Part shown: positions 1 through 64,000 of the stretch, piece after piece
How positions within the stretch are numbered: position 1 is the first letter of the stretch
Layout: each line of letters starts with the position of its first letter
Origin: Cyanophora paradoxa CCMP329
Taxonomy: Eukaryota > Plantae > Glaucophyta
Length of the DNA stretch: 64,000 bases
Reading direction: 5' to 3'
Assembly (NCBI GenBank): GCA_004431415.1
Contig: QPMI01000478.1
Span: forward strand, 124,001-188,000
Position numbers and translations under genes: made by a program
Notes under the pieces: generated by a model
The model's input: the letters and a program-made list of their open reading frames with translations, nothing else
Databases searched by the model: none
Told to the model about the DNA's origin: nothing

Positions 1-576
1 TCGGGAGTCGGGAGTCGGGAGTCGGGACCATCGGACCGTCGACGTCCGACGGTCGCACTCGCGCGCGAGCTCCGAATTCGGCGGCTCTGAATTCGAATTC
101 GAAGCCTCCGACTCCGATCGCGGCCGGGTCCGCCGCCGGGACTCGGGCGGCGACCGTCGGACTCGCCGGCGAGTCCGACGGTCGATGTCGACGTCGGGCC
201 GGGCCGCCCGCGGCCCGGCCGCCGCCGGGGCCCGCCGCCCGTGCACCGTGCACGCCGTGACGTTTGCCGTCACCCCGCCGTGGCACGGTGGGCCATGCAT
301 CATGATTCATGATGCATATATATGCATGGGCCCCCCGCGCCCGGCCGCGGGCCCGTGCCCGTGTCGACGTCCCGGGCCGGGCGCCGCCGCGCCGGGGCCG
401 GGGGCCGGGCCGCCGGCGCCCGGGCCGCGGCCGGCCGCGGGGGCCGCGGGTCCCCCGCCGCGCGCCGCCGGGACTCCGGGACTCCGCCGAGCCGATCGCG
501 AGTCGCGACTCGCGACCGTCGGACTCCGGACCGTTAATTAGTAATAACATCACTGACTCCGGGACGTCGACGGTAT

Positions 577-1189
577 TGTGCCGTCACGTCTCGCACGTCT
601 AGGGGAGAGACGTAGACCCACACCCTGTACAACAGAGTACAGACCTGCGATGCACTCGATCGTAGGCCGTATAGGCCAGCCCGAGTCCCAGGCAGCCCGT
701 AGCTATGAGACTGCAGGCCGCAGTGCTAGTATTAATTACAGCTGCTACGCAAGCCGAATCCGAAGCTCTGCCACGTGCACACTCTAATCGAATATAATCC
801 GAGCCTGACTAAGTCTGCCGAAGTCTGCCGACTCTGGCTATTTACTATTTAATAATTCACGTACGCGTACTGGGCTACATCGTCCCTTCAGGGCAAAACC
901 CTTCAGCCCTTGAGCGTCCTGCCACCTCGACGCACTCGAGCGCCAAACCCTTCAGCCCTTGAAGGCCAAACCTTTCAGCCCTTGAAGGCCGCTCGCCTGC
1001 CAGGCTGGTGGCCCAGTGGCCTCCGAGCGCCACGTCACCCTCCGAGTGCCCCGCCACCTTGGCCATTCGAGTGCTAGGCCCGGGGCCTCTCCTGGACCGG
1101 GTACGCCGGGCCGGCGGCCGGCCCCCCCTCAGGGCCCGCAGCGGGTACGCCCCCGCGTCGATCGCGAACTCGCGATCGCGCCCGCGACA
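577..1189 (-). repeat. LTR (3' LTR in element orientation), 613 bp
   Basis: TGTGCCG...CGCGACA; matches the split copy with only two substitutions found by eye. Confidence 0.93.
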
Positions 1190-1579
1190 TTCGCCGCAGC
1201 ACAAGAAAGCCGTCCTCGGCGTCCATCCCGCGACGTTCGCCGCAGCAAATCGAAAGTCCCCGAATATTTACATATCCACAATTTAGAAGGTTGAGCTGCC
1301 GAACAACGACATCGACCGGCTCCGTCCCTTCGAATTCGCAACTCGCAGTCGACGTCGGCCCTGCAGACGCCGCTGCCCCTCGACGTCTTGCGAGTCTGGC
1401 CCCTCCGGCCTGTGGCTGGATCCGTAGACGGCGAGAAAAGAGGGAATCCTGTGCTTCAGAACGCGGACGCCGCCGCGACGGGCACTTCCAAAATTCCCGC
1501 TCTTGTTCTCAAATCCGCCTTACGAAATCCTCCACCATTTTCGACCCGAGAATAAAATGAGCGGCCGGACGCACAGATA

Positions 1580-1742
1580 AATTGACGGTTGCTGTGGGTC
1601 CGCCGGCGATAGGTGCACTTGCACATCGAGTCGGTTGCTGACGGGTCCGCCGGCGATAGGTGCACTTGCACATCGAGTCGGTTGCTTGACGGTTGCTGAT
1701 AAATTGACGGTTGCTGTGGGTCCGCCAGACGATGGTGCACCT
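1580..1742. repeat. Short imperfect tandem repeat (about 40-50 bp) inside the LTR element
   Basis: GGGTCCGCCGGCGATAGGTGCACTTGCACATCGAGTCGGTTGCT twice, plus a partial third copy. Confidence 0.8.
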
Positions 1743-2341
1743 GAAAGGACCCGACGCCAAGCCTCACTGGCCTCAGCCCGCGACGATGATGCGCCGCGGA
1801 CGCCCTGCTCCGAGCGATGGTGCGCTCGAGCCCGCTCCGACGTCGGGTACCGAGCGCCGCCGCACTCGGATTTCAAAATGTGCCACCTGCGGTGACGAGA
1901 CGTTGAGCCCACGTCCGTCCAATGCAGGTCCGACCCGGTCACGTTCGGATGGACGACGACCTCGGGCCCTCCCGGCCCTCAACCGCCGTACGTCCCCCGT
2001 CCCACCCAGCTGTCATAGGCGCCCTCCTCGACCCGTCCTGATCAGGGCCCGGGCAGGTCCGCACCTCGGCTGTGGACGCCGGTCCACCGGACATAATCGG
2101 CACGACGCCTCCTTCCTTCCCGAAGGCAGGCCGTCGTCGGCACTGGTGCTTCTCCTTCCTGTCTCGAAAGCAAGCAAGCACCACCACAACGTTACAAATT
2201 GCAAAATCAACGAATATTTGCAGCTGACTCCGCGCGCCCTTGCTCGCGAAGCTGCAGCTGATCATGACACCCCACGCCATCTCGCGCTGGCCTTTTCGAA
2301 CTGGCGGAGACCGAACCGCCGAAAAATTAAAATATTCGAAT

Positions 2342-3634
2342 TCACGACGACTGCCCGCGGCCGTCGTCGGAGCTCCCAAAGCCGCGACGCCGCTCAACCT
2401 CCTGCTGCCAAGCCGCACGTTCCGCCTTCAATTCTTGCAGCTCGCGCTGAAGCTTCCAGCGGCAAACGTCGGTGTTGTGCGAGCTGCTCTTGCACTCCAC
2501 ACACCAGCGTCCGTCACCACGCCGCTGAACAAAATTCCCAGCATCATCATCCCCGTCGCTGTCGCTGCTGTCATAATTGTCGCTTGAATCCTGATCCTGC
2601 TCACGATCGTCCTCCGACTCGGAACCGTCGCCGCCCGACGTCGACGTCGACGCCTTGCGCTTCGACCCGACGTTGTTGACAGCATTTACAGGTTCACACC
2701 CCGAGCTTGCTGCGGCTGCCACCTGAGCCGAGCTAGCGCTGGTCCCGGCTGCAGCCAGCAACACGTTCGCCTGTCGAAGCCTGATTGAAAGCTCGTTGAA
2801 CGACCTCACCCGCCGAAAGAATTCATTGCCCCACTCAACAATATCCTGGCGAGCTGCCTCCGGAATTTTGCAGATGAGCTTCATCATCGCCACCGACGTG
2901 ATGACATCAGCCGACATAATCTCAGCGATGAGGATCTCATCCGAATAATCAAGCTGCAGTAGACGACGAAATACAACGACGCTGTTCACAAAAGACTGAG
3001 CGTCCAACTCTGTTGGGTCGCTCAAAGTTGAGAAATGATTGCCAGCCGACTTCACAACATTGCGTAGGAGCTCAAACTTGTTGCCAGGCACCATGCCAAT
3101 TAAATGTGCACGAATCTGAGTCCACGACGCCATATCCAAGACGCCTAAATCCGACTTAGTTGACATCGCCCCCAGCACAGCAGCGTTGAAGGCCCCGCCA
3201 ACAGGATCAATTGCGCCGCGTTGCAGAGCTGACACCGCGAGCTCCGCCAAGACAGTATCAGGGTCAGAATATTTCGGAGGCCGCACAGGCCAAGTGCCCA
3301 GCCGCTCCACCGACATTATCCACGATAGAAGCCCCGCCTGCGACAAGACAGAAATATTCTCCGCGAGAGAGTTCAACTCGCGCCGCTGAGCGTGCTGCTT
3401 CATATCGACCCTCAGCGCGTCCAGCGCATCCCGCAGGACCAACGCCGTCTCGGCCCCGGCCTCACGATCAAGCCCCTGCCGCTCGCCTCCGTCGGCGCCA
3501 TCCTGCTCCTCGAGCTCGCCCTCGACGGGTTCGTGCTCAGCCCGCTCATGATCAGCCTCGAGCCCCTCCTCCGCAGCAGCTGCGGCCGCGGCCGCATCCG
3601 CAGCCCGCGCCCCAGATCGCCGTGTCCGCGCCAT
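2342..3634 (-). CDS. gag: Gag-like protein with CCHC zinc knuckle
   Basis: Intronless ORF (probable start MARTRR at 3634) containing CVECKSSSHNTDVC = C-x2-C-x4-H-x4-C, located between the LTRs. Confidence 0.85.
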   Translation of the reverse strand: MARTRRSGARAADAAAAAAAAEEGLEADHERAEHEPVEGELEEQDGADGGERQGLDREAGAETALVLRDALDALRVDMKQHAQRRELNSLAENISVLSQAGLLSWIMSVERLGTWPVRPPKYSDPDTVLAELAVSALQRGAIDPVGGAFNAAVLGAMSTKSDLGVLDMASWTQIRAHLIGMVPGNKFELLRNVVKSAGNHFSTLSDPTELDAQSFVNSVVVFRRLLQLDYSDEILIAEIMSADVITSVAMMKLICKIPEAARQDIVEWGNEFFRRVRSFNELSIRLRQANVLLAAAGTSASSAQVAAAASSGCEPVNAVNNVGSKRKASTSTSGGDGSESEDDREQDQDSSDNYDSSDSDGDDDAGNFVQRRGDGRWCVECKSSSHNTDVCRWKLQRELQELKAERAAWQQEVERRRGFGSSDDGRGQSS

Positions 3635-4500
3635 CGATATCGAGATATAAATCGAAATCGACCCGCAGCCGATCGCTAGCACGTGTTCGCACGCGTACAC
3701 CGTCCGCCCCGCGCACGCCGGCGCGCCCCCGCGATCGTCCGGCCCAGCAGCTAGCGCTGCAAGACACTCGCGATCGCCGATCCGTGCCCAAACTCGAGCT
3801 CGCAGCCCGCCACGGCCTTGCGCGCGCGCGCCCGGCCCGCGCCGCTCGCCGTCCGAGAGTCACGCCGCCCGCGCGCCCACGATCGCGACCGTCCGGCAGC
3901 CGCCGACGGCCCCCTCGAGCTCGCCTGCACGTGTGCGCCCGCGCGCGACGGCCCCGATCGATTGCAATATTAATTGCACGCCGCCCGCAACGTCGGCACG
4001 CCGGCAGCTACAGCCCGCAGCTAGCGCTGTAGCTCCGCACGCGTCCGCGGTCCCGCTCCCGCAGCTCCGAGCCCGACCAGCGCCACTCCACGCGAAGTTT
4101 TGCAGCTCCGGCTCAAGCGTACGCTCGCAAGCTGCGATGGAACAGCTGCGCTCGCGCCCCGAACGAGCCCATGTCAGGACAGCATCTCGGCGCGCACATG
4201 CGCCTTGAGAGAGTCCGAATTCGACGCTATATATCGGCCTGGCAGCGCCCGCGGCCGCAGAATTCGGAAGGGACAAGCACGCATCTTTTAGAAGGGTGCG
4301 CGGCGATGCCCAGAGATCGCTCACCCATGATCGAGCAAGGGGTCGCCGAGATGATAGCATCACGATAATGCGCAAAAGGCTCAAGATCAGTTCACGGCGC
4401 GCTGTGAGGGAACGCGCGCGCGTCCGCGCGCGAGGGAAGCTTAAGCTTAGGATCCCTCGAACTCGAGCTCGAGTTCCGAAGTTAGAGAGAACTTTTGAGC

Positions 4501-4508
4501 AGCCCCCA
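4501..4508 (-). promoter_or_regulatory. Possible primer-binding site (tRNA-Pro-like)
   Basis: TGGGGGCT lies 5 nt inside the 5' LTR on the minus strand and equals the first 8 nt of the classical tRNA-Pro PBS; the match is short. Confidence 0.35.
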
Positions 4509-4513
4509 AATCG

Positions 4514-4997
4514 TGTGCCGTCACGTCTCGCACGTCTAGGGGAGAGACGTAGACCCACACCCTGTACAACAGAGTACAGACCTTCGATGCACTCGATCGT
4601 AGGCCGTATAGGCCAGCCCGAGTCCCAGGCAGCCCGTAGCTATGAGACTGCAGACCGCAGTGCTAGTATTAATTACAGCTGCTACGCAAGCCGAATCCGA
4701 AGCTCTGCCACGTGCACACTCTAATCGAATATAATCCGAGCCTGACTAAGTCTGCCGAAGTCTGCCGACTCTGGCTATTTACTATTTAATAATTCACGTA
4801 CGCGTACTGGGCTACATCGTCCCTTCAGGGCAAAACCCTTCAGCCCTTGAGCGTCCTGCCACCTCGACGCACTCGAGCGCCAAACCCTTCAGCCCTTGAA
4901 GGCCAAACCTTTCAGCCCTTGAAGGCCGCTCGCCTGCCAGGCTGGTGGCCCAGTGGCCTCCGAGCGCCACGTCACCCTCCGAGTGCCCCGCCACCTT
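4514..4997 (-). repeat. Second LTR, left fragment
   Basis: Near-identical to 577-1060; breaks at ...CCACCTT|CACTG. Confidence 0.93.
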
Positions 4998-5035
4998 CAC
5001 TGGGGCTTAAGAAAGTCTGTTTCCCGGGGGAAACA
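4998..5035 (+). repeat. Left TIR
   Basis: CACTGGGGCTTAAGAAAGTCTGTTTCCCGGGGGAAACA. Confidence 0.92.
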
Positions 5036-5807
5036 GTCACATGTTTCCCGGCTAGCCGGGAAACATGCGCCAGTTTCCCGGGAGGTGGGAAACAGAGCTG
5101 CAACCTGGTCGTGAGGCGAGTCAGCAGCGCGGGGGCGCAGCGCTGTGCCACTGCGTACACTGACCTTAGCTACATAGCTGAGGATGGCGCCGCAAAGAGC
5201 CGATGGCCAGATTGGCCCGGTTGGCCGTTTGCTGCTGTGACCGGGTTCGTCAAGAAAACGAGCGCGCGCCACCAAAGCGCGCGGTTCAAAGTTGCTTACA
5301 GCTCATTTGGAGACGTTCTAGACTGCTAAAACGTGTGCTTTGGGGTTGGCGTGGTCCGCCGATCAAATGTTGGGCAGAGCCCGGAACGCATCGGTGGCGC
5401 GCCATTCTGCTGCAGAAGTGCTTTGATGTGATCGATAAAGCAAACTCGAGACCCGCGGCTCGCGCCGGAGAGCGATCTGTGTAACGTGCTGGTCGGGAAA
5501 CACCAGGTGGGAAACGCGGGCGAGTTGCATGGCTTGGCCAACTACGTCACCGGCGCTCGCTGGGAGTCCAGAACGACGCCTACACATCGTCTGGTGCTTA
5601 GATGCAACGCTTAGATGGTTGAATAGCGCCGCTTTTCAACCTGTCTGGCTTGACGACGTCGTGCTGTGTTTCCTATCGGGCTCCTCCCCCCCCTTTGAAG
5701 CTGTATCCCTGCTAGCCAGGAAACGTCTGCGCATGCAGCCCTGCTGAAGTTGCTGTTTCTCGTCCAGGATGCTATGTGCCTAAATGCGATGACGTTCACG
5801 TTGTGAC

Positions 5808-6659
5808 TTGAATTCGGCCATGGCTGAGGTGCGACGTACCTTGCGCACATGCATTCGTTTCTTAGGGAAACATCTCGCACCCAATTCCAAAGCACCGCTA
5901 AACAGCTCCCACGTGCAGGATGCAGATCAAAATCTGGGGAATGCAAACAAGGGCCGTTGCGGCTATCGATCTCAGCGGGCGGAGCCAAACGAGTTCGAAG
6001 GTCCGCGACACATGAACAAAACAAAGTACAACGGGGGACTCAGCAAATGTTTCTGTGCTGATTGCAAAGGCCTCGTTGTGCCGACATGGAAGCAAGACCT
6101 TCATCTTGAGCGCATCACTGGCCATGATCATACATTTACAGTGCCACCGAGCCCAATGGAGGAGATGGAGGCGGCTGAAGGGCTCTGTGCATTGAAATCG
6201 CCATCGTCCACTGCCGGCTGCCGATTGCAACAGACAATGCAATCTTCAGCTGCCGGCTGCCCAGCTATAGGACATGTACAGCCAGATCACGATCGCGAGC
6301 CATCAACTGCAACTGCTGCATGGCTGGCAGCTTGTGCACGCCTCTTTAGAGCCGCAGCAATCACAGCATTCTCATCGAGGGGTGCCGATCCCAGGACATT
6401 TATGCACTGCATCTTGTGTGGCACCACTAACCAAGGCATGTTCCCACAAGCACCGCTTGCATGGCCAGTGCATGACGAGTGTCACCGGTGCGATAATATG
6501 CAGTCACTTCATTCTAAGATCCGACTAGGGTCGAAGCCGCAGTTGGAGATTGTGCCTCCCCTGCATCAATCGCAATCCTGTGGAATAAGATCTGTTGCGA
6601 ATGCAAATATGCATGATCTGTTGCGAGCGCCGCTTGCCCACCAGCTGCAGACCCGATGA
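5808..6659 (+). other. Possible element-encoded ORF or remnant with a CxCxxC...HL motif
   Basis: KCFCADCKGLVVPTWKQDLHL resembles the Cys/His motif of the CACTA transposase-associated domain; the rest of the ORF is unrecognised. Confidence 0.3.
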
Positions 6660-6671
6660 TGCCCCATGGGA

Positions 6672-9600
6672 TAGCCGCTCGCCCCCCCGGTGCAGTACTA
6701 TAGCTAGCGATAGTGCGGCAACGCCTGATCATGATCATAAGTACTGAAAACTAGCTTCCAAGGCTCTCTGTGAGGTTGCTCGCTTTAAACGAGTACTTGC
6801 TTCGAAATGAATGATGCTACTGATCATGATCATGACCTTCGTCATGCACTCTAATCGGCCGCCTCATGATCACGACGTCGGACTGGAATCACTGAATCAA
6901 AAACGACCCACGCCGCCATCGCCAGAGCCGACCGCCCGAGATGGCGATCACTCTAGATCAGCGATGTGCGGCTCAGGCCGCAAACGAGCAGTTGCAGGAG
7001 TTGCAGCTACGATGATGCTAACCGGATTTACGAAATGGGAGAGCCGCTCGCCCCCCCGGTGCAGTACTAGCGATAGTGCGGCAATGCCTGATCATGATCA
7101 TGAGTACTCAAATCTAGCGTCCAAGGCTCTCTGCGAGGTTGCCCGCTTTAAACGAGTACTTGCTCCAAAATGAATGATGCTACTGATCATGATCATGACC
7201 TTCGTCATGCACTCTAATCGGGTGCCTCACGACGTCGGACTGGAATCACTGAATCAGAAACGGCCAGCGCCTCCAGATAAAGAGCCGACCGCCCAAGATG
7301 GCGATCACTCTAGATCAGCGATGTGCGGCTCAGGCCGCAAACGAGCAGTTGCAGGAGATGCAGCTACGATGATGCTAACCGGATTTACGAAATGGAAGAG
7401 CCGCTCGCCCTCCCGGTGCAGTACTAGCGATAGTGCGGCAACGCCTGATCATGATCATGAGTACTGAAAACTAGCTTCCAAGGCTCTCTGCGAAGTTGCC
7501 CGCTTTAAACGAGTACTTGCTTCGAAATGAATGATGCTACTGACCTTCGCCATGCATTCTGATCGGCCGCCTCCCTACTGGAATCACTGAATCAGAAACG
7601 GCCAGCGCCTCCAGATAAAGAGCCGACCGCCCAAGATGGCGATCACTCTAGATCAGCGATGTGCGGCTCAGGCCGCAAGCGAGCAGTTGCAGGAGTTGCA
7701 CTGCGGCAGCTACGATGATGCTAACCGGATTTACGAAATGGGAGAGCCGCTCGCCCCCCCGGTGCAGTACTAGCGATAGTGTGGCAACGCCTGATCATGA
7801 TCATGAGTACTCAAATCTAGCGTCCAAGGCTCGAGCTCTCTGCGAGGTTGCCCGCTTTAAACGAGTACTTGCTCCGAAATTAATGGTGCTACTGATCATG
7901 ATCATGACCTTCGTCGTGCACTCTAATCGGCCGCCTCACGACGTCGGACTGGAATCACCGAATCAATTGCAAAAACTACCCACGTGCACGCCGCCATCGC
8001 CAGAGCCGACCGCCCAAGATGGCGATCACTCTAGATCAGCGATGTGCGGCTCAGGCCGCAAACGAGCAGTTGCAGGAGTTGTAGCTACGATGATGCTAAC
8101 CGGATTTACGAAATGGGAGAGCCGCTCGCCCCCCCGGTGCAGTACTAGCGATAGTGTGGCAACGCCTGATCATGATCATGAGTACTCAAATCTAGCGTCC
8201 AAGGCTCGAGCTCTCTGCGAGGTTGCCCGCTTTAAACGAGTACTTGCTCCGAAATTAATGGTGCTACTGATCATGATCATGACCTTCGTCGTGCACTCTA
8301 ATCGGCCGCCTCACGACGTCGGACTGGAATCACCGAATCAATTGCAAAAACTACCCACGTGCACGCCGCCATCGCCAGAGCCGACCGCCCAAGATGGCGA
8401 TCACTCTAGATCAGCGATGTGCGGCTCAGGCCGCAAACGAGCAGTTGCAGGAGTTGTAGCTACGATGATGCTAACCGGATTTACGAAATGGGAGAGCCGC
8501 TCGCCCCCCCGGTGCAGTACTAGCGATAGTGCGGCAATGCCTGATCATCATCATGAGTACTCAAATCTAGCGTCCAAGGCTCTCTGCGAGGTTGCCCGCT
8601 TTAAACGAGTACTTGCTCCAAAATGAATGATGCTACTGATCATGATCATGACCTTCGTCATGCACTCTAATTGGGTGCCTCACGACGTCGGACTGGAATC
8701 ACTGAATCAAAAACGACCCACTCCGCCATCGCCAGAGCCGACCGCCCGAGATGGCGATCACTCTAGATCAGCGATGTGCGGCTCAGGCCGCAAACGAGCA
8801 GTTGCAGGAGTTGCAGCTCAGCGGCTACGATGATGCTAACTGGATTTACGAAATGGGAGAGCCGCTCGCCCCCCCGGTGCAGTACTAGCGATAGTGTGGC
8901 AACGCCTGATCATGATCATGAGTACTGAAAACTAGCTTCCAAGGCTCTCTGCGAAGTTGCCCGCTTTAAACGAGTACTTGCTTCGAAATGAATGATGCTA
9001 CTGACCTTCGCCATGCATTCTGATCGGCCGCCTCCCTACTGGAATCACTGAATCAGAAACGGCCAGCGCCTCCAGATAAAGAGCCGACCGCCCAAGATGG
9101 CGATCACTCTAGATCAGCGATGTGCGGCTCAGGCCGCAAACGAGCAGTTGCAGGAGTTGCAGCTACGATGATGCTAACCGGATTTACGAAATGGAAGAGC
9201 CGCTCGCGCTCCCGGTGCAGTACTAGCGATAGTGCGGCAACGCCTGATCATGATCATGAGTACTGAAAACTAGCTTCCAAGGCTCTCTGCGAAGTTGCCC
9301 GCTTTAAACGAGTACTTGCTTCGAAATGAATGATGCTACTGACCTTCGCCATGCATTCTGATCGGCCGCCTCCCTACTGGAATCACTGAATCAGAAACGG
9401 CCAGCGCCTCCAGATAAAGAGCCGACCGCCCAAGATGGCGATCACTCTAGATCAGCGATGTGCGGCTCAGGCCGCAAGCGAGCAGTTGCAGGAGTTGCAC
9501 TGCGGCAGCTACGATGATGCTAACCGGATTTACGAAATGGGAGAGCCGCTCGCCCCCCCGGTGCAGTACTAGCGATAGTGTGGCAATGCCTGATCATGAT

Positions 9601-10190
9601 CATGAGTACTCAAATCTAGCGTCCAAGGCTCGAGCTCTCTGCGAGGTTGCCCGCTTTAAACGAGTACTTGCTCCGAAATTAATGGTGCTACTGATCATGA
9701 TCATGACCTTCGTCGTGCACTCTAATCGGCCGCCTCACGACGTCGGACTGGAATCACCGAATCAATTGCAAAAACTACCCACGTGCACGCCGCCATCGCC
9801 AGAGCCGACCGCCCAAGATGGCGATCACTCTAGATCAGCGATGTGCGGCTCAGGCCGCAAACGAGCAGTTGCAGGAGTTGTAGCTACGATGATGCTAACC
9901 GGATTTACGAAATGGGAGAGCCGCTCGCCCCCCCGGTGCAGTACTAGCGATAGTGCGGCAATGCCTGATCATCATCATGAGTACTCAAATCTAGCGTCCA
10001 AGGCTCTCTGCGAGGTTGCCCGCTTTAAACGAGTACTTGCTCCAAAATGAATGATGCTACTGATCATGATCATGACCTTCGTCATGCAATCTAATCGGCC
10101 GCCTCACGACGTCGGACTGGAATCACTGAATCAAAAACGACCCACTCCGCCATCGCCAGAGCCGACCGCCCGAGATGGCGATCACTCTAG
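6672..10190 (-). repeat. Tandem array 1: about 10 units of about 340-380 bp
   Basis: GATCACTCTAG recurs 10 times between 6946 and 10190; several unit subtypes are present. Confidence 0.95.
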
Positions 10191-10606
10191 CGATGGCCGT
10201 TGGGCTGGAATCACTGAATCACGACACTAGCTACTAGCTAGTAATCTAGATCTATAGCTAGTGTCGACTCCCGATCCGACTTCATGATCATGATCCGACC
10301 CTGCACGAGGAGGGCGTAAAGGGCACAAAGGGAAGCTCCAACTATAGCTAGGCGTCCATCACGAATAGCGGAGCCCGTGAGGCGGCGTAATGCAATCGCC
10401 GTGATGTGCACTGCGCGACAGACACAACGGCTCGCCCAGGTGATTCCGGGGCGTGATGCTACGCGGGTAGTGGCCCATTCCAATACGTATACCTATAGAT
10501 TGCAAGCTCACCGAGCCCCGATCATGATCTGTGGCTACGCCATATGCATCATGCCAGCTCACAGCAAGACTGCTAAAGCTTGCTATAGCTGTACATGCGG
10601 TCTCAT

Positions 10607-13600
10607 CTATCTCCTCTGAAGGCCCCGTCTGCCCAGGGACTCTGCAAAATCACGATCAGATACTTCAGTTGCAGATCAATGTTGGATTGCATCTGTTGCA
10701 CACACCAATGTCGAAATCAATTGGGAATATATACCGATGAAATGTAGACTTGTCTGCAGCGGGCTGCACTGACACTCCGAGTGTTGGGACACTTGGTGGC
10801 ATAGCAAAGAGAAACCCTGCATTGCAAATGACTCAAATCTGATTGCAATTCAAAATATACAGTTGCAGTTTAACGTTGGACACGTTACCCCTTACCCGCA
10901 TGAGAAATTCTGGAAGGGAGTTCGTCTTGAATGATTTCTTGAATCTTGCCTCGAATCGTTTCTGCTCCCACCTGAAGGTCTTTAAAGAATCTGAAGTTGG
11001 CTTTTCGCATCCTGCAAACTGCGATAGATGTCAGAAAATTAAGTACGAGTGGACGCTTACAATTATAATCGCTGACGTTCATCGAGAAGCCATGAAGTTT
11101 GCAAAAGCGCGAAACGATATGGCTGAGTGGTGACAGCATCTGCGGGATTTTCAATTGCAAACCTGTACATGTATTGAGCAGCGACGTTGGGCAGCCTGTA
11201 GTACCTATATGATGCTGTGCAAAATTCCTGGCAGAGATGTTGAAAGTCCGTTCCCAGGGATCTACTTCACCAGGCATTCGTTCCACCTAATTATAAGCAT
11301 GTGCACCGATCGCAAGCTTGAGTATTCATGATCGTGCAAGCGAGATGTATATCGCAGTATCTATATAGAGTTTGCAGAGTTGCGCACGAGAATGAACGAC
11401 GGAATCAACATCTTGCCCGTAACCACGCCATGGACGTAGAATGGACCGAGGCCGCGTTTGGTTGCAGCACTCACGAATTGCTCAAAAGCGAAGAAAGACA
11501 ATCCAGTTCGACAAGCACCTACATATGCGCTAAATTAGGCAAGCCAGCTCTTTCCGTGAAAATGTTTAATGCAGATTTTAGAGCGAGCATGAACCTGTCA
11601 GTGATTCATCGAAGACAAGTGCAATGCTGAACTTCTGGCAGATTGCCGACAGCTGCACAAGAAAATCCAGCGACATGTAGCGAATTCCCTTCTCGCCATC
11701 CATTTGGATGGCCTCACAGATAATGATCTGGTTGCAATAAGTTTCGAAACAGCTTCATGCGCATGCCAACGTACTTTTATAGGCAGCTTTGAAAAAGGGT
11801 GCGACATTGTGAGCTCTTCCTTAGTGACACTTGCACTTCTTTTGATGCGTTGTTGAACGATCTATAGATAGATAGCCGGCATCAGGTGCGTGTGATCATG
11901 ATCATCTGTGCACTTGCATATGAAATTATAAGCTTAAGCTACATACCTTGCGAATGTCTTGAATGGCCTTGCGAACAGCCCCAGCATTGGCTTTAGGTGG
12001 CTGCTCACTGGGATGACGGTCGTCGTACACGCAAGGAATGACGAGATGGTCTTCCCTTTAAACAGTCCCAGTTAGCCGGTTTCACTTTGCAAATTGGCTT
12101 TAGGGGATTTAATCAAAGCCTCCACAGCTTCAGACGAACCGTCCATTGAATGCACCAGCAGGCCTGGGCTCTCGCCTGCCAACATTCGTTCCAAGCGCGC
12201 CCCTTGATGTTCCCCAGCAATCTTGTGCCCAAACGTACGCTCCCATATCGAATTCGAACTCGGGGTTTGTGCGCTTGCACATCCTTGAAATCTGATTGTA
12301 CGTTTCAATGTTTCAAGAGTAAGGTTGCTTAAAAAGAAAACAAGCGCACCAGGCAAGCAATCTCATTGATTACCGATTCTTGGTCAGAGGTGCTTCCAGT
12401 GTTTGCAAGTGTCCCAAATCCGTAGCCCTCTGCCAGCGTGCTGAGGTCATTGTCAATCTTTCTCCTTAGAGCTGTGATATCCTCTGCAAAAAAGTTATTA
12501 AAAAAGAAGCAGAGTCAACGTTAAGATTGCAGCAAATTAAATTTCGATATTGAAAATACCGTTTGAAGAATAACAAGAATGCGTGCTCGAGCTGAAGTCA
12601 ACGTTGTCGTGCACTAAAGATGGGGCAGCCATTGGATCTGATAGTACATGCCGAATGAATCTGAGGAAACATTGAATAAGATATCGCAGAAATTGATTAA
12701 TTGTATTAATATTACAGGAAAGAATAAATCAATCGCAATCACTTGGCGTTCATCTCATCAGTGTGTTCCGGTTGCGAGAGCACTGATGAGATGGATGAGC
12801 CCCACGCGCCGAAAAAATCGTGCTTGCGTGCATTGTAGATGGATCTCCACTGCCGATCGTGATTCAACCGGCCTTGAAAAATCTCCACAGCAACTTCTGG
12901 TGCAAGGCGGGACCAAGGGGAGCTGGAGCTCCTGTCCCGCATCTTGGATTCAGAGCTGGCCATGGGACTTGAGCTCCGTTCAGATACTCGAAGGAGTGCT
13001 AGAAGCTCGGTGATGTTGCTGCCTGAAAACGAACCACATGCACTGATATCGATATGCGAGCCGTAAATGTAATTATAAGATGCAAATATGCTGCGTCATA
13101 CACATAGCGTGGACTCACCGAAAAACTTTCAATGCTTCTTGAGGACTATAAAGTTCACTGAAGCCGAGAAGCACAATATAAGCCAGGGCGATGGGGTCCG
13201 TCAAATAGTTTGCCAGAATTGTCTTCATCACCCTGTAAATGTCAACGAGAACAAATTAAGAAAGGAGAAAATAGGGACGGAATTGAAAATCAATATTAAC
13301 ACTGACTGCATGGTAGCTTTCAAGATGCCTGTTGTTGCAGACAAAGATTCCAGATCCGATCGCAATTTTCGAAGCAGCTCTAATTCCGGATCGATTCGTT
13401 GCTGTGATCGTCCTGCCATGCATGTGAGCCTTAATTATATAATTAGATCAATTCAAACGGCTGTGCACCTTGATCATCAGCATTATCCAACATGTACATG
13501 TGCTCATGATCAGCACCTCCAGCTGCACACGATCGCGATCCAGCCGGCACATTCACCTCCAAGTTGCCTGTATGTATATATGTGCCATTTGCATTGCTTT

Positions 13601-13843
13601 GTAAGCAGGCTGCAACGCATCCCTGATTTGATGGCACACGCACGCTTTTTGGAAGCAGATACATGTGCCGCGGCCGGCTGGGATGCGTCGACGTCGACCT
13701 CTCGATTCTCAAGGGCGGTAGTGGCTACAGCCCCAAGCAGCTCTAGGCCTCCGACATGTGATTGCTCTAGATCTGTGTTCAGTGCTCATGATCAGTGGCT
13801 GATGTAGGGCGAGCACGTAATTATAACGACCGCGCTGCACCAT
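10607..13843 (-). CDS. Divergent class-III (PLP-dependent) aminotransferase-like protein, multi-exon, with N-terminal extension
   Basis: Manually spliced exons give, in the expected order: TLANTGSTSDQES (~NSGSEA); WGTSRGALG (~YHGRTLGAL); IIICEAIQ...FLVQLSAICQKFSIALVFDESLTGACRTGLSFFAFEQF (11727-11595, 11518-11388); VVTGKML (PLP lysine); HRYIFPID (~RFxPPL). Intron phases were consistent where checked. The terminal exons are less certain. Confidence 0.8.
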
Positions 13844-15103
13844 TGCTCGGCGAATTTGAATTCGAAATCGAAAAGGAACTTTGCACATGACGTCGACTGG
13901 AGGATTCGAATTCGGCCGCAGCCGCCTCCGCAGCCACCTTCCTCTTGGCGGCTTCAACTGCACGCACAGACAGATTACTCACAATGGAATGGACTCTTTG
14001 GGCTTTATATAGCGCAGCGGCTGCCTGGCGGCCGGCTAGCTGCAAAGGCCGCTGTGCATGGCCAGATCACTAGAGAGAAGCCTCCGCAAGCACAGCCGCC
14101 CTCGTCTTGGCGGCTGCACGCACAGTGACGATCTTTAAGATATATAGCTTAGCATGCTTAGCTTTTCATGATCAAGAGGCCGCCCGGTCGCTGGCTTAAA
14201 AAGCTTGCCAGGTCGCTGGCTACAGGGAGAGGCGGTTGCGGACCCCGAAGACTTCCGCTCGACAAGCTCATGCGCAAACGACACGCATACGAACCTGCTT
14301 CGCTTTCAAAGCCGTCTGGTCTCGCGGGAGTCTTGCCTCTTGCTGCCAACGATGCTGCGACACCTTTTTCGCTCTGCTTCGCCCGAAGCGCTGACTTCAC
14401 GCCACCACCTCGCTTTTTGGGGTCCTTCTTCAGATTGAACGTGACGTGCAGCTGGAGCGCCGCGCGCTCGCCAGGCATTGTGCTCGCCGTGCACTCGCTG
14501 CAGCTGGGGGGTACTGTCTTCGCAATCTCTCAAAAGCACTTCTCCTCGTAAATTGAACGAGCGATTCTCCTCGAGCTCTAGATATATAGATCGATATCTC
14601 TGCGCCTTTAGATCTCCGGATCCTCTAGCGAGCTTCACTCGAGCGCCAGCTGCAGAGCTCGAGACGTCGACGGACTTCCCCCCCCCCACCTTCGGAGACT
14701 GTACCCCCTATATTTTGCGAACGGCCTTCCTCGTTTGAAAAGCGAGCAGCTCTGCGCACCGAGCAGCTCAGCGACTGCTGCCGAATGCAGATCATGGAAG
14801 ATCGGAACGCAAGTCATTTGCGTGCGAGACCCTGAGGTGAAGTCAGGTTTGTGCGGTCATTTGCGGTCCAGGTGCGCTCCTTCTCATCACAGCTGTGCGC
14901 TTGCGATAGGCGGTTTCCTTAGTTGCGCAAACACGAAAGCAATTGGTTCGCAGCCGCTCATCCCCCCCACCCTCGGCCGTTGGCTGCAGCTGGCCATGGC
15001 CGTGGAATGGATCGATGGCGTCGCGCGCGCCGGCAAGCGCGACCTTCATTGAAGGTGCGCATTCCCTTGGCTGCAACTTATCATCATTTCCCGCCTGCTC
15101 ATA

Positions 15104-18100
15104 GCCGCGCCTCGCAGAGTGATCGCGATCGCTTTCTCGGGGGGCTGCAGCTGGCTCTGGCGGGCTGTTTCTGAACCGAGTGCTGGGGCGTCGCTCCGGC
15201 CGATCCGAGTGCATGGCGAAGGTCCGTTCCATCATTCATTTCGATATTTGTGCTCGTCTCAATCGTGCGACCTCGCAGGCATCTTGGGAGCTTCGAATTC
15301 GCTTTCGGCACTCTCGGCTTGGCCGCGCCGCACTGGTGGGCGGGCGGCGCTCTCGCTTCGTAATAAAGGTGAGTATCGCTGCTGCTGCAACTTCTAATCG
15401 TTTCGGGCCTGACCCGCGCCTCGCAGAGTGATCGCTTTCTCGGGGGATGGCTCTGGCGGTCTGTTTCTGACCCGAGTGCTGGGGCGTCGCTCCGGCCGAT
15501 CCGAGCGCATGGCGAAGGTCAGTTCCATCATTCATTTCGATATTTGCACTCGTCTCAATCGTGCGACCTCGCAGGCATCTTGGGAGCTTCGCTTTCGGCA
15601 CTCTCGGCGTGGCCGCGCCGCACCTGGTGGGCGGGCGGCGCTCTCGCTTCGTAATAAAGGTGAGTATCACTGCTGCTGCAACTTCTAATCGTTTCGGGCC
15701 TGACCCGCGCCTCGCAGAGTGATCGCTTTCTCGGGGGCATGGCTCTGGCGGGCTGTTTCTGACCCGAGTGCTGGGGCGTCGCTCCGGCCGCTCGGGGGGC
15801 TGCAGCTGGCTCTGGCGGGCTGTTTCTGAACCGAGTGCTGGGGCGTCGCTCCGGCCGATCCGAGTGCATGGCGAAGGTCCGTTCCATCATTCATTTCGAT
15901 ATTTGTGCTCGTCTCAATCGTGCGACCTCGCAGGCATCTTGGGAGCTTCGAATTCGCTTTCGGCACTCTCGGCGTGGCCGCGCCGCACCTGGTGGGCGGG
16001 CGGCGCTCTCGCTTCGTAATAAAGGTGAGTATCACTGCTGCTGCAACTTCTAATCGTTTCGGGCCTGACCCGCGCCTCGCAGAGTGATCGCTTTCTCGGG
16101 GGCATGGCTCTGGCGGGCTGTTTCTGACCCGAGTGCTGGGGCGTCGCTCCGGCCGCTCGGGGGCTGCAGCTGGCTCTGGCGGGCTGTTTCTGAACCGAGT
16201 GCTGGGGCGTCGCTCCGGCCGATCCGAGTGCATGGCGAAGGTCCGTTCCATCATTCATTTCGATATTTGTGCTCGTCTCAATCGTGCGACCTCGCAGGCA
16301 TCTTGGGAGCTTCGAATTCGCTTTCGGCACTCTCGGCTTGGCCGCGCCGCACCTGGTGGGCGGGCGGCGCTCTCGCTTCGTAATAAAGGTGAGTATCGCT
16401 GCTGCTGCAACTTCTAATCGTTTCGGGCCTGACCCGCGCCTCGCAGAGTGATCGCTTTCTCGGGGGATGGCTCTGGCGGGCTGTTTCTGACCCGAGTGCT
16501 GGGGCGTCGCTCCGGCCGATCCGAGCGCATGGCGAAGGTCAGTTCCATCATTCATTTCGATATTTGCACTCGTCTCAATCGTGCGACCTCGCAGGCATCT
16601 TGGGAGCTTCGCTTTCGGCACTCTCGGCGTGGCCGCGCCGCACCTGGTGGGCGGGCGGCGCTCTCGCTTCGTAATAAAGGTGAGTATCACTGCTGCTGCA
16701 ACTTCTAATCGTTTCGGGCCTGACCCGCGCCTCGCAGAGTGATCGCTTTCTCGGGGCATGGCTCTGGCGGGCTGTTTCTGACCCGAGTGCTGGGGCGTCG
16801 CTCCGGCCGATCCGAGCGCATGGCGAAGGTCAGTTCCATCATTCATTTCGATATTTGCACTCGTCTCAATCGTGCGACCTCGCAGGCATCTTGGAGCTTC
16901 GCTTTCGGCACTCTCGGCGTGGCCGCGCCGCACCTGGTGGGCGGGCGGCGCTCTCGCTTCGTAATAAAGGTGAGTATCGCTGCTGCTGCAACTTCTAATC
17001 GTTTCGGGCCTGACCCGCGCCTCGCAGAGTGATCGCTTTCTCGGGGCATGGCTCTGGCGGGCTGTTTCTGACCCGAGTGCTGGGGCGTCGCTCCGGCCGC
17101 TCGGGGGCTGCAGCTGGCTCTGGCGGGCTGTTTCTGAACCGAGTGCTGGGGCGTCGCTCCGGCCGATCCGAGTGCATGGCGAAGGTCCGTTCCATCATTC
17201 ATTTCGATATTTGTGCTCGTCTCAATCGTGCGACCTCGCAGGCATCTTGGGAGCTTCGAATTCGCTTTCGGCACTCTCGGCTTGGCCGCGCCGCACCTGG
17301 TGGGCGGGCGGCGCTCTCGCTTCGTAATAAAGGTGAGTATCGCTGCTGCTGCAACTTCTAATCGTTTCGGGCCTGACCCGCGCCTCGCAGAGTGATCGCT
17401 TTCTCGGGGGATGGCTCTGGCGGTCTGTTTCTGACCCGAGTGCTGGGGCGTCGCTCCGGCCGATCCGAGCGCATGGCGAAGGTCAGTTCCATCATTCATT
17501 TCGATATTTGCACTCGTCTCAATCGTGCGACCTCGCAGGCATCTTGGGAGCTTCGCTTTCGGCACTCTCGGCGTGGCCGCGCCGCACCTGGTGGGCGGGC
17601 GGCGCTCTCGCTTCGTAATAAAGGTGAGTATCACTGCTGCTGCAACTTCTAATCGTTTCGGGCCTGACCCGCGCCTCGCAGAGTGATCGCTTTCTCGGGG
17701 GCATGGCTCTGGCGGGCTGTTTCTGACCCGAGTGCTGGGGCGTCGCTCCGGCCGCTCGGGGGGCTGCAGCTGGCTCTGGCGGGCTGTTTCTGAACCGAGT
17801 GCTGGGCGTCGCTCCGGCCGATCCGAGTGCATGGCGAAGGTCCGTTCCATCATTCATTTCGATATTTGTGCTCGTCTCAATCGTGCGACCTCGCAGGCAT
17901 CTTGGGAGCTTCGAATTCGCTTTCGGCACTCTCGGCGTGGCCGCGCCGCACCTGGTGGGCGGGCGGCGCTCTCGCTTCGTAATAAAGGTGAGTATCACTG
18001 CTGCTGCAACTTCTAATCGTTTCGGGCCTGACCCGCGCCTCGCAGAGTGATCGCTTTCTCGGGGGCATGGCTCTGGCGGGCTGTTTCTGACCCGAGTGCT

Positions 18101-21100
18101 GGGGCGTCGCTCCGGCCGCTCGGGGGGCTGCAGCTGGCTCTGGCGGGCTGTTTCTGAACCGAGTGCTGGGGCGTCGCTCCGGCCGATCCGAGTGCATGGC
18201 GAAGGTCCGTTCCATCATTCATTTCGATATTTGTGCTCGTCTCAATCGTGCGACCTCGCAGGCATCTTGGGAGCTTCGAATTCGCTTTCGGCACTCTCGG
18301 CTTGGCCGCGCCGCACCTGGTGGGCGGGCGGCGCTCTCGCTTCGTAATAAAGGTGAGTATCGCTGCTGCTGCAACTTCTAATCGTTTCGGGCCTGACCCG
18401 CGCCTCGCAGAGTGATCGCTTTCTCGGGGATGGCTCTGGCGGGCTGTTTCTGACCCGAGTGCTGGGGCGTCGCTCCGGCCGATCCGAGCGCATGGCGAAG
18501 GTCAGTTCCATCATTCATTTCGATATTTGCACTCGTCTCAATCGTGCGACCTCGCAGGCATCTTGGGAGCTTCGCTTTCGGCACTCTCGGCGTGGCCGCG
18601 CCGCACCTGGTGGGCGGGCGGCGCTCTCGCTTCGTAATAAAGGTGAGTATCACTGCTGCTGCAACTTCTAATCGTTTCGGGCCTGACCCGCGCCTCGCAG
18701 AGTGATCGCTTTCTCGGGGGCATGGCTCTGGCGGGCTGTTTCTGACCCGAGTGCTGGGGCGTCGCTCCGGCCGATCCGAGCGCATGGCGAAGGTCCGTTC
18801 CATCATTCATTTCGATATTTGCACTCGTCTCAATCGTGCGACCTCGCAGGCATCTTGGGAGCTTCGCTTTCGGCACTCTCGGCGTGGCCGCGCCGCACCT
18901 GGTGGGCGGGCGGCGCTCTCGCTTCGTAATAAAGGTGAGTATCGCTGCTGCTGCAACTTCTAATCGTTTCGGGCCTGACCCGCGCCTCGCAGAGTGATCG
19001 CTTTCTCGGGGGCATGGCTCTGGCGGGCTGTTTCTGACCCGAGTGCTGGGGCGTCGCTCCGGCCGCTCGGGGGGCTGCAGCTGGCTCTGGCGGGCTGTTT
19101 CTGAACCGAGTGCTGGGGCGTCGCTCCGGCCGATCCGAGTGCATGGCGAAGGTCCGTTCCATCATTCATTTCGATATTTGTGCTCGTCTCAATCGTGCGA
19201 CCTCGCAGGCATCTTGGGAGCTTCGAATTCGCTTTCGGCACTCTCGGCTTGGCCGCGCCGCACCTGGTGGGCGGGCGGCGCTCTCGCTTCGTAATAAAGG
19301 TGAGTATCGCTGCTGCTGCAACTTCTAATCGTTTCGGGCCTGACCCGCGCCTCGCAGAGTGATCGCTTTCTCGGGGGATGGCTCTGGCGGGCTGTTTCTG
19401 ACCCGAGTGCTGGGGCGTCGCTCCGGCCGATCCGAGCGCATGGCGAAGGTCAGTTCCATCATTCATTTCGATATTTGCACTCGTCTCAATCGTGCGACCT
19501 CGCAGGCATCTTGGGAGCTTCGCTTTCGGCACTCTCGGCGTGGCCGCGCCGCACCTGGTGGGCGGGCGGCGCTCTCGCTTCGTAATAAAGGTGAGTATCA
19601 CTGCTGCTGCAACTTCTAATCGTTTCGGGCCTGACCCGCGCCTCGCAGAGTGATCGCTTTCTCGGGGGCATGGCTCTGGCGGGCTGTTTCTGACCCGAGT
19701 GCTGGGGCGTCGCTCCGGCCGCTCGGGGGGCTGCAGCTGGCTCTGGCGGGCTGTTTCTGAACCGAGTGCTGGGGCGTCGCTCCGGCCGATCCGAGTGCAT
19801 GGCGAAGGTCCGTTCCATCATTCATTTCGATATTTGTGCTCGTCTCAATCGTACGCGTGCGACCTCGCAGGCATCTTGGGAGCTTCGAATTCGCTTTCGG
19901 CACTCTCGGCTTGGCCGCGCCGCACCTGGTGGGCGGGCGGCGCTCTCGCTTCGTAATAAAGGTGAGTATCGCTGCTGCTGCAACTTCTAATCGTTTCGGA
20001 CCTGACCCGCGCCTCGCAGAGTGATCGCTTTCTCGGGGGATGGCTCTGGCGGGCTGTTTCTGACCCGAGTGCTGGGGCGTCGCTCCGGCCGATCCGAGCG
20101 CATGGCGAAGGTCAGTTCCATCATTCATTTCGATATTTGTGCTCGTCTCAATCGTACGCGTGCGACCTCGCAGGCATCTTGGGAGCTTCGAATTCGCTTT
20201 CGGCACTCTCGGCTTGGCCGCGCCGCACCTGGTGGGCGGGCGGCGCTCTCGCTTCGTAATAAAGGTGAGTATCGCTGCTGCTGCAACTTCTAATCGTTTC
20301 GGACCTGACCCGCGCCTCGCAGAGTGATCGCTTTCTCGGGGGATGGCTCTGGCGGGCTGTTTCTGACCCGAGTGCTGGGGCGTCGCTCCGGCCGATCCGA
20401 GCGCATGGCGAAGGTCAGTTCCATCATTCATTTCGATATTTGCACTCGTCTCAATCGTGCGACCTCGCAGGCATCTTGGGAGCTTCGCTTTCGGCACTCT
20501 CGGCGTGGCCGCGCCGCACCTGGTGGGCGGGCGGCGCTCTCGCTTCGTAATAAAGGTGAGTATCACTGCTGCTGCAACTTCTAATCGTTTCGGGCCTGAC
20601 CCGCGCCTCGCAGAGTGATCGCTTTCTCGGGGCATGGCTCTGGCGGGCTGTTTCTGACCCGAGTGCTGGGGCGTCGCTCCGGCCGATCCGAGCGCATGGC
20701 GAAGGTCCGTTCCATCATTCATTTCGATATTTGCACTCGTCTCAATCGTGCGACCTCGCAGGCATCTTGGGAGCTTCGCTTTCGGCACTCTCGGCGTGGC
20801 CGCGCCGCACCTGGTGGGCGGGCGGCGCTCTCGCTTCGTAATAAAGGTGAGTATCGCTGCTGCTGCAACTTCTAATCGTTTCGGGCCTGACCCGCGCCTC
20901 GCAGAGTGATCGCTTTCTCGGGGGGATGGCTCTGGCGGGCTGTTTCTGACCCGAGTGCTGGGGCGTCGCTCCGGCCGATCCGAGCGCATGGCGAAGGTCA
21001 GTTGCATCATTCATGTCGATATTTGCACTCGTCTCAATCGTGCGACCTCGCAGGCATCTTGGGAGCTTCGCTTTCGGCACTCTCGGTGTGGCCGCGCCGC

Positions 21101-21349
21101 ACCTGGTGGGCGGGCGGCGCTCTCGCTTCGTAATAAAGGTGAGTATCGCTGCTGCTGCAACTTCTAATCGTTTCGGGCCTGACCCGCGCCTCGCAGAGTG
21201 ATCGCTTTCTCGGGGGGATGGCTCTGGCGGGCTGTTTCTGACCCGAGTGCTGGGGCGTCGCTCCGGCCGATCCGAGCGCATGGCGAAGGTCAGTTCCATC
21301 ATTCATTTCGATATTTGCACTCGTCTCAATCGTGCGACCTCTCAGGCAT
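15104..21349 (+). repeat. Tandem array 2: about 20 units of about 291 bp (short) or about 365 bp (long)
   Basis: GTAATAAAGGTGAGT recurs 19 times; long units carry an internal duplication of about 67 bp and a GAATTC insertion. Confidence 0.95.
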
Positions 21350-23105
21350 CAGGTGCCGCAGCTGGAGGGCAGGCGCGCGGCGCTCGTACTTCGTAAATTA
21401 AAGAAGGCGAGTATCTCCGTAGCACTATCAATATAGCTAACAAAGATGACTATTGGTTAAAGCGCTATCTGTAGTGTACATGTATTAATTTTAGCGATAG
21501 GCGAGCACTACCAGCGATTTTAATGCGTTAGTACTAGCTATATAGTGTATTAATCATGGTTCACCGATCGATATCGCGAGTCACGGTTTCTTTAATTTTT
21601 GCAAAAGCGGACGTCGCATTGATACACCACGGCACATGTATCAATGTTCTACGTGACGTGCCCTTCCGATCGCGACCGGTCATCGATATCTATCTAGCCG
21701 GCCATGGGTCACCGAGTCACGGTTTCAGACGTCAACGTGTCACGTTTTCAGACGTCAATGTTGAATTCTTAAAGATAATGCCAGGATCTAGACTCGTTGA
21801 GTTCTATAGCCCCGCAGCCCCTCATGATCAACGACTGCTAATAGGCTTCATCTTTGCATGTCCCCTGGTCTGCGCAGATCAAGCCTAGATCGTGGCTGTA
21901 TCCGTAGCACTCTAGATCTTTATAAACCGTTGAACTGACTTGCAAATACGCTCGCAGTGCTTTTCTCCGGGCGGCGCCTCAACTGAACGGTCCTAGGCCT
22001 CGGACAAGGTGATTCATTCATGATTTGCAGCTGCACTAGCTATACCTATAGTACTAGATCTAGATTTGCAGCTGTACTATCATAGTACGGATCTGGCGTT
22101 ATATAATTAGATGAAATAGGCAATCTCTATTTTGAAATTCGAATTCAACCGCCGATCGAGAATCGAGATCCGTTGGTAACATTTGCATTCTATCGTTGCT
22201 ATATGTATCAATATTAATGCTATCATTCTAGATACAGATTAGAGAGCCGGCGCAAGCGCTAGCTATATATATGCAGATCTACCTCCTGCTGCAGTCCACT
22301 GATGATACGGCTTCCTTTTCCACAGGTCAGCTCTACATCCGCTCTGTATGTGTTCAGGTCCGAGTGCGAGCTCGCTCTAGATCTGCAATATACGTTTATA
22401 TATATACATGATTATTAAAACTGATTGCGGTATGGCTTTGTACGAATGTATACACGCAGTTTTCTTCTACTGGCCTGGCCTCCGCCAGCTGCAGCCGCCC
22501 GGTCAATATCATGATCATGAGGTGCTTTGAACTTGCAATTGCTATCATAGCAAGCTGCACTAGTAATATAGCTAATTATTGCTCGCATGCGCAGCGTTGG
22601 CATGCGTATGGCACGCGGTCATGAGTCATGATCATGATCCGCTGCAGCTGCAGCTGCAGCTGCGCGCAGCAAGCTTAAGTACTGAGTAGGAGATCTAGAG
22701 CAGCGCTATATATATAGCTAGCTATATACATTGCTCGCCTTGCAGCGTTAGCACAGCACGCGTACGATGCAGCCCAGCAAGCAGAAGATCATCGCGATCG
22801 GATCCCGGCCTAGCTAGCTCGGATCTTAGCTAGCTAGCTCGCTAGGATCTTAGCTAGCTATAGCTCGCTAGGATCTTAGCTAGCTCGTTAGCTTGAGTTG
22901 TACATGTGTATAAAGAGTACAGCGTTAACGTTGCGCATGTTTGGCGATGTAAAAACCAGCTAGCTAGATGGGTCGGGTAATGGGCAAACGAAAAAAAAGT
23001 TACCCGGTGGGAAACTCAGCGATGTTTCCCACCTGACGTTTCCCACCTGATGGTCCCCATGGGGGTCCTCCGCCCCGGTGTGTTACCTATAGGGTAACAT
23101 GCATG

Positions 23106-23143
23106 TGTTTCCCCCGGGAAACATACTTTCTTAGGCACCAGTG
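23106..23143 (-). repeat. Right TIR
   Basis: Reverse complement is CACTGGTGCCTAAGAAAGTATGTTTCCCGGGGGAAACA. Confidence 0.92.
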
Positions 23144-23275
23144 CTTGGCCATTCGAGTGCTAGGCCCGGGGCCTCTCCTGGACCGGGTACGCCGGGCCGG
23201 CGGCCGGCCCCCCCTCAGGGCCCGCAGCGGGTACGCCCCCGCGTCGATCGCGAACTCGCGATCGCGCCCGCGACA
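23144..23275 (-). repeat. Second LTR, right fragment (including the duplicated CTT)
   Basis: Matches 1058-1189 and is followed by GTAT. Confidence 0.93.
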
Positions 23276-24330
23276 GTATATATTGTTTTTATATTTTTTC
23301 TAATGCAGTAAAAGAGGAAAACCCCCGTGCGCATGCAGTACCTGGATCTGTGCTGATGCCATGATGATGAGCGTAATTCCAATCCGAGTGGCTGACGCTG
23401 CCGCGGACGCTGCTGCCCCGGCTCCCGCGAGGGCGGCGCCAGCCGGCCTCCCCCCCTCCTCCCCTCCTTCCCCCCCCCCGCTATCCCCCCCCCCGCCCCG
23501 GCCCCGCCTCCTCCCCCGCTTGAGCGGTTCCCTCCCCCCCCTCCCCCTCACTCGTACCCTCCCCCTTCCCCCACCCTCCACCCCCCCCCCCCCCAGGAGA
23601 ACAACGCGAATTCGAACGAGGGCTCGAATTCGTGGTAGATCTAGACAAGGACGACTCGAGCGTCACTCGGTGTGCAGTGTCGGCCAAGCCTCTTGATGCA
23701 AGCTTTTTATAGATCTAGAGCTGCGCCCTCCGTCGTCCCTTGCAATTAGAACTACTAAGTATCCGTCGCAGCTTACCTTATATATAGCTTACCTCTAGTT
23801 GGGCTTCAAGCTGCGGCCCGGCAGCAGATAGCTAGCGCTGGCATTCCGGCCTGGCGGACGCCTTTCTTTAATTATAACCAGTCATTAAGGCTTCTTGAAG
23901 CAAGCTTTCTCTCTAAGGCCTCAAGCTAGCTTAAGCTTAAGCCGGGCGCCGGCGGCCCGGCGGCCCGGGCCCTTACAGTTAGGCAGGTCGAATGCGCTGT
24001 TCATGATCATGATCAAGGAGATTTTCGCGCGCGGCGCGCGCGCGGGCCTCGCCCTCCACAAGGACGTCGACGAGCTCCAGCTTCAGGTGCTACCCCTTTA
24101 TGACAGTGCCGGGCCTTGACAGCGCTCAGCTCCCTATAAATCAAATGAAGTCCTCACGATTGACTTTGCACGCGAACTCACGCCCTCCGGATTTGATCCG
24201 CCGCAGAGCTCGAGGGGCCTCCCAAAAGACCTATTCAAGGTCCGCATGATATGTACGCGCTCATGATCAGGTGAGCCGGGGCTCAGCTGAGGTGAGCGGG
24301 GCCGGGCTCGGCCGCGAGTCTGATCGGAGC

Positions 24331-26407
24331 ATGCCGCGCCCCGGTCCCGCTTCGACGCCGATCGCGAGCGCGGTGCATGCATGCTTAACCGCTGAATTCG
24401 AACTTGCATTTGGCCAGGTGCAGCTGCAGGATCCGGATCCGGAGCCTGCGCAGGAGAGCGGTCTCCTCGAGTGGGTACGGCATCACAAGCTTTTTGTCGT
24501 CATCGGCGCTGGCGGCATTGCAATGGCGAACGCTATCGCCCCTCGCTCGCGTCGCGGAGCGCAGCAGCGAGAGCGTGCGACAGCGCTAGCTTTAGAGAAC
24601 GCGGGATGTGCCTCGCACTCTTTACCGGAAGCCGCGCGAGCTCGCCAAACGGCGCTGGGGTGGACAGAGCGCGAGCGCCCGAGATTCTGGAAAGACGCGG
24701 AGAGAACGTCAGCGTCTTCACCCGCCGCGACGGGCCCGCCGCGGCCGCGGTCGAGCGCCTGAAGAGCCTGGTGCGCTTGAGGGCAGCTGGCGTTGACGTC
24801 GTTCTCGCTCTTTCCCACCACGTAGGCTAACTCGAATCGCTCGCGCAGTGGCGGTACGATGCTCTGGAGGTTCGAAATCTGCTTGCGCGTGTGCTCTCAG
24901 CGCAGGCCGGAATGGCTGACGGCGGGCGCGCGCCGGCACCGCCGGCCGGCAGGTGGGAGGCCACGTGCAGACGGTCTGCGCTTCGCTCTTCCGAAGGCCG
25001 CCGGAGGGGCTTCACTACGCGCGGCGGGAGATGCGCGCGGAGGACGGTGGCCTCTTCGCCCTCGACTTTGCCGTCTCGTCGCCCGGCGCCCCGCCCGAGT
25101 CGATACCGGACCCGGCGACCCCCGTCCTCCTCCTCATCCCAGGTTCGAAGCGACCCCGCCCGCCCGCCCGCCCGCGCGAGCGCGAGAGCGATCATCTCGG
25201 ATCGCGAACGCGCTGCGCAGGGCTCACGGGCGGCAGCCGTGACCGCTACCTCATGCACCTCGCGGCGGGCGCGCTGCGCGGCGGCTTCCGCCCCGTCGCT
25301 TTATGCCACCGCGGCTCGTCCGGCCTCCCCCTCACCACCGCGCGATTCGTGCGCGACCCGTGCACCCCACGCCTGTCCCCTACCCCCCTGACGTAGATGT
25401 ACCCCCGCAGTACAGCGCGTCAGCCACGGGAGACCTACGCCAGGCCGTGGGATGTCTTCGGGAACTGTACCCCGCCGCGCCCCTCTTCGCTGCCGGCTGG
25501 TCCCTCGGCGCCAATCTGCTCGTCCGGTGCGCATGCAGAGCCGCGTACCCCTCGCCGTGAGTCACGCGGCTCCCAGGTACCTGGGAGAGGAGGCGGGGGC
25601 GTGCCCGCTGGCGGGCGCCGCGAGCCTCGCGAACCCCTTTGATCTGGCCGCCTGCGCGGAGGCCTTCCGGACGGGTACAGTCCACCGCCACGTCTACGAC
25701 CCGCAGCTCACCTCCGCCATGCGCCGCATGTTCCTCAAGCGCGCCCCTACCCCCCCGACACGTCTTCGTACCCCCCTCGCTGACCTGTACCCGTACACAG
25801 GAACCGAGCGCTGTTCGAGCAGAGCAGGGAGCCGTCCTACGACGTACCCCGCGCCCTCAAGGTACCCCAACCGCGTACCCCCCGCCCGCCCGCGTTCCGA
25901 GCATTTTCGACGCAGTCGAAGACGATCGCGGAGTGGGACGCCGGTACCCGCTCCCCCTCCCCTCTCTCCCTCCCCGGTACCCGCCCCCCTTCGCTCACCT
26001 GTACCCCCCGCAGCGATCACGGTACCGTGCTTCGGTTGGCGTGACGCGGCGCACTACTACGCGGAGGCCTCCTCCAAGCTCTCCCTTCCCCGAGTCGCCG
26101 TACCCCTCCTTTGCGTGAACGCGGCCGACGACCCAATCGCCGTACCCGGGGCGATCCCCTACGACTCCCTCGCGTGCGTGCTCGCCGCCTCGTCGCCCGA
26201 CCCGTCCCCCCCTCTCCTCGAACCTGAAGCTTCGTTCGCAGGGGGAACGGGCGGGTGGCGATCGCTGTGACGCGGTACGGGGGCCACAACGGGTGGCAGG
26301 CGGCGGGCGAGCCGCTGGGCGCGCCCTGGACCGACGGGCCCGTCATCGAGTTCTTCCGCTCGCTCCTGCTGGGCGCGGGGGCCTCCGCCGCGGGGCCCGA
26401 GCCCTGA
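24331..26407 (+). CDS. Alpha/beta hydrolase, ABHD1/3-YheT-Eht1 family, multi-exon
   Basis: GHVQT, DGGLFALD, LLIPGLTGGS, HRG, GWSLGANLL (nucleophile), NAADDP (acid), YGGH (His); start codon uncertain. Confidence 0.9.
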
Positions 26408-26611
26408 TCATGTAGCCCCCTCATGTACTCACCCCTTAATTGCGATTACGGCCCCTCCCACCGTCTGCATATGGAGCGCGCGCGCGCTTCCCTAATCGGC
26501 GCTTTCGACGGGGCTATCAATTCTGCCACGGGGGCAGATCGAGATGCCACTGCTAGCTACAGCTGCGATATAATCTAAATATGTACGTAGCACACGAGCG
26601 CTGCCCTACAG

Positions 26612-29254
26612 CTACTCGAGCCGCCAGCGGTCGCCGAGGAGGGGCCGGATGGCGCCCCAGTCCGACTCGTCCCCGGGGCCCCGGGCGAGCACGAGGTCCC
26701 CCGGGGCCGGTGCCGGGCGCGCCGCCATGGACGCCAGCGGCGCCAGCGCCGCGAGCCGTTCAGCGCTGGCGGCGGCAGCGGCGGCCGGCTCCGCGAGGGT
26801 CAGCGAGGCCCTCCGCAGGCGCGTGCACGCCGCAAGCGCCTCGCTCTCCTGCACGGAGGGGTGCACCATGTCCCGATCGTACTCCTCGAGGGTGTCCTGG
26901 GGTACAGCTTTCAGAGAGGCGCAGCGGGGTACGGAAAAGATTGAGACCGGACCCGGTACCCACCTTTGCGGCGCGGAGTACGGCGGTTAGGGCGACTTGA
27001 AAAGCGGCGTCGCGGAAGGGTAGAGCGCCCGGGAACGAGAAGGTGAGAAGCAGGGAGCGGAGGGAAGGGGGGCCGGACGGGAGCGCGGCGGCGAGGGCGG
27101 CGAGGGAAGTAGTGAGCCGCGCGGGCGTGTAGCTCGTGAAGTGGACCGAGAAGCGTTCCAGGGCGGGCAGGCGGGCTACGACGGCGAAGCACTCGTCGTA
27201 CGGCTCGCAGCTGCGGGGTACGGCATTACGGGGCGGCGAGGAGGGGGGGGGTGGAGGTGGCTTGGAGAGCGCACGGGCCGAGGGAGAGGGAGCGAATCTG
27301 TTTAGGGGAGGGGGGGGGGCGAAGGTGAGGGGGTACAGAAATATAAGAGGTGGAGAAGGACGAAGAGGGGAGGGGAAATAAGCACCTGCGCGGTGGTGGC
27401 GAGGGTATGCCAATCCTGGAAGTCCCCGACCAGGACCAGGGTACGCAGGCTCTCCTGTGGCCCGGGGACGCGTCAGACGGACGCGGGGCGGGGCGGGGTA
27501 CCGCGAAAGTCGGAGTCGGAAGGGGCGTACGATGCTCGCGACGTCGGCGAGGAGCGAGGAGCTGCCGTAGTACATGCCCAGGGTGTCCGCCTCGATCTCG
27601 AGCTCCTCCAGACGCGGCGAGGCGATCTTGGGGGGGGGGGGGGGGGGGGGCGAGACGGGAGAGAAAGCAGGGGGGGGGGGGGGGGGAGGACGCGCCTCGG
27701 GGAGGGCCAGGAGGTGGCTCACGTGGAGGGAGAGGGCACGGAGGCGGGGCAGCCTGCAGAGGGGTACCACGACCGAGTCGCACAGAGCCTCCCCAGCGTT
27801 TCCCCAGGGGCGCGCCCCGCCGAACGTCGCGCGGAGCTCCTGGGAGGGCGTGAGGGGTACTGCTGAGCAGCGGGCGGGGGGGGGGGTACAGCGGCGGACC
27901 TCGAGGTCGGGGCAGAGGCGCTCGACGGCGGCGGCGAAGGCGACTCGGGAGGCTGTGGCTTGGTCTGGCGGAAGGGAGCCGTCGGGATCGCAGTGCGCGA
28001 TCCGGAGGGACCGCAACCCGCCGAGCGCCGGCGCGACCTGCACCCCGCCTGTGAGAAAAGGGGCGCCGGCGGGATTCGAGCCGCGGACCTCGTCCAGGAG
28101 CTCAGCGGAGAAGCCGACGCAGCCGGCGAGGTCGAGGCTCCGGAGGGCCGTCAGCCGCCGCAGCCCCGCCGCGATCGCCTCGCGCGCCGCGCCCTCTGTC
28201 CAAGGATTGGATAGGGGTACGCGGATCTGGAGGGCCGGGCGCACGCGGCAGGTTGCGTTGCTCGTCAGTCTGGAGGCGGACGCTGAGCTCCTCGAGGGTG
28301 CCCGCCACGGGCGCCAGGGCCGCCAGCAGCGCCCCCGCGTACGCGTGCCGCGCGTTCGCTCGCGTCTCTCGACTCTCGCCTTCTGTCGAGGGGACGACGT
28401 CCCTGGAAGAACCAGTCAGAGCGGAGGGCGGCGCGCGCAGGGCGCTGCGCTCGCACCCGTGCCAGGCGACGAAGCGGCGGAGCCCCTGCAGCGAGGAGGC
28501 GAACGAGAGGAAGGGCCTGGCCGGCTCAGGCATCCAGAACGAAGAGCTGATCGTATGGGCGGTCGAACTGGATCCGAATGAGCGCACTCAGAGCAGCAGA
28601 ATATTGAGAGCGCGGGAGCGTGCACCCGGGCTCAGCGTCTTCTGTTCGCCACACGTACATGTCCAGTTCGACGGCGCCGCCCGCGGCGATGCGAAGGGCG
28701 CCCGACCTCACGCGCCGCGCCCACGACCGGAGCTCCGCCTCAGGCAAGTCGCGGTAGCGCGAGAGCCCGATTCGCTGCCCCCGGAGCACGAGAGCGTCGA
28801 ACTCCGTCGCAGCCAGCACCTCGCGCATCCGGCGGCTGACGAGCGGGAGGCGGCAAACTCCCCACGCCTCCCGCAGGCCCAGAAAGCCGACGACGCGCTT
28901 CAGCAGCTCGTCCGGCAGCCGCTCAAGAGCGGAGAAGTCCGACGCGGCCCGCGGCGCGGGCTGCTGCTGGTGCGCGGGAGCTGCAGCTGCGGGCTCGCTG
29001 CAGGGTGCGGGCCCCTCGCGCAATTCCATCTGCCGCTTGTCGCACACTGAAGACGAGCCGGCGCTGTTAACGTTCGAGCCGGCCGGTGCTGCCGAGCTGC
29101 TCGACGCGTACGCCGCGATCTGGCTCGCCGCGCCCGCTCTTGAAGACGCTGCCTGGACTGCTTCCCCGTGCCGGTCCTCTGCGTCACTGGCCTTCTCCGC
29201 ATCCCCCTCCTCGCCGCTGGCCGCCCTGCCGCGCTTCTTGCCGCCCCGAGCCAT
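26612..29254 (-). CDS. F-box protein with LRR-like repeats, multi-exon
   Basis: LERLPDELLKRVVGFL...LVSRRMREV F-box motif; LTALRSLDLAGC and LRSLRIAHC LRR-like segments. Confidence 0.75.
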
Positions 29255-29443
29255 CCGGCGCGACTCGGCTGGGCGGCTGCGGGGCGGCGCGGCCGACTCG
29301 GCCGAACGAGTGCTCGCGTTCGCTCGGGCCTCGTACTGTGAGTCGTACGTATACAGGACAGCAAAAATTGGGGGCCTTGGGGGTAAGTTGGGGCCCGGGG
29401 GGGGGTACGCGCCGTCGGCAAGCCCCAAGGTTTAAGCGACCGC

Positions 29444-31276
29444 ATGCTCGCCGGCATCGATATCAAGAGCGCGCAGGACGTGCTCCGCCTTGTGAATCGT
29501 GCGGCCCCGCCCCAAGCGCGATCGTTTGCGGTTGATCTTAGCTTGACGCTCTTTCATTCCGCAGCGCCTGGCGGCTCGGAATCGGTTGGAGGGCGCAACA
29601 TGCGTGGCGAGTCCATTCCAGCGCGCGGAGGAAGCGCGCAGGAGGAGAGCGAAAAGTGGCCTGAGCGCCGGCGCGAGTCGCCGGCGATCGTTGCGTACGA
29701 GAAGCTCGTCGAGAAGCTCGAGGAGCACGGCCTCAGCGAGCTCGACGCGGCTCAGATCGTCAGCGACGCGAGCGCCGGCGGCGACACGCGCGTGCGCGCG
29801 GCCGGCTTCAGCGATGTGTACGCGGTCGCGGCGCGCGTCGGGCGCGTCCCTTCAACGCAGGGCGAAGAGCCGGACGCCGCGCTGGCCCCGTTCTTCTCGT
29901 TCCGGCTGCTGGCGCGGACAGACAAGTTCTCGATCGACGAGAGCGACGCGTGGGGGCCGGAAGCGCCGCCGGAGGAGCGGAGCTATCCCCTGCGCGCCTC
30001 GCTGCAGCGTGGCCGCGACCTCCCGCCTGCGCGCGCCTCCGCGCCCGCCGCGGCGCGCCGGCGCGAGGTCGAGAGCGCCGCCCGGGGCCCCTGCGTCCGC
30101 CTGCAGACGGGCGCCGACCGCGACCGCGCGGCGGGCGACGCGCTCTTCGTCTTCCCCTCCGCCGCCGCGCCCCGCCGCTCGCCGCTCGCGGGGCGCCGGC
30201 GACGCCGCGCCAGGTCCGCGTCGCGTCCCTCCGCGTCGCCCTCGACCCGCCGGGCGGGCGCGTCTGCGAGCACTGGCGGGCCTCCTCCCCGCCGCCCCGT
30301 ACGGTCCGCCGCCCGCCGCCCGCCGCCCGCCGCCGCCGCCGGCGCCGCCCGACTGCCGCGCGCGCGCAGGGTCGCCGCTGGTGCTCTGGCAGCTCTCGGA
30401 GGACGACGTGCGGCCGCTGGTGGCCGCGGGGCGCTCCGCGACGCTCGCGCCGGCGCGCGTCGCGCTGCCGTCCGACGAGGGCCTCGTCCTCTGCTCGGGC
30501 GCCGTCGAGGAGCTCGTGCCGGCGCCGCCCTCGCCCGCCAACCCCGTCGTCGTCCGCTGCACGGTGCCCGCGGCCCCCGCGCGCCCGCGGCGGGCCCGGG
30601 CCGACCGGACGAGGGCGGCCGCGCAGGCGGAGGACGACGGGCGCGTCGTCACGGGCCGCGCCTTTGCGGCCGAGCTCTACGAGGACTTCGCCCTGGGCCC
30701 CGCCGGTCCGCCCGCCGCCGGCAAACTCCGCCCGCGCCGCCCGTTGCGCTCTGACGTACTTCGCAGCCGCGCCGCTCCTCATCGAGGACCCCCAGGCCCG
30801 CCCCGTGTACCCCTGCGGGTCCCCGCAGCCGCCCCGACGCTCCGCGCAGCACGACGCGTTCCCCGGGGCGGAGCGCTGCGACACCTGCGCCCCGTGCCTC
30901 GCCGCGGGGCGTGCGCAGTCGCTGGAAGACGAGCCGCCCTTCGAGTCCGTACCCCCCTCCGCCTTCACCGTACCCCGCCGAGCCTGTCCGCCCGCCCGCC
31001 CGCCCGGCAGGTCCCGCGGGGTCGGGTCCACCGGCTTCGTGCGGGCGCGGCGCCTCGTCCCGCCCGTGGCCGACGCCGGCGCGGTCGACTGGGACGCCCT
31101 GTGCGCCCTCCCTCTCTCCCCCCCCCCCCCCCCCCCCCCCCTTCTCCCCGCCCTCGCCGAGCCTCCTCCCCCATCGCAGGGTACAGGCGTACCTCGGCTG
31201 CTGCGAGGCCGCGATGCGCCATCGAGCCACGGCGAGCCCGTGCCTCCCGAGCTCGTGGCTTACAATTACCGCTTAG
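29444..31276 (+). CDS. Hypothetical multi-exon protein
   Basis: Protein-like reading frames separated by short GT/GC-AG introns; no family recognised. Confidence 0.5.
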
Positions 31277-34200
31277 ATTCGAGAGGCCTAGAAGCTTTCA
31301 CCTTCTTAAATTCAATCTAATCTTATCTGATGCGAGCCTTTTGTTAATCCCTCTAAGCTAGATGACGCTCTTCTCGAGACTCTCGAACCAGCTCCGCTCT
31401 TAACCTCGCCTCGATCCCGGTTGGTCCGAGCGCCCCCCGCAGGCCGAGGCGCCCCCTGTCCCCGACGCCGACCCCCTACGCCAGTCGATCAAGGTAGCCC
31501 CCCTCCCCCCCTTCTCCCTCCACCTCCCCCCCCCCTCGGCTGGCTGCCTGGCTGCCCGGCTTGCCGGCTTGTCTGATCGGCGCCGGGCGCCCCTTCAGCG
31601 GGCGGCGGAGCACCGGAAGCTCCTCGGGGTGCGTTCCTTAGAAGCTAGGAGCGCAAAAGGAACCAGACTCTCTTCATTCTCTTCCTTTTAGCCTTTAGAC
31701 TCTGACGCGGTGCCGGACGCTCTTAGCCTTCAATTGGCACAGGAGGGCTCAGTAAGCTTTCGGACTCTGCCGCGGCGCTCCTGCAGGCTCACTGAGGCCG
31801 CTGGCGCTCGCTCCTAAGCTAGGCGCTGGGGAGATTCTATTCCTTTCTCTTCTTATTACAAGATAGAGAAAATCTGGTTCCTTCTAACCTTTATCGACTC
31901 TAGTGCTCACTGAGGCCGCTGGCGTTCGCTCCGGCAGGTGGCGGAGGGGCTATTGCGAGACATGGAAGGACCGGTGCGCCCGCCCCGCCCCGCCCCGCCC
32001 CGCCGCCCGCCCCTGTGCCCCCGCGCCCCGCGGCCGGCGGCTAGCTACAGGTGGCGCAATAGGCCAATCGTAGAACTCTTAGCGTCAGCGAACTTTAGCC
32101 AGCAAGGCCAGCCGGGGGCTGGGTGGGCGTACCCCCCGTCTGACGGGGGTACAAGATCTAGAGCTAATTAAACCGGGCGGGGGCCGGACGGGGGCCTGCC
32201 TAGCTCAGCTGACCGCTCGTTCACATCCGGTGCGAAGGGCGGCGGAGGGGGGCAGCTGGAGGAGGACCGGGAGGGGCAGTGGCCGCAGCCCGCCCCCGGC
32301 CCCCGCCGCCCCGGGGCCCCCGTCCAGCCCCTCTACCCCTTCGACTTCCAGGCCCTCCACGGCCGCACGATCTGGATCGGGGGGTACGCGTATCTAGCTT
32401 CCTTCTTGGCTCGGCGCGAATCGACGCCGGGTACCCGTACCGGTCGCAGGGGTATACCGAACTCTGTCTTCCTAGAGGGGCTGGTCCGCTCGCGCGCCGA
32501 ATCGCGTGCCCCCCTTCCGCCCCTCCGATCCGCGCGCCGCAGAACCGCTCGAACAGCGTCTTCGACGCGGTTCGAATCCTCCAGGTTCGTTTTCCGTTTT
32601 CAATTCTCAGAGAATATTTATTCTTCCGATTCTGTTTTTGTCTGCTCACTCTGTACCCTGCAGAGGGTCATGGAGACCGACGATCTGGAGGACCCCTCTA
32701 CCCCCCTTTCCTCCGGGAGCCACCGTAACAAGAAGGCGGTCCGAGAGACCCCCCTCTAGCCCCCTCCCCTCTGTCTCACTCACTCGTACCCCCCTCCGTT
32801 CCCGAACAGGCCGCCTGCCGCCACCTGGGGGAGGTCATCCATCTCGTACGCCGGCTCACCCCCCGCTCCCTTCCGGATCCCCCCCCCTTCTCTTAATCCC
32901 TTCCCCCCTCTCATCCCCACCCCTCTCTCATTCACCCCCCCCCTCCCCCCCCGCAGATCCTGTCGCACTGGTCCTCACCGGACGCGCCGCCCGAGCCCCC
33001 CGAGCTCGCCCACCCGCCCCCGGGGTACGGCCCGCCATGCGCTCCCCTCCCCCCCCTCCCCTCCCCCCCCCCGCCCCCTTCTCTCTCTATCTCCTTAGGG
33101 GGGCGGTGGGGGGGGGGGGGGGGATGAGACACGGGAACGGAGCCTAGCTAGCTAGCTAGCTAGCTAGCTACCTGGCTTGACGCCTGGCCACTCCTCGATT
33201 TCTTCCCCGCTCTTAGACCCCCCCCGCCCACGTTTTCCAGCTTCCGGTGTCGCTCACGGCCTTCTGGGTCGGCAGGTGGGCGCAGGCCGTGCTGGGGACG
33301 ACGGGGGGCGTCTGGCACGCCGCCGCCGCCCGCCTCGCCTTGCCCCAGTGCGCGCGCGTGTCGGCTCGGCTCGGCTCGGCCCGGCGGTCCAAATCGTGTC
33401 TCGAGAAACCGTCATCGGCCCTAGCGTGAGGCCCTTGCTTGTGCTTACGCAGCTCTCCCGCCGGCGCCGCGCAGCCTTGCGCGCAGGATGCGCTCGGACC
33501 CGTCCTTCATTGGCCCTGCCCCGGTGCGCCCCGGCCCGCCCGCCCCGCCCGCCCCGGACTGGCGCCTACGTAGCTCGGGCCCGGCTCGGCTAACGCATCG
33601 CTTGACTCCGCTCCAACTGCACTTTCTCCCCACCTGACCGCGATGCGGCCTTGGCCCCGGCCGCCGCGCCGTCCCGCAGGCTGCGTCGTCGGCGCTGGCC
33701 GAGTCGGATTTTTTCGAGGCTGCCTGTGATCCCCGCCCCCTCGCCCCACCCCCTCGCCCCGCTCCGCCCCTCCCCCGCCCCGCCCTGCCCTGACGGACGC
33801 CCGGGCGGGCCAGGGTCCGCGGAGCGCCTTGAGCCGGAGGAAGAGATGGTGGCCGAGGCCGCCCGCTCCGGTACCCCCCCCGCCCCCCCCCCACTCTAGA
33901 TTTCGCAGGGGCGCTCCAGCGCCCCTCCGCCCACCCCGCCTGCCCCTCCGCCCCTTCTTTCTTTCTGACCTGTTCCCCTCTGACAGCGGAGGCGGCGGCG
34001 GGGGGCCGCCGGCGCGCCGCGCGCTTCCTCAAAGTCTGCGGGCGGTGCGGCCCCGGCCCCCGGCCCCGGCGAGCTTTAAGGATGACCCCTGGCGACTAGA
34101 GCTTTGAGGGCGACTAAACCCACCAGCCGCTGTCATTAGCAGCAGCGGCGCGGCGCCCGCGCCCCGGCAAGGGCGACTATTTGCCGCTGTCAGCAGCCCC

Positions 34201-35980
34201 TGGCAACTACTACCCGCACTATCAGGCGACGAATTTTAGCGACACGAGCGAAATTTAAGCCCCGTGCCCCAGCAAGAAAAGCGACTAGATCCCATCAGCC
34301 GCTACTATTATCAGCAGGAGCAGCTATTTAGTCTGGGAAAGACGGGTCCTCCCGCCTGCCCGCCCGCCTGCGGGGCCCTGACGCGCGCGCCTTTTGGCCG
34401 CCTGCGGGGCCGCCTGCGGCAGATGGCTCGAGGCCGCCCTTCAAGTCCGCCCCCCCCTCCCATTCCCCCCCCCCCTTTCCCCCCCCCCCATCCCCGCGTC
34501 CCCTCGAGCTCTTTTCCTTACCGCCTCTCGCTCCCCTCCCCTCCTTTCCGCCCCTTCCCGCGCCCGCCCCGCCCTCCTCCTCCTCATCGTTCCCCTCCTC
34601 CTCCCCCCTCTCCCCCTCCCCCCCCCCTGACGGAGGCGGGGCGCCCGCGCAGCTCCGTATGGCCCGCCGGGACGTCTTCGAGGTGGCCCCCAACTTATCT
34701 TAGACGCTACGTTGACTAGCTTATCTAATCTAACTCAATAAGTTATCGAACTCAATAAGACGGTTCTCCACCTCCGAGTTTTCCGCCGGGACGTCTTCGT
34801 GGTTAAAAAGCCGCCAAGTTTGCTTAGATAGAGTCCGACCCCGGCCCGAGGTGGCCCCGGACCTCTACCCCTCCAGCCCGGCCCCCCCCCCCCCCCCCCC
34901 CCCAACGCCCCCCCACGCCCCGAACCAGCACCGCCGCCTCCTCCTCCTCGTCCTCTACCCTGCGCTCGCCGGCCGCGCCGCCGCCCGTCACGCCCGGGCG
35001 GCGGCTCCGCAGCTAAGTTGACTAATTAAATAACTAACTCGGCTGGTCAACTTATTTTAGACGCTTAGTTAACTGACTACACTAAATATATATCCATTCG
35101 TTTTAATACTAGGTTATTTTTGGATTAGTTTAAAAATAGCTATAGTTGCGTTTGTCTTTATATGGGTTCGTAACTAAGCTGGCGGCGGCCCCGCAGCTGG
35201 CGGGGCGGACGCTTATATAACTAACTAAGTTATCCCTAAGTTATCTAACTTGAAACTTATATAATCAACTTATCTAGAAACCTGCCCTAAGTTATCTAAC
35301 TTAATTAGAAACTTATATAATCAACTTATCTATCCTGGCGGGGCCGCTCGCCGCAGCTCGCGGAGCGGACGCTGGCGCTCTCGCGGGCGGCGCACGCCCG
35401 CCGCGACCTCGCCGAGGCCGCCGCCGCCCTCCTCGCCCCCGCCTGGTGCGCTCGAGCTCGGCGCTTGGAGCTTAGAGGGGGCGTAGAGCTCGTAGAGTGG
35501 GGCCGCCCCCGCCCGCCTCGCCCCCGCCTGGTCCGCACCGGGCCGGGGCCTCGGCCGGTGGATGAGCTCAAGCGGGCCGGGCTCAGCCTCGGATGGCTTC
35601 GCGGAGATCGCGGCCGGCCCGACTGGATTAAACGAAGCTTAGAACGTACATAACTCGGAGCTGCTACGCTCCGGTGGCGCCCGGAGGCTTTCTGACGGGG
35701 GGCGCCCCCGGGGGCGGCCTCAGGGCGGAGGCAGCCGCGGAGGAAGGGGCGGCGGGCTCGCACGGGGCCCCCGCCACGCCGTCCAAGGGTCCGCCCTCCC
35801 CCAACCTCACCCGCCCTCCATATCCTTCGAGGTCAAGAGAGACTCACAGCTGATCTCGCGCCGTCTTGGGCTCTAGATCCGATCCGAGTAATATTTAGAG
35901 CCGTCCAGAGATCTGAAGAGCGGGCCGCGCAGGGACGCCCGCCAAGGGACCCGCCTCGTTCCTCCCCGCCGGCGCCCTCC

Positions 35981-38210
35981 TTGCCACCGTCGCCAGCGGG
36001 CCCCGCCGCAGGGTGCGTCCCCCCCCTCCCACGCCCGATCTACGGCTTAGAAGCTCCAGCTCACACGAGCGCAGGGGAAGCGCAAGGGCGGCGGCGGGGG
36101 CCGGCCGCCCTTCCCCGAGTACTACGAGAGCCCCGAGGCGGGAGGAGGAGGGGCGGAGGCGGAGGCCGAGGAGGAGCTGCGGGCGGTGCCGTTCTCGCTG
36201 GCGGGGGCGGGCCCCGAGCCCGAGGCGCCGGCGCCCGCAGCGGAGGAGGAGGAGGCCGCAGGCCAGGCCGAGGGCGCGGCAGCGGCAGCGGCTGTCGAGG
36301 CTTTGTCGTTAGCGCCGGCGGCGGAGAAGGCGCCGCAGGCGCCGCCAGCGGCAGGCGCCGCATCGGAGGCGGAAGCTCAGCCACCGGCGCCGGCGCCGCA
36401 GCCGAAGGACGCGGCGGAAGAGCCGCCGGAGCCGCCCGCGGGCGGCCCGCAGGCCCCTCCCGAGCGCGGCGGAGGGGCACCGGCCGGGGGGCCGCGGCGG
36501 GCGCCGCCGGAGCCGCCGCGGGTCCATTGGAGCTGGAGGGGCGACGGAGGAGGCGGGGGCGGGGCCGGGGCCGGCAGCCGGGGCGCCGGCGGCGGCCCAG
36601 GCGTGGCCTTGGCCGCGGGCCGCGGGCGGGGGCGGGGCGCGGCGGGCGGGGCGGGGCCGGCTGCATCGACGCGGCGGCAGACGCGACGGAGGCGGCCCGC
36701 GCGGCGGAGGCCGAAGCCGCCGCGTGGGCCGAAGAGATGGCGTACCCTCCCCACGCCCCGCGGCCCGCGCCGGCCCGCTCGCGCGCCTTCCACACGGGCC
36801 TTTCCGAGGGGGGCGTACCCCTCGAGCCCTCCCCGACGCCCTCGCCCCCCGCCGCGCCCACCGCCCCGGCCCCGACCTCGCCCCCCGCCCCCTCCGGGGC
36901 TTGGGCGCGACACCTCGTACCCCCCTCCACTCAGGCCCGCCACCGAGGCCGGCGGGGCGCCCCGCGGTACCCTCTCATTGTCTCGCTTACCCCCGCGTTT
37001 CCTCCCTTACGCCTTAGCAGCGAACCCCGAACGGAGTGGCGGCGCAAGAGCGAACCCGGCAGCGGCGAGGCCCCCGCGGGTGCTTCCCCTCGTACCCCGC
37101 CCCCGCTCCCGCCCCGCCCTGCACAGGTTCAGCTCACGACGGCCGGCAGGCCGGGGGGCGCCTGGCGCCGGGCTCTGGCGGGCCGAGGGGGGCGCCCCGG
37201 CTCCGCGCCCCCCGGTCGGACCGCCTTCAGAGCCCGCGGTCGAAGCCGTCGGCGGGCCCGAAGCGGCCGCGTCCCCCGCGCCGGCGGCGCCGGCCGCGGC
37301 CCCCGAGATGCCGGCCTCGCCCCGGAATTCGAGCCCGGGCGGGGCATGGCCGGGGCGGCGGCGGCGGCGTGGGCGGTGGCGGAGGCGGAGCCGGCGGCGG
37401 CGGAGGCGGAGGAACGGTCCCCTTGGGAGGCGGCCGGCCTCGGCCTCGTGGGCCCCGGCGCGCCCGCCTCGCCCCCCCGCTTCGCGCCCGAGGAGGCGGA
37501 GGCGGTCCCCCCGGAGGCCGCTGTACCCCTGGAGGGGGAGGAGGGGGAGGAGGCTTCGGTACCCCCGGAGGAGGAGGCGGAGGGGGTACCCCTGGGGTTC
37601 GGGGGGGCGGACGCGGAGGAGGGGGCGGGCCGGGGGCCGCCCTCGCCCCCCGCGGCCCTACCCCTCCCGCCCCCGCCGCCCGCCCCCCCGGGGGGATGGA
37701 CCCTGGACGTCCTCCAGCCGCCATTCCGCCTACCCCCGCCCTATACGTACGCGGTACCCGCCGCCCCGCCGCCCCAGCGGCTGCACCCGTACCCCTGGCA
37801 CCCGTACGGGCCCGGCCCCGTACCGGTGGTGCTGGCCCCCACGGCCCGCGGCGTCGCCCCCCCGGCGCCCTTCCGCCTCGTGCCGCAGTACGGCGTACCT
37901 CCGCCGGCTCCGGCAGGCGCCAGCCCCGGCCGGGCCCCCGTCCCGCAGGCGGCTCCGCCTGGTGCACCCCAAGGGTCGGGCGCTCTGGTCGGCTCTCCAG
38001 GCCCCGCCCAGCCGCAGGTGCGATCCTTGCGATTGACGTACTTTGTCTCGTTTTGCTTCCGCGCTGACCCGAACCCGCCCCGCAGATGGTAATCTTCTAC
38101 CCGCCCGTACCCGTCCATGTACCCCCCGGGTCGCCTGCCGCCGCCGCCGCCGCCGCCGCGGCAGCCGCCGCCGCCGCCGCCCCTCTGCGGCGCCCGTGAT
38201 CACATTATGA
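35981..38210 (+). CDS. Hypothetical Pro/Ala/Glu-rich low-complexity protein (3' part; boundaries uncertain)
   Basis: Long Glu/Pro-biased frames and splice-like sites at 38018-38085. Confidence 0.35.
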
Positions 38211-38675
38211 GAGCCCCAGGCCTAGGGCGTGGGCCCCGCGCCCATCCCCGTTCGAACAACAGCTGGCTACAGCGCTCGATTCCCGCTTTTCTGGGCTATA
38301 GCTACCAGGTCTTCAATTCGCTTCATCTGTACATATATAGTCAATCCTGCGATTGGACGTCGACTTATTTAATTTCTTCTTTGTGTTCGCAATTGTTGTA
38401 AGTGGCGCCGGGCCCTCGCATGAAATCTAGACTTGGATCTAGAAATTTTACGCCCTATGGCCATCCATTTTCCCGAAATTCTCCGCCCCATGACCGTGCC
38501 CCTCAGTAGCAGCTTCCTTTCCTCGTTTCGATACGTTCCTTCTTCTGGTCCTAGCTGTCTAAATACATAAGAATACTAAATGACCACACTTGCATATAAG
38601 TAACACGCACTAAGATCTATTTACGGAGATCGTAAGCCCGCATCACCTGGCACGCTGCCACATGTCCAGTGCGCC

Positions 38676-41600
38676 TCATAGGCGAGTCACGAACACGGCG
38701 CGATCGTCTGCTGTTCCGCTCGAGCCCGCGCGCTTCGCCTTCGGATTCCCCTGTGATTTCCGGCTGTCGCGGGTCGCCGACCGGCCGCTCCTGAGCGCCC
38801 CCGCCACCAGAACGCCCACCGCGAGCGCAACGGCGATCCCGCCGGTGATGATAAACAGCTTCATCATCTGGGCGATCGCGACAGTCATGAGCACGCTGAA
38901 TCCGCGAACTCGGGCGCGTTATTATTCTCAAATTGCGCGTACCTTTCCCTCCGCGTCCTGTCCGCTGCTTTGTGCCTTCGAATTCGCGTCTTCGGCCACG
39001 GCGAGGTTGACAGCCCTCAAGGCCGCGTCGGCCGTGTCGGGCGGCTCCGCTGCGCCGCCGTCCTCGGTCCCGCCGCTCGGGGCGCTCGGGGGCCCCGCGT
39101 CCGACCAGACGACGGCCTGGCGTCCCGATCACAATCTCGCAATTGACTTCGCCAAAAACCCACTCACATTCCTAAAGATGATCGGGGGGAAGGCGCCCGT
39201 GGGGCTCTGGATGCGCAGGTCGTAGGGCACTCCACTGGAGAACTGCCGAGAGGCCCGCCGGCGGCCCTGCTGGCCCTGCCGCAGCGCGGGGACCTCTGCT
39301 CTGTGTCAGAATCGAGTGCCGCAGTTTCGGGAGGGGGCGCGCACTGAATCGGACTCGCTGGTCGGGCAGCACCGTCGCGTGCACTTCGATCGTTTCGATC
39401 AGCCCGGCGGCGCCGTTGCTCATAAGCACGACCCGCAAGGCGTCGCCCGGCAAAAGCTCGACCTGAAGCGCGTACACAATTATAAACGCGCGCCGTTGCA
39501 GGGCACACTCGAATTACACCGAGGCACCGGAAGGCCCTCCAAAGCCACGATGACGAAATCGCTGGGGGACTGCAGCCGGGCCGTTTAAGATTATAATTAG
39601 GCAATGAAGCCGAGCAGAAGCTTAGAATTGATCTGATCGACGCACGTCCCGCGAGACTTGGAGGAGGGGCGCCGGTAGCGAGACGGAGATCGTGTCCCCG
39701 TCCACCAGGGCTGTCATCGAGCCCGTCTCCACCGTCTGCTCTCCGACTTTGATGGACCCGACGCTCACGTTCGCTGGAATGGGAGGCGGCGGGACGGGCG
39801 CTGTGATCGGGCCCGGGGATGGCGTCGGCGTCGCGAGCCCGGGCGGCGCTGCCGCTCCGGATGCGACGTCGCTGCCTCGACCCGAGCTGTTCGCTTGGAG
39901 CGAACGCGTGCGAGCGATGGCCTGCGCCCTCCGGTCCTGCCCGTAATGCAGCGTGACCGTACACGTGATCAGGTACTGCTGCAGCTGGCTCGGGAGTCCC
40001 GTCACGTTCACTGCCTGCACGGCCTCCGCTGCTATCGGGACGTCCAAGACGACGGCAGAGCTTGTCGCTCCACCCCCCGCGCAGCTGACTGTTAGATTCG
40101 TGTAGACGGGCGTGTCCACCGCCCCGTCAGGCGAGACGCTCCACGCGATAGCTGATGTCGCGACTGCAGTCGCAGACACGGGCGCCACGGTGAAGTTGAG
40201 CGAGCCGTCCAGCACCTCCCGAGAAGGAGCTGTTGATTGCTTTTAGCCAATCGCAAACGCGGGATATTGAAGATGTAGCTGATTTATTTGGCGATTCAAT
40301 ACTCAAGATGAAGCTGATATTTTAGGTGATTCACGGTGTCTGCGCAATAGTCCGCGTGCAAATATACTTATGCACCTGCGGGCACTTCGCAGACGCTCGC
40401 GTTCGTCTGTTGCCGAAGCTCCGCCAGAGCAGTTGCATTTCTTTCCACGCCGACGTAGCTCAGCGTGCCATTGCAAACGTAAGATACGCCCGCCGACAGC
40501 GCAGGCACAGCGATCTCCATGTCGATGGCCGAGTATGTCGTCGAATTTAACTGACCCAAGTTGCCAAGGACGACTTGAGGGACGACAAGGACGATGCTGT
40601 ACGTCTGCGTGCCTCCAGGGGCTGCACATGCGACGGCCAAGTTCTCGTACCGGGGCGGAATGCATGCCCCCTCTGCCGGAAGCCATGCGGCTGATACAGA
40701 AATCGCGTCGTATTTAATGTTGGGGGTGGTGTGGCTTGGGCATGCGACGACGAGATCGGCGGGCGTGCAGAAACGCGCTGCAAACGCACGGCAGAACGTT
40801 TTAGCCGGCTCGCGCGAACGATCGCAAGATTTTGCTCACCGGGAACGAGCGTCGTGGCGTTGGTGGCTGTGCTCTGCAGCAACCCACCCGTCCCGTAGAA
40901 GAGGGTCGCGTTGCAATGCACTGTCTGGTCCTCGACGGAGGGTGCGAACCCCGCTAGCTGGAGGGTGACTCCCTCCACGGCTGTCGCAGCGGCGGGGACG
41001 TCTTTCAGCAGCGCCCTCCGAGTCTCGTTCCCGGAATAGCACACGACAGTGACGTTTGAGTACACGGGGGTTTTAACGTGGCCCGGCGAGATTGCCCATG
41101 AGAGCCCAGTGACGTTGAGAGATGTGATTGATGTGGAAACGATTTGCAGAACCAGAGAACCGTCGAGCACGGTCTTATCTGGTACTACGACAATAGTACA
41201 GTAAGCATGTGCACCATTTCGGATCCTTCGATGGAAAAGGCGCTGCGCTGCGTACCTTGTACATAGGCCGACGCGACAGCAACAGACACGTCGGACGCGT
41301 TGGAATTCACGCCTGTTGCGTACTCAAGAATTGCGATGCAGACGAAACTTGACTCCAAGACGTCCTGCAAGCCTGCAATGGTGACAGGACTCGCCTCGCT
41401 CGCACCGGTTGCAATTTCGCCAGGTAGAACAGCAATCACGGGTGTACTGTCCGCTGCACCAGTGCAGCTGATTGTTAGATTTGTGTAAACAGGCGTGTCC
41501 ACCGCCCCGTCTGCCGACAAGCTCCACGCGATAGCTGATGTCATAATCGCATTTGCAGATGCGGCAGACACAGTAAAGTTGAGTGACCCGTCAAGAACAA

Positions 41601-44600
41601 CTCGCGGGGGAGCTGCGATTTCGAATGCGCATGCGCGTCGTCAGTCGAGCTCGAAAGCTTCTGTTGCTGGTTCATAAAATGAAACCCACCTGCAGGCACG
41701 TTGCACACGCTCGCATTCTCCTGTTGCAAAGTAACCACTGCATTGGCGTCGTATCTGACACCAGCGTACTGCAGTGTTCCATTGCAAACGTAGGATACGC
41801 TCATAGACAGCGGGGGCACAGTGACTGCCAGGAATGCAGTGAGGTCGTTGTCAGCGACTCGAGCGGCCGACGTAGTCGACGAATAGATCTCTGAGCCTTC
41901 CGAGCCTAATGGGGTGCATGCGACAGCGAGCGTCTCGTATTTCGGCGTGATGCACTCCGTCTGCGGCGCGCGCCAAGTGGCCGATGTCGGAATGGAGTCG
42001 GGCTTGATGTCTCGAAAAGTGCGGCCGGGGCATGCCACGACAAGGTCGCGTGGCACGCAGAAAGCAGCTGCAAGCACGATCGTGAACGATACGTATCAAA
42101 TTAAAGGAACACCGTCGTTGTATTCCATCGCAGTGAATGGGATCCCTTTTTAAAATTTGCGTACCACGTATGGAAGTGGTGGAGTTCGTCGCCACGGCCT
42201 GCAGCTGCCCCGCCGCCCCGTAATAGAGCGTCGCCGTGCATCGCACGGTCTGGGCCTCCGTGCTCTGAACAAAGCCATCGATGCGCAGGGTCCGTTCCAC
42301 TTCGTCGACGGCAGTCTGCATCGGCGAGATGGCTTTTGCAGCGCCTGTCCGCGTCGCGCCCCCCCACTCGCAGGAGACGGTCAGGTTCGCGTAGACGGGA
42401 GTGTCGTGGCGGCCGCTGGAGACGGCCCACGCAAAGCCGGAGACGACGACGGAAGAGATCGAGGCGGGCGCGACCTGGAAAGAGAGCGTCCCAGGAAGCA
42501 CCGTTCGGTCGGGAGCTGCACGTGCTCATAAGCATCAGAATTCGGAGAATTTATCACAGATCAAGATTCCATGAGCAGCAAGCTTAAGTTACCTATCGCT
42601 GCCGCCCAGCCTCGCGCTGAGTAGCCGTCAGCGTACTCCAGCGTTGCCGTGCAGTTCACATCGAACGAAGTGGGGTCCGGTAGCTCTCCGACTCCGATTG
42701 CAGAGCCATACGAGGACGAGCCGGGGGCGATCGGCGCCGCCTCGCCGACGCGTCGGACTCCCCTGCACACGCACAGGACACGCAGACTGTGGAAGGTCGG
42801 AGATCCGATCTCGCCCGCCGCTGACAGGGACCAGGCGACGGAGCCGATGGAGATCGATGTCCTGTTGATGGCAGCCACCGCGAATATCAGGCTCCCCTCC
42901 ACGGCCTTGGCTGCCGGTCTCATTTTAGGTGTTGTTGACGTAATGCGAAGCGATCGCGAATCAAAAAGCTATAGCTGGCTATAGCAGCCGAATGATCTGC
43001 ATGACGTGCATTAATTAATCGGAACGCACCAGCCAGAGATGCCGTTTGTACAGCGGCCGACAAGCGCCCGAACTGCACTTCAGGATCTTGTTCGGCTACA
43101 GAAGTCACAAAATATATGGAAGAAACGCAGTTGACGGGGTAGGGATCCACGCGCTCGGGCATTCCTGCAACTACAACGTCTTCGATCGAAACGGATGCGA
43201 CCGAAACCGTCCGATTGACAGTGCTCCTCATGACCCCAAATCCCGTGCAACCGACAGTCACGTTGGCGTACACCGGCGAATCGAGCGCCAAGTCGGGCTC
43301 CGTTTGAGCTCGCCACGACATCGATGCAGCCACAAAAGATGTGGTTGTCGATGCGCTGACCACGAAAGCAAGAGATCCCGGAACCAAACCTCGTGGAGGC
43401 GCTGCGAAGAAAAGAAAATTAGATTTTCATATGCATTTTCGAATCCTTGCAATCCTCGCAGTTGCCAAGAGTGTTTATATATATGCGTATATGCGTATGC
43501 GTACCTGCTGGAACAGCGCATCTTGTCTGGTGTGTTTGCGAGCTCGTTGTTGCCTGGCTGCTGTTGAATCTAACTCCGACATATCGCAGCACCGCCCGGC
43601 AGTTGTACGCCACGCCCGCAAGCATGGGCGGAACGGAGATCGTCACAAACGTGGAGGCGGCGTTCGATGCAACTGCCCCCGCCAGCGTGCTTCGGCTGAA
43701 GCTCGCGGTCGTTGGTGCCCCGGCGGGCGGCGTGCAGGTGACAGTGACTGATTCGAATGCCGGCGGAATGCACTCGACTACAGGCGTATTCCAGGCAGTC
43801 GAAGTGGCAATCGACGTCGCATTCAGAGCAAGGCCGGTGGACCCCGGACATGAGACAGCGACATCGGCCGGCACGCAGTAAGAGGCTGCGCAAGCGGACA
43901 ATGGGCGACCGTAATTATAAGCAACGACACGCAAGTGCTCATTACGTATAAATTTTATTTGAATTGCAGAATTCAGGACGTCTGGTGCACGTGCGCACCG
44001 CGCATGGAAGCGGTGGAGTTCGTCGCCACAGCCTGCAGCTGCCCCGCCGCCCCGTAATAGAGCGTCGCCGTGCATCGCACGGTCTGGGCCTCCGTGCTCG
44101 GAACAAAGCCATCGATGCGCAGGATCCGTTCCACTTCGTCGACGGCAGTCTGCATCGGCGAGATGGCTTTTGCAGCGCCTGTCCGCGTCGCGCCCCCCCA
44201 CTCGCAGGAGACGGTCAGGTTCGCGTAGACGGGAGTGTCGTGGCGGCCGCTGGAGACGGCCCACGCAAAGCCGGAGACGACGACGGAAGAGATCGAGGCG
44301 GGCGCGACCTGGAAAGAGAGCGTCCCAGGACGAACCGTTCGGTCTGGAGCTGCGCGTGATCATGAAGCGTGAAAATTCGCCGAACCCATCAGAGATCAAG
44401 ATTCCATGAGCAGCACGTTACCTATCGCCTCCGACCAGCCTCGCGCTGAGTAGCCGTCAGCGTACTCCAGCGTTGCCGTGCAGTTCACATCGAACGAAGT
44501 GGGGTCCGGTAGCTCTCCGATTACGATTGCAGAGCCATACGAGGACGAGCCGGGGGCGATCGGCGCCGCCTCGCCGACGCGTCGGACTCCCCTGCAAACG

Positions 44601-47600
44601 CACAGGACACGCAGACTGTGGAAGGTCGGAGATTCGGTCTCGCCCGCCGCGGACAGGGACCAGGCGACGGAGTCGATGGAGATCGATGTCCTGTTGATGG
44701 CAGCCACCGCGAATATCAGGCTCCCCTCCACGGCCTTGGCTGTGCATGGCGTCAATGCGTATGTGAGAAAGTGAATATAATTTAAAAAACCGTAGCTGTG
44801 CGACATGCGCGTGCACGTCCACTCTACGGCCTGTGCGTGCATGTGCACACTCACGCACCGTAAAGTGAATGTGTTTCGGCGGCGGATCTTACGCTGTTGA
44901 GAGTGCCGACACGCGCTTGGGTTCCGAAGGGCGATATGTAAAACAGTGTCGCTGTGCATCGGATTGCATACGATTCTGACCGCTCGGGCAGCCCTGTCAC
45001 TGTTATGCCATCCGTGGACGACGCTGCCAAGGGGACTGGTGCAACAGCCTTTGTCAGAGATATGCCAGCCCCGGTGCACGTGACGTTCAAACTTGTGTAC
45101 GCTGGCGTATCGATCGCCCCCTCCACATGAAGCCTCCACGTGAATATGGAGATTGAAACAGAAGTTGGCGACGCAGCTGCCGCTGTAAAGTTCAGACTGC
45201 CATTCAGCACCTGCCGTGCAGGAGCTGCGCATGCGGGAACGAGTGAGTGACCCGAAACTACCGCTTTCGTGCGAGCGTCTTCCGAGTCCCGCTACAAGCG
45301 CAAACTCACCGCCCTCAACAGAGCAGACAGTGTCGCCCGTTTGATTGAGCAGAGCAGCCTTGATCTGATAACCGACGCCCTTGAATTGCAGCACCGCCCG
45401 GCAGTTGTACGCCACGCCCGCAAGCATGGGCGGAACGGAAATCGTCAGAAACGTGGAGGCGGCGTTCGAGGCAACTGCCCCCGCCAGCGTGCTTCGGCTG
45501 TAGCTCGTCGGCGACCCGGTGGGCGGCGTGCAGGTGACAGTGACTGATTCGAATGCCGGCGGAATGCACTCGACTACAGGCGTATTCCAGGCAGTCGAAG
45601 TGGCAATCGACGTCGCATTCAGAGCAAGGCCGGTGGACCCCGGACATGAGACAGCGACATCGGCCGGCACGCAGTAAGGGGCTGCGCAAGCGGACAATGG
45701 GCGACCGTAAGCAACGACACGCAAGTGCTCATTACGTATAAATTTTCTTTGAATTGCAGAATTCAGGACGTCTGGTGCACGTGCGCACCGCGCACGGAAG
45801 TGGTGGAGTTCGTCGCCACAGCCTGCAGCTGCCCCGCCGCCCCGTAATAGAGCGTCGCCGTGCATCGCACGGTCTGGGCCTCCGTGCTCGGAACGAAGCC
45901 ATCGATGCGCAGGGTCCGTTCCACTTCGTCGACGGCAGTCTGCATCGGCGAGATGGCTTTTGCAGCGCCTGTCCGCGTCTCGTTCCCCCACTCGCAGGAG
46001 ACGGTCAGGTTCGCGTAGACGGGAGTGTCGTGGCGGCCGCTGGAGACGGCCCACGCAAAGCCGGAGACGACGACGGAAGAGATCGAGGCGGGCGCGACCT
46101 GGAAAGAGAGCGTCCCAGGAAGCACCGTTCGGTCGGGAGCTGCTCGCAGTGTGCATTAGCGTCCAATCTCTACAATGCGCATGCGCCTAACGCGGAGAAC
46201 GCTAGCATCACACCTATCATTGCTTGCGTGCGATTGGACAGCTCGCGAAACGAGTATGAAAGCGTTACGTTGCATGTCGTATCATACGAATAGGTGTCGT
46301 TTAACCCTTCCACAGTAACTGGAATTGACAGCGAGTACGAGCCCCGCTCGGGCAGAACGGTGTCGTTCACTTGTCGCCGTGAGCGGTTCTCGCAAGCAAC
46401 CCGAAGTGAGGTGTACGTTGGGGAACCCCCAGCGCCATCGGGGGACAAGTCCCACGTGAGGTTCGAGATCTGAACCCTTGTTGCCGAAAGCCGATCGATA
46501 GTGAACGGCAAGATCGAAACAACGCGCCGAGCTGCGTAACATGTCAGAGCGCACATGCAGCTGCATTCAAGATCATGATTATGCGATTATCACTGCTCAC
46601 CTGCGATTGCAGCGATCGGTGCGGACGTGGAGGAAGATGAATTTGTTGTCCCTCCATAATACCAGATTGTGACTCTGCAAACTACTGTGTAGCTTGTAGG
46701 CATTTCGGGCAAAGTGAAGACATTCGATGCCGGTATCAACGTCGAGCCGGGGGCAGGAAGGTCGTCGCCTCTCAGCGTCAGCGCGCTTGTCTCGTTCAGT
46801 GCTTCTGCACTGGCCTCGCACGCCAAGGCTAGACCGGTGTACAAGGGAGACCCCGGCTCGCCGGCATCCGAGAGCGCCAAAGAGAAGTTTGAGGTTCGTA
46901 CGGCCGATGCACTGATGGCCTCGACACTGAAACCGCTGATACCAACGACGGACTTGGCTGCGCGGGAAATCGAGATTAGTTCCAGGTCGATCATGACGCA
47001 GCCCGCTTAGTACACAAACGACAGCAAACTATGCTAGAGGCCATGGGCGATCCCGATGGACACGCACAGGTCAGGGATTGGATGGGAGAGCTGGCGTTCC
47101 GCGTGGCCAATCCGCCTGGACCGCCATGAATCAAGAAATACAGAAATAATGCCCCGCAAATCTAGGTACCGAGGAAAATGAGCTCTGCCGAGCAAATGAT
47201 CGTGTACGAGAAAGGGCGTTCAGGAAGCCCCGTGATAACTATCGGGTCAGCGAAATTTGTGCCGGGGGCCAAGTCGGCAACGATGCCCGTGCTGCTCGCC
47301 CCAATGCTCGGGGCTTCGCAAGTAACTCCAAGCCGGACATAGGCCGGCGTGCCAGCTTGGCCGGACATCGATAATCGCCAGTTGAGGGCGGAGGTCCGGA
47401 CGCTGGTCGTGGAGATAGCCTGCGCAGTGAACGCAGACAGGCTCGTGACGCGCTTGCTGTTCATCGGCTCTCCCGACGGGAGAACGTTCGCCTCTGCGTA
47501 TGTACGCGTGCAAGGGTGAGAGACTGCTTAGGCTGCTCGAAGCCTTCGCGAATTCGAATTCTCTAACCGAGTTTCAAGATATCTGACGGAGAGACCGACC

Positions 47601-50600
47601 CGGCAAAATAGGCACTACGCATCCGTCAGAAACTCACTTTAATAGCGAAACCAGGCATGCACTGATCGTGAGACGCGTACCCGCATGTGCCCTCAAGCTC
47701 CGTGATCGCTGCCTGGGACCGATCGCCTTGCGGAACGTTCGCTATCGCTTCATCGAATTGCACTGGACGACGTTGATATTCAGAGGCAGCTAGTGTTGAA
47801 TCTAGATATTGTAGATTGGAAAAGACGGCGTACAGGTTGCGCCAGCTTGCGGCTGGGAGAAGTTTACGCTCGAGAGGTTTGCGACGAGAGCGTTGGTTAG
47901 GAAAGACCCGGCTGGACCATCCCTGCCGCGCGCAACAAAGAACAGCGGTCCACATGTCCATGCCCCTCCACCCTGCCGCCCTCCTGCTCCGTTCTGTTTG
48001 GGCATAGCAATGAGCAGCAAGAGCATGCGCAGCGCTCCTCACCCAAATCCCGCACCTGCGCCACCGTTACCCAGACCGGCGACGGTGCTGTGAGGTCCGC
48101 GTAGTACAGCCCGCTGGCAGCTGTCCACGAAGAATCTCGACCCTGCGCATGCGATTGGGCTGTCAGCGACTGTAAACATTATCAACTCGTTTGGCCTTAC
48201 TCCGAAATAGAAGAGCCTTTTATCTGGAAGGGGAGGGGGCCGGGGTCGGCGAAAGCTTGGGGGGTGGGGGATAAAATCGAAGGCGTGAGCACCGAAAACC
48301 GCTCCCTGTGCCATGTCCGTTCTTGGCTCTCCGCTTGCTGAGTGCTCGATCAGCGTACCCCACCTGGCGGTTCCTTCTGTAGCGTCTGCATCGTAGAAGC
48401 TGCACGCTCTTCAATATCAGCCTCTGAATTCAAATTCGATCATGGAGTAACTACTACGTGTGATCGCGTACATGATGGAGTTAGTGAGTACTCTGCTGCC
48501 GGTGCTCGCGTCGAGCTTTGCTCCTCCCGCCACGAAAAGCTGCCCCCGATTGAATGAGAATCTTTCAGCTGAATCGGCACGATTGATGAACGCGCTCTAT
48601 TGTTGTCTTTGACTGACCTTCGTGCCAAGTACGACGGAGACAGGTCCGGATCGGGCGCGGCCGTTGATTTCGTCCGCTGTTCCAGTGTTCACGTCGACGC
48701 AGTCCGAGTTCGACAGGCCATCTGCGTGACACACCGCTCAGAAAAAGCTTTTGAAAATAAAAGAAAAAGAGTCCTAATGAAGCATTTTCTTCAATATAGC
48801 GAAAGCAAATTGAAATTTATTATTACCCCATTCCAAATATCTGCGCAAATTCGAAGGCAAGAAGGGATCGTCAGCTCTAGATGGCGAACATGTTGCTTAA
48901 GCTTTCTGGAATGGACGTGCGCGCCTTGACCCGGCCTGCATAGGAGTCCCGTCCGAGCTCGCATATGGGACGCCGGTGTGCGCGACCAGAAAGAGCTTCG
49001 AGCCGAGCCCGCGGTGGATCCAGCCGTCCTCGGAGAATGCGCAAGAGTCGCTCAGAGTGACGGGGGTCCAGCTTGCCGCCCGTGTGGCGGGGTTGACCGT
49101 CACAGTGCGGACGCCGCCTTCCCCTGCGAGGCTGTCTTCAGTCCTGTAACTAAATATAACCCTAAATATCGAGGCTGTCTTCAGTCCTGTAACTAAATAT
49201 AACCCTAAATATAAGTCCTTCAGTCCTTCAGTCCTGTAGCTATATCCGACGCGCTCAATGTTCGAAGACGAACCATTGAACAGAAGGAAAGGAGCAGCGA
49301 GCACTAGCTTGGTACGGAGAGCTGTGGTCGACCACAGTGTCCTTTCGGGCGCGCGGGCAATCGACCGTACAAGATAAACAGGCCTTCGTAGGGCTGCAGC
49401 GTTCATTCATTTGCAGTAATTGGATTCAGCAAAACATGCAAATGAGCTCATGCAATCGTTACAAAACCAGAGCCCGGGCACCTGTTCTCTTGCTTGACCA
49501 GATGATCGAAGCGTTTTCCGAGTAGCGCAAGGTGGCGGTGCACACCACGTCGAACCAAGAGACGTCAGGGAGGTCCCCGATCGTGACGTTGCCGGCCGCG
49601 GCCGAGGCGCCGCTCGGGATGTCCGAAGCAAAAGATGCCGACTGGACAACGCCGTCGTTCTCGCAGGAGACGTCGAGCCCCCGATATGAAGGAGTTTCAG
49701 AAACACCACTCTGCGAAAGGCTCCATGAAATGTTTGCGATGCGGACGGCGGTAGAAGACACGGCCTCGACCGCGAACTGCTTTGTTTCCACCACGTAGCG
49801 ACCTGTGTGTTGTTTTTAGATTGCATCCCGAGTTGAAGGCGCAGTATTCGTGCGAGAAGGAGATCTAGAGCGGACGCACTAGGTACCGAGAGAACGGAAG
49901 CAGCTGTCCGCGAAGCACTTCTCCCGGAGTAGTAAAGCGTTGCGGTGCAAGTGATCGCGTACGGCTCAGTTCGCTCCGGGAATGCATCGATCGTGAGGTT
50001 GCTTCCGGTTGTGTTCGCGCCGGAAGGGATTTGTGGGATTATTGCAGAGATCGTCAAATTAAGTTCTTCACAATTGCAGGCGACCACCAAGCTCGTGAAA
50101 AACGGCGTGCCCTGCAAACGGCTTTATTCAACAGGATTTGAGAGCAAATGGTTGCGTGGGTTTATATATAGTTACGCGCATCATCGCCGTCGCTTGAGAG
50201 TCGCCAGATGATGGCGCCAATTTGGACTGTTCGAGTGGACAATGGCGTGACCGAGAACGGGTCGACGCTCATCACGCGCTTGCTCAGAAGAAGGCGACCA
50301 GACGGCGAAACATTTGCCTCTGTTAGTTTCCCATCAGCTTTATTTCCCTTTGCTATATGAGTAAGCACACCGAATTTTGCGACGGTATTTACGTTCCCTG
50401 TGGATCCCACGAAATAGGCGCCGCATTTCGATTCGAACTCCAGAGTGGCCGCCTGAGAGAGCTCCCCGGGGGGCAAACTGGCTGACGCCGTCTCAAATAC
50501 CACTGCTCGAGATCATGATCAAAGGAATGCGTTACAAGTAAATATAAAGTTAATCGTGCATGGTGAGCTCGCTTGCGATCGGGCACTGCAATATTAATTG

Positions 50601-53600
50601 TACCTTCATTGACGCCGTAGCGGATGGGCGACAGGTCCGCGTAAATGCCAGTCGAGGTGGTGTTTTGTATGCTGACGCGCCCACGCGCCACGAACAGCAG
50701 CGAGCCGCAGACCCACGCCCCTCCGCTGTAACGCTCGCCAGCTCCGGTCTGGCGCGCGAGGCCACGGTAAGTGCTCGGCCGCACGTGAACAATAGCTAGC
50801 TGAAGCGAGGGAAGGTGGAAGGCCCGCACTTGATTCACTCGCACCCACCGCGCCGATGGCGACACCCCAGTCACATCCGCGAAGAACAATTCGCTTGTGG
50901 CCTCCCACGCGGCATCCCGCCCCTGCATCAGAATCGAACACTTGTAAGAAAGTGCCGACGGCTCAGAATCGCACGCTCGCTGTATATGTACATGTACGCA
51001 CCCCGAGGTAAAATAACTTCCCGTCTTGTGTCTCTAGTCAGCGCTGATTTCGAGATTGCGTGAAATGGAGACGTGCGTGCGCGTACCGTACACCGCGCCT
51101 TGTGCTAGATCCGTTTTCGGCTGGCCATCAGACGTGTGGGCGATAAGAACACCCCAACTCGCAGTGCTCGCTTCGTAGTAGCTGATATTCCCATCAGTCA
51201 ATCACAAGGATTATTTTGCTGCAATCGCGAAACAGCCGTGCGCGAGCGTTCGCACATCAACGAATTTGTGAGAACCACGCCGCCAGTCGTTTTGTCATAC
51301 ATTGCGCCTCCCGCCACAAACAGCTGATTCATTTCAGCTTTCGTTAAACCATATATATACATATAGATGCGATGGTATTCGCTTCAGAGAGAAGTCGCAA
51401 CCGACCTTGCTACCATATATGACAGAAACGGGGCCAGCCCGCGCTCTTCCACTGATCTCATCTGCACTGCCAGTGTTCACGTCCACACACGTCGAGTTGG
51501 AAGCTCCGTCTGCGCGCAGGCCAGCTGTAAGCGACACTGCGCGGGTGCGGCGCGCCCAGCGACTTGGCGCTCGGCAACGTTAACTCTCCCCCAAAACATG
51601 GCACAGCATATAGAGCGCACCCCACTCGAGGTACCTGTTCGTGATTGCGAGTTAAATCGAATTTGTGATGTCTCAATTGCAAGCGATGCAAGTGTGATAG
51701 AGAATCTTGGGCGGCGCACCGCGAACCCGCCGGGATTTTCGTCCCATCGGCGTTCTCGTAAGCGGCACCCGTGTGTGCGACAAAGAAGCCCTTCCTGCCG
51801 AAGCCCCGATGGATCCATCCTTCTTCGGAGAAGGGACACGAGCTGCTCGGCGCGAACGGCGTCCAGCTTGCAGTGCCTCTAGCGGTGTTGATAGTAACAG
51901 TCCGAACTCCGCCCTCACCTTCATCCGGCTTAGAAAATGCGTCTCGCATCACTATTCCGACATTTGCGAACCGTTCAGAAGCACAAAAGGAGATGCAGAC
52001 ACGAGTTTGCGTCGCAAAGCCGAGGTATACGTAGCTTCATCTGAAGCGGCGGCGCTGTCCTCTTCAAACGTATATGTGCTCGGCATGAGCGTAGCCCCTC
52101 TCTGAGCTCGAAGCTCTGATCGAATCAAAAGTGTGAATGCATCCGCAAGGCATTCTCTCTTGGATTTCGCACCGATCAGCGTGGCGCTTTGAGATGCGAA
52201 TCCGCTGGCCGAGAAGCGAAGCTCCGCCGTGCACGTGACGTAGACGTTGAAAAGCGACATGTCTGGCAGGCCTTCGACAATCACCCCGTAGGACGAGTTC
52301 GACGATTGCATTGACGCCAGCTGCGCCCCAGGAAGCAGCTCCCCTTCGAAGTCCGCCGCAGCTCGGGCGTCCTCGGCGACGCAAGTGACCGTCAGCCTCT
52401 TGTACGTTGGGAACCCCACCGCACCCCATGACGAGAGGTTCCATGCTAGCGGGGACGTCTGAATTGCCGTCCCCGACAGCATGGTGAGCGTGAAAGGGAG
52501 AATGCCGGTCACATTGCGTGCTGTGAAAACCGGCCGGTTAACATGTTATCACATCCAGCCCCCAGAAATTAAGGAAATTACACAAACAGTAGTGCGGGCT
52601 TAAAATGCGCTCTCTGCAGAATGCTGTCTCTTAGTGCTCGTACCTGGAATAGAGAAAGCAGAAGAGCTCCTGCCGCTTGCAGCCCGACCCGAGTACATGA
52701 GGGTAGCGGTGCACGAGATCTCGTAGGGCTGCTGCTGCTCAGGGAACCCATCCATGCGCAAAGACGCGGTCGTGGAGCCGCTTCCCGGCTTTATGTTCGA
52801 AACAGACGCAGACAAAGTCTGGCCTGCACCGGTGCATTCAACATTCAAGCCAGAATAAAATGGTGTTCCCTGATAATAACAAAAGGTCAGCAGTAGAATT
52901 GTCGGGCCATGCAACATGATTCTGAACTTTCAAGCGTGCGCTAACACAAGAGCACCTCTTCTCCATCTGCAGATAAGGACCACGATATTATCCCCACCTC
53001 GACCGCAATCGGAGTGATCGGTGTCACCGCAAAGCTAGCCAAAGCTTCGACCTTCTTCGACACCATCATGGAGCCTCGCGGTGAGATGTTGGCCTCTGTC
53101 AACGTCGTTTGCGAACGGTGCCTTCAGAGTCAGCGAGCTGGTTTTCTCAGATCTAGAAAGGCTTTATTTATCTACTTCTTTATATCCAGTTCCATATACA
53201 CCCGACCCCAAGCGCAAGGCGAACCGAATCTGTGCACTGTTCCGGGCGTCCGCAGGTCGAGGAATACCGCACCACACTTCTCTTCCAGATCGAGCGCGGC
53301 CGGTTGTGACATTTCTCCCTCCGGCGAATCCGCGAGAGCGGTGTAGAACGCAACTGAGCATGACATGGGAGTGGCGAGCATGCAGCATGAGCGCCCCGTT
53401 GCGCAACCCAACCCCGAAGCACGCGCCTGATTTCATCTCCGATCCGAAAGCTATGGGTGAAAGATTGGCCGTCAGGACGGTTTTCGAGGGAGCTCCATTG
53501 ATCCCTGCGCCGCCCCGGGCCAGGAAAAACATTGACCCGCAGATCCAAGCTCCTCCACCTTGCCGCCTGTCGGCTCCGCGCTGCGCACTGGTCGTCAGCC

Positions 53601-56600
53601 TTGCGAGGCCCTGAGGATTTATCGAATCGAATTTTCAAGGCTTGGTGTTAGTCGACGTCAGAGACTCGGACCTGGTTTACTTGCACCCACGTGGTCGACG
53701 CGAGAGTAAGGTCCGCAAAGAAGAGATCGCTCGTTGCCGACCAGAAGGCGTCCCGTCCCTGTACGTGCGGGGCGCTTCAGCAACTCGTCAGAACGGGTGG
53801 CCATGGCATGGCAAACAACACATACGCCAAAGTAGAAGAGCTTTCCGTCTGTGTGGGCACGTACGCGTGCGAGTTCGAATACGACAAGGCGTCAAGGGCG
53901 TGGGCGGACTAGGCAGGGAATTCGAACGCACTGAAGACAGCCCCCTGCGCCATATCAGTCCTCGGTTCGCCTGCCGCTGAGTGCGCAATCAGTGTCGCCC
54001 ACGTCTGCAGGTTCGCGTCGTAGTAGCTGCCACGTGCACGGAACAGGGAATCATGATCAGCTTCGTCATTTAACGGTTTTCGGAATGAATGCACATGAGT
54101 GAGTCGGTGAGAAGTTTGCTTCCAGTCCCTTCATCAACTTTCGCTCCACCCGCCACAAACAACTGCTCACGTGCATGATACTAAGCATTTCGTCTCCAAG
54201 AAAACGCACGCATTATTCCTATAGCTATAGCTATTTGGACAAAGATTTAAATATCGCACCTTGTGACCGAACACGACAGAGACGGGGCCAGTCCGCGCCC
54301 GTCCGCTGATCTCGTCTGCACTGCCAGTGTTCACGTCGACGCACGTCGAGTTGGAACCTCCGTCTGAGCGCAGGCGTAATATGAGCGACATCGCGCGCAT
54401 GCGGCGCGCCCAGCGACTTGGCGCTCGGCAACTCTCCCCCGAAATTTACACATGGCACAGCACATGATCATGATGCTCACCCCACTCGAGGTAGCTGTTT
54501 TCGAGCCGAACCGGAATTTCGATATGTCAGTTGCAAGCACTACAAGCATGATACGAGCTCTGCAGCAAAGTAGAGAGCTCAGAATGAGTTGCCAAAAATC
54601 GCACCGGGAACCCGCCGGGATTTTCGTCCCATTGGCGTTCTCGTAAGCAGCACCCGTGTGGGCGACAAAGAAGCCCTTCCTGCCGAGGCCTCGATGGATC
54701 CATCCTTCTTCGGAGAAGGGACACGAGCTGCTCGGCGCGAACGACGTCCAGCTTGCGGTGCCTGCTGCTGCGTCCACTTCTATTGAGCCGATACCGGCAG
54801 TACCTTCAGTGGAAAAGCAATATTCTGTCAGTTCGTATAAATTTACGAACTACCCTTTGAACGCATGCACCCGCCACTAGCTTGAAAGGAGCAGAAAACA
54901 CGATGCGCAAAAGTTCGAGGTCTGAAGCCGCACTCCATGCAGTGAGCGCGACCGCAGAGTGCCAGACAACCACGTCACGCTTGACGACGAGATCCACATG
55001 CGTGGCGGTACCCGTAGCTAGTCCTGCCGCCGAGAACAGAAGTGTGGCAGTGCAGTTGATAGATACATCGAAGAACGACATATCGGGAAAGCCTGTCATT
55101 GAGACGTTCGGGGCGATCGTCACCCCTGGCGAAATGTCTGACACAAACGCGCTCCTGGTTGTTCCGTCGCTTGTGCAAGCTACTTCCAATCTGCGGTAGC
55201 TGGGGGATCCGTCCGCACCGCTGAAAGAGAGCTCCCACGCGATCGGCGACGTTGCAATCGTGAATCGGTCCGCTTTTGATATAGTAAAAATCAACGAGCC
55301 CTCGACATCTCTCGCTGTTGGAAATGTGAGCACATCTCTCGCTGTTGGAAAGGCAGAGTCTTTGCACCTGCAAGGGAGAAAATCAAATCTGAGAAGGAGA
55401 GTTTTGAATACGAAGCGTTGCTGCCAGCAAACAACATGGCAGTGCAGTTGATCGAGTACGAGCGGGGGGCCTCCGGAAAGCCCTTCAAAGTGACCGCATC
55501 CACCATCGTTTCGCCCGGAGATAACGACGTATTGATATAAGCTTTTGTTGTCCCGCCGCCAGTGCAGCTCACGGTTAGATTTGGATAGACTGGCGTATCA
55601 ATCGCACCCTCCGCTGGCAGGCTCCATGTGATAGGAGTCGTGACGATAGACGTTGTCGATAGGGCGACCACTGAGAAATTCAGCTTGTTGGCAACCACTG
55701 ACCTCTGCGGCGCTGCAGAGGGATTAGGCGCTGAAAATGATTCAGGGAACGAAGCTCAGAGCACCTGGCGGAACCGTGCACGCAGTGCTGCCTATCTGAT
55801 CGCGCCAGAGCGCTGTTCGCTCGTTGCCCAGACCACTGGCCAAGAGTGTCGAACGACAGTAATACTTCAGGGAAAGCGACGTTGGCGGGACGTGGATAAG
55901 GAGGACATCGATGGTAGAGTTGAAGGAGGAGGCGACGGGGGCGAAATCGGAGCGGTTGGTATACTCGGGCGCATCATCAGCTGTCGAGCAGTTCACCACT
56001 ACCAGATCTATCCGCGGCATCACGCAGTCGGCGGCGGCTTGATCGATCCACGAAGCTCTCGTCGAAATGGCCTTCCATGCTGGATAGAGGTCTTCGTTCG
56101 TACTTCCAGGGCATGATGTCTGCAGATTGTTGATCGAGCAATAAGAGGCTGCGCGCGATGGAAAATTGTGATTATTTGGCATCTGTAGACCCCAGGCCTA
56201 GGAGAAATGGTTTTTTGAGTCGCGAAATTTAAAGCCGGAGCACCTCTCTTTAGCAACGTGGTGTTAGTAGCCGAGACGGATCCCGGCAGTTCATCTCCGA
56301 AAAATAGCGTGGCGTTGCATTTCACCTGCAGCTCGGCCTCTATGCTAGGGGTGAAGCCGGAAACGACGGCAGCTGGAGCCGAGGTGGACCCAGCAGCGAT
56401 ACCGGTCACCGCAACAGCGCGGGTCTCGCCGTTCGGACTGGTGCAGACAATTGAAAGGTTCGAGTACGAGGGCGTGTCGATGGGACCCGCGCTCGGAAAA
56501 AGGGACCAGGAGCACGCCACTTGCACGGATGAAATGGAAGACGGTTCTGCCCGCATCTCAAGGGAGCGAGCGACCCGCGGTGCAGCTGCGCTCGCACATG

Positions 56601-58983
56601 TACATATTAGAATCTAGAAGTCATGATCGATATCAGGGAGATTTGGAGATGCGCCGGGGAGTCAGCGCTAGCGGATCCGACCTGCCAATATCGTCGTGTT
56701 TGTAACCGATGCGCGCAGCTCAGCCGATCCATAGGAAAGTGTCGCAGTGCACGTAAAGTTGACGCCAAGTCCGATGGGGTGTGATGGGAATTGCAACACA
56801 TCGCTGAACGAGGTCGATCCGGCAGCCAGTTTTGTTGAATTGATAATCAACGAGTTCGTTTGCGCCTGGCTAGCGGATGTGCAAGCGATTGTGAGCAGTG
56901 AGTAGGAAGGAGTGTCATTTCGTCCGGCGGTCAGCTCCCACGACACGTTCGCGAGAAGTTGAGTGAAAGGGGCCGGTGAAGTACTCAGGGAGAGCTGAAG
57001 AGATCCCGGCCGGACGCGCTTCTCCCAGGATGAGTGCAGAAGACCTGCGCGAAAGGGGTACGGAATGCAATCGTTGTCCACGAGGCATCCCTTCGCATTG
57101 GATTGGGGCGGTGTTCGCGCACTGTGTCGTATGAAATGGAAGTACCCTGGCCAAGCTTCGAATCCAGCTGCAGCACCACCTTTCTGCCGTATGCCATTAG
57201 CTGAATACCTGTTGCACCGACGCTGTCAGGCGCCCTGAAGTACGGGAAAGATGGTGTATATATTACGGAGCTAACATGTAACAATTGCCGTCAGTCATGT
57301 CTTCGAGGCTTGCGTAGGCCGCATTTTGGACAGCGAAAAGGTCCCCGACGACCCACGGCTCCCCAAGAAGCTCGACTCCGCTTGTCACTGCAAATTTGAA
57401 GAGCCTTTCGGAAACATGCATATTTGGAAGCAGGATGGATATGTATATATATGCGTGACGCACCATTGACGAGGAAAGGGCCCGAATTCTCACCGACCTG
57501 AATCAAGTACGATCCGCAACCCACCAGAACTATGCCGAAGCGTGCGGTCGGCACGACGACATCAATTGAAGTTAGGAAGGTCCATGCAAAAGTCGTGGCG
57601 CGCAGGTCGACGTAGCTGACGCAAAGCTCCGAATGTAAGGCGCAGTAAAGACATAATCCCAAATTAGCCAAGCTTGGCTTACAAGATACCGGTTCGAGTT
57701 TGATCACCAAGCAAACCCGTATTGCCTCCGGAGACATACCAGCGCTTGCCTGATCATGAGGAGAGTAGAAACTTTTACTGGCGCGATTAAGACGATGTAC
57801 TCAAAGTTTGCGCGCACCCAGGCGAGCGCATCCCGCCGAATAACGGGGCGACATTTTCCAAGTCGTGCTGTCAAGGTTGTTTGAGATCCTGTAGCTCCAA
57901 GTACTGGTCGCGATATTATATTGGAGCACGTCGTTCGCTAAAACTGTATCGGCAGAATTTCCTCGTGGTCTTTGCCCAGTAGTAACCTGCAGACGCGATT
58001 CTGAGCTCGAGGCTGAGCTCGAAGCGCTAATTATAAACTAATATATATAAGATGAATTCGCACATATACAAAGCCATCGAAAACCGTCATGCCTGCCGGA
58101 AATAGAACCGAGTGTCATGACCATTTGATCTGCCGTGCAGGTGCAGCCAGTGCACGCACAATGGTACCCTCGCTGAACCGGCATAGACATCAGTTGTTCA
58201 ATCGGCCCGGATAAGCTCGTCGAGATTCGCCAGAAGCCGTTAGAGTATCCGGTTGGATTTGACGAGCTCACCGACACGTATCCCCCCGAAATGTAGATAT
58301 AGCTGTCTTCGTCCCATGCCGCCGCGCCTTTTTTGCGCCACGTCAGTTCACGAGCAACTCCCACATGTACAGATGCAATGTTAACAGAGATCCGAACCGC
58401 CTGCAAACGCATACAAAGTCTTATCGCTGTAGCCTCTCCAAGTATTCTTGTTTACTGCACGCGCATGCAAACACGCAATTGCAAATTTCAGGTACTGCGC
58501 ATGCAGTACGCTAGAAACGCAGCGCTGCAATAGTCACCGAAATCCAGCTCCCATATATCGTTGCAGTATTCGCTGTTCGTTCCCATCGAACGGCCGCCGA
58601 CGAAAGCGAATTTCGGACCAGTCGAAGTTCTATACATGACGCCGGCGGCTTGTTCGCGGCCTCGATTGTAAACGTTGTTGGCGCAGGACCCGATGGGGAT
58701 TTGAGTATTTCCCGCCTCCCTAATCACCACATCTGCCAAGCAAGGCAATGTTAGCAATTGCCAGAAGTTGCCACCTCGTCCGTGGTGGCGCACCCGACAT
58801 CGTGGCAGAATTCTGTGCGGCGACCGTGCTCAACATTCCCTTGAATCCAGGAAACGTGTTCGCCCAATCGGTTGTAAATCGAACCCGCAGATTGGAGCCA
58901 GTGGTCGTGACAACTGGAGGCGTCGTCGGACTGCCGTGCAGAACCCTTTGCCGAGAAGCTCCATTGCTATTGCCGTCGAACAG
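38676..58983 (-). CDS. Giant multi-exon single-pass cell-surface protein (CUB + kelch + repeated Ig-like and propeller-like modules + TM); 5' end not in view
   Basis: CUB C-half LFDG...PPVVTTTGSNLRVRFTTDWANTFPGFKG (from 58983); kelch FVGG/ISGG...W repeats (57800-58730); many exons of about 100 aa reading GSL.F...W.LS..G..DTP.Y..L.V.C...GLP...Y.I.C.ATL.Y; last exon LFIITGGIAVALAVGVLVAGAL then a basic tail ending VTRL*. May be more than one gene. Confidence 0.75.
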
Positions 58984-59038
58984 CTGCCGAAAAACTTCGA
59001 TTCAACTGCCAGCGCAAGATACAGGTCTTGAGCTTTAG

Positions 59039-59321
59039 ACACATAGTAAAATGCGGAGTTTTAACCCTCGGCTTATCTTAATTGATTTTGTTGATATATC
59101 TCGTATATTCTATTTCAATCAATCGATAATCTGTGTATATCTTATCGAATATTCAATTATTTCGATTATTTTGTATTCTTTTCGATATTTTATCGTAAAT
59201 TTCTCTTATTTTCCGATTAGTCTTACTGAGTCAATCGATAATCTGTATATATTTCCGAATAATATAACTGAATCTCAATTAGATCTTGCCTCTGGTTAAA
59301 ACTCCGCATTTTACTATGTGT
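59039..59321. repeat. 28-bp perfect inverted repeat enclosing AT-rich DNA at the element tip
   Basis: ACACATAGTAAAATGCGGAGTTTTAACC at 59039-59066 and its reverse complement at 59294-59321. Confidence 0.9.
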
Positions 59322-59563
59322 GATTGGTCTAAAAGGTAATTGATTTAATCGATATTATATTCATGTACTTTCTCGATTAAATTTAATTAAATTTAATTCA
59401 TTTAATCGGAAATATATCGCTAAACTCGATTAAGATCCATAAATGATTCATTTGTTTATATTAACAAATCGATCTCTTATTGAATTCAATCGTAATTATA
59501 CATGAAACTTATATGATTTTATCATTGTTTTGTTGAGTCTAAGGGGGGACCCTTAGGAATTTG

Positions 59564-59863
59564 GGTGTCACAGGTGTCACAGGTGTCACAGGTCAATCCC
59601 AAACTTTTGAGAGTTGATTTTTATATATGTGAAAACTTTGGGATAGACCTGTGACACCTGTGAACAACACCATTTATGGTAAGAGCCTCTTTTATAATGA
59701 AAAACTCAGTAACAATAAGTAAGAAGTTTATCTATGTAATTCTACTTGAATAAACAAATGAAATAATCGAGTGTGACAGGTGTGACAGGTCCATCCCAAA
59801 CTTTTGAGAGTTCATTTTTATGCTATAGAAAACTTTGGGATAGACCTGTGACACCTGTGACAC
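59564..59863. repeat. Two tandem hairpin modules with GTGTCACAG iterations
   Basis: (GGTGTCACA)n-GGTC.ATCCCAAA...TTTGGGATAGACC-(TGTGACACC)n at 59564-59663 and 59771-59863. Confidence 0.85.
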
Positions 59864-60696
59864 ATACCATATTCAGTAAGGACCTCATATATTGTGAAAA
59901 TCTCAGTGTTAGTTGGTGTTAAATCTTTCAGGCAGCATTTATTTGTCAGGCATTAAATCTATCGATTTTCATAAAGTATTTTATTTTGGCTAAGTCATTG
60001 TTTGGATTAACAATGAAATTTCAATTTTATAAAAGTTTTCTAAAAAGGTGCCTGACAATGCCTGACATACTATATTACTGCCTGACAACTATATTATAGT
60101 GCCTGACAAACCATATATGGTAATACTATATGATATCTTCTACTATCTCAGTGTTAGTTGGTGTAGTTGATTCAAAAAAAAATGCATTTTATACTCTGAT
60201 TCATTGTTATTTCCTGTGAAATTTGAGTCAACTCAACCCACTTAGTCAACCCTTGCATTGAATTCGTAACAAAATCCATATACTATCGATTAATATGAGT
60301 CAACCTTGATTCCACTTTAATTATAGGGGGAATCTAGGGCAGATGCTTACTAAATGCAGTGTTAGATTGATGGTTTCACAGGTGTAATCACGATTATCTA
60401 TAAAGTAGATTTAGGTGGATTATTCGAGATCATACAGTCAGAGATGGTATACAGACTTTCAGACCACAAAAGAGACATATTCAGCCCCACAAACCCGGGC
60501 AAATCTACGATCCAGTTCGCGAAAGTAGCATAGATGTGTAGAGGATGCAAAGAGGATTCCGGCGATGGTCGCGGTTTTTAAAACGGATGAGTTGGTGAAG
60601 AGTTACAGCAGTTTGTATGCTTTTCTTGGATTTCTTGGGTTCCAATTGTAATTGTATTTGTTCCCCCGGTTGTAATGTGCGACGGGGGTATCGACT

Positions 60697-60810
60697 TATT
60701 ACAATTCTTACAATAGTTACATTACAATTCTTACAATTCTTACAATTCTTACAATTCTTACAATTCTTACATTACAATTCTTACAATGTTTACAATTCTT
60801 ACATTACAAA
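60697..60810. repeat. TTACAATTC 9-mer minisatellite
   Basis: About 10 exact or variant copies. Confidence 0.9.
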
Positions 60811-61297
60811 TCTTGCATGACGTCACGACATATATACCGTATATATACACGTGACGTCACGACATATATACACTATATATACCAAAACCTCCGTATTGCC
60901 GGTTGACCAAGAAAAAATGTTTGGAAAAAAATAATTAAAAAATATATATACATATACATATATATAATCAAAAAATCGGAAAAAATTCCCTCTTTTTTCT
61001 ACCGTATAAACGCGCCCGTCACATCGACTCTCATAGTCGGAGCATTTATATATACCAGCGGATATATTCGTATATATCGCGTTCTCAGTGGGAAACCTAT
61101 GTTTCACCAAGTCTACTATGGCAAGTGACTTTTGCATCTTCAAACTGTTATATCTCATCACCAGATCATCAAAACGCAACGTTCTGCATATCGCTGTGAA
61201 GCGCTTGAAAAGATCTACAAGACTATGTGTATAGCATATGCATATATGTATATCAGTCATACATATATTTTGAAAAAACGAGTTTTCGGCTAGCAAA

Positions 61298-62566
61298 CTA
61301 GCTAGTTTTGGTCCTTTCTCTTAGTGTTCTTTGAGGTTTAGGAGCTGTATATGACTCCTTAGTAGTCTGAAAGTCATTATACCATCTCTGGCTATTCACT
61401 TCTGAAAGTTTCTGTGTCCCTGCTATGGTGAGCTTTTTGAGTTCCCTGTTAACTTTCCCAGCCTTCTCCTTTCTAGCCTCTATCAAAGGCTTATCTGGGA
61501 CTTCATTAGCAGCTTCTATGCCCTCTCTCCTTATAGCAGCATCAACCCTAGCTTCCTCTTTAGCTTGCTCCAAGGCATCCACTGTAGGTGTTTCTAGATA
61601 CTCAACTGCATTCACAGGCAACAGCTCATGGAAAGCAAACCTGTTATCTATGATCTCTCCAGTGGGACTCCTTAGCTTAAATTTAAAGCCTTCCCTACTA
61701 TCAACAGTGTAAACCATCCTAGACCAATTGTTACCCTGTTTAGCAAAGGGGTTCTTCTCAACTTTCACTCTAACAAACATGCCAGGCTGCATGGTATCAA
61801 GGTAAGCTATTGATTTCTTGAATCTTTCATCTTCTAATCCCACTATATACCTATAATGATCCTCTGTAGTTTCACCTGGCTTCATCTTAGTAGCTGAGTG
61901 GACTGTATTATTGTAATTATACTCAATATCACCTAACACATCAAAGAATCTAGCTGTGTTATTAGCTATGCAGTAGTTTGTGATCAGTCTCTTAATCTGC
62001 TTGTTAAAGGCTTCAATTCGACCTTGGCTTCTGTGGTCAGCAGTTCCACTCACTTGGTGTTCTATGAATTTACTAGATAAATACTCCTGGAATATTCGAT
62101 TTTGGAACTCACTTCCAGCATCTGATTGAACCTTTACTATTGGTCTTGCCACTCTCATCTCAAGCTGTTTAAATGCAGCCAATGTAGTGAGAGCTGATTT
62201 ATCTCTTATAGGTATAATATACCCAGTTCTCAGTGTTGATTCCATTGCAGTCATAAATGTATCATAGCCATTGTTTTGTTTCTTATAAGCTGGGAAAAAG
62301 AGCAAATCAATCACATAGGTATCAAGGGGTTGCCTAATTGGGACCATGGGATCTCTCTTCCTAGATATAGCAGGTGCATTGATCTGAACAACTTCTTGTT
62401 TTTTATAGAACTCTTGCAACTGCTTATAGGATTCATCTGGTAACTCAGCCCTCATAGCTTGAAGCCCTTTATAACCAGTTCTCACATCATAGAATCTCTT
62501 GGCAATCTTGTTGGTTTCTTTCACTGCAATAGCAACTGGGATCTCTACTGGGACAAGCTCTTTCAT
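61298..62566 (-). CDS. Retroviral-like (rve) DDE integrase, Polinton type
   Basis: YVIDLL, VQSDAGSEF, GRIEAFNKQIK, YNNTVHSATKMKP, and the Polinton-type C-terminal GMFVRV...FAKQGNNWS. Confidence 0.93.
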   Translation of the reverse strand: MKELVPVEIPVAIAVKETNKIAKRFYDVRTGYKGLQAMRAELPDESYKQLQEFYKKQEVVQINAPAISRKRDPMVPIRQPLDTYVIDLLFFPAYKKQNNGYDTFMTAMESTLRTGYIIPIRDKSALTTLAAFKQLEMRVARPIVKVQSDAGSEFQNRIFQEYLSSKFIEHQVSGTADHRSQGRIEAFNKQIKRLITNYCIANNTARFFDVLGDIEYNYNNTVHSATKMKPGETTEDHYRYIVGLEDERFKKSIAYLDTMQPGMFVRVKVEKNPFAKQGNNWSRMVYTVDSREGFKFKLRSPTGEIIDNRFAFHELLPVNAVEYLETPTVDALEQAKEEARVDAAIRREGIEAANEVPDKPLIEARKEKAGKVNRELKKLTIAGTQKLSEVNSQRWYNDFQTTKESYTAPKPQRTLRERTKTS

Positions 62567-62685
62567 TTCAGACTTTTTGACAATTCGAGATTCCCCTTTT
62601 CCTCCTTTGGAACTGTGATAGGCAGTAGGTTACCTTGTAGTTGCTCAGTGGTTCTCCTAACTATTCTTCCAGTTGCTGGCATCTC

Positions 62686-64000
62686 TTAATTAAAAGGAAC
62701 AGAATTAATACCATCTGGTAAGATGTATCTCTTTGCATCAAAGCAGTTTAGGGCAACCCTTCTACTCACAGTGTCTATTATTGTGTGATCTGCCCTTCTT
62801 TTCTGCTTTGCAGTCACAGTCTTGCTGATACCTGCAAATAAACACTGTTTAAAATCATTAAATTGGAGTTCCTCAGTTGAAGTCCCAGAGAGCTTACTCC
62901 TCTCAATCTCAGCTGTTCTGAAACTGTAAACTTTGGCTCTCAGACCCACATACTCCAGTATAGCAGAACCTGGCATCTCATTTTTGTATTTACCTGGGGT
63001 CATTCTTGAATCACCTCCAAGGTCCAAGGCATAAGATATATTCTCTATATCTTTTTGTAAGGTCTTAGATTCGATATATAGACAGAAGGAATCAGTATCA
63101 TGGAATAGTAACTTTGCTTTTGTCCATTGGGACCTTACAGTATCATAGAAGAACTGGTAATTATGCAGTTTGGCTGCATCCAAAACATAAGCCCCAATTG
63201 CAACAGGCTTATCTAGTTTCACATGCTTTGTGTAAAACTCAAAGGCAACTGCTTTTTCGTTTATGGGGCTTGTTGATTTCACCAATGGAGAGGCTGCATA
63301 TTTCATAAATAGTTTCTCACTGTTTGCAATCTTAACCACAGATCTACCTCTACATGATTCAATGCATTTCCCATAGATTGAATTATTCATGAGCTTATAG
63401 AAATCAGCCTCAAATTTATTCACTGCTTTCCTTCTCATATCAGTGTTCAGCTCAATGTAGGGTTTCATTACAGGAGCCACAGTAAATGATAGGACCCTGT
63501 GAACCTTCTTTAGTTTCATCCCTTTGTCCAACAGATACTGTAGAAGAGGCTCAGAAATCACATAGTTGGTCACAGAACCAAAGGTTGCAGTTAGCTTAGG
63601 GTCTTATCAAGCTCTTCTCCTGAGAGATCTAATAGGCTCTTTTGATATTGTGATAATTCGGCATATTCTACTATTTTCTTGTTAATAATTAGGGGAAATC
63701 ACTGTGGTCTAGATATAGCCTAATTGGGTAATCCAGATCAACTTCCAGGAAACTGGATCTGTTATCTTGTGGGTTGAATTCGGTCTCCCATCTAAAATCA
63801 CCAACTGGAATTGGCTGACTCAAACAGTAGCCATACAAGTTGTTAGCATCAAACAGCATTATATGGGAGTTCTCACCATCAGCCTCAGCATACCTACAAG
63901 GCATTGTTGCAAAGCCACCCCTGATTCCCCTCTCAACAAATTCGTATTGCTCTACATCACTTATAAGCTCTATTTTTGCCTTGGTGGTCCTAAGCATAGC
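62686..64000 (-). CDS. Protein-primed DNA polymerase B (C-terminal part; two apparent frameshifts)
   Basis: ERGIRGG, FDANNLYG, KLMNNSIYGK, HDTDS, YVGLRAKVY; the frame breaks at C runs near 63692-63695 and 63599-63601. Confidence 0.92.

Follow-up and report, generated by a model that had tools for sequence, protein, structure and literature searches.

The element found at positions 4998–23143 of the window (the whole stretch of Cyanophora paradoxa DNA analysed here, 64,000 nucleotides) probably belongs, as a non-autonomous copy, to a CACTA/EnSpm-type family (CMC supergroup) with several members, and it carries what is likely a long-kept accessory gene resembling that of a PLP enzyme. It is 18,146 bp long, and its parts are listed in Table 1. 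The terminal inverted repeats (TIRs) are 38 bp in length and each opens with CACTG; 35 of the 38 positions are identical between the two inverted copies. The target site duplication (TSD) is the 3-bp sequence CTT, copies of which are at 4995–4997 and 23144–23146.

The element lies in the right LTR of a small, pol-less LTR retroelement, which was split by the insertion into two parts. The left LTR of the same retroelement is unbroken across the insertion point and has one CTT at 1058–1060: this is the empty site. The two LTRs have two mismatches over 613 sites, and the stretch 1058–1189 is identical to 23144–23275. In addition, the DNA-run contigs that match through 4997 read on into unbroken LTR sequence. 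The transposon landed after the young LTR element had inserted. The TIRs, the 3-bp TSD, the recent movement and the empty site preserved by the sister LTR, all of which had been claimed in a sequence-only reading of this DNA, are thus confirmed. It should be mentioned that the ORF at 2342–3700 in the host LTR element had no match in Pfam, so that its assignment as gag comes from the motif only.

Table 1. Features of the transposon and of the LTR retroelement in which it is nested (positions in the window)
Feature	Position	Strand	Description
Intact host LTR	577–1189		613 bp; holds the empty target site
Gag-like ORF of host LTR element	2342–3700	-	452 aa; CCHC-like Cys/His cluster
Split LTR, first part	4514–4997		Ends in the left CTT copy
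Left TIR	4998–5035	+	Begins CACTG; contig ends fall exactly at 4998; right-end contigs part after 5035
Left subterminal region	5019–5515		8 GTTTCCC motifs, both orientations
Unnamed ORF	5808–6659	+	283 aa; left unique region; common to other family members
Left satellite array	6666–10190	+	375-bp unit, 9.8 copies
Class-III-aminotransferase-like gene, conserved part	10665–13014	-	At least 12 exons (predicted)
Right satellite array	~15100–21513	-	291/364-bp units, ~20 copies
Right subterminal region	23009–23122		5 GTTTCCC motifs
Right TIR	23106–23143	-	Inverted copy of the left TIR
Split LTR, second part	23144–23275		Begins with the right CTT copy

In contigs from 2012 DNA runs, the same terminus at exactly 4998 is joined to at least four other flanks. 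This means that the element belongs to a multi-copy mobile family; in other words, the copy number of the family is above one. Variant contigs, 3–8% diverged, span 5026–6346 and have branch points at 5549 and 6593, so that the members of the family seem to have common ends and different interiors.

The GTTTCCC motif occurs 17 times in the window, compared with 7.5 expected, and none of 100 shuffles reached this number. Thirteen of the 17 copies are within ~520 bp of the element ends, in both orientations. The satellite arrays occupy ~55% of the element length. The left and right arrays are inverted and distantly related (67–68% over ~147 nt and 86% over a further 28 nt); a single inverted repeat was probably the ancestor of both, each array having been homogenised on its own since then. 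The long ORFs within both arrays gave only repeat-inflated noise in Pfam, with no single stretch passing, and scans of 4000–24000 with Rfam and for tRNA found no structured RNA and no tRNA.

The arrangement of TIR, array, gene, inverted array and TIR had been regarded as the best candidate for an undescribed system. This is not supported, since CACTA elements are described as having TIRs with direct and inverted repeats next to them, satellite arrays in the interior and genes that were captured (PMC8978399). The GTTTCCC clusters and the inverted arrays match the usual CACTA/EnSpm design; therefore, the layout is not new. The novelty is in the cargo and not in the architecture. Plant non-autonomous CACTA/EnSpm elements (Chenopodium 'Jozin' and related ones, PMC8978399) have the same CACT(A/G) termini, 3-bp TSD and subterminal repeats. 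They are also alike in their internal tandem arrays, their foreign coding sequence and their mobilisation in trans, which would apply to the present element as well. The differences from these plant elements (PMC8978399) are the glaucophyte host, the large share of the arrays and their disposition as two inverted arms, and a cargo that appears to be a complete, intron-bearing and long-diverged gene rather than a recognisable fragment of a host gene.

The gene is on the minus strand, a detail absent from the sequence-only reading. The gene model was examined exon by exon using predicted splice junctions, and the database scores below refer to single exons or to the core. Eleven conserved blocks, from 13014 to 10710, follow the same order as in the annotated Cyanophora protein P0001/P0004 and in a second paralogue on the public contig L001 (run ERR10034898). 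A frame-keeping GT-AG intron of 47–121 nt is possible at every junction, and seven junctions have a single solution. The gene is thus predicted to be full-length and phase-consistent, and it probably extends upstream to ~13.8–14.0 kb, where there is a TATA-like box. A spliced gene of this kind, with class-III aminotransferase motifs in order, had been proposed from the letters of the window; the GT-AG introns at every junction and the PF00202-like core bear this out. No sampled word of 10200–15100 was present in any of the RNA-type runs, and there was no assembled transcript. This copy may therefore be silent or dead. The GC content of the gene is 46% with a CpG observed/expected ratio of 0.89, compared with ~70% GC in the host flank. 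This composition indicates that the gene is not a decayed recent capture. Decay by CpG deamination was considered as a cause of the low GC content and the divergence, and was ruled out by the CpG ratio and the intact frames.

Profile comparisons consistently place the predicted core with the class-III aminotransferases. The exon at 11581–11754 matched Pfam PF00202 with an E-value of 2.4e-6 and 27.0 bits, below the 30.5-bit cut-off, and the P0001 paralogue scored 18.5 bits against the same family. When the core profile was compared with the PDB, all 28 chains at E<1 were class-III aminotransferases (the best at 8.1e-4); in another PDB search, 29 of 29 matches at E<1 were class-III enzymes. The 30 nearest Atlas clusters were all PF00202. 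The part of the core that can be aligned reaches from the strand preceding the PLP-binding Asp to the R-T-G...F-A-F segment inclusive, and its only matches are the class-III (fold-type I) PLP aminotransferases, among them ArgD, GabT and BioA.

The order of the motifs is that of the class-III enzymes: the N-S/T-G-S-like motif, the H/W-G-x-T/S-x-G-A-like motif, the Asp of FDE and a candidate Lys in G-K. In the profile alignments, the Asp of FDE, which would contact the pyridine nitrogen of PLP, aligns with the Asp of D-E-V-Q in ArgD and GabT, and all three paralogues (the copy in the window, P0001 and L001) have it. The candidate Schiff-base Lys is in an H-G-x-x-x-G-K motif kept in all three paralogues in the core alignment. 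This Lys is ~10 residues beyond the usual 26–30 after the Asp, and the statistical alignments end before it. The Gln of the DEVQ motif is substituted in all three paralogues, so that catalysis may be altered or lost. Besides the score below the Pfam cut-off, the replaced Gln and the extra residues before the candidate Lys, the element protein differs from the class-III enzymes in a long N-terminal extension. The residues of the three paralogues were compared in a small core alignment; a MAFFT alignment of all exon pieces misplaced many fragments and was set aside. The AlphaFold2 model of P0001, which was calculated without an alignment, had a pLDDT of 32 and was unusable: the family is too small to give a useful alignment for fold prediction. 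An N-S-G-S-like motif at 12075–12362 in another frame was rejected, because the paralogue alignments put the motif at 12442–12341. Identity with the plant 'aminotransferase-like' plant-mobile-domain family (PMC5418596) was also considered and rejected: there was no such Pfam match among the scanned exons.

No transposase was detected in this copy. Pfam searches covered the unique regions and the arrays with all their large ORFs and stop-free segments and gave no transposase-like or DDE-type match, and the TnpD-type DDE transposase (Pfam Transposase_21 and partners) was absent from every ORF and segment tested. This means that the copy is non-autonomous at best and is presumably mobilised by a transposase from elsewhere; the earlier claim of an enzyme-like gene instead of a transposase agrees with this. 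An unrecognised transposase might nevertheless be hidden, for example in the ORF at 5808–6659, or the enzyme-like protein might contain one in its N-terminal extension; the element would then be autonomous. This ORF is common to other copies, and it seems to accept in-frame indels only: the contigs from other copies show indels of 9 and 3 nt, and four of the six substitutions listed are at third codon positions, a pattern that is suggestive only. The ORF also encodes a short Cys cluster with H-L after it, which may resemble the 'transposase-associated' motif at the N terminus of plant CACTA transposases. However, the ORF had no match in Pfam, in the Atlas or in the homologue search, the last of which was limited by the length filter and the word index, and a DDE-type match was found nowhere in the element. 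Furthermore, the unique DNA beyond the gene and the arrays is only ~4.5 kb in three pieces, too small for a typical intron-bearing CACTA transposase gene. Autonomy of the element is therefore very improbable. A different machinery is also unlikely, if less so: the element would then be either a foldback-type transposon or part of a different CAC-ended lineage (Chapaev-, Transib- or RAG-like). This copy offers no transposase for classification, and the long inverted satellite arms recall the Drosophila foldback (FB) elements, in which long arms of tandem repeats surround a unique centre that possibly holds a gene. The arms of FB elements, however, extend to the termini and the duplications are 9 bp, whereas in the present element the duplication is 3 bp, and the arrays are flanked on the outside by unique subterminal regions of 1.6 kb and by discrete 38-bp CACTG TIRs. 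Short TIRs with termini of the form 5'-CACT(A/G)...(T/C)AGTG-3' (here CACTG), a 3-bp TSD and dense direct and inverted subterminal repeats are the marks of the CACTA/EnSpm group (CMC supergroup), and their combination is the classic CACTA signature (PMC8978399). Moreover, the distinction would stay inside one supergroup, and the mechanism, DDE cut-and-paste, would be unchanged.

The origin of the gene is the other point on which the assignment as a CACTA/EnSpm element with a long-kept accessory gene has to be weighed. When 1.84 billion representatives were searched exhaustively with phmmer, no more than two relatives came up, tig00020531_g10036, which is a Cyanophora gene model, and one Logan contig (L001); at least one of the two is thus from Cyanophora. 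The homologue search with P0001 or the conserved region of P0004 found nothing besides P0001, within the scope set by the length filter and the word index. Passive capture is one possible origin: the element might have taken up a host gene from an aminotransferase-like family that is specific to Cyanophora. This gene would be useless to the element, and the copy would be too young for decay. Capture of host genes is frequent in CACTA elements (PMC8978399), and the closest relative of the gene is annotated in the host as a gene model with three isoforms. The lack of transcript contigs for this copy also fits passive capture, as does the L001 contig, in which no TIRs or arrays are visible. However, the copy is predicted to be full-length and is not a fragment; it has introns of its own and a TATA-like region upstream. 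The nearest known proteins are only ~45–50% identical in the best exons (~48–50% for the nearest one), there is no nucleotide similarity to L001, and the low GC content relative to the host flank is found without strong depletion of CpG. The cargo of Pack-type elements is fragmentary or chimeric and has high nucleotide identity to the donor, whereas the cargo here appears full-length and in frame, with at most ~50% identity to the nearest proteins found and no nucleotide match to L001. The distance of the nearest proteins and the contrast in GC content, together with the same exon structure in the paralogues, fit long maintenance under selection rather than a fresh capture, as the sequence-only reading had suggested. 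Passive capture is a minority possibility, and we prefer an accessory gene travelling with the elements.

In the preferred model, the ends of the element would supply what the transposase needs in cis, namely the 38-bp CACTG TIRs and the clustered GTTTCCC motifs. A transposase made elsewhere would have cut and pasted the element in trans, and its landing in the LTR of the young retroelement duplicated CTT. The gene would belong to a small family restricted to Cyanophora, in which it has long remained intact, and would be an accessory gene rather than a fresh host fragment. Its product, a very divergent protein, most likely binds PLP and has an amine-bearing substrate, to the benefit of the element; we infer both this enzymatic activity and the selection for the element's benefit.

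Transposons that keep non-transposase enzyme genes are rare, and they reveal how mobile elements manipulate their hosts. The cases known to us are TET/JBP dioxygenases and DNA methyltransferases, and to our knowledge glaucophyte transposons are almost undescribed. In the literature searched, there was no report of a PLP-dependent aminotransferase-like enzyme as a transposon-kept gene. The closest parallel is given by fungal DNA transposons (EnSpm, Plavaka, KDZ and others), which keep TET/JBP dioxygenase genes (PMC12730594): a non-transposase enzyme gene is inside cut-and-paste elements, EnSpm-type ones included, and these elements are presumed to profit by escaping silencing that depends on methylation. 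The Cyanophora gene differs from them (PMC12730594) in its entirely different enzyme class, with a predicted PLP fold instead of the 2OG-Fe dioxygenase.

In C. paradoxa, CpG methylation is heavy on repeats, and genes that carry methylation are silent (PMC12344493). The benefit of the protein might be, for example, to counter the CpG-methylation-linked silencing over repeats. A SET/AWS gene adjoins the L001 paralogue, and this SET-domain neighbour hints at a link to chromatin. It is conceivable, although doubtful at present, that the protein is a PLP enzyme kept by the transposon which has chromatin, DNA or a regulatory metabolite as its target, and so aids movement or escape from such silencing. 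If this is true, transposons would have an accessory enzyme of a new class, with a parallel in the TET/JBP genes of fungal transposons. Even if the gene is mere captured cargo, the locus is a clean and datable case of nested recent transposition. If the gene is a regular, selected part of the family, it would point to a new and testable way in which elements interact with their hosts, in a lineage that branches close to the base of the plants.

The element is a real, recently inserted, non-autonomous transposon of the CACTA type and belongs to a multi-copy family. It begins with CACTG and finishes with the reverse complement of this motif, and its terminal inverted repeats (TIRs) are 38 bp long with 35 identities. 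CTT stands on either side of the element; a single CTT is found in the intact LTR of the host retroelement. This LTR is uninterrupted across the position where the sister LTR is broken, and represents the empty site. The two LTRs show two mismatches (window 647/4584 and 717/4654). Since the TIRs, the CTT duplication, the empty site and the split LTR were all verified, the insertion account of the sequence-only reading, including the two LTR differences, is right in every checked detail.

Coordinates of the element, its host and other features of the window
Feature	Position	Description
Host LTR element	577-4997 + 23144-23275	
Intact LTR of host element	577-1189	613 bp
Sister LTR, in two pieces	4514-4997 + 23144-23275	
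CACTG element	4998-23143	18,146 bp
283-aa ORF	5808-6659	left unique region of the element
Left tandem array	6666-10190	375-bp unit, 9.8 copies
Right tandem array	~15100-21513	291/364-bp units, ~20 copies
C-rich/CT-rich low-complexity tracts	23440-23600, 31093-31172, 34437-34944	
Series of related ORFs	39600-56600	minus strand; repeat periods ~1.8 kb and ~2.8 kb
AT-rich segment	61298-63573	33-40% GC

Without the insert, the host LTR element measures only about 4.7 kb. Its LTRs are of the TG...CA form and it is flanked by a GTAT duplication. It has a single gag-like ORF, with a CCHC-like cluster, read from the minus strand. Because it lacks pol, the host element, too, is non-autonomous. In the 2012 reads its LTRs are present in multiple copies.

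Contigs from four DNA runs of 2012, all from one sample, were aligned to window 3800-6700. Several of them match the element inward from exactly 4998 and have at least four different outer sequences; the same terminus is therefore present at other loci. Contigs matching the LTR up to 4997 run on as unbroken LTR sequence. Right-end contigs agree over the first 38 bp, part company after 5035 and so confirm the TIR length. Variants diverged by 3-8% span 5026-6346 and branch at 5549 and 6593, and thus the family members are alike at their ends and unlike inside. The left junction is crossed by one contig (4575-5025, one mismatch) with only 28 letters within the element, slightly short of the 31-letter threshold for junction support, and this contig was counted as weak support. 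It should be mentioned that the copy-to-copy differences in the LTR and the transposon end (3800-6700) are mostly transitions (C>T, G>A, T>C, A>G). Such a bias would be consistent with mutation of repeats linked to methylation.

In the window, 17 copies of the heptamer GTTTCCC were counted where 7.5 would be expected, and no shuffle attains this count; 13 of the copies, in both orientations, are no more than about 520 bp from the element's two ends. Both tandem arrays sit inward of unique subterminal stretches. They are mutually inverted and show only distant kinship (67-68% over ~147 nt and a 28-nt block at 86%); derivation from one ancient inverted repeat, with separate homogenisation later, fits these sequences. 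TIRs, subterminal direct and inverted repeats, satellite arrays and captured coding sequence have all been described in CACTA elements (PMC8978399). Because each feature is described there, the layout, from which an undescribed system had been proposed, does not constitute a new one; the architecture is one that is usual in the superfamily.

Apart from gene and arrays, the element has only about 4.5 kb of unique sequence. Pfam comparison of the unique regions (large ORFs and stop-free segments) and of the ORFs in the arrays gave no transposase-like match. Other family copies also have the 283-aa ORF; relative to it they show indels of 9 and 3 nt, both in frame, and of the six substitutions listed between copies, four are at third codon positions. 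No relatives of this ORF were detected. It has a short Cys cluster followed by H-L, which may resemble the N-terminal motif of plant CACTA transposases.

The central gene is encoded on the minus strand. One of its stop-free pieces, 58 residues long (11581-11754), matches the class-III aminotransferase family PF00202 with an E value of 2.4e-6 and 27.0 bits, against a cut-off of 30.5, and no other stop-free piece of the gene gives a Pfam score singly. An exhaustive phmmer search with this piece over 1.84 billion representatives gave just two true relatives: P0001/P0004 (EukProt EP00741, Cyanophora paradoxa tig00020531_g10036), which is the protein closest to the central gene, and an ORF of 150 aa on the 8.8-kb Logan contig L001. 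In translated comparison, eleven conserved blocks run from 13014 to 10710 in an order identical in both relatives; nucleotide comparison with L001 gave no similarity. Each neighbouring pair of blocks can be joined in frame across a canonical GT-AG intron, 47-121 nt in length, and seven junctions admit only one intron solution. The frame closes at a stop near 10,665. The DNA upstream of the blocks, as far as about 14.0 kb, contains a TATA-like box and additional candidate exons. The model was assessed exon by exon, not as a joined protein. Most intron positions are common to the paralogues; one intron of the window copy is missing from L001. With frame-keeping introns throughout and block identities of about 30-53% to the relatives, the full-length, phase-consistent and strongly diverged enzyme-like gene of the sequence-only reading is borne out. 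On L001 (run ERR10034898), some 4 kb separate the paralogue from an opposite-strand gene with a SET/AWS domain, which is histone-methyltransferase-like (254-1296 and 5437-8400), and no transposon ends are visible on this contig.

The profile of A4, the core alignment of the paralogues, matched 28 PDB chains at E<1, all of them class-III aminotransferases (best 8.1e-4), and P0004 alone gave 29 matches, class III throughout. In protein-language-model features, 30 of the 30 nearest clusters were PF00202. The alignment to E. coli ArgD and GabT extends from the strand before the active site, across F-D-E, to the R-T-G...F-A-F segment. In it, the PLP ring-contacting Asp is retained, and the Gln two residues past it is substituted in all three paralogues. 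These also share a Lys in a conserved G-K motif, and the residues downstream resemble those after the Schiff-base Lys of ArgD. This Lys is about ten residues further along than expected and the statistical alignments end before reaching it, so that it is rated as a candidate only. A single-sequence AlphaFold model had a pLDDT of 32 and was unusable. Judged from sequence, the protein is best described as class-III-aminotransferase-like and is not filed as a member of the family.

The intact frame of this complete gene, its GC content of 46% (about 70% in adjacent host DNA) with no marked CpG loss (observed/expected 0.89), the absence of a close relative in the public protein sets searched and the shared introns point to an old divergence under purifying selection, rather than to the recent capture of an ordinary host gene that then decayed. 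The RNA-type runs of C. paradoxa argue against present activity of this copy, since no sampled word of 10200-15100 is present in any of them; in this species, silence is the general rule for repeats and methylated genes (PMC12344493).

The window as a whole is GC-rich eukaryotic DNA. The low-complexity tracts belong to the host DNA on the right side of the LTR element, where GC is very high (70-82%). The series of related ORFs encodes similar modules of about 180 aa with many N-x-S/T sites and conserved Cys, which matched no Pfam family; it has the look of a large surface-protein gene with tandem domains, or of an array of such genes. The AT-rich segment carries two minus-strand features, an ORF resembling integrase (rve, E=2.2e-4) and a fragment of a protein-primed DNA polymerase B (E=1.6e-3), and looks like part of a Polinton/Maverick-type element. 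The CpG observed/expected ratio in 58-64 kb is 0.68.

What is unusual in the element is the PLP-enzyme-like gene, which is intact and highly divergent. The literature searched yielded no account of an aminotransferase-like gene in a transposon-kept role. The closest parallel to this gene is provided by fungal DNA transposons, which retain TET/JBP genes (PMC12730594).

Follow-up and report, generated by a model that had tools for sequence, protein, structure and literature searches.

Two inverted tandem arrays of common descent, separately homogenised inside a probable CACTA-type transposon of Cyanophora paradoxa

Analysis of the window (the whole 64-kb stretch of DNA under study) revealed two tandem arrays in opposite orientation, both lying within one insertion of 18,146 bp (4998-23143). 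Comparison of their repeats confirmed, at the level of sequence similarity, that a single repeat unit, roughly 300-360 bp long, was ancestral to both arrays, while the units of each array have been homogenised separately. The insertion itself is most likely a non-autonomous CACTA-type cut-and-paste transposon, of which the arrays would be internal satellite DNA. The arrays are interpreted as an unusual version of a known transposon habit, and a new function for them is not supported.

Layout, common descent and homogenisation of the arrays

The arrays, the domain between them and the adjoining features are as follows.

5808-6659, plus strand: left-arm open reading frame, 283 codons long, stopping 7 bp before array 1
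6617-6665, plus strand: partial unit bordering array 1 on its outer side, degenerate and with an internal deletion, nearer the array-2 state
6666-10195, plus strand: array 1, GC 54%, made up of about 9.8 units that fall into three subtypes and measure 338-375 bp, with the unit phase running from 1 to 289
10196-15024, minus strand: middle domain, GC 50%, with an intron-bearing gene at roughly 10.6-13.9 kb on the minus strand
10222-10266, no strand assigned: perfect palindrome with 12-nt arms at the inner boundary of array 1
15025-21424, minus strand: array 2, GC 62%, comprising 19 full units (290-303 bp) and seven partial inserts of 66-67 bp

TRF placed array 1 at 6666-10190 (period 375, 9.8 copies) and array 2 at 15448-21350 (periods 291/364); profile searches widened the limits of the latter to about 15025-21424, with a unit phase running from about 322-328 (at 21424) to 357+17 (at 15025). 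These searches, together with the consensus alignment, bore out the positions and the inverted orientation given in the first-pass annotation. The consensus of array 1 (357 bp) and the reverse complement of that of array 2 (291 bp) were identical in 228 of 276 aligned columns (83%), and the similarity is colinear around the whole unit, as had been claimed. The alignment score of 114 is far above chance, since 500 dinucleotide shuffles gave 3.6 +/- 2.3 with a maximum of 19 (z = 47). When all rotations were considered, the best score was 116 in inverted and 8 in same-strand orientation, indicating that the homology exists in inverted orientation only. A hidden Markov model (HMM) of array 1 matched every unit of array 2 over profile positions 5-357 (E about 1e-25). 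All these matches were on the minus strand, and the 64-kb window contained none outside the arrays.

Between array-1 and array-2 units there are 27 indels, 7 of them with gaps in multiples of three, and the longest exact word common to both arrays is 17 nt. The core of 47-48 bp quoted in the first-pass annotation was found in all array-2 units in inverted orientation at 87.5-89.6% identity; the array-1 unit quoted there belongs to the subtype nearest array 2. Conservation of a 48-bp core slightly exceeds that of the remaining unit (permutation p = 0.023), which allows some constraint on its sequence; no occurrence of the conserved core pattern was found in metagenome and viral contig collections. 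Decay of one array driven by methylation was rejected, given observed/expected CpG ratios of 1.09 and 1.18 in the arrays. The palindrome at 10222-10266 was considered as a repeated binding site and rejected, other close copies not being found.

The first-pass annotation described the units as near-identical within an array, which holds for array 2 (96-100% identity) but not for array 1, where three subtypes of unequal length share 89-100%; it was right that the arrays have diverged from each other, identity between them being 83%. In a unit tree the array-1 and array-2 units are reciprocally monophyletic, each array forming its own cluster without exception. At 48 diagnostic sites, interior units show 0-1 states of the foreign array, and the edge units are mixed (4/20 and 3/4). 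The partial unit at 6617-6665 is identical to the array-2 consensus at 21 of 24 positions (phase 5-28) and has the array-2 state at three of four diagnostic sites. Each array also contains its own duplicated block: in array 2 a higher-order block of 1.96 kb (15152-17114) is 99.5% identical to 17115-19081, and in array 1 a 1-kb block (7392-8409) is 97% identical to 9191-10190. Higher identity within than between arrays, less homogenised edges and higher-order blocks are all features of a satellite under concerted evolution. Shared ancestry followed by separate homogenisation of each array is thus supported by the tree, the diagnostic sites and the recent duplications.

The element carrying the arrays

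The limits of the insertion could be defined by its terminal features and by an uninterrupted copy of its target.

577-1189, plus strand: empty paralogous target site, an uninterrupted copy of the 613-bp repeat hit by the insertion, with CTT once (1058-1060)
4995-4997, no strand assigned: left target-site duplication, CTT, 3 bp, read directly
4998-5049, plus strand: left terminal inverted repeat (TIR), starting with CACTG, 52 bp, 84.6% complementary to 23143-23092
5019-5871, no strand assigned: left GGGAAAC cluster, with nine copies of this short subterminal motif in both orientations
21425-23091, no strand assigned: right arm, GC 47%, without homology to the left arm, holding the right GGGAAAC cluster
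23092-23143, minus strand: right terminal inverted repeat, ending with CAGTG
23144-23146, no strand assigned: right target-site duplication, CTT, 3 bp, read directly

Segment 577-1060 is 99.6% identical to 4514-4997, and 1058-1189 is 100% identical to 23144-23275, the two alignments overlapping by 3 bp. The host repeats flanking the element differ at 2 of 616 sites, and therefore the insertion is much more recent than the separation of the arrays. The CACTG...CAGTG termini, which fit the superfamily pattern CACT(A/G)...(C/T)AGTG, the 3-bp duplication and the short direct and inverted subterminal repeats are those of CACTA (En/Spm) transposons; a 19-nt terminal pattern occurs at both element ends only. 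The motif GGGAAAC is found 17 times in the window against 7.4 expected, with 14 of the 17 copies within 870 bp of the element ends, including five in the right cluster (23009-23122), and none inside either array. The first-pass annotation was correct in stating that known CACTA subterminal repeats are short, and the element carries such motifs as well. Since ordinary short subterminal motifs are present at both ends, the large arrays are best regarded as additional internal satellites.

The arrays begin 1,668 and 1,719 bp from the element tips, and their outer flanks have only the 52-bp TIR and short motifs in common. As in foldback-like elements, both arms contain inverted tandem repeats in variable copy number (about 10 versus 19 full units), but long homologous TIRs making up most of each arm are absent. 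No Pfam transposase family was detected in the non-array parts, where 25 of the uninterrupted open reading frames of at least 70 aa and shorter minus-strand pieces of the cargo gene were scanned. CACTA elements are moved by a Transposase_21/DDE transposase, which acts in trans on non-autonomous copies. The frame at 5808-6659 has no Pfam family and no Atlas match, and word searches with it and a cargo frame gave no match in a collection that is devoid of proteins from this genome, the queries included. The cargo gene was compared exon by exon: the exon at 11578-11703 matched Aminotran_3 at E 4.6e-5, which is below the curated cut-off, and PDB aminotransferases at E 0.03-0.5, and as a predicted product it resembles class-III aminotransferases.

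Two DNA runs each gave segment 10161-14906 as a single short-read contig, identical in both, and this stretch of the genome is present in 20 runs of re-sequenced samples. Among the short-read contigs the junction between cargo and array 2 also occurs in a second version, which points to one or more additional diverged copies in the genome. A flip-flop of the middle domain by inversion was considered and rejected, as no contig links the arrays to the opposite cargo ends, although rare forms could escape contigs.

Origin and possible role of the inverted pair

The most probable history, to which a probability of about 0.6 is assigned, is that one pre-existing array was split by an inversion, after which the two parts were homogenised separately and remained passive within a CACTA-type element. 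A single tandem array would already have resided in the element before the inversion, one breakpoint of which would have cut the array while the second lay past the cargo segment. The cargo would have been reversed together with the distal portion of the array, producing two arrays facing each other, between which exchange would no longer be possible; each half would then have been homogenised alone by unequal exchange and block duplication. Separate homogenisation of this kind would explain why units resemble one another inside an array yet differ by about 17%, and by many indels, from those of the other array. The arrays would be passive passengers of the element, the GGGAAAC motifs and TIRs at its tips being the likely sites for a transposase, which would have to come from an autonomous relative. 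The homology, its inverted orientation, the clustering of units, the limits of the element, the recent block duplications and the complementary phases were demonstrated; that an inversion took place, that the arrays are passive and which sites a transposase uses are inferences.

The unit phases at the array ends bear on the choice between one array and two. Array 1 (1 to 289) and array 2 (about 322-328 to 357+17) are near-integral together and non-integral each alone, and the probability of such a double phase coincidence by chance is estimated at about 0.02-0.03. Complementary phases fit the splitting of a single array better than two seeded units. The presumed breakpoint lacks about 32-38 bp of the unit and contains a rearranged 17-nt unit fragment, so that the phase fit is approximate and could be a coincidence. 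The first-pass annotation had proposed that one ancestral unit was placed on both sides of the cargo gene and amplified independently. Such a history, in which an inverted single unit near each end of the ancestral element could have belonged to a long subterminal inverted repeat or have been copied by gap repair after excision, appears doubtful. The inverted arrays mirror the TIR symmetry of the element at similar distances from its tips, and in Galileo an internal sequence was recruited into the opposite arm (PMC3573991); however, the arms outside and inside the arrays lack homology beyond the 52-bp TIR and short motifs even though the units are 83% alike, and the phases of each array are non-integral by themselves but near-integral when the two are combined. 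Seeding on both sides is thus not the simplest history. An old long inverted duplication of the whole arms was rejected on the same ground, the flanks having no homology beyond the TIR.

The suggestion that the arrangement hints at a function found no positive evidence in the spacing of indels, the length of shared words, the Rfam search or the RNA contigs. It is unlikely that the arrays are functional cis elements retained through some benefit to the element or its cargo, for which they could serve as extra landing sites for a transposase or accessory protein (compare TnpA sites, or THAP sites in Galileo repeats), as chromatin boundaries or as silencing platforms around the cargo gene. Slightly above-average conservation of the 48-bp core, recent transposition of an 18-kb element despite 10 kb of satellite, the second variant of the cargo/array-2 junction in the genome and the proposal of Galileo TIR tandem repeats as secondary transposase sites (PMC3573991) would agree with such a role. 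On the other hand, the GGGAAAC clusters are at the tips rather than within the arrays, unit length and number vary freely between the arrays, the units are separated by 27 indels, and no RNA contigs cover array stretches 9501-10195 and 15025-15500 in two runs presumed to be RNA. A stronger form, quite improbable on these data, is that the paired arrays are a maintained part of the family, with the core recruiting a family-specific protein or setting a chromatin state and so promoting mobilisation of a large element or controlling the caged cargo gene. If this were true, CACTA-type elements would have, in such 300-bp repeat arrays, a cis-acting module of a new class.

Expression of the repeats, either as tandem exons, separated by introns or not, of a gene for a repetitive protein or as a small-RNA hairpin formed by the inverted arrays, is highly improbable. 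Frames of 464 codons (array 2, minus strand) and 321 codons (array 1, plus strand) are open in the same unit orientation, and the array-2 unit contains an intron-like GTGAGT ... CTGAC ... CAG on the plus strand. Nevertheless, a 97-codon unit of 62% GC is estimated to have one open frame among the six in about 30% of cases, and the array-2 GTGAGT aligns to GTTAGC in array 1. Coding repeats were rejected because the gaps are mostly not in threes and the frame is broken in other array-1 units. Pfam matches of the array frames (VWA_2, Inovirus capsid) contained no single significant stretch and were rejected as artefacts of repetition; for the 463-aa array frame no record was found. The search for known RNA genes yielded no Rfam family and no tRNA, and such genes were therefore rejected for the arrays. 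A hairpin source of small RNA was rejected as unlikely, the longest common exact word of 17 nt being too short for a good Dicer substrate. In the two runs presumed to be RNA no contig was found anywhere on 9501-15500. Passive carriage of a split array remains the preferred reading.

Comparison with known systems

The locus provides a clean, datable case of a satellite array evolving in concert: two halves of one origin lie 5 kb apart on one molecule, cut off from each other by orientation and 17% apart, with blocks inside the halves copied at up to 99.5% identity. A CACTA-type element can evidently transpose with more than half its length made up of satellite DNA, which bears on the seeding and spread of satellites by transposons. 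Should both arrays recur with unchanged phases in other copies of the family, the rate of homogenisation could be measured against that of transposition. As it stands, the locus is not evidence of a new mechanism, and transposon-borne arrays with independent dynamics on two arms have already been described (PMC3573991, PMC4079207, PMC8978399).

Classical En/Spm-type subterminal repeats are short motifs, direct and inverted, within a few hundred bp of the ends (PMC8978399), and the GGGAAAC clusters are similar to these. The Cyanophora arrays of 291-357-bp units are, in contrast, a separate internal feature 1.7 kb from the tips and do not contain the short motif. The CACTA-like Jozin of Chenopodium quinoa, of about 16.5 kb, resembles the Cyanophora element in its internal satellite array of 5.5 kb (32.5 units of 171 bp), captured and present in several family copies (PMC8978399). 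Unlike the element described here, it contains only one array, which invariably lies towards the 3' end, and still possesses a transposase; a second inverted array and a cargo gene between arrays are lacking (PMC8978399).

Galileo of Drosophila, a member of the P superfamily, has in subfamily F tandem repeats of about 210 bp inside inverted arms, with copy number unequal between the arms of one copy, termed 'independent TIR dynamism', and its repeats were discussed by the authors as secondary transposase-binding sites (PMC3573991). It differs in having two or three repeats per arm (10-20 here), arms that are 95% identical, a different superfamily and a transposase in autonomous copies (PMC3573991).

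Tetris of Drosophila virilis is likewise a non-autonomous DNA transposon, composed of a flanking domain, tandem repeats of about 220 bp in variable number and a middle domain; its arm arrays are in inverted orientation and are a source of satellite DNA (PMC4079207). In Tetris, however, the whole arms are mutually homologous long TIRs of up to 1.7 kb and the middle domain has no coding capacity (PMC4079207), whereas in the Cyanophora element only the arrays and the 52-bp TIR are common to the arms, the ends are of CACTA type with a 3-bp duplication, the middle contains a gene, and the arrays extend over 3.5 and 6.4 kb and are 17% diverged.

The transposon and its cargo

Both arrays lie within a single transposon of 18,146 bp, whose insertion is recorded in the self-comparison of the window. 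The segment 577-1060 recurs at 4514-4997 (99.6% identity) and 1058-1189 recurs at 23144-23275 (100%), and where the repeat is uninterrupted the two matches have the trinucleotide CTT in common. At the interrupted copy CTT flanks the insert on each side; the insert starts with CACTG at 4998, ends with CAGTG at 23143 and is bounded by a 52-bp terminal inverted repeat (TIR, 85%). The first 19 nt of the element ends do not occur elsewhere in the window. The heptamer GGGAAAC is found 17 times in the window against 7.4 expected, and 14 of these copies are within 870 bp of the element ends, in both orientations. These termini, the 3-bp duplication and the short subterminal repeats identify a CACTA/En-Spm-type element. 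Since it is the short GGGAAAC repeats that mark its ends, the large arrays are a separate internal feature, distinct from the subterminal repeats. The parts of the element are as follows.

4998-23143, CACTA-type transposon
5808-6659 (+), 283-codon open frame
6617-6665, degenerate partial unit directly outside array 1
6666-10195 (+), array 1
10196-15024 (-), middle domain with the cargo gene
10222-10266, palindrome at the inner end of array 1
15025-21424 (-), array 2

No transposase family was matched by the non-array open reading frames scanned (25 of those of at least 70 aa, plus shorter minus-strand pieces of the cargo), so that this copy, judged by its uninterrupted frames, is non-autonomous. 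The 283-codon frame contains several Cys/His clusters, stops 7 bp before array 1 and exceeds the length expected to be open by chance at its GC content; it has no Pfam family, word-search relative or Atlas look-alike. The element inserted into one of two directly repeated copies of a 613-bp sequence, which lie about 3.9 kb apart and are 99.7% identical (577-1189, and 4514-4997 plus 23144-23275, the latter split by the 18-kb element). Long open reading frames without a Pfam family are found in the 3.3 kb that separates the copies, and the copies may be paired repeats of an unidentified retroelement.

The 4.8-kb middle domain has a lower GC content than the arrays and carries an intron-bearing gene on the minus strand. 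When this gene was searched by single exons, by reference, only one exon resembled class-III aminotransferases, and weakly: its Pfam match (E 4.6e-5) falls short of the curated threshold, and its PDB matches have E of 0.03 at best. The window was also compared with short-read contigs from two independent DNA runs; the depth figures of the tool are not copy numbers. The cargo region 10161-14906 was recovered as a single contig that agrees with the window at every base but for an additional C in the C-homopolymer at 14677, where the assembly is probably in error. At the junction of cargo and array 2 a second version was seen (14877-15126, 93-95% identical), and contigs of array-1 type were abundant, with bases matching no unit of the window (e.g. 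18 differences in 160 bp). Together these point to at least one additional diverged, array-bearing copy in the genome. At 11441-11602 one contig in each DNA run matches both sides and not the intervening 162 bp, and several other cargo segments also bear short extra contigs; the pattern suggests that the cargo gene has a second, diverged copy in which the exons are conserved and the introns differ.

Homology and separate homogenisation of the arrays

Tandem Repeats Finder reported array 1 at 6666-10190 with a period of 375, 9.8 copies and 88% matches, and array 2 as overlapping rows over 15448-21350 with periods of 291 and 364 and 95-97% matches. Delimited by anchor motifs, array 1 consists of ten units of 338-375 bp, and array 2 of 19 full units of 290-303 bp with seven interspersed partial duplications of 66-67 bp. 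The arrays begin 1,668 bp (left) and 1,719 bp (right) from the tips of the element. The first-pass annotation described the units as near-identical within each array, which holds for array 2 (96-100% identity between units), but not for array 1, in which three subtypes occur together, 89-100% alike and set apart by indels, one of them a palindromic insertion of 12 bp; the unit quoted in that annotation belongs to the subtype closest to array 2. The window contains 19 copies of the palindromic motif CATGATCATG, of which 17 are within the element (6124-22628); 14 lie in array 1, two per long unit, and none in array 2. One copy per long unit is the 12-bp insertion, which the short subtype lacks.

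With an array-1 unit as BLAST query, every array-2 unit was matched on the opposite strand through the 48-bp core quoted in the first-pass annotation, at 87.5-89.6% identity. A majority consensus was derived for each array (357 bp for array 1, and 291 bp for array 2 after reverse complementation), and the two were rotated to a common phase and aligned globally, giving 228 identical columns out of 276 (83%), colinear around the entire unit. The score of 114 lies far above that of 500 dinucleotide-preserving shuffles (3.6 +/- 2.3, maximum 19; z = 47), and across all rotations the best inverted score was 116, against 8 on the same strand. A profile HMM of array 1 found every array-2 unit over profile positions 5-357 with E of about 1e-25, always on the minus strand, while neither array's profile found units outside the two arrays within the 64 kb. 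The arrays are thus inverted homologues around the whole unit and share a common origin, as had been proposed from inspection.

The proposal that each array was homogenised separately was likewise confirmed. A tree built from all units separates the arrays into two reciprocally monophyletic groups, and at the 48 diagnostic sites that distinguish the consensus units, a unit in the interior has no more than one (0-1) of the other array's states. Such states are found at 4 of 20 sites at the cargo-proximal edge of array 2, at 3 of 48 in the first array-1 unit and at 3 of 4 in the degenerate partial unit. Older states kept at the edges of a swept interior are the textbook sign of concerted evolution by unequal exchange. 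Each array has its own recent block duplication: in array 2, 15152-17114 matches 17115-19081 (1,969 bp, 99.5% identity), and in array 1, 7392-8409 matches 9191-10190 (97%). Between the empty paralogue and the sequence flanking the insertion, only 2 of 616 positions differ, against a 17% split between the arrays, so on a common clock the insertion is much younger than the split, and the arrays were already differentiated when the element moved. In composition, 16 of the 20 transition differences between the consensus units have G or C on the array-2 side and A or T on the array-1 side; GC content is 62% in array 2 versus 54% in array 1, AT skew in array 2 is -0.33, and neither array is depleted in CpG.

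Origin of the inverted pair and the search for a function

Numbered on the array-1 consensus (1-357), array 1 runs from phase 1 (6666) to phase 289 (10195) and is followed by a rearranged 17-nt unit fragment and a perfect palindrome. The latter (12-nt arms, 21-nt spacer) stands exactly at the inner end of array 1, beside the displaced fragment, and may be the scar left where a rearrangement terminated the array. In unit orientation, array 2 runs from phase 322-328 or so (21424) to 357, with about 17 further, degenerate bases (15025). An array that arises by tandem duplication is expected to contain a whole number of units; neither array is integral alone, and the two combined nearly are. Except for 32-38 missing bp, array 2 starts at the phase where array 1 stops, and its end meets the start of array 1; by our own estimate, the chance of both phase pairs agreeing so well is about 0.02-0.03.

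The first-pass annotation supposed that one unit was placed at each end of the element and amplified there independently. The phases, complementary between the arrays, speak against this history, as do the arms outside and inside the arrays, in which no homology was found except the TIR. A long inverted duplication placing one unit at each end would be odd if the arms share nothing more while the units are still 83% alike. We therefore prefer a history, read from the sequence of one copy, in which a single array would have been cut by an inversion with one breakpoint inside the array and the other past the cargo segment, a small deletion at the breakpoint being assumed.

The suggestion that the paired arrays hint at a function found no support, as signs of coding, RNA, splicing, transcription, hairpins and transposase sites were all looked for and none was positive. 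Open frames of 464 and 321 codons run through the arrays, as expected by chance in GC-rich repeats with a length that is a multiple of three; their Pfam hits include no single significant stretch, and of the 27 gaps in the alignment between the arrays only 7 are multiples of three. No known RNAs were found in the arrays. Each array-2 unit contains on the plus strand (e.g. 15360-15420) an intron-like stretch of about 58 nt with GTGAGT, CTGAC and CAG, and its GTGAGT donor aligns with GTTAGC in array 1. In runs only guessed to be RNA, no contig covered this stretch or 9501-15500, which is no proof of silence. There is no sign of a hairpin of double-stranded RNA or DNA between the arrays, their longest exact common word being 17 nt, and the GGGAAAC motif of the tips is absent from them. 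The 48-bp core, conserved above a random arrangement of the same matches (p = 0.023), is the one hint of constraint, and a weak one.

Comparison with other array-bearing transposons

That transposons can carry satellites is well established. In several copies of the Jozin CACTA-like elements of Chenopodium quinoa, units of 171 bp form an array of 5.5 kb close to the 3' end (PMC8978399). In Tetris of Drosophila virilis the middle is non-coding and lies between two inverted arms, each made up of a flanking domain, ~220-bp repeats in an array, and an inner domain (PMC4079207). The TIRs of Galileo subfamily F contain repeats of ~210 bp whose number differs between the two arms, and the authors of that study discuss a role for such repeats as secondary transposase sites (PMC3573991). 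Unlike in these elements, homology here is confined to the arrays and does not extend to the arms, the arrays are much longer, have diverged strongly from one another and enclose a gene. The inverted pair of arrays recalls foldback elements, but the long homologous arms that define these are lacking, and the element should therefore be filed as CACTA-type with a foldback-like internal architecture. It combines CACTA-type ends with a foldback-like inverted array pair.
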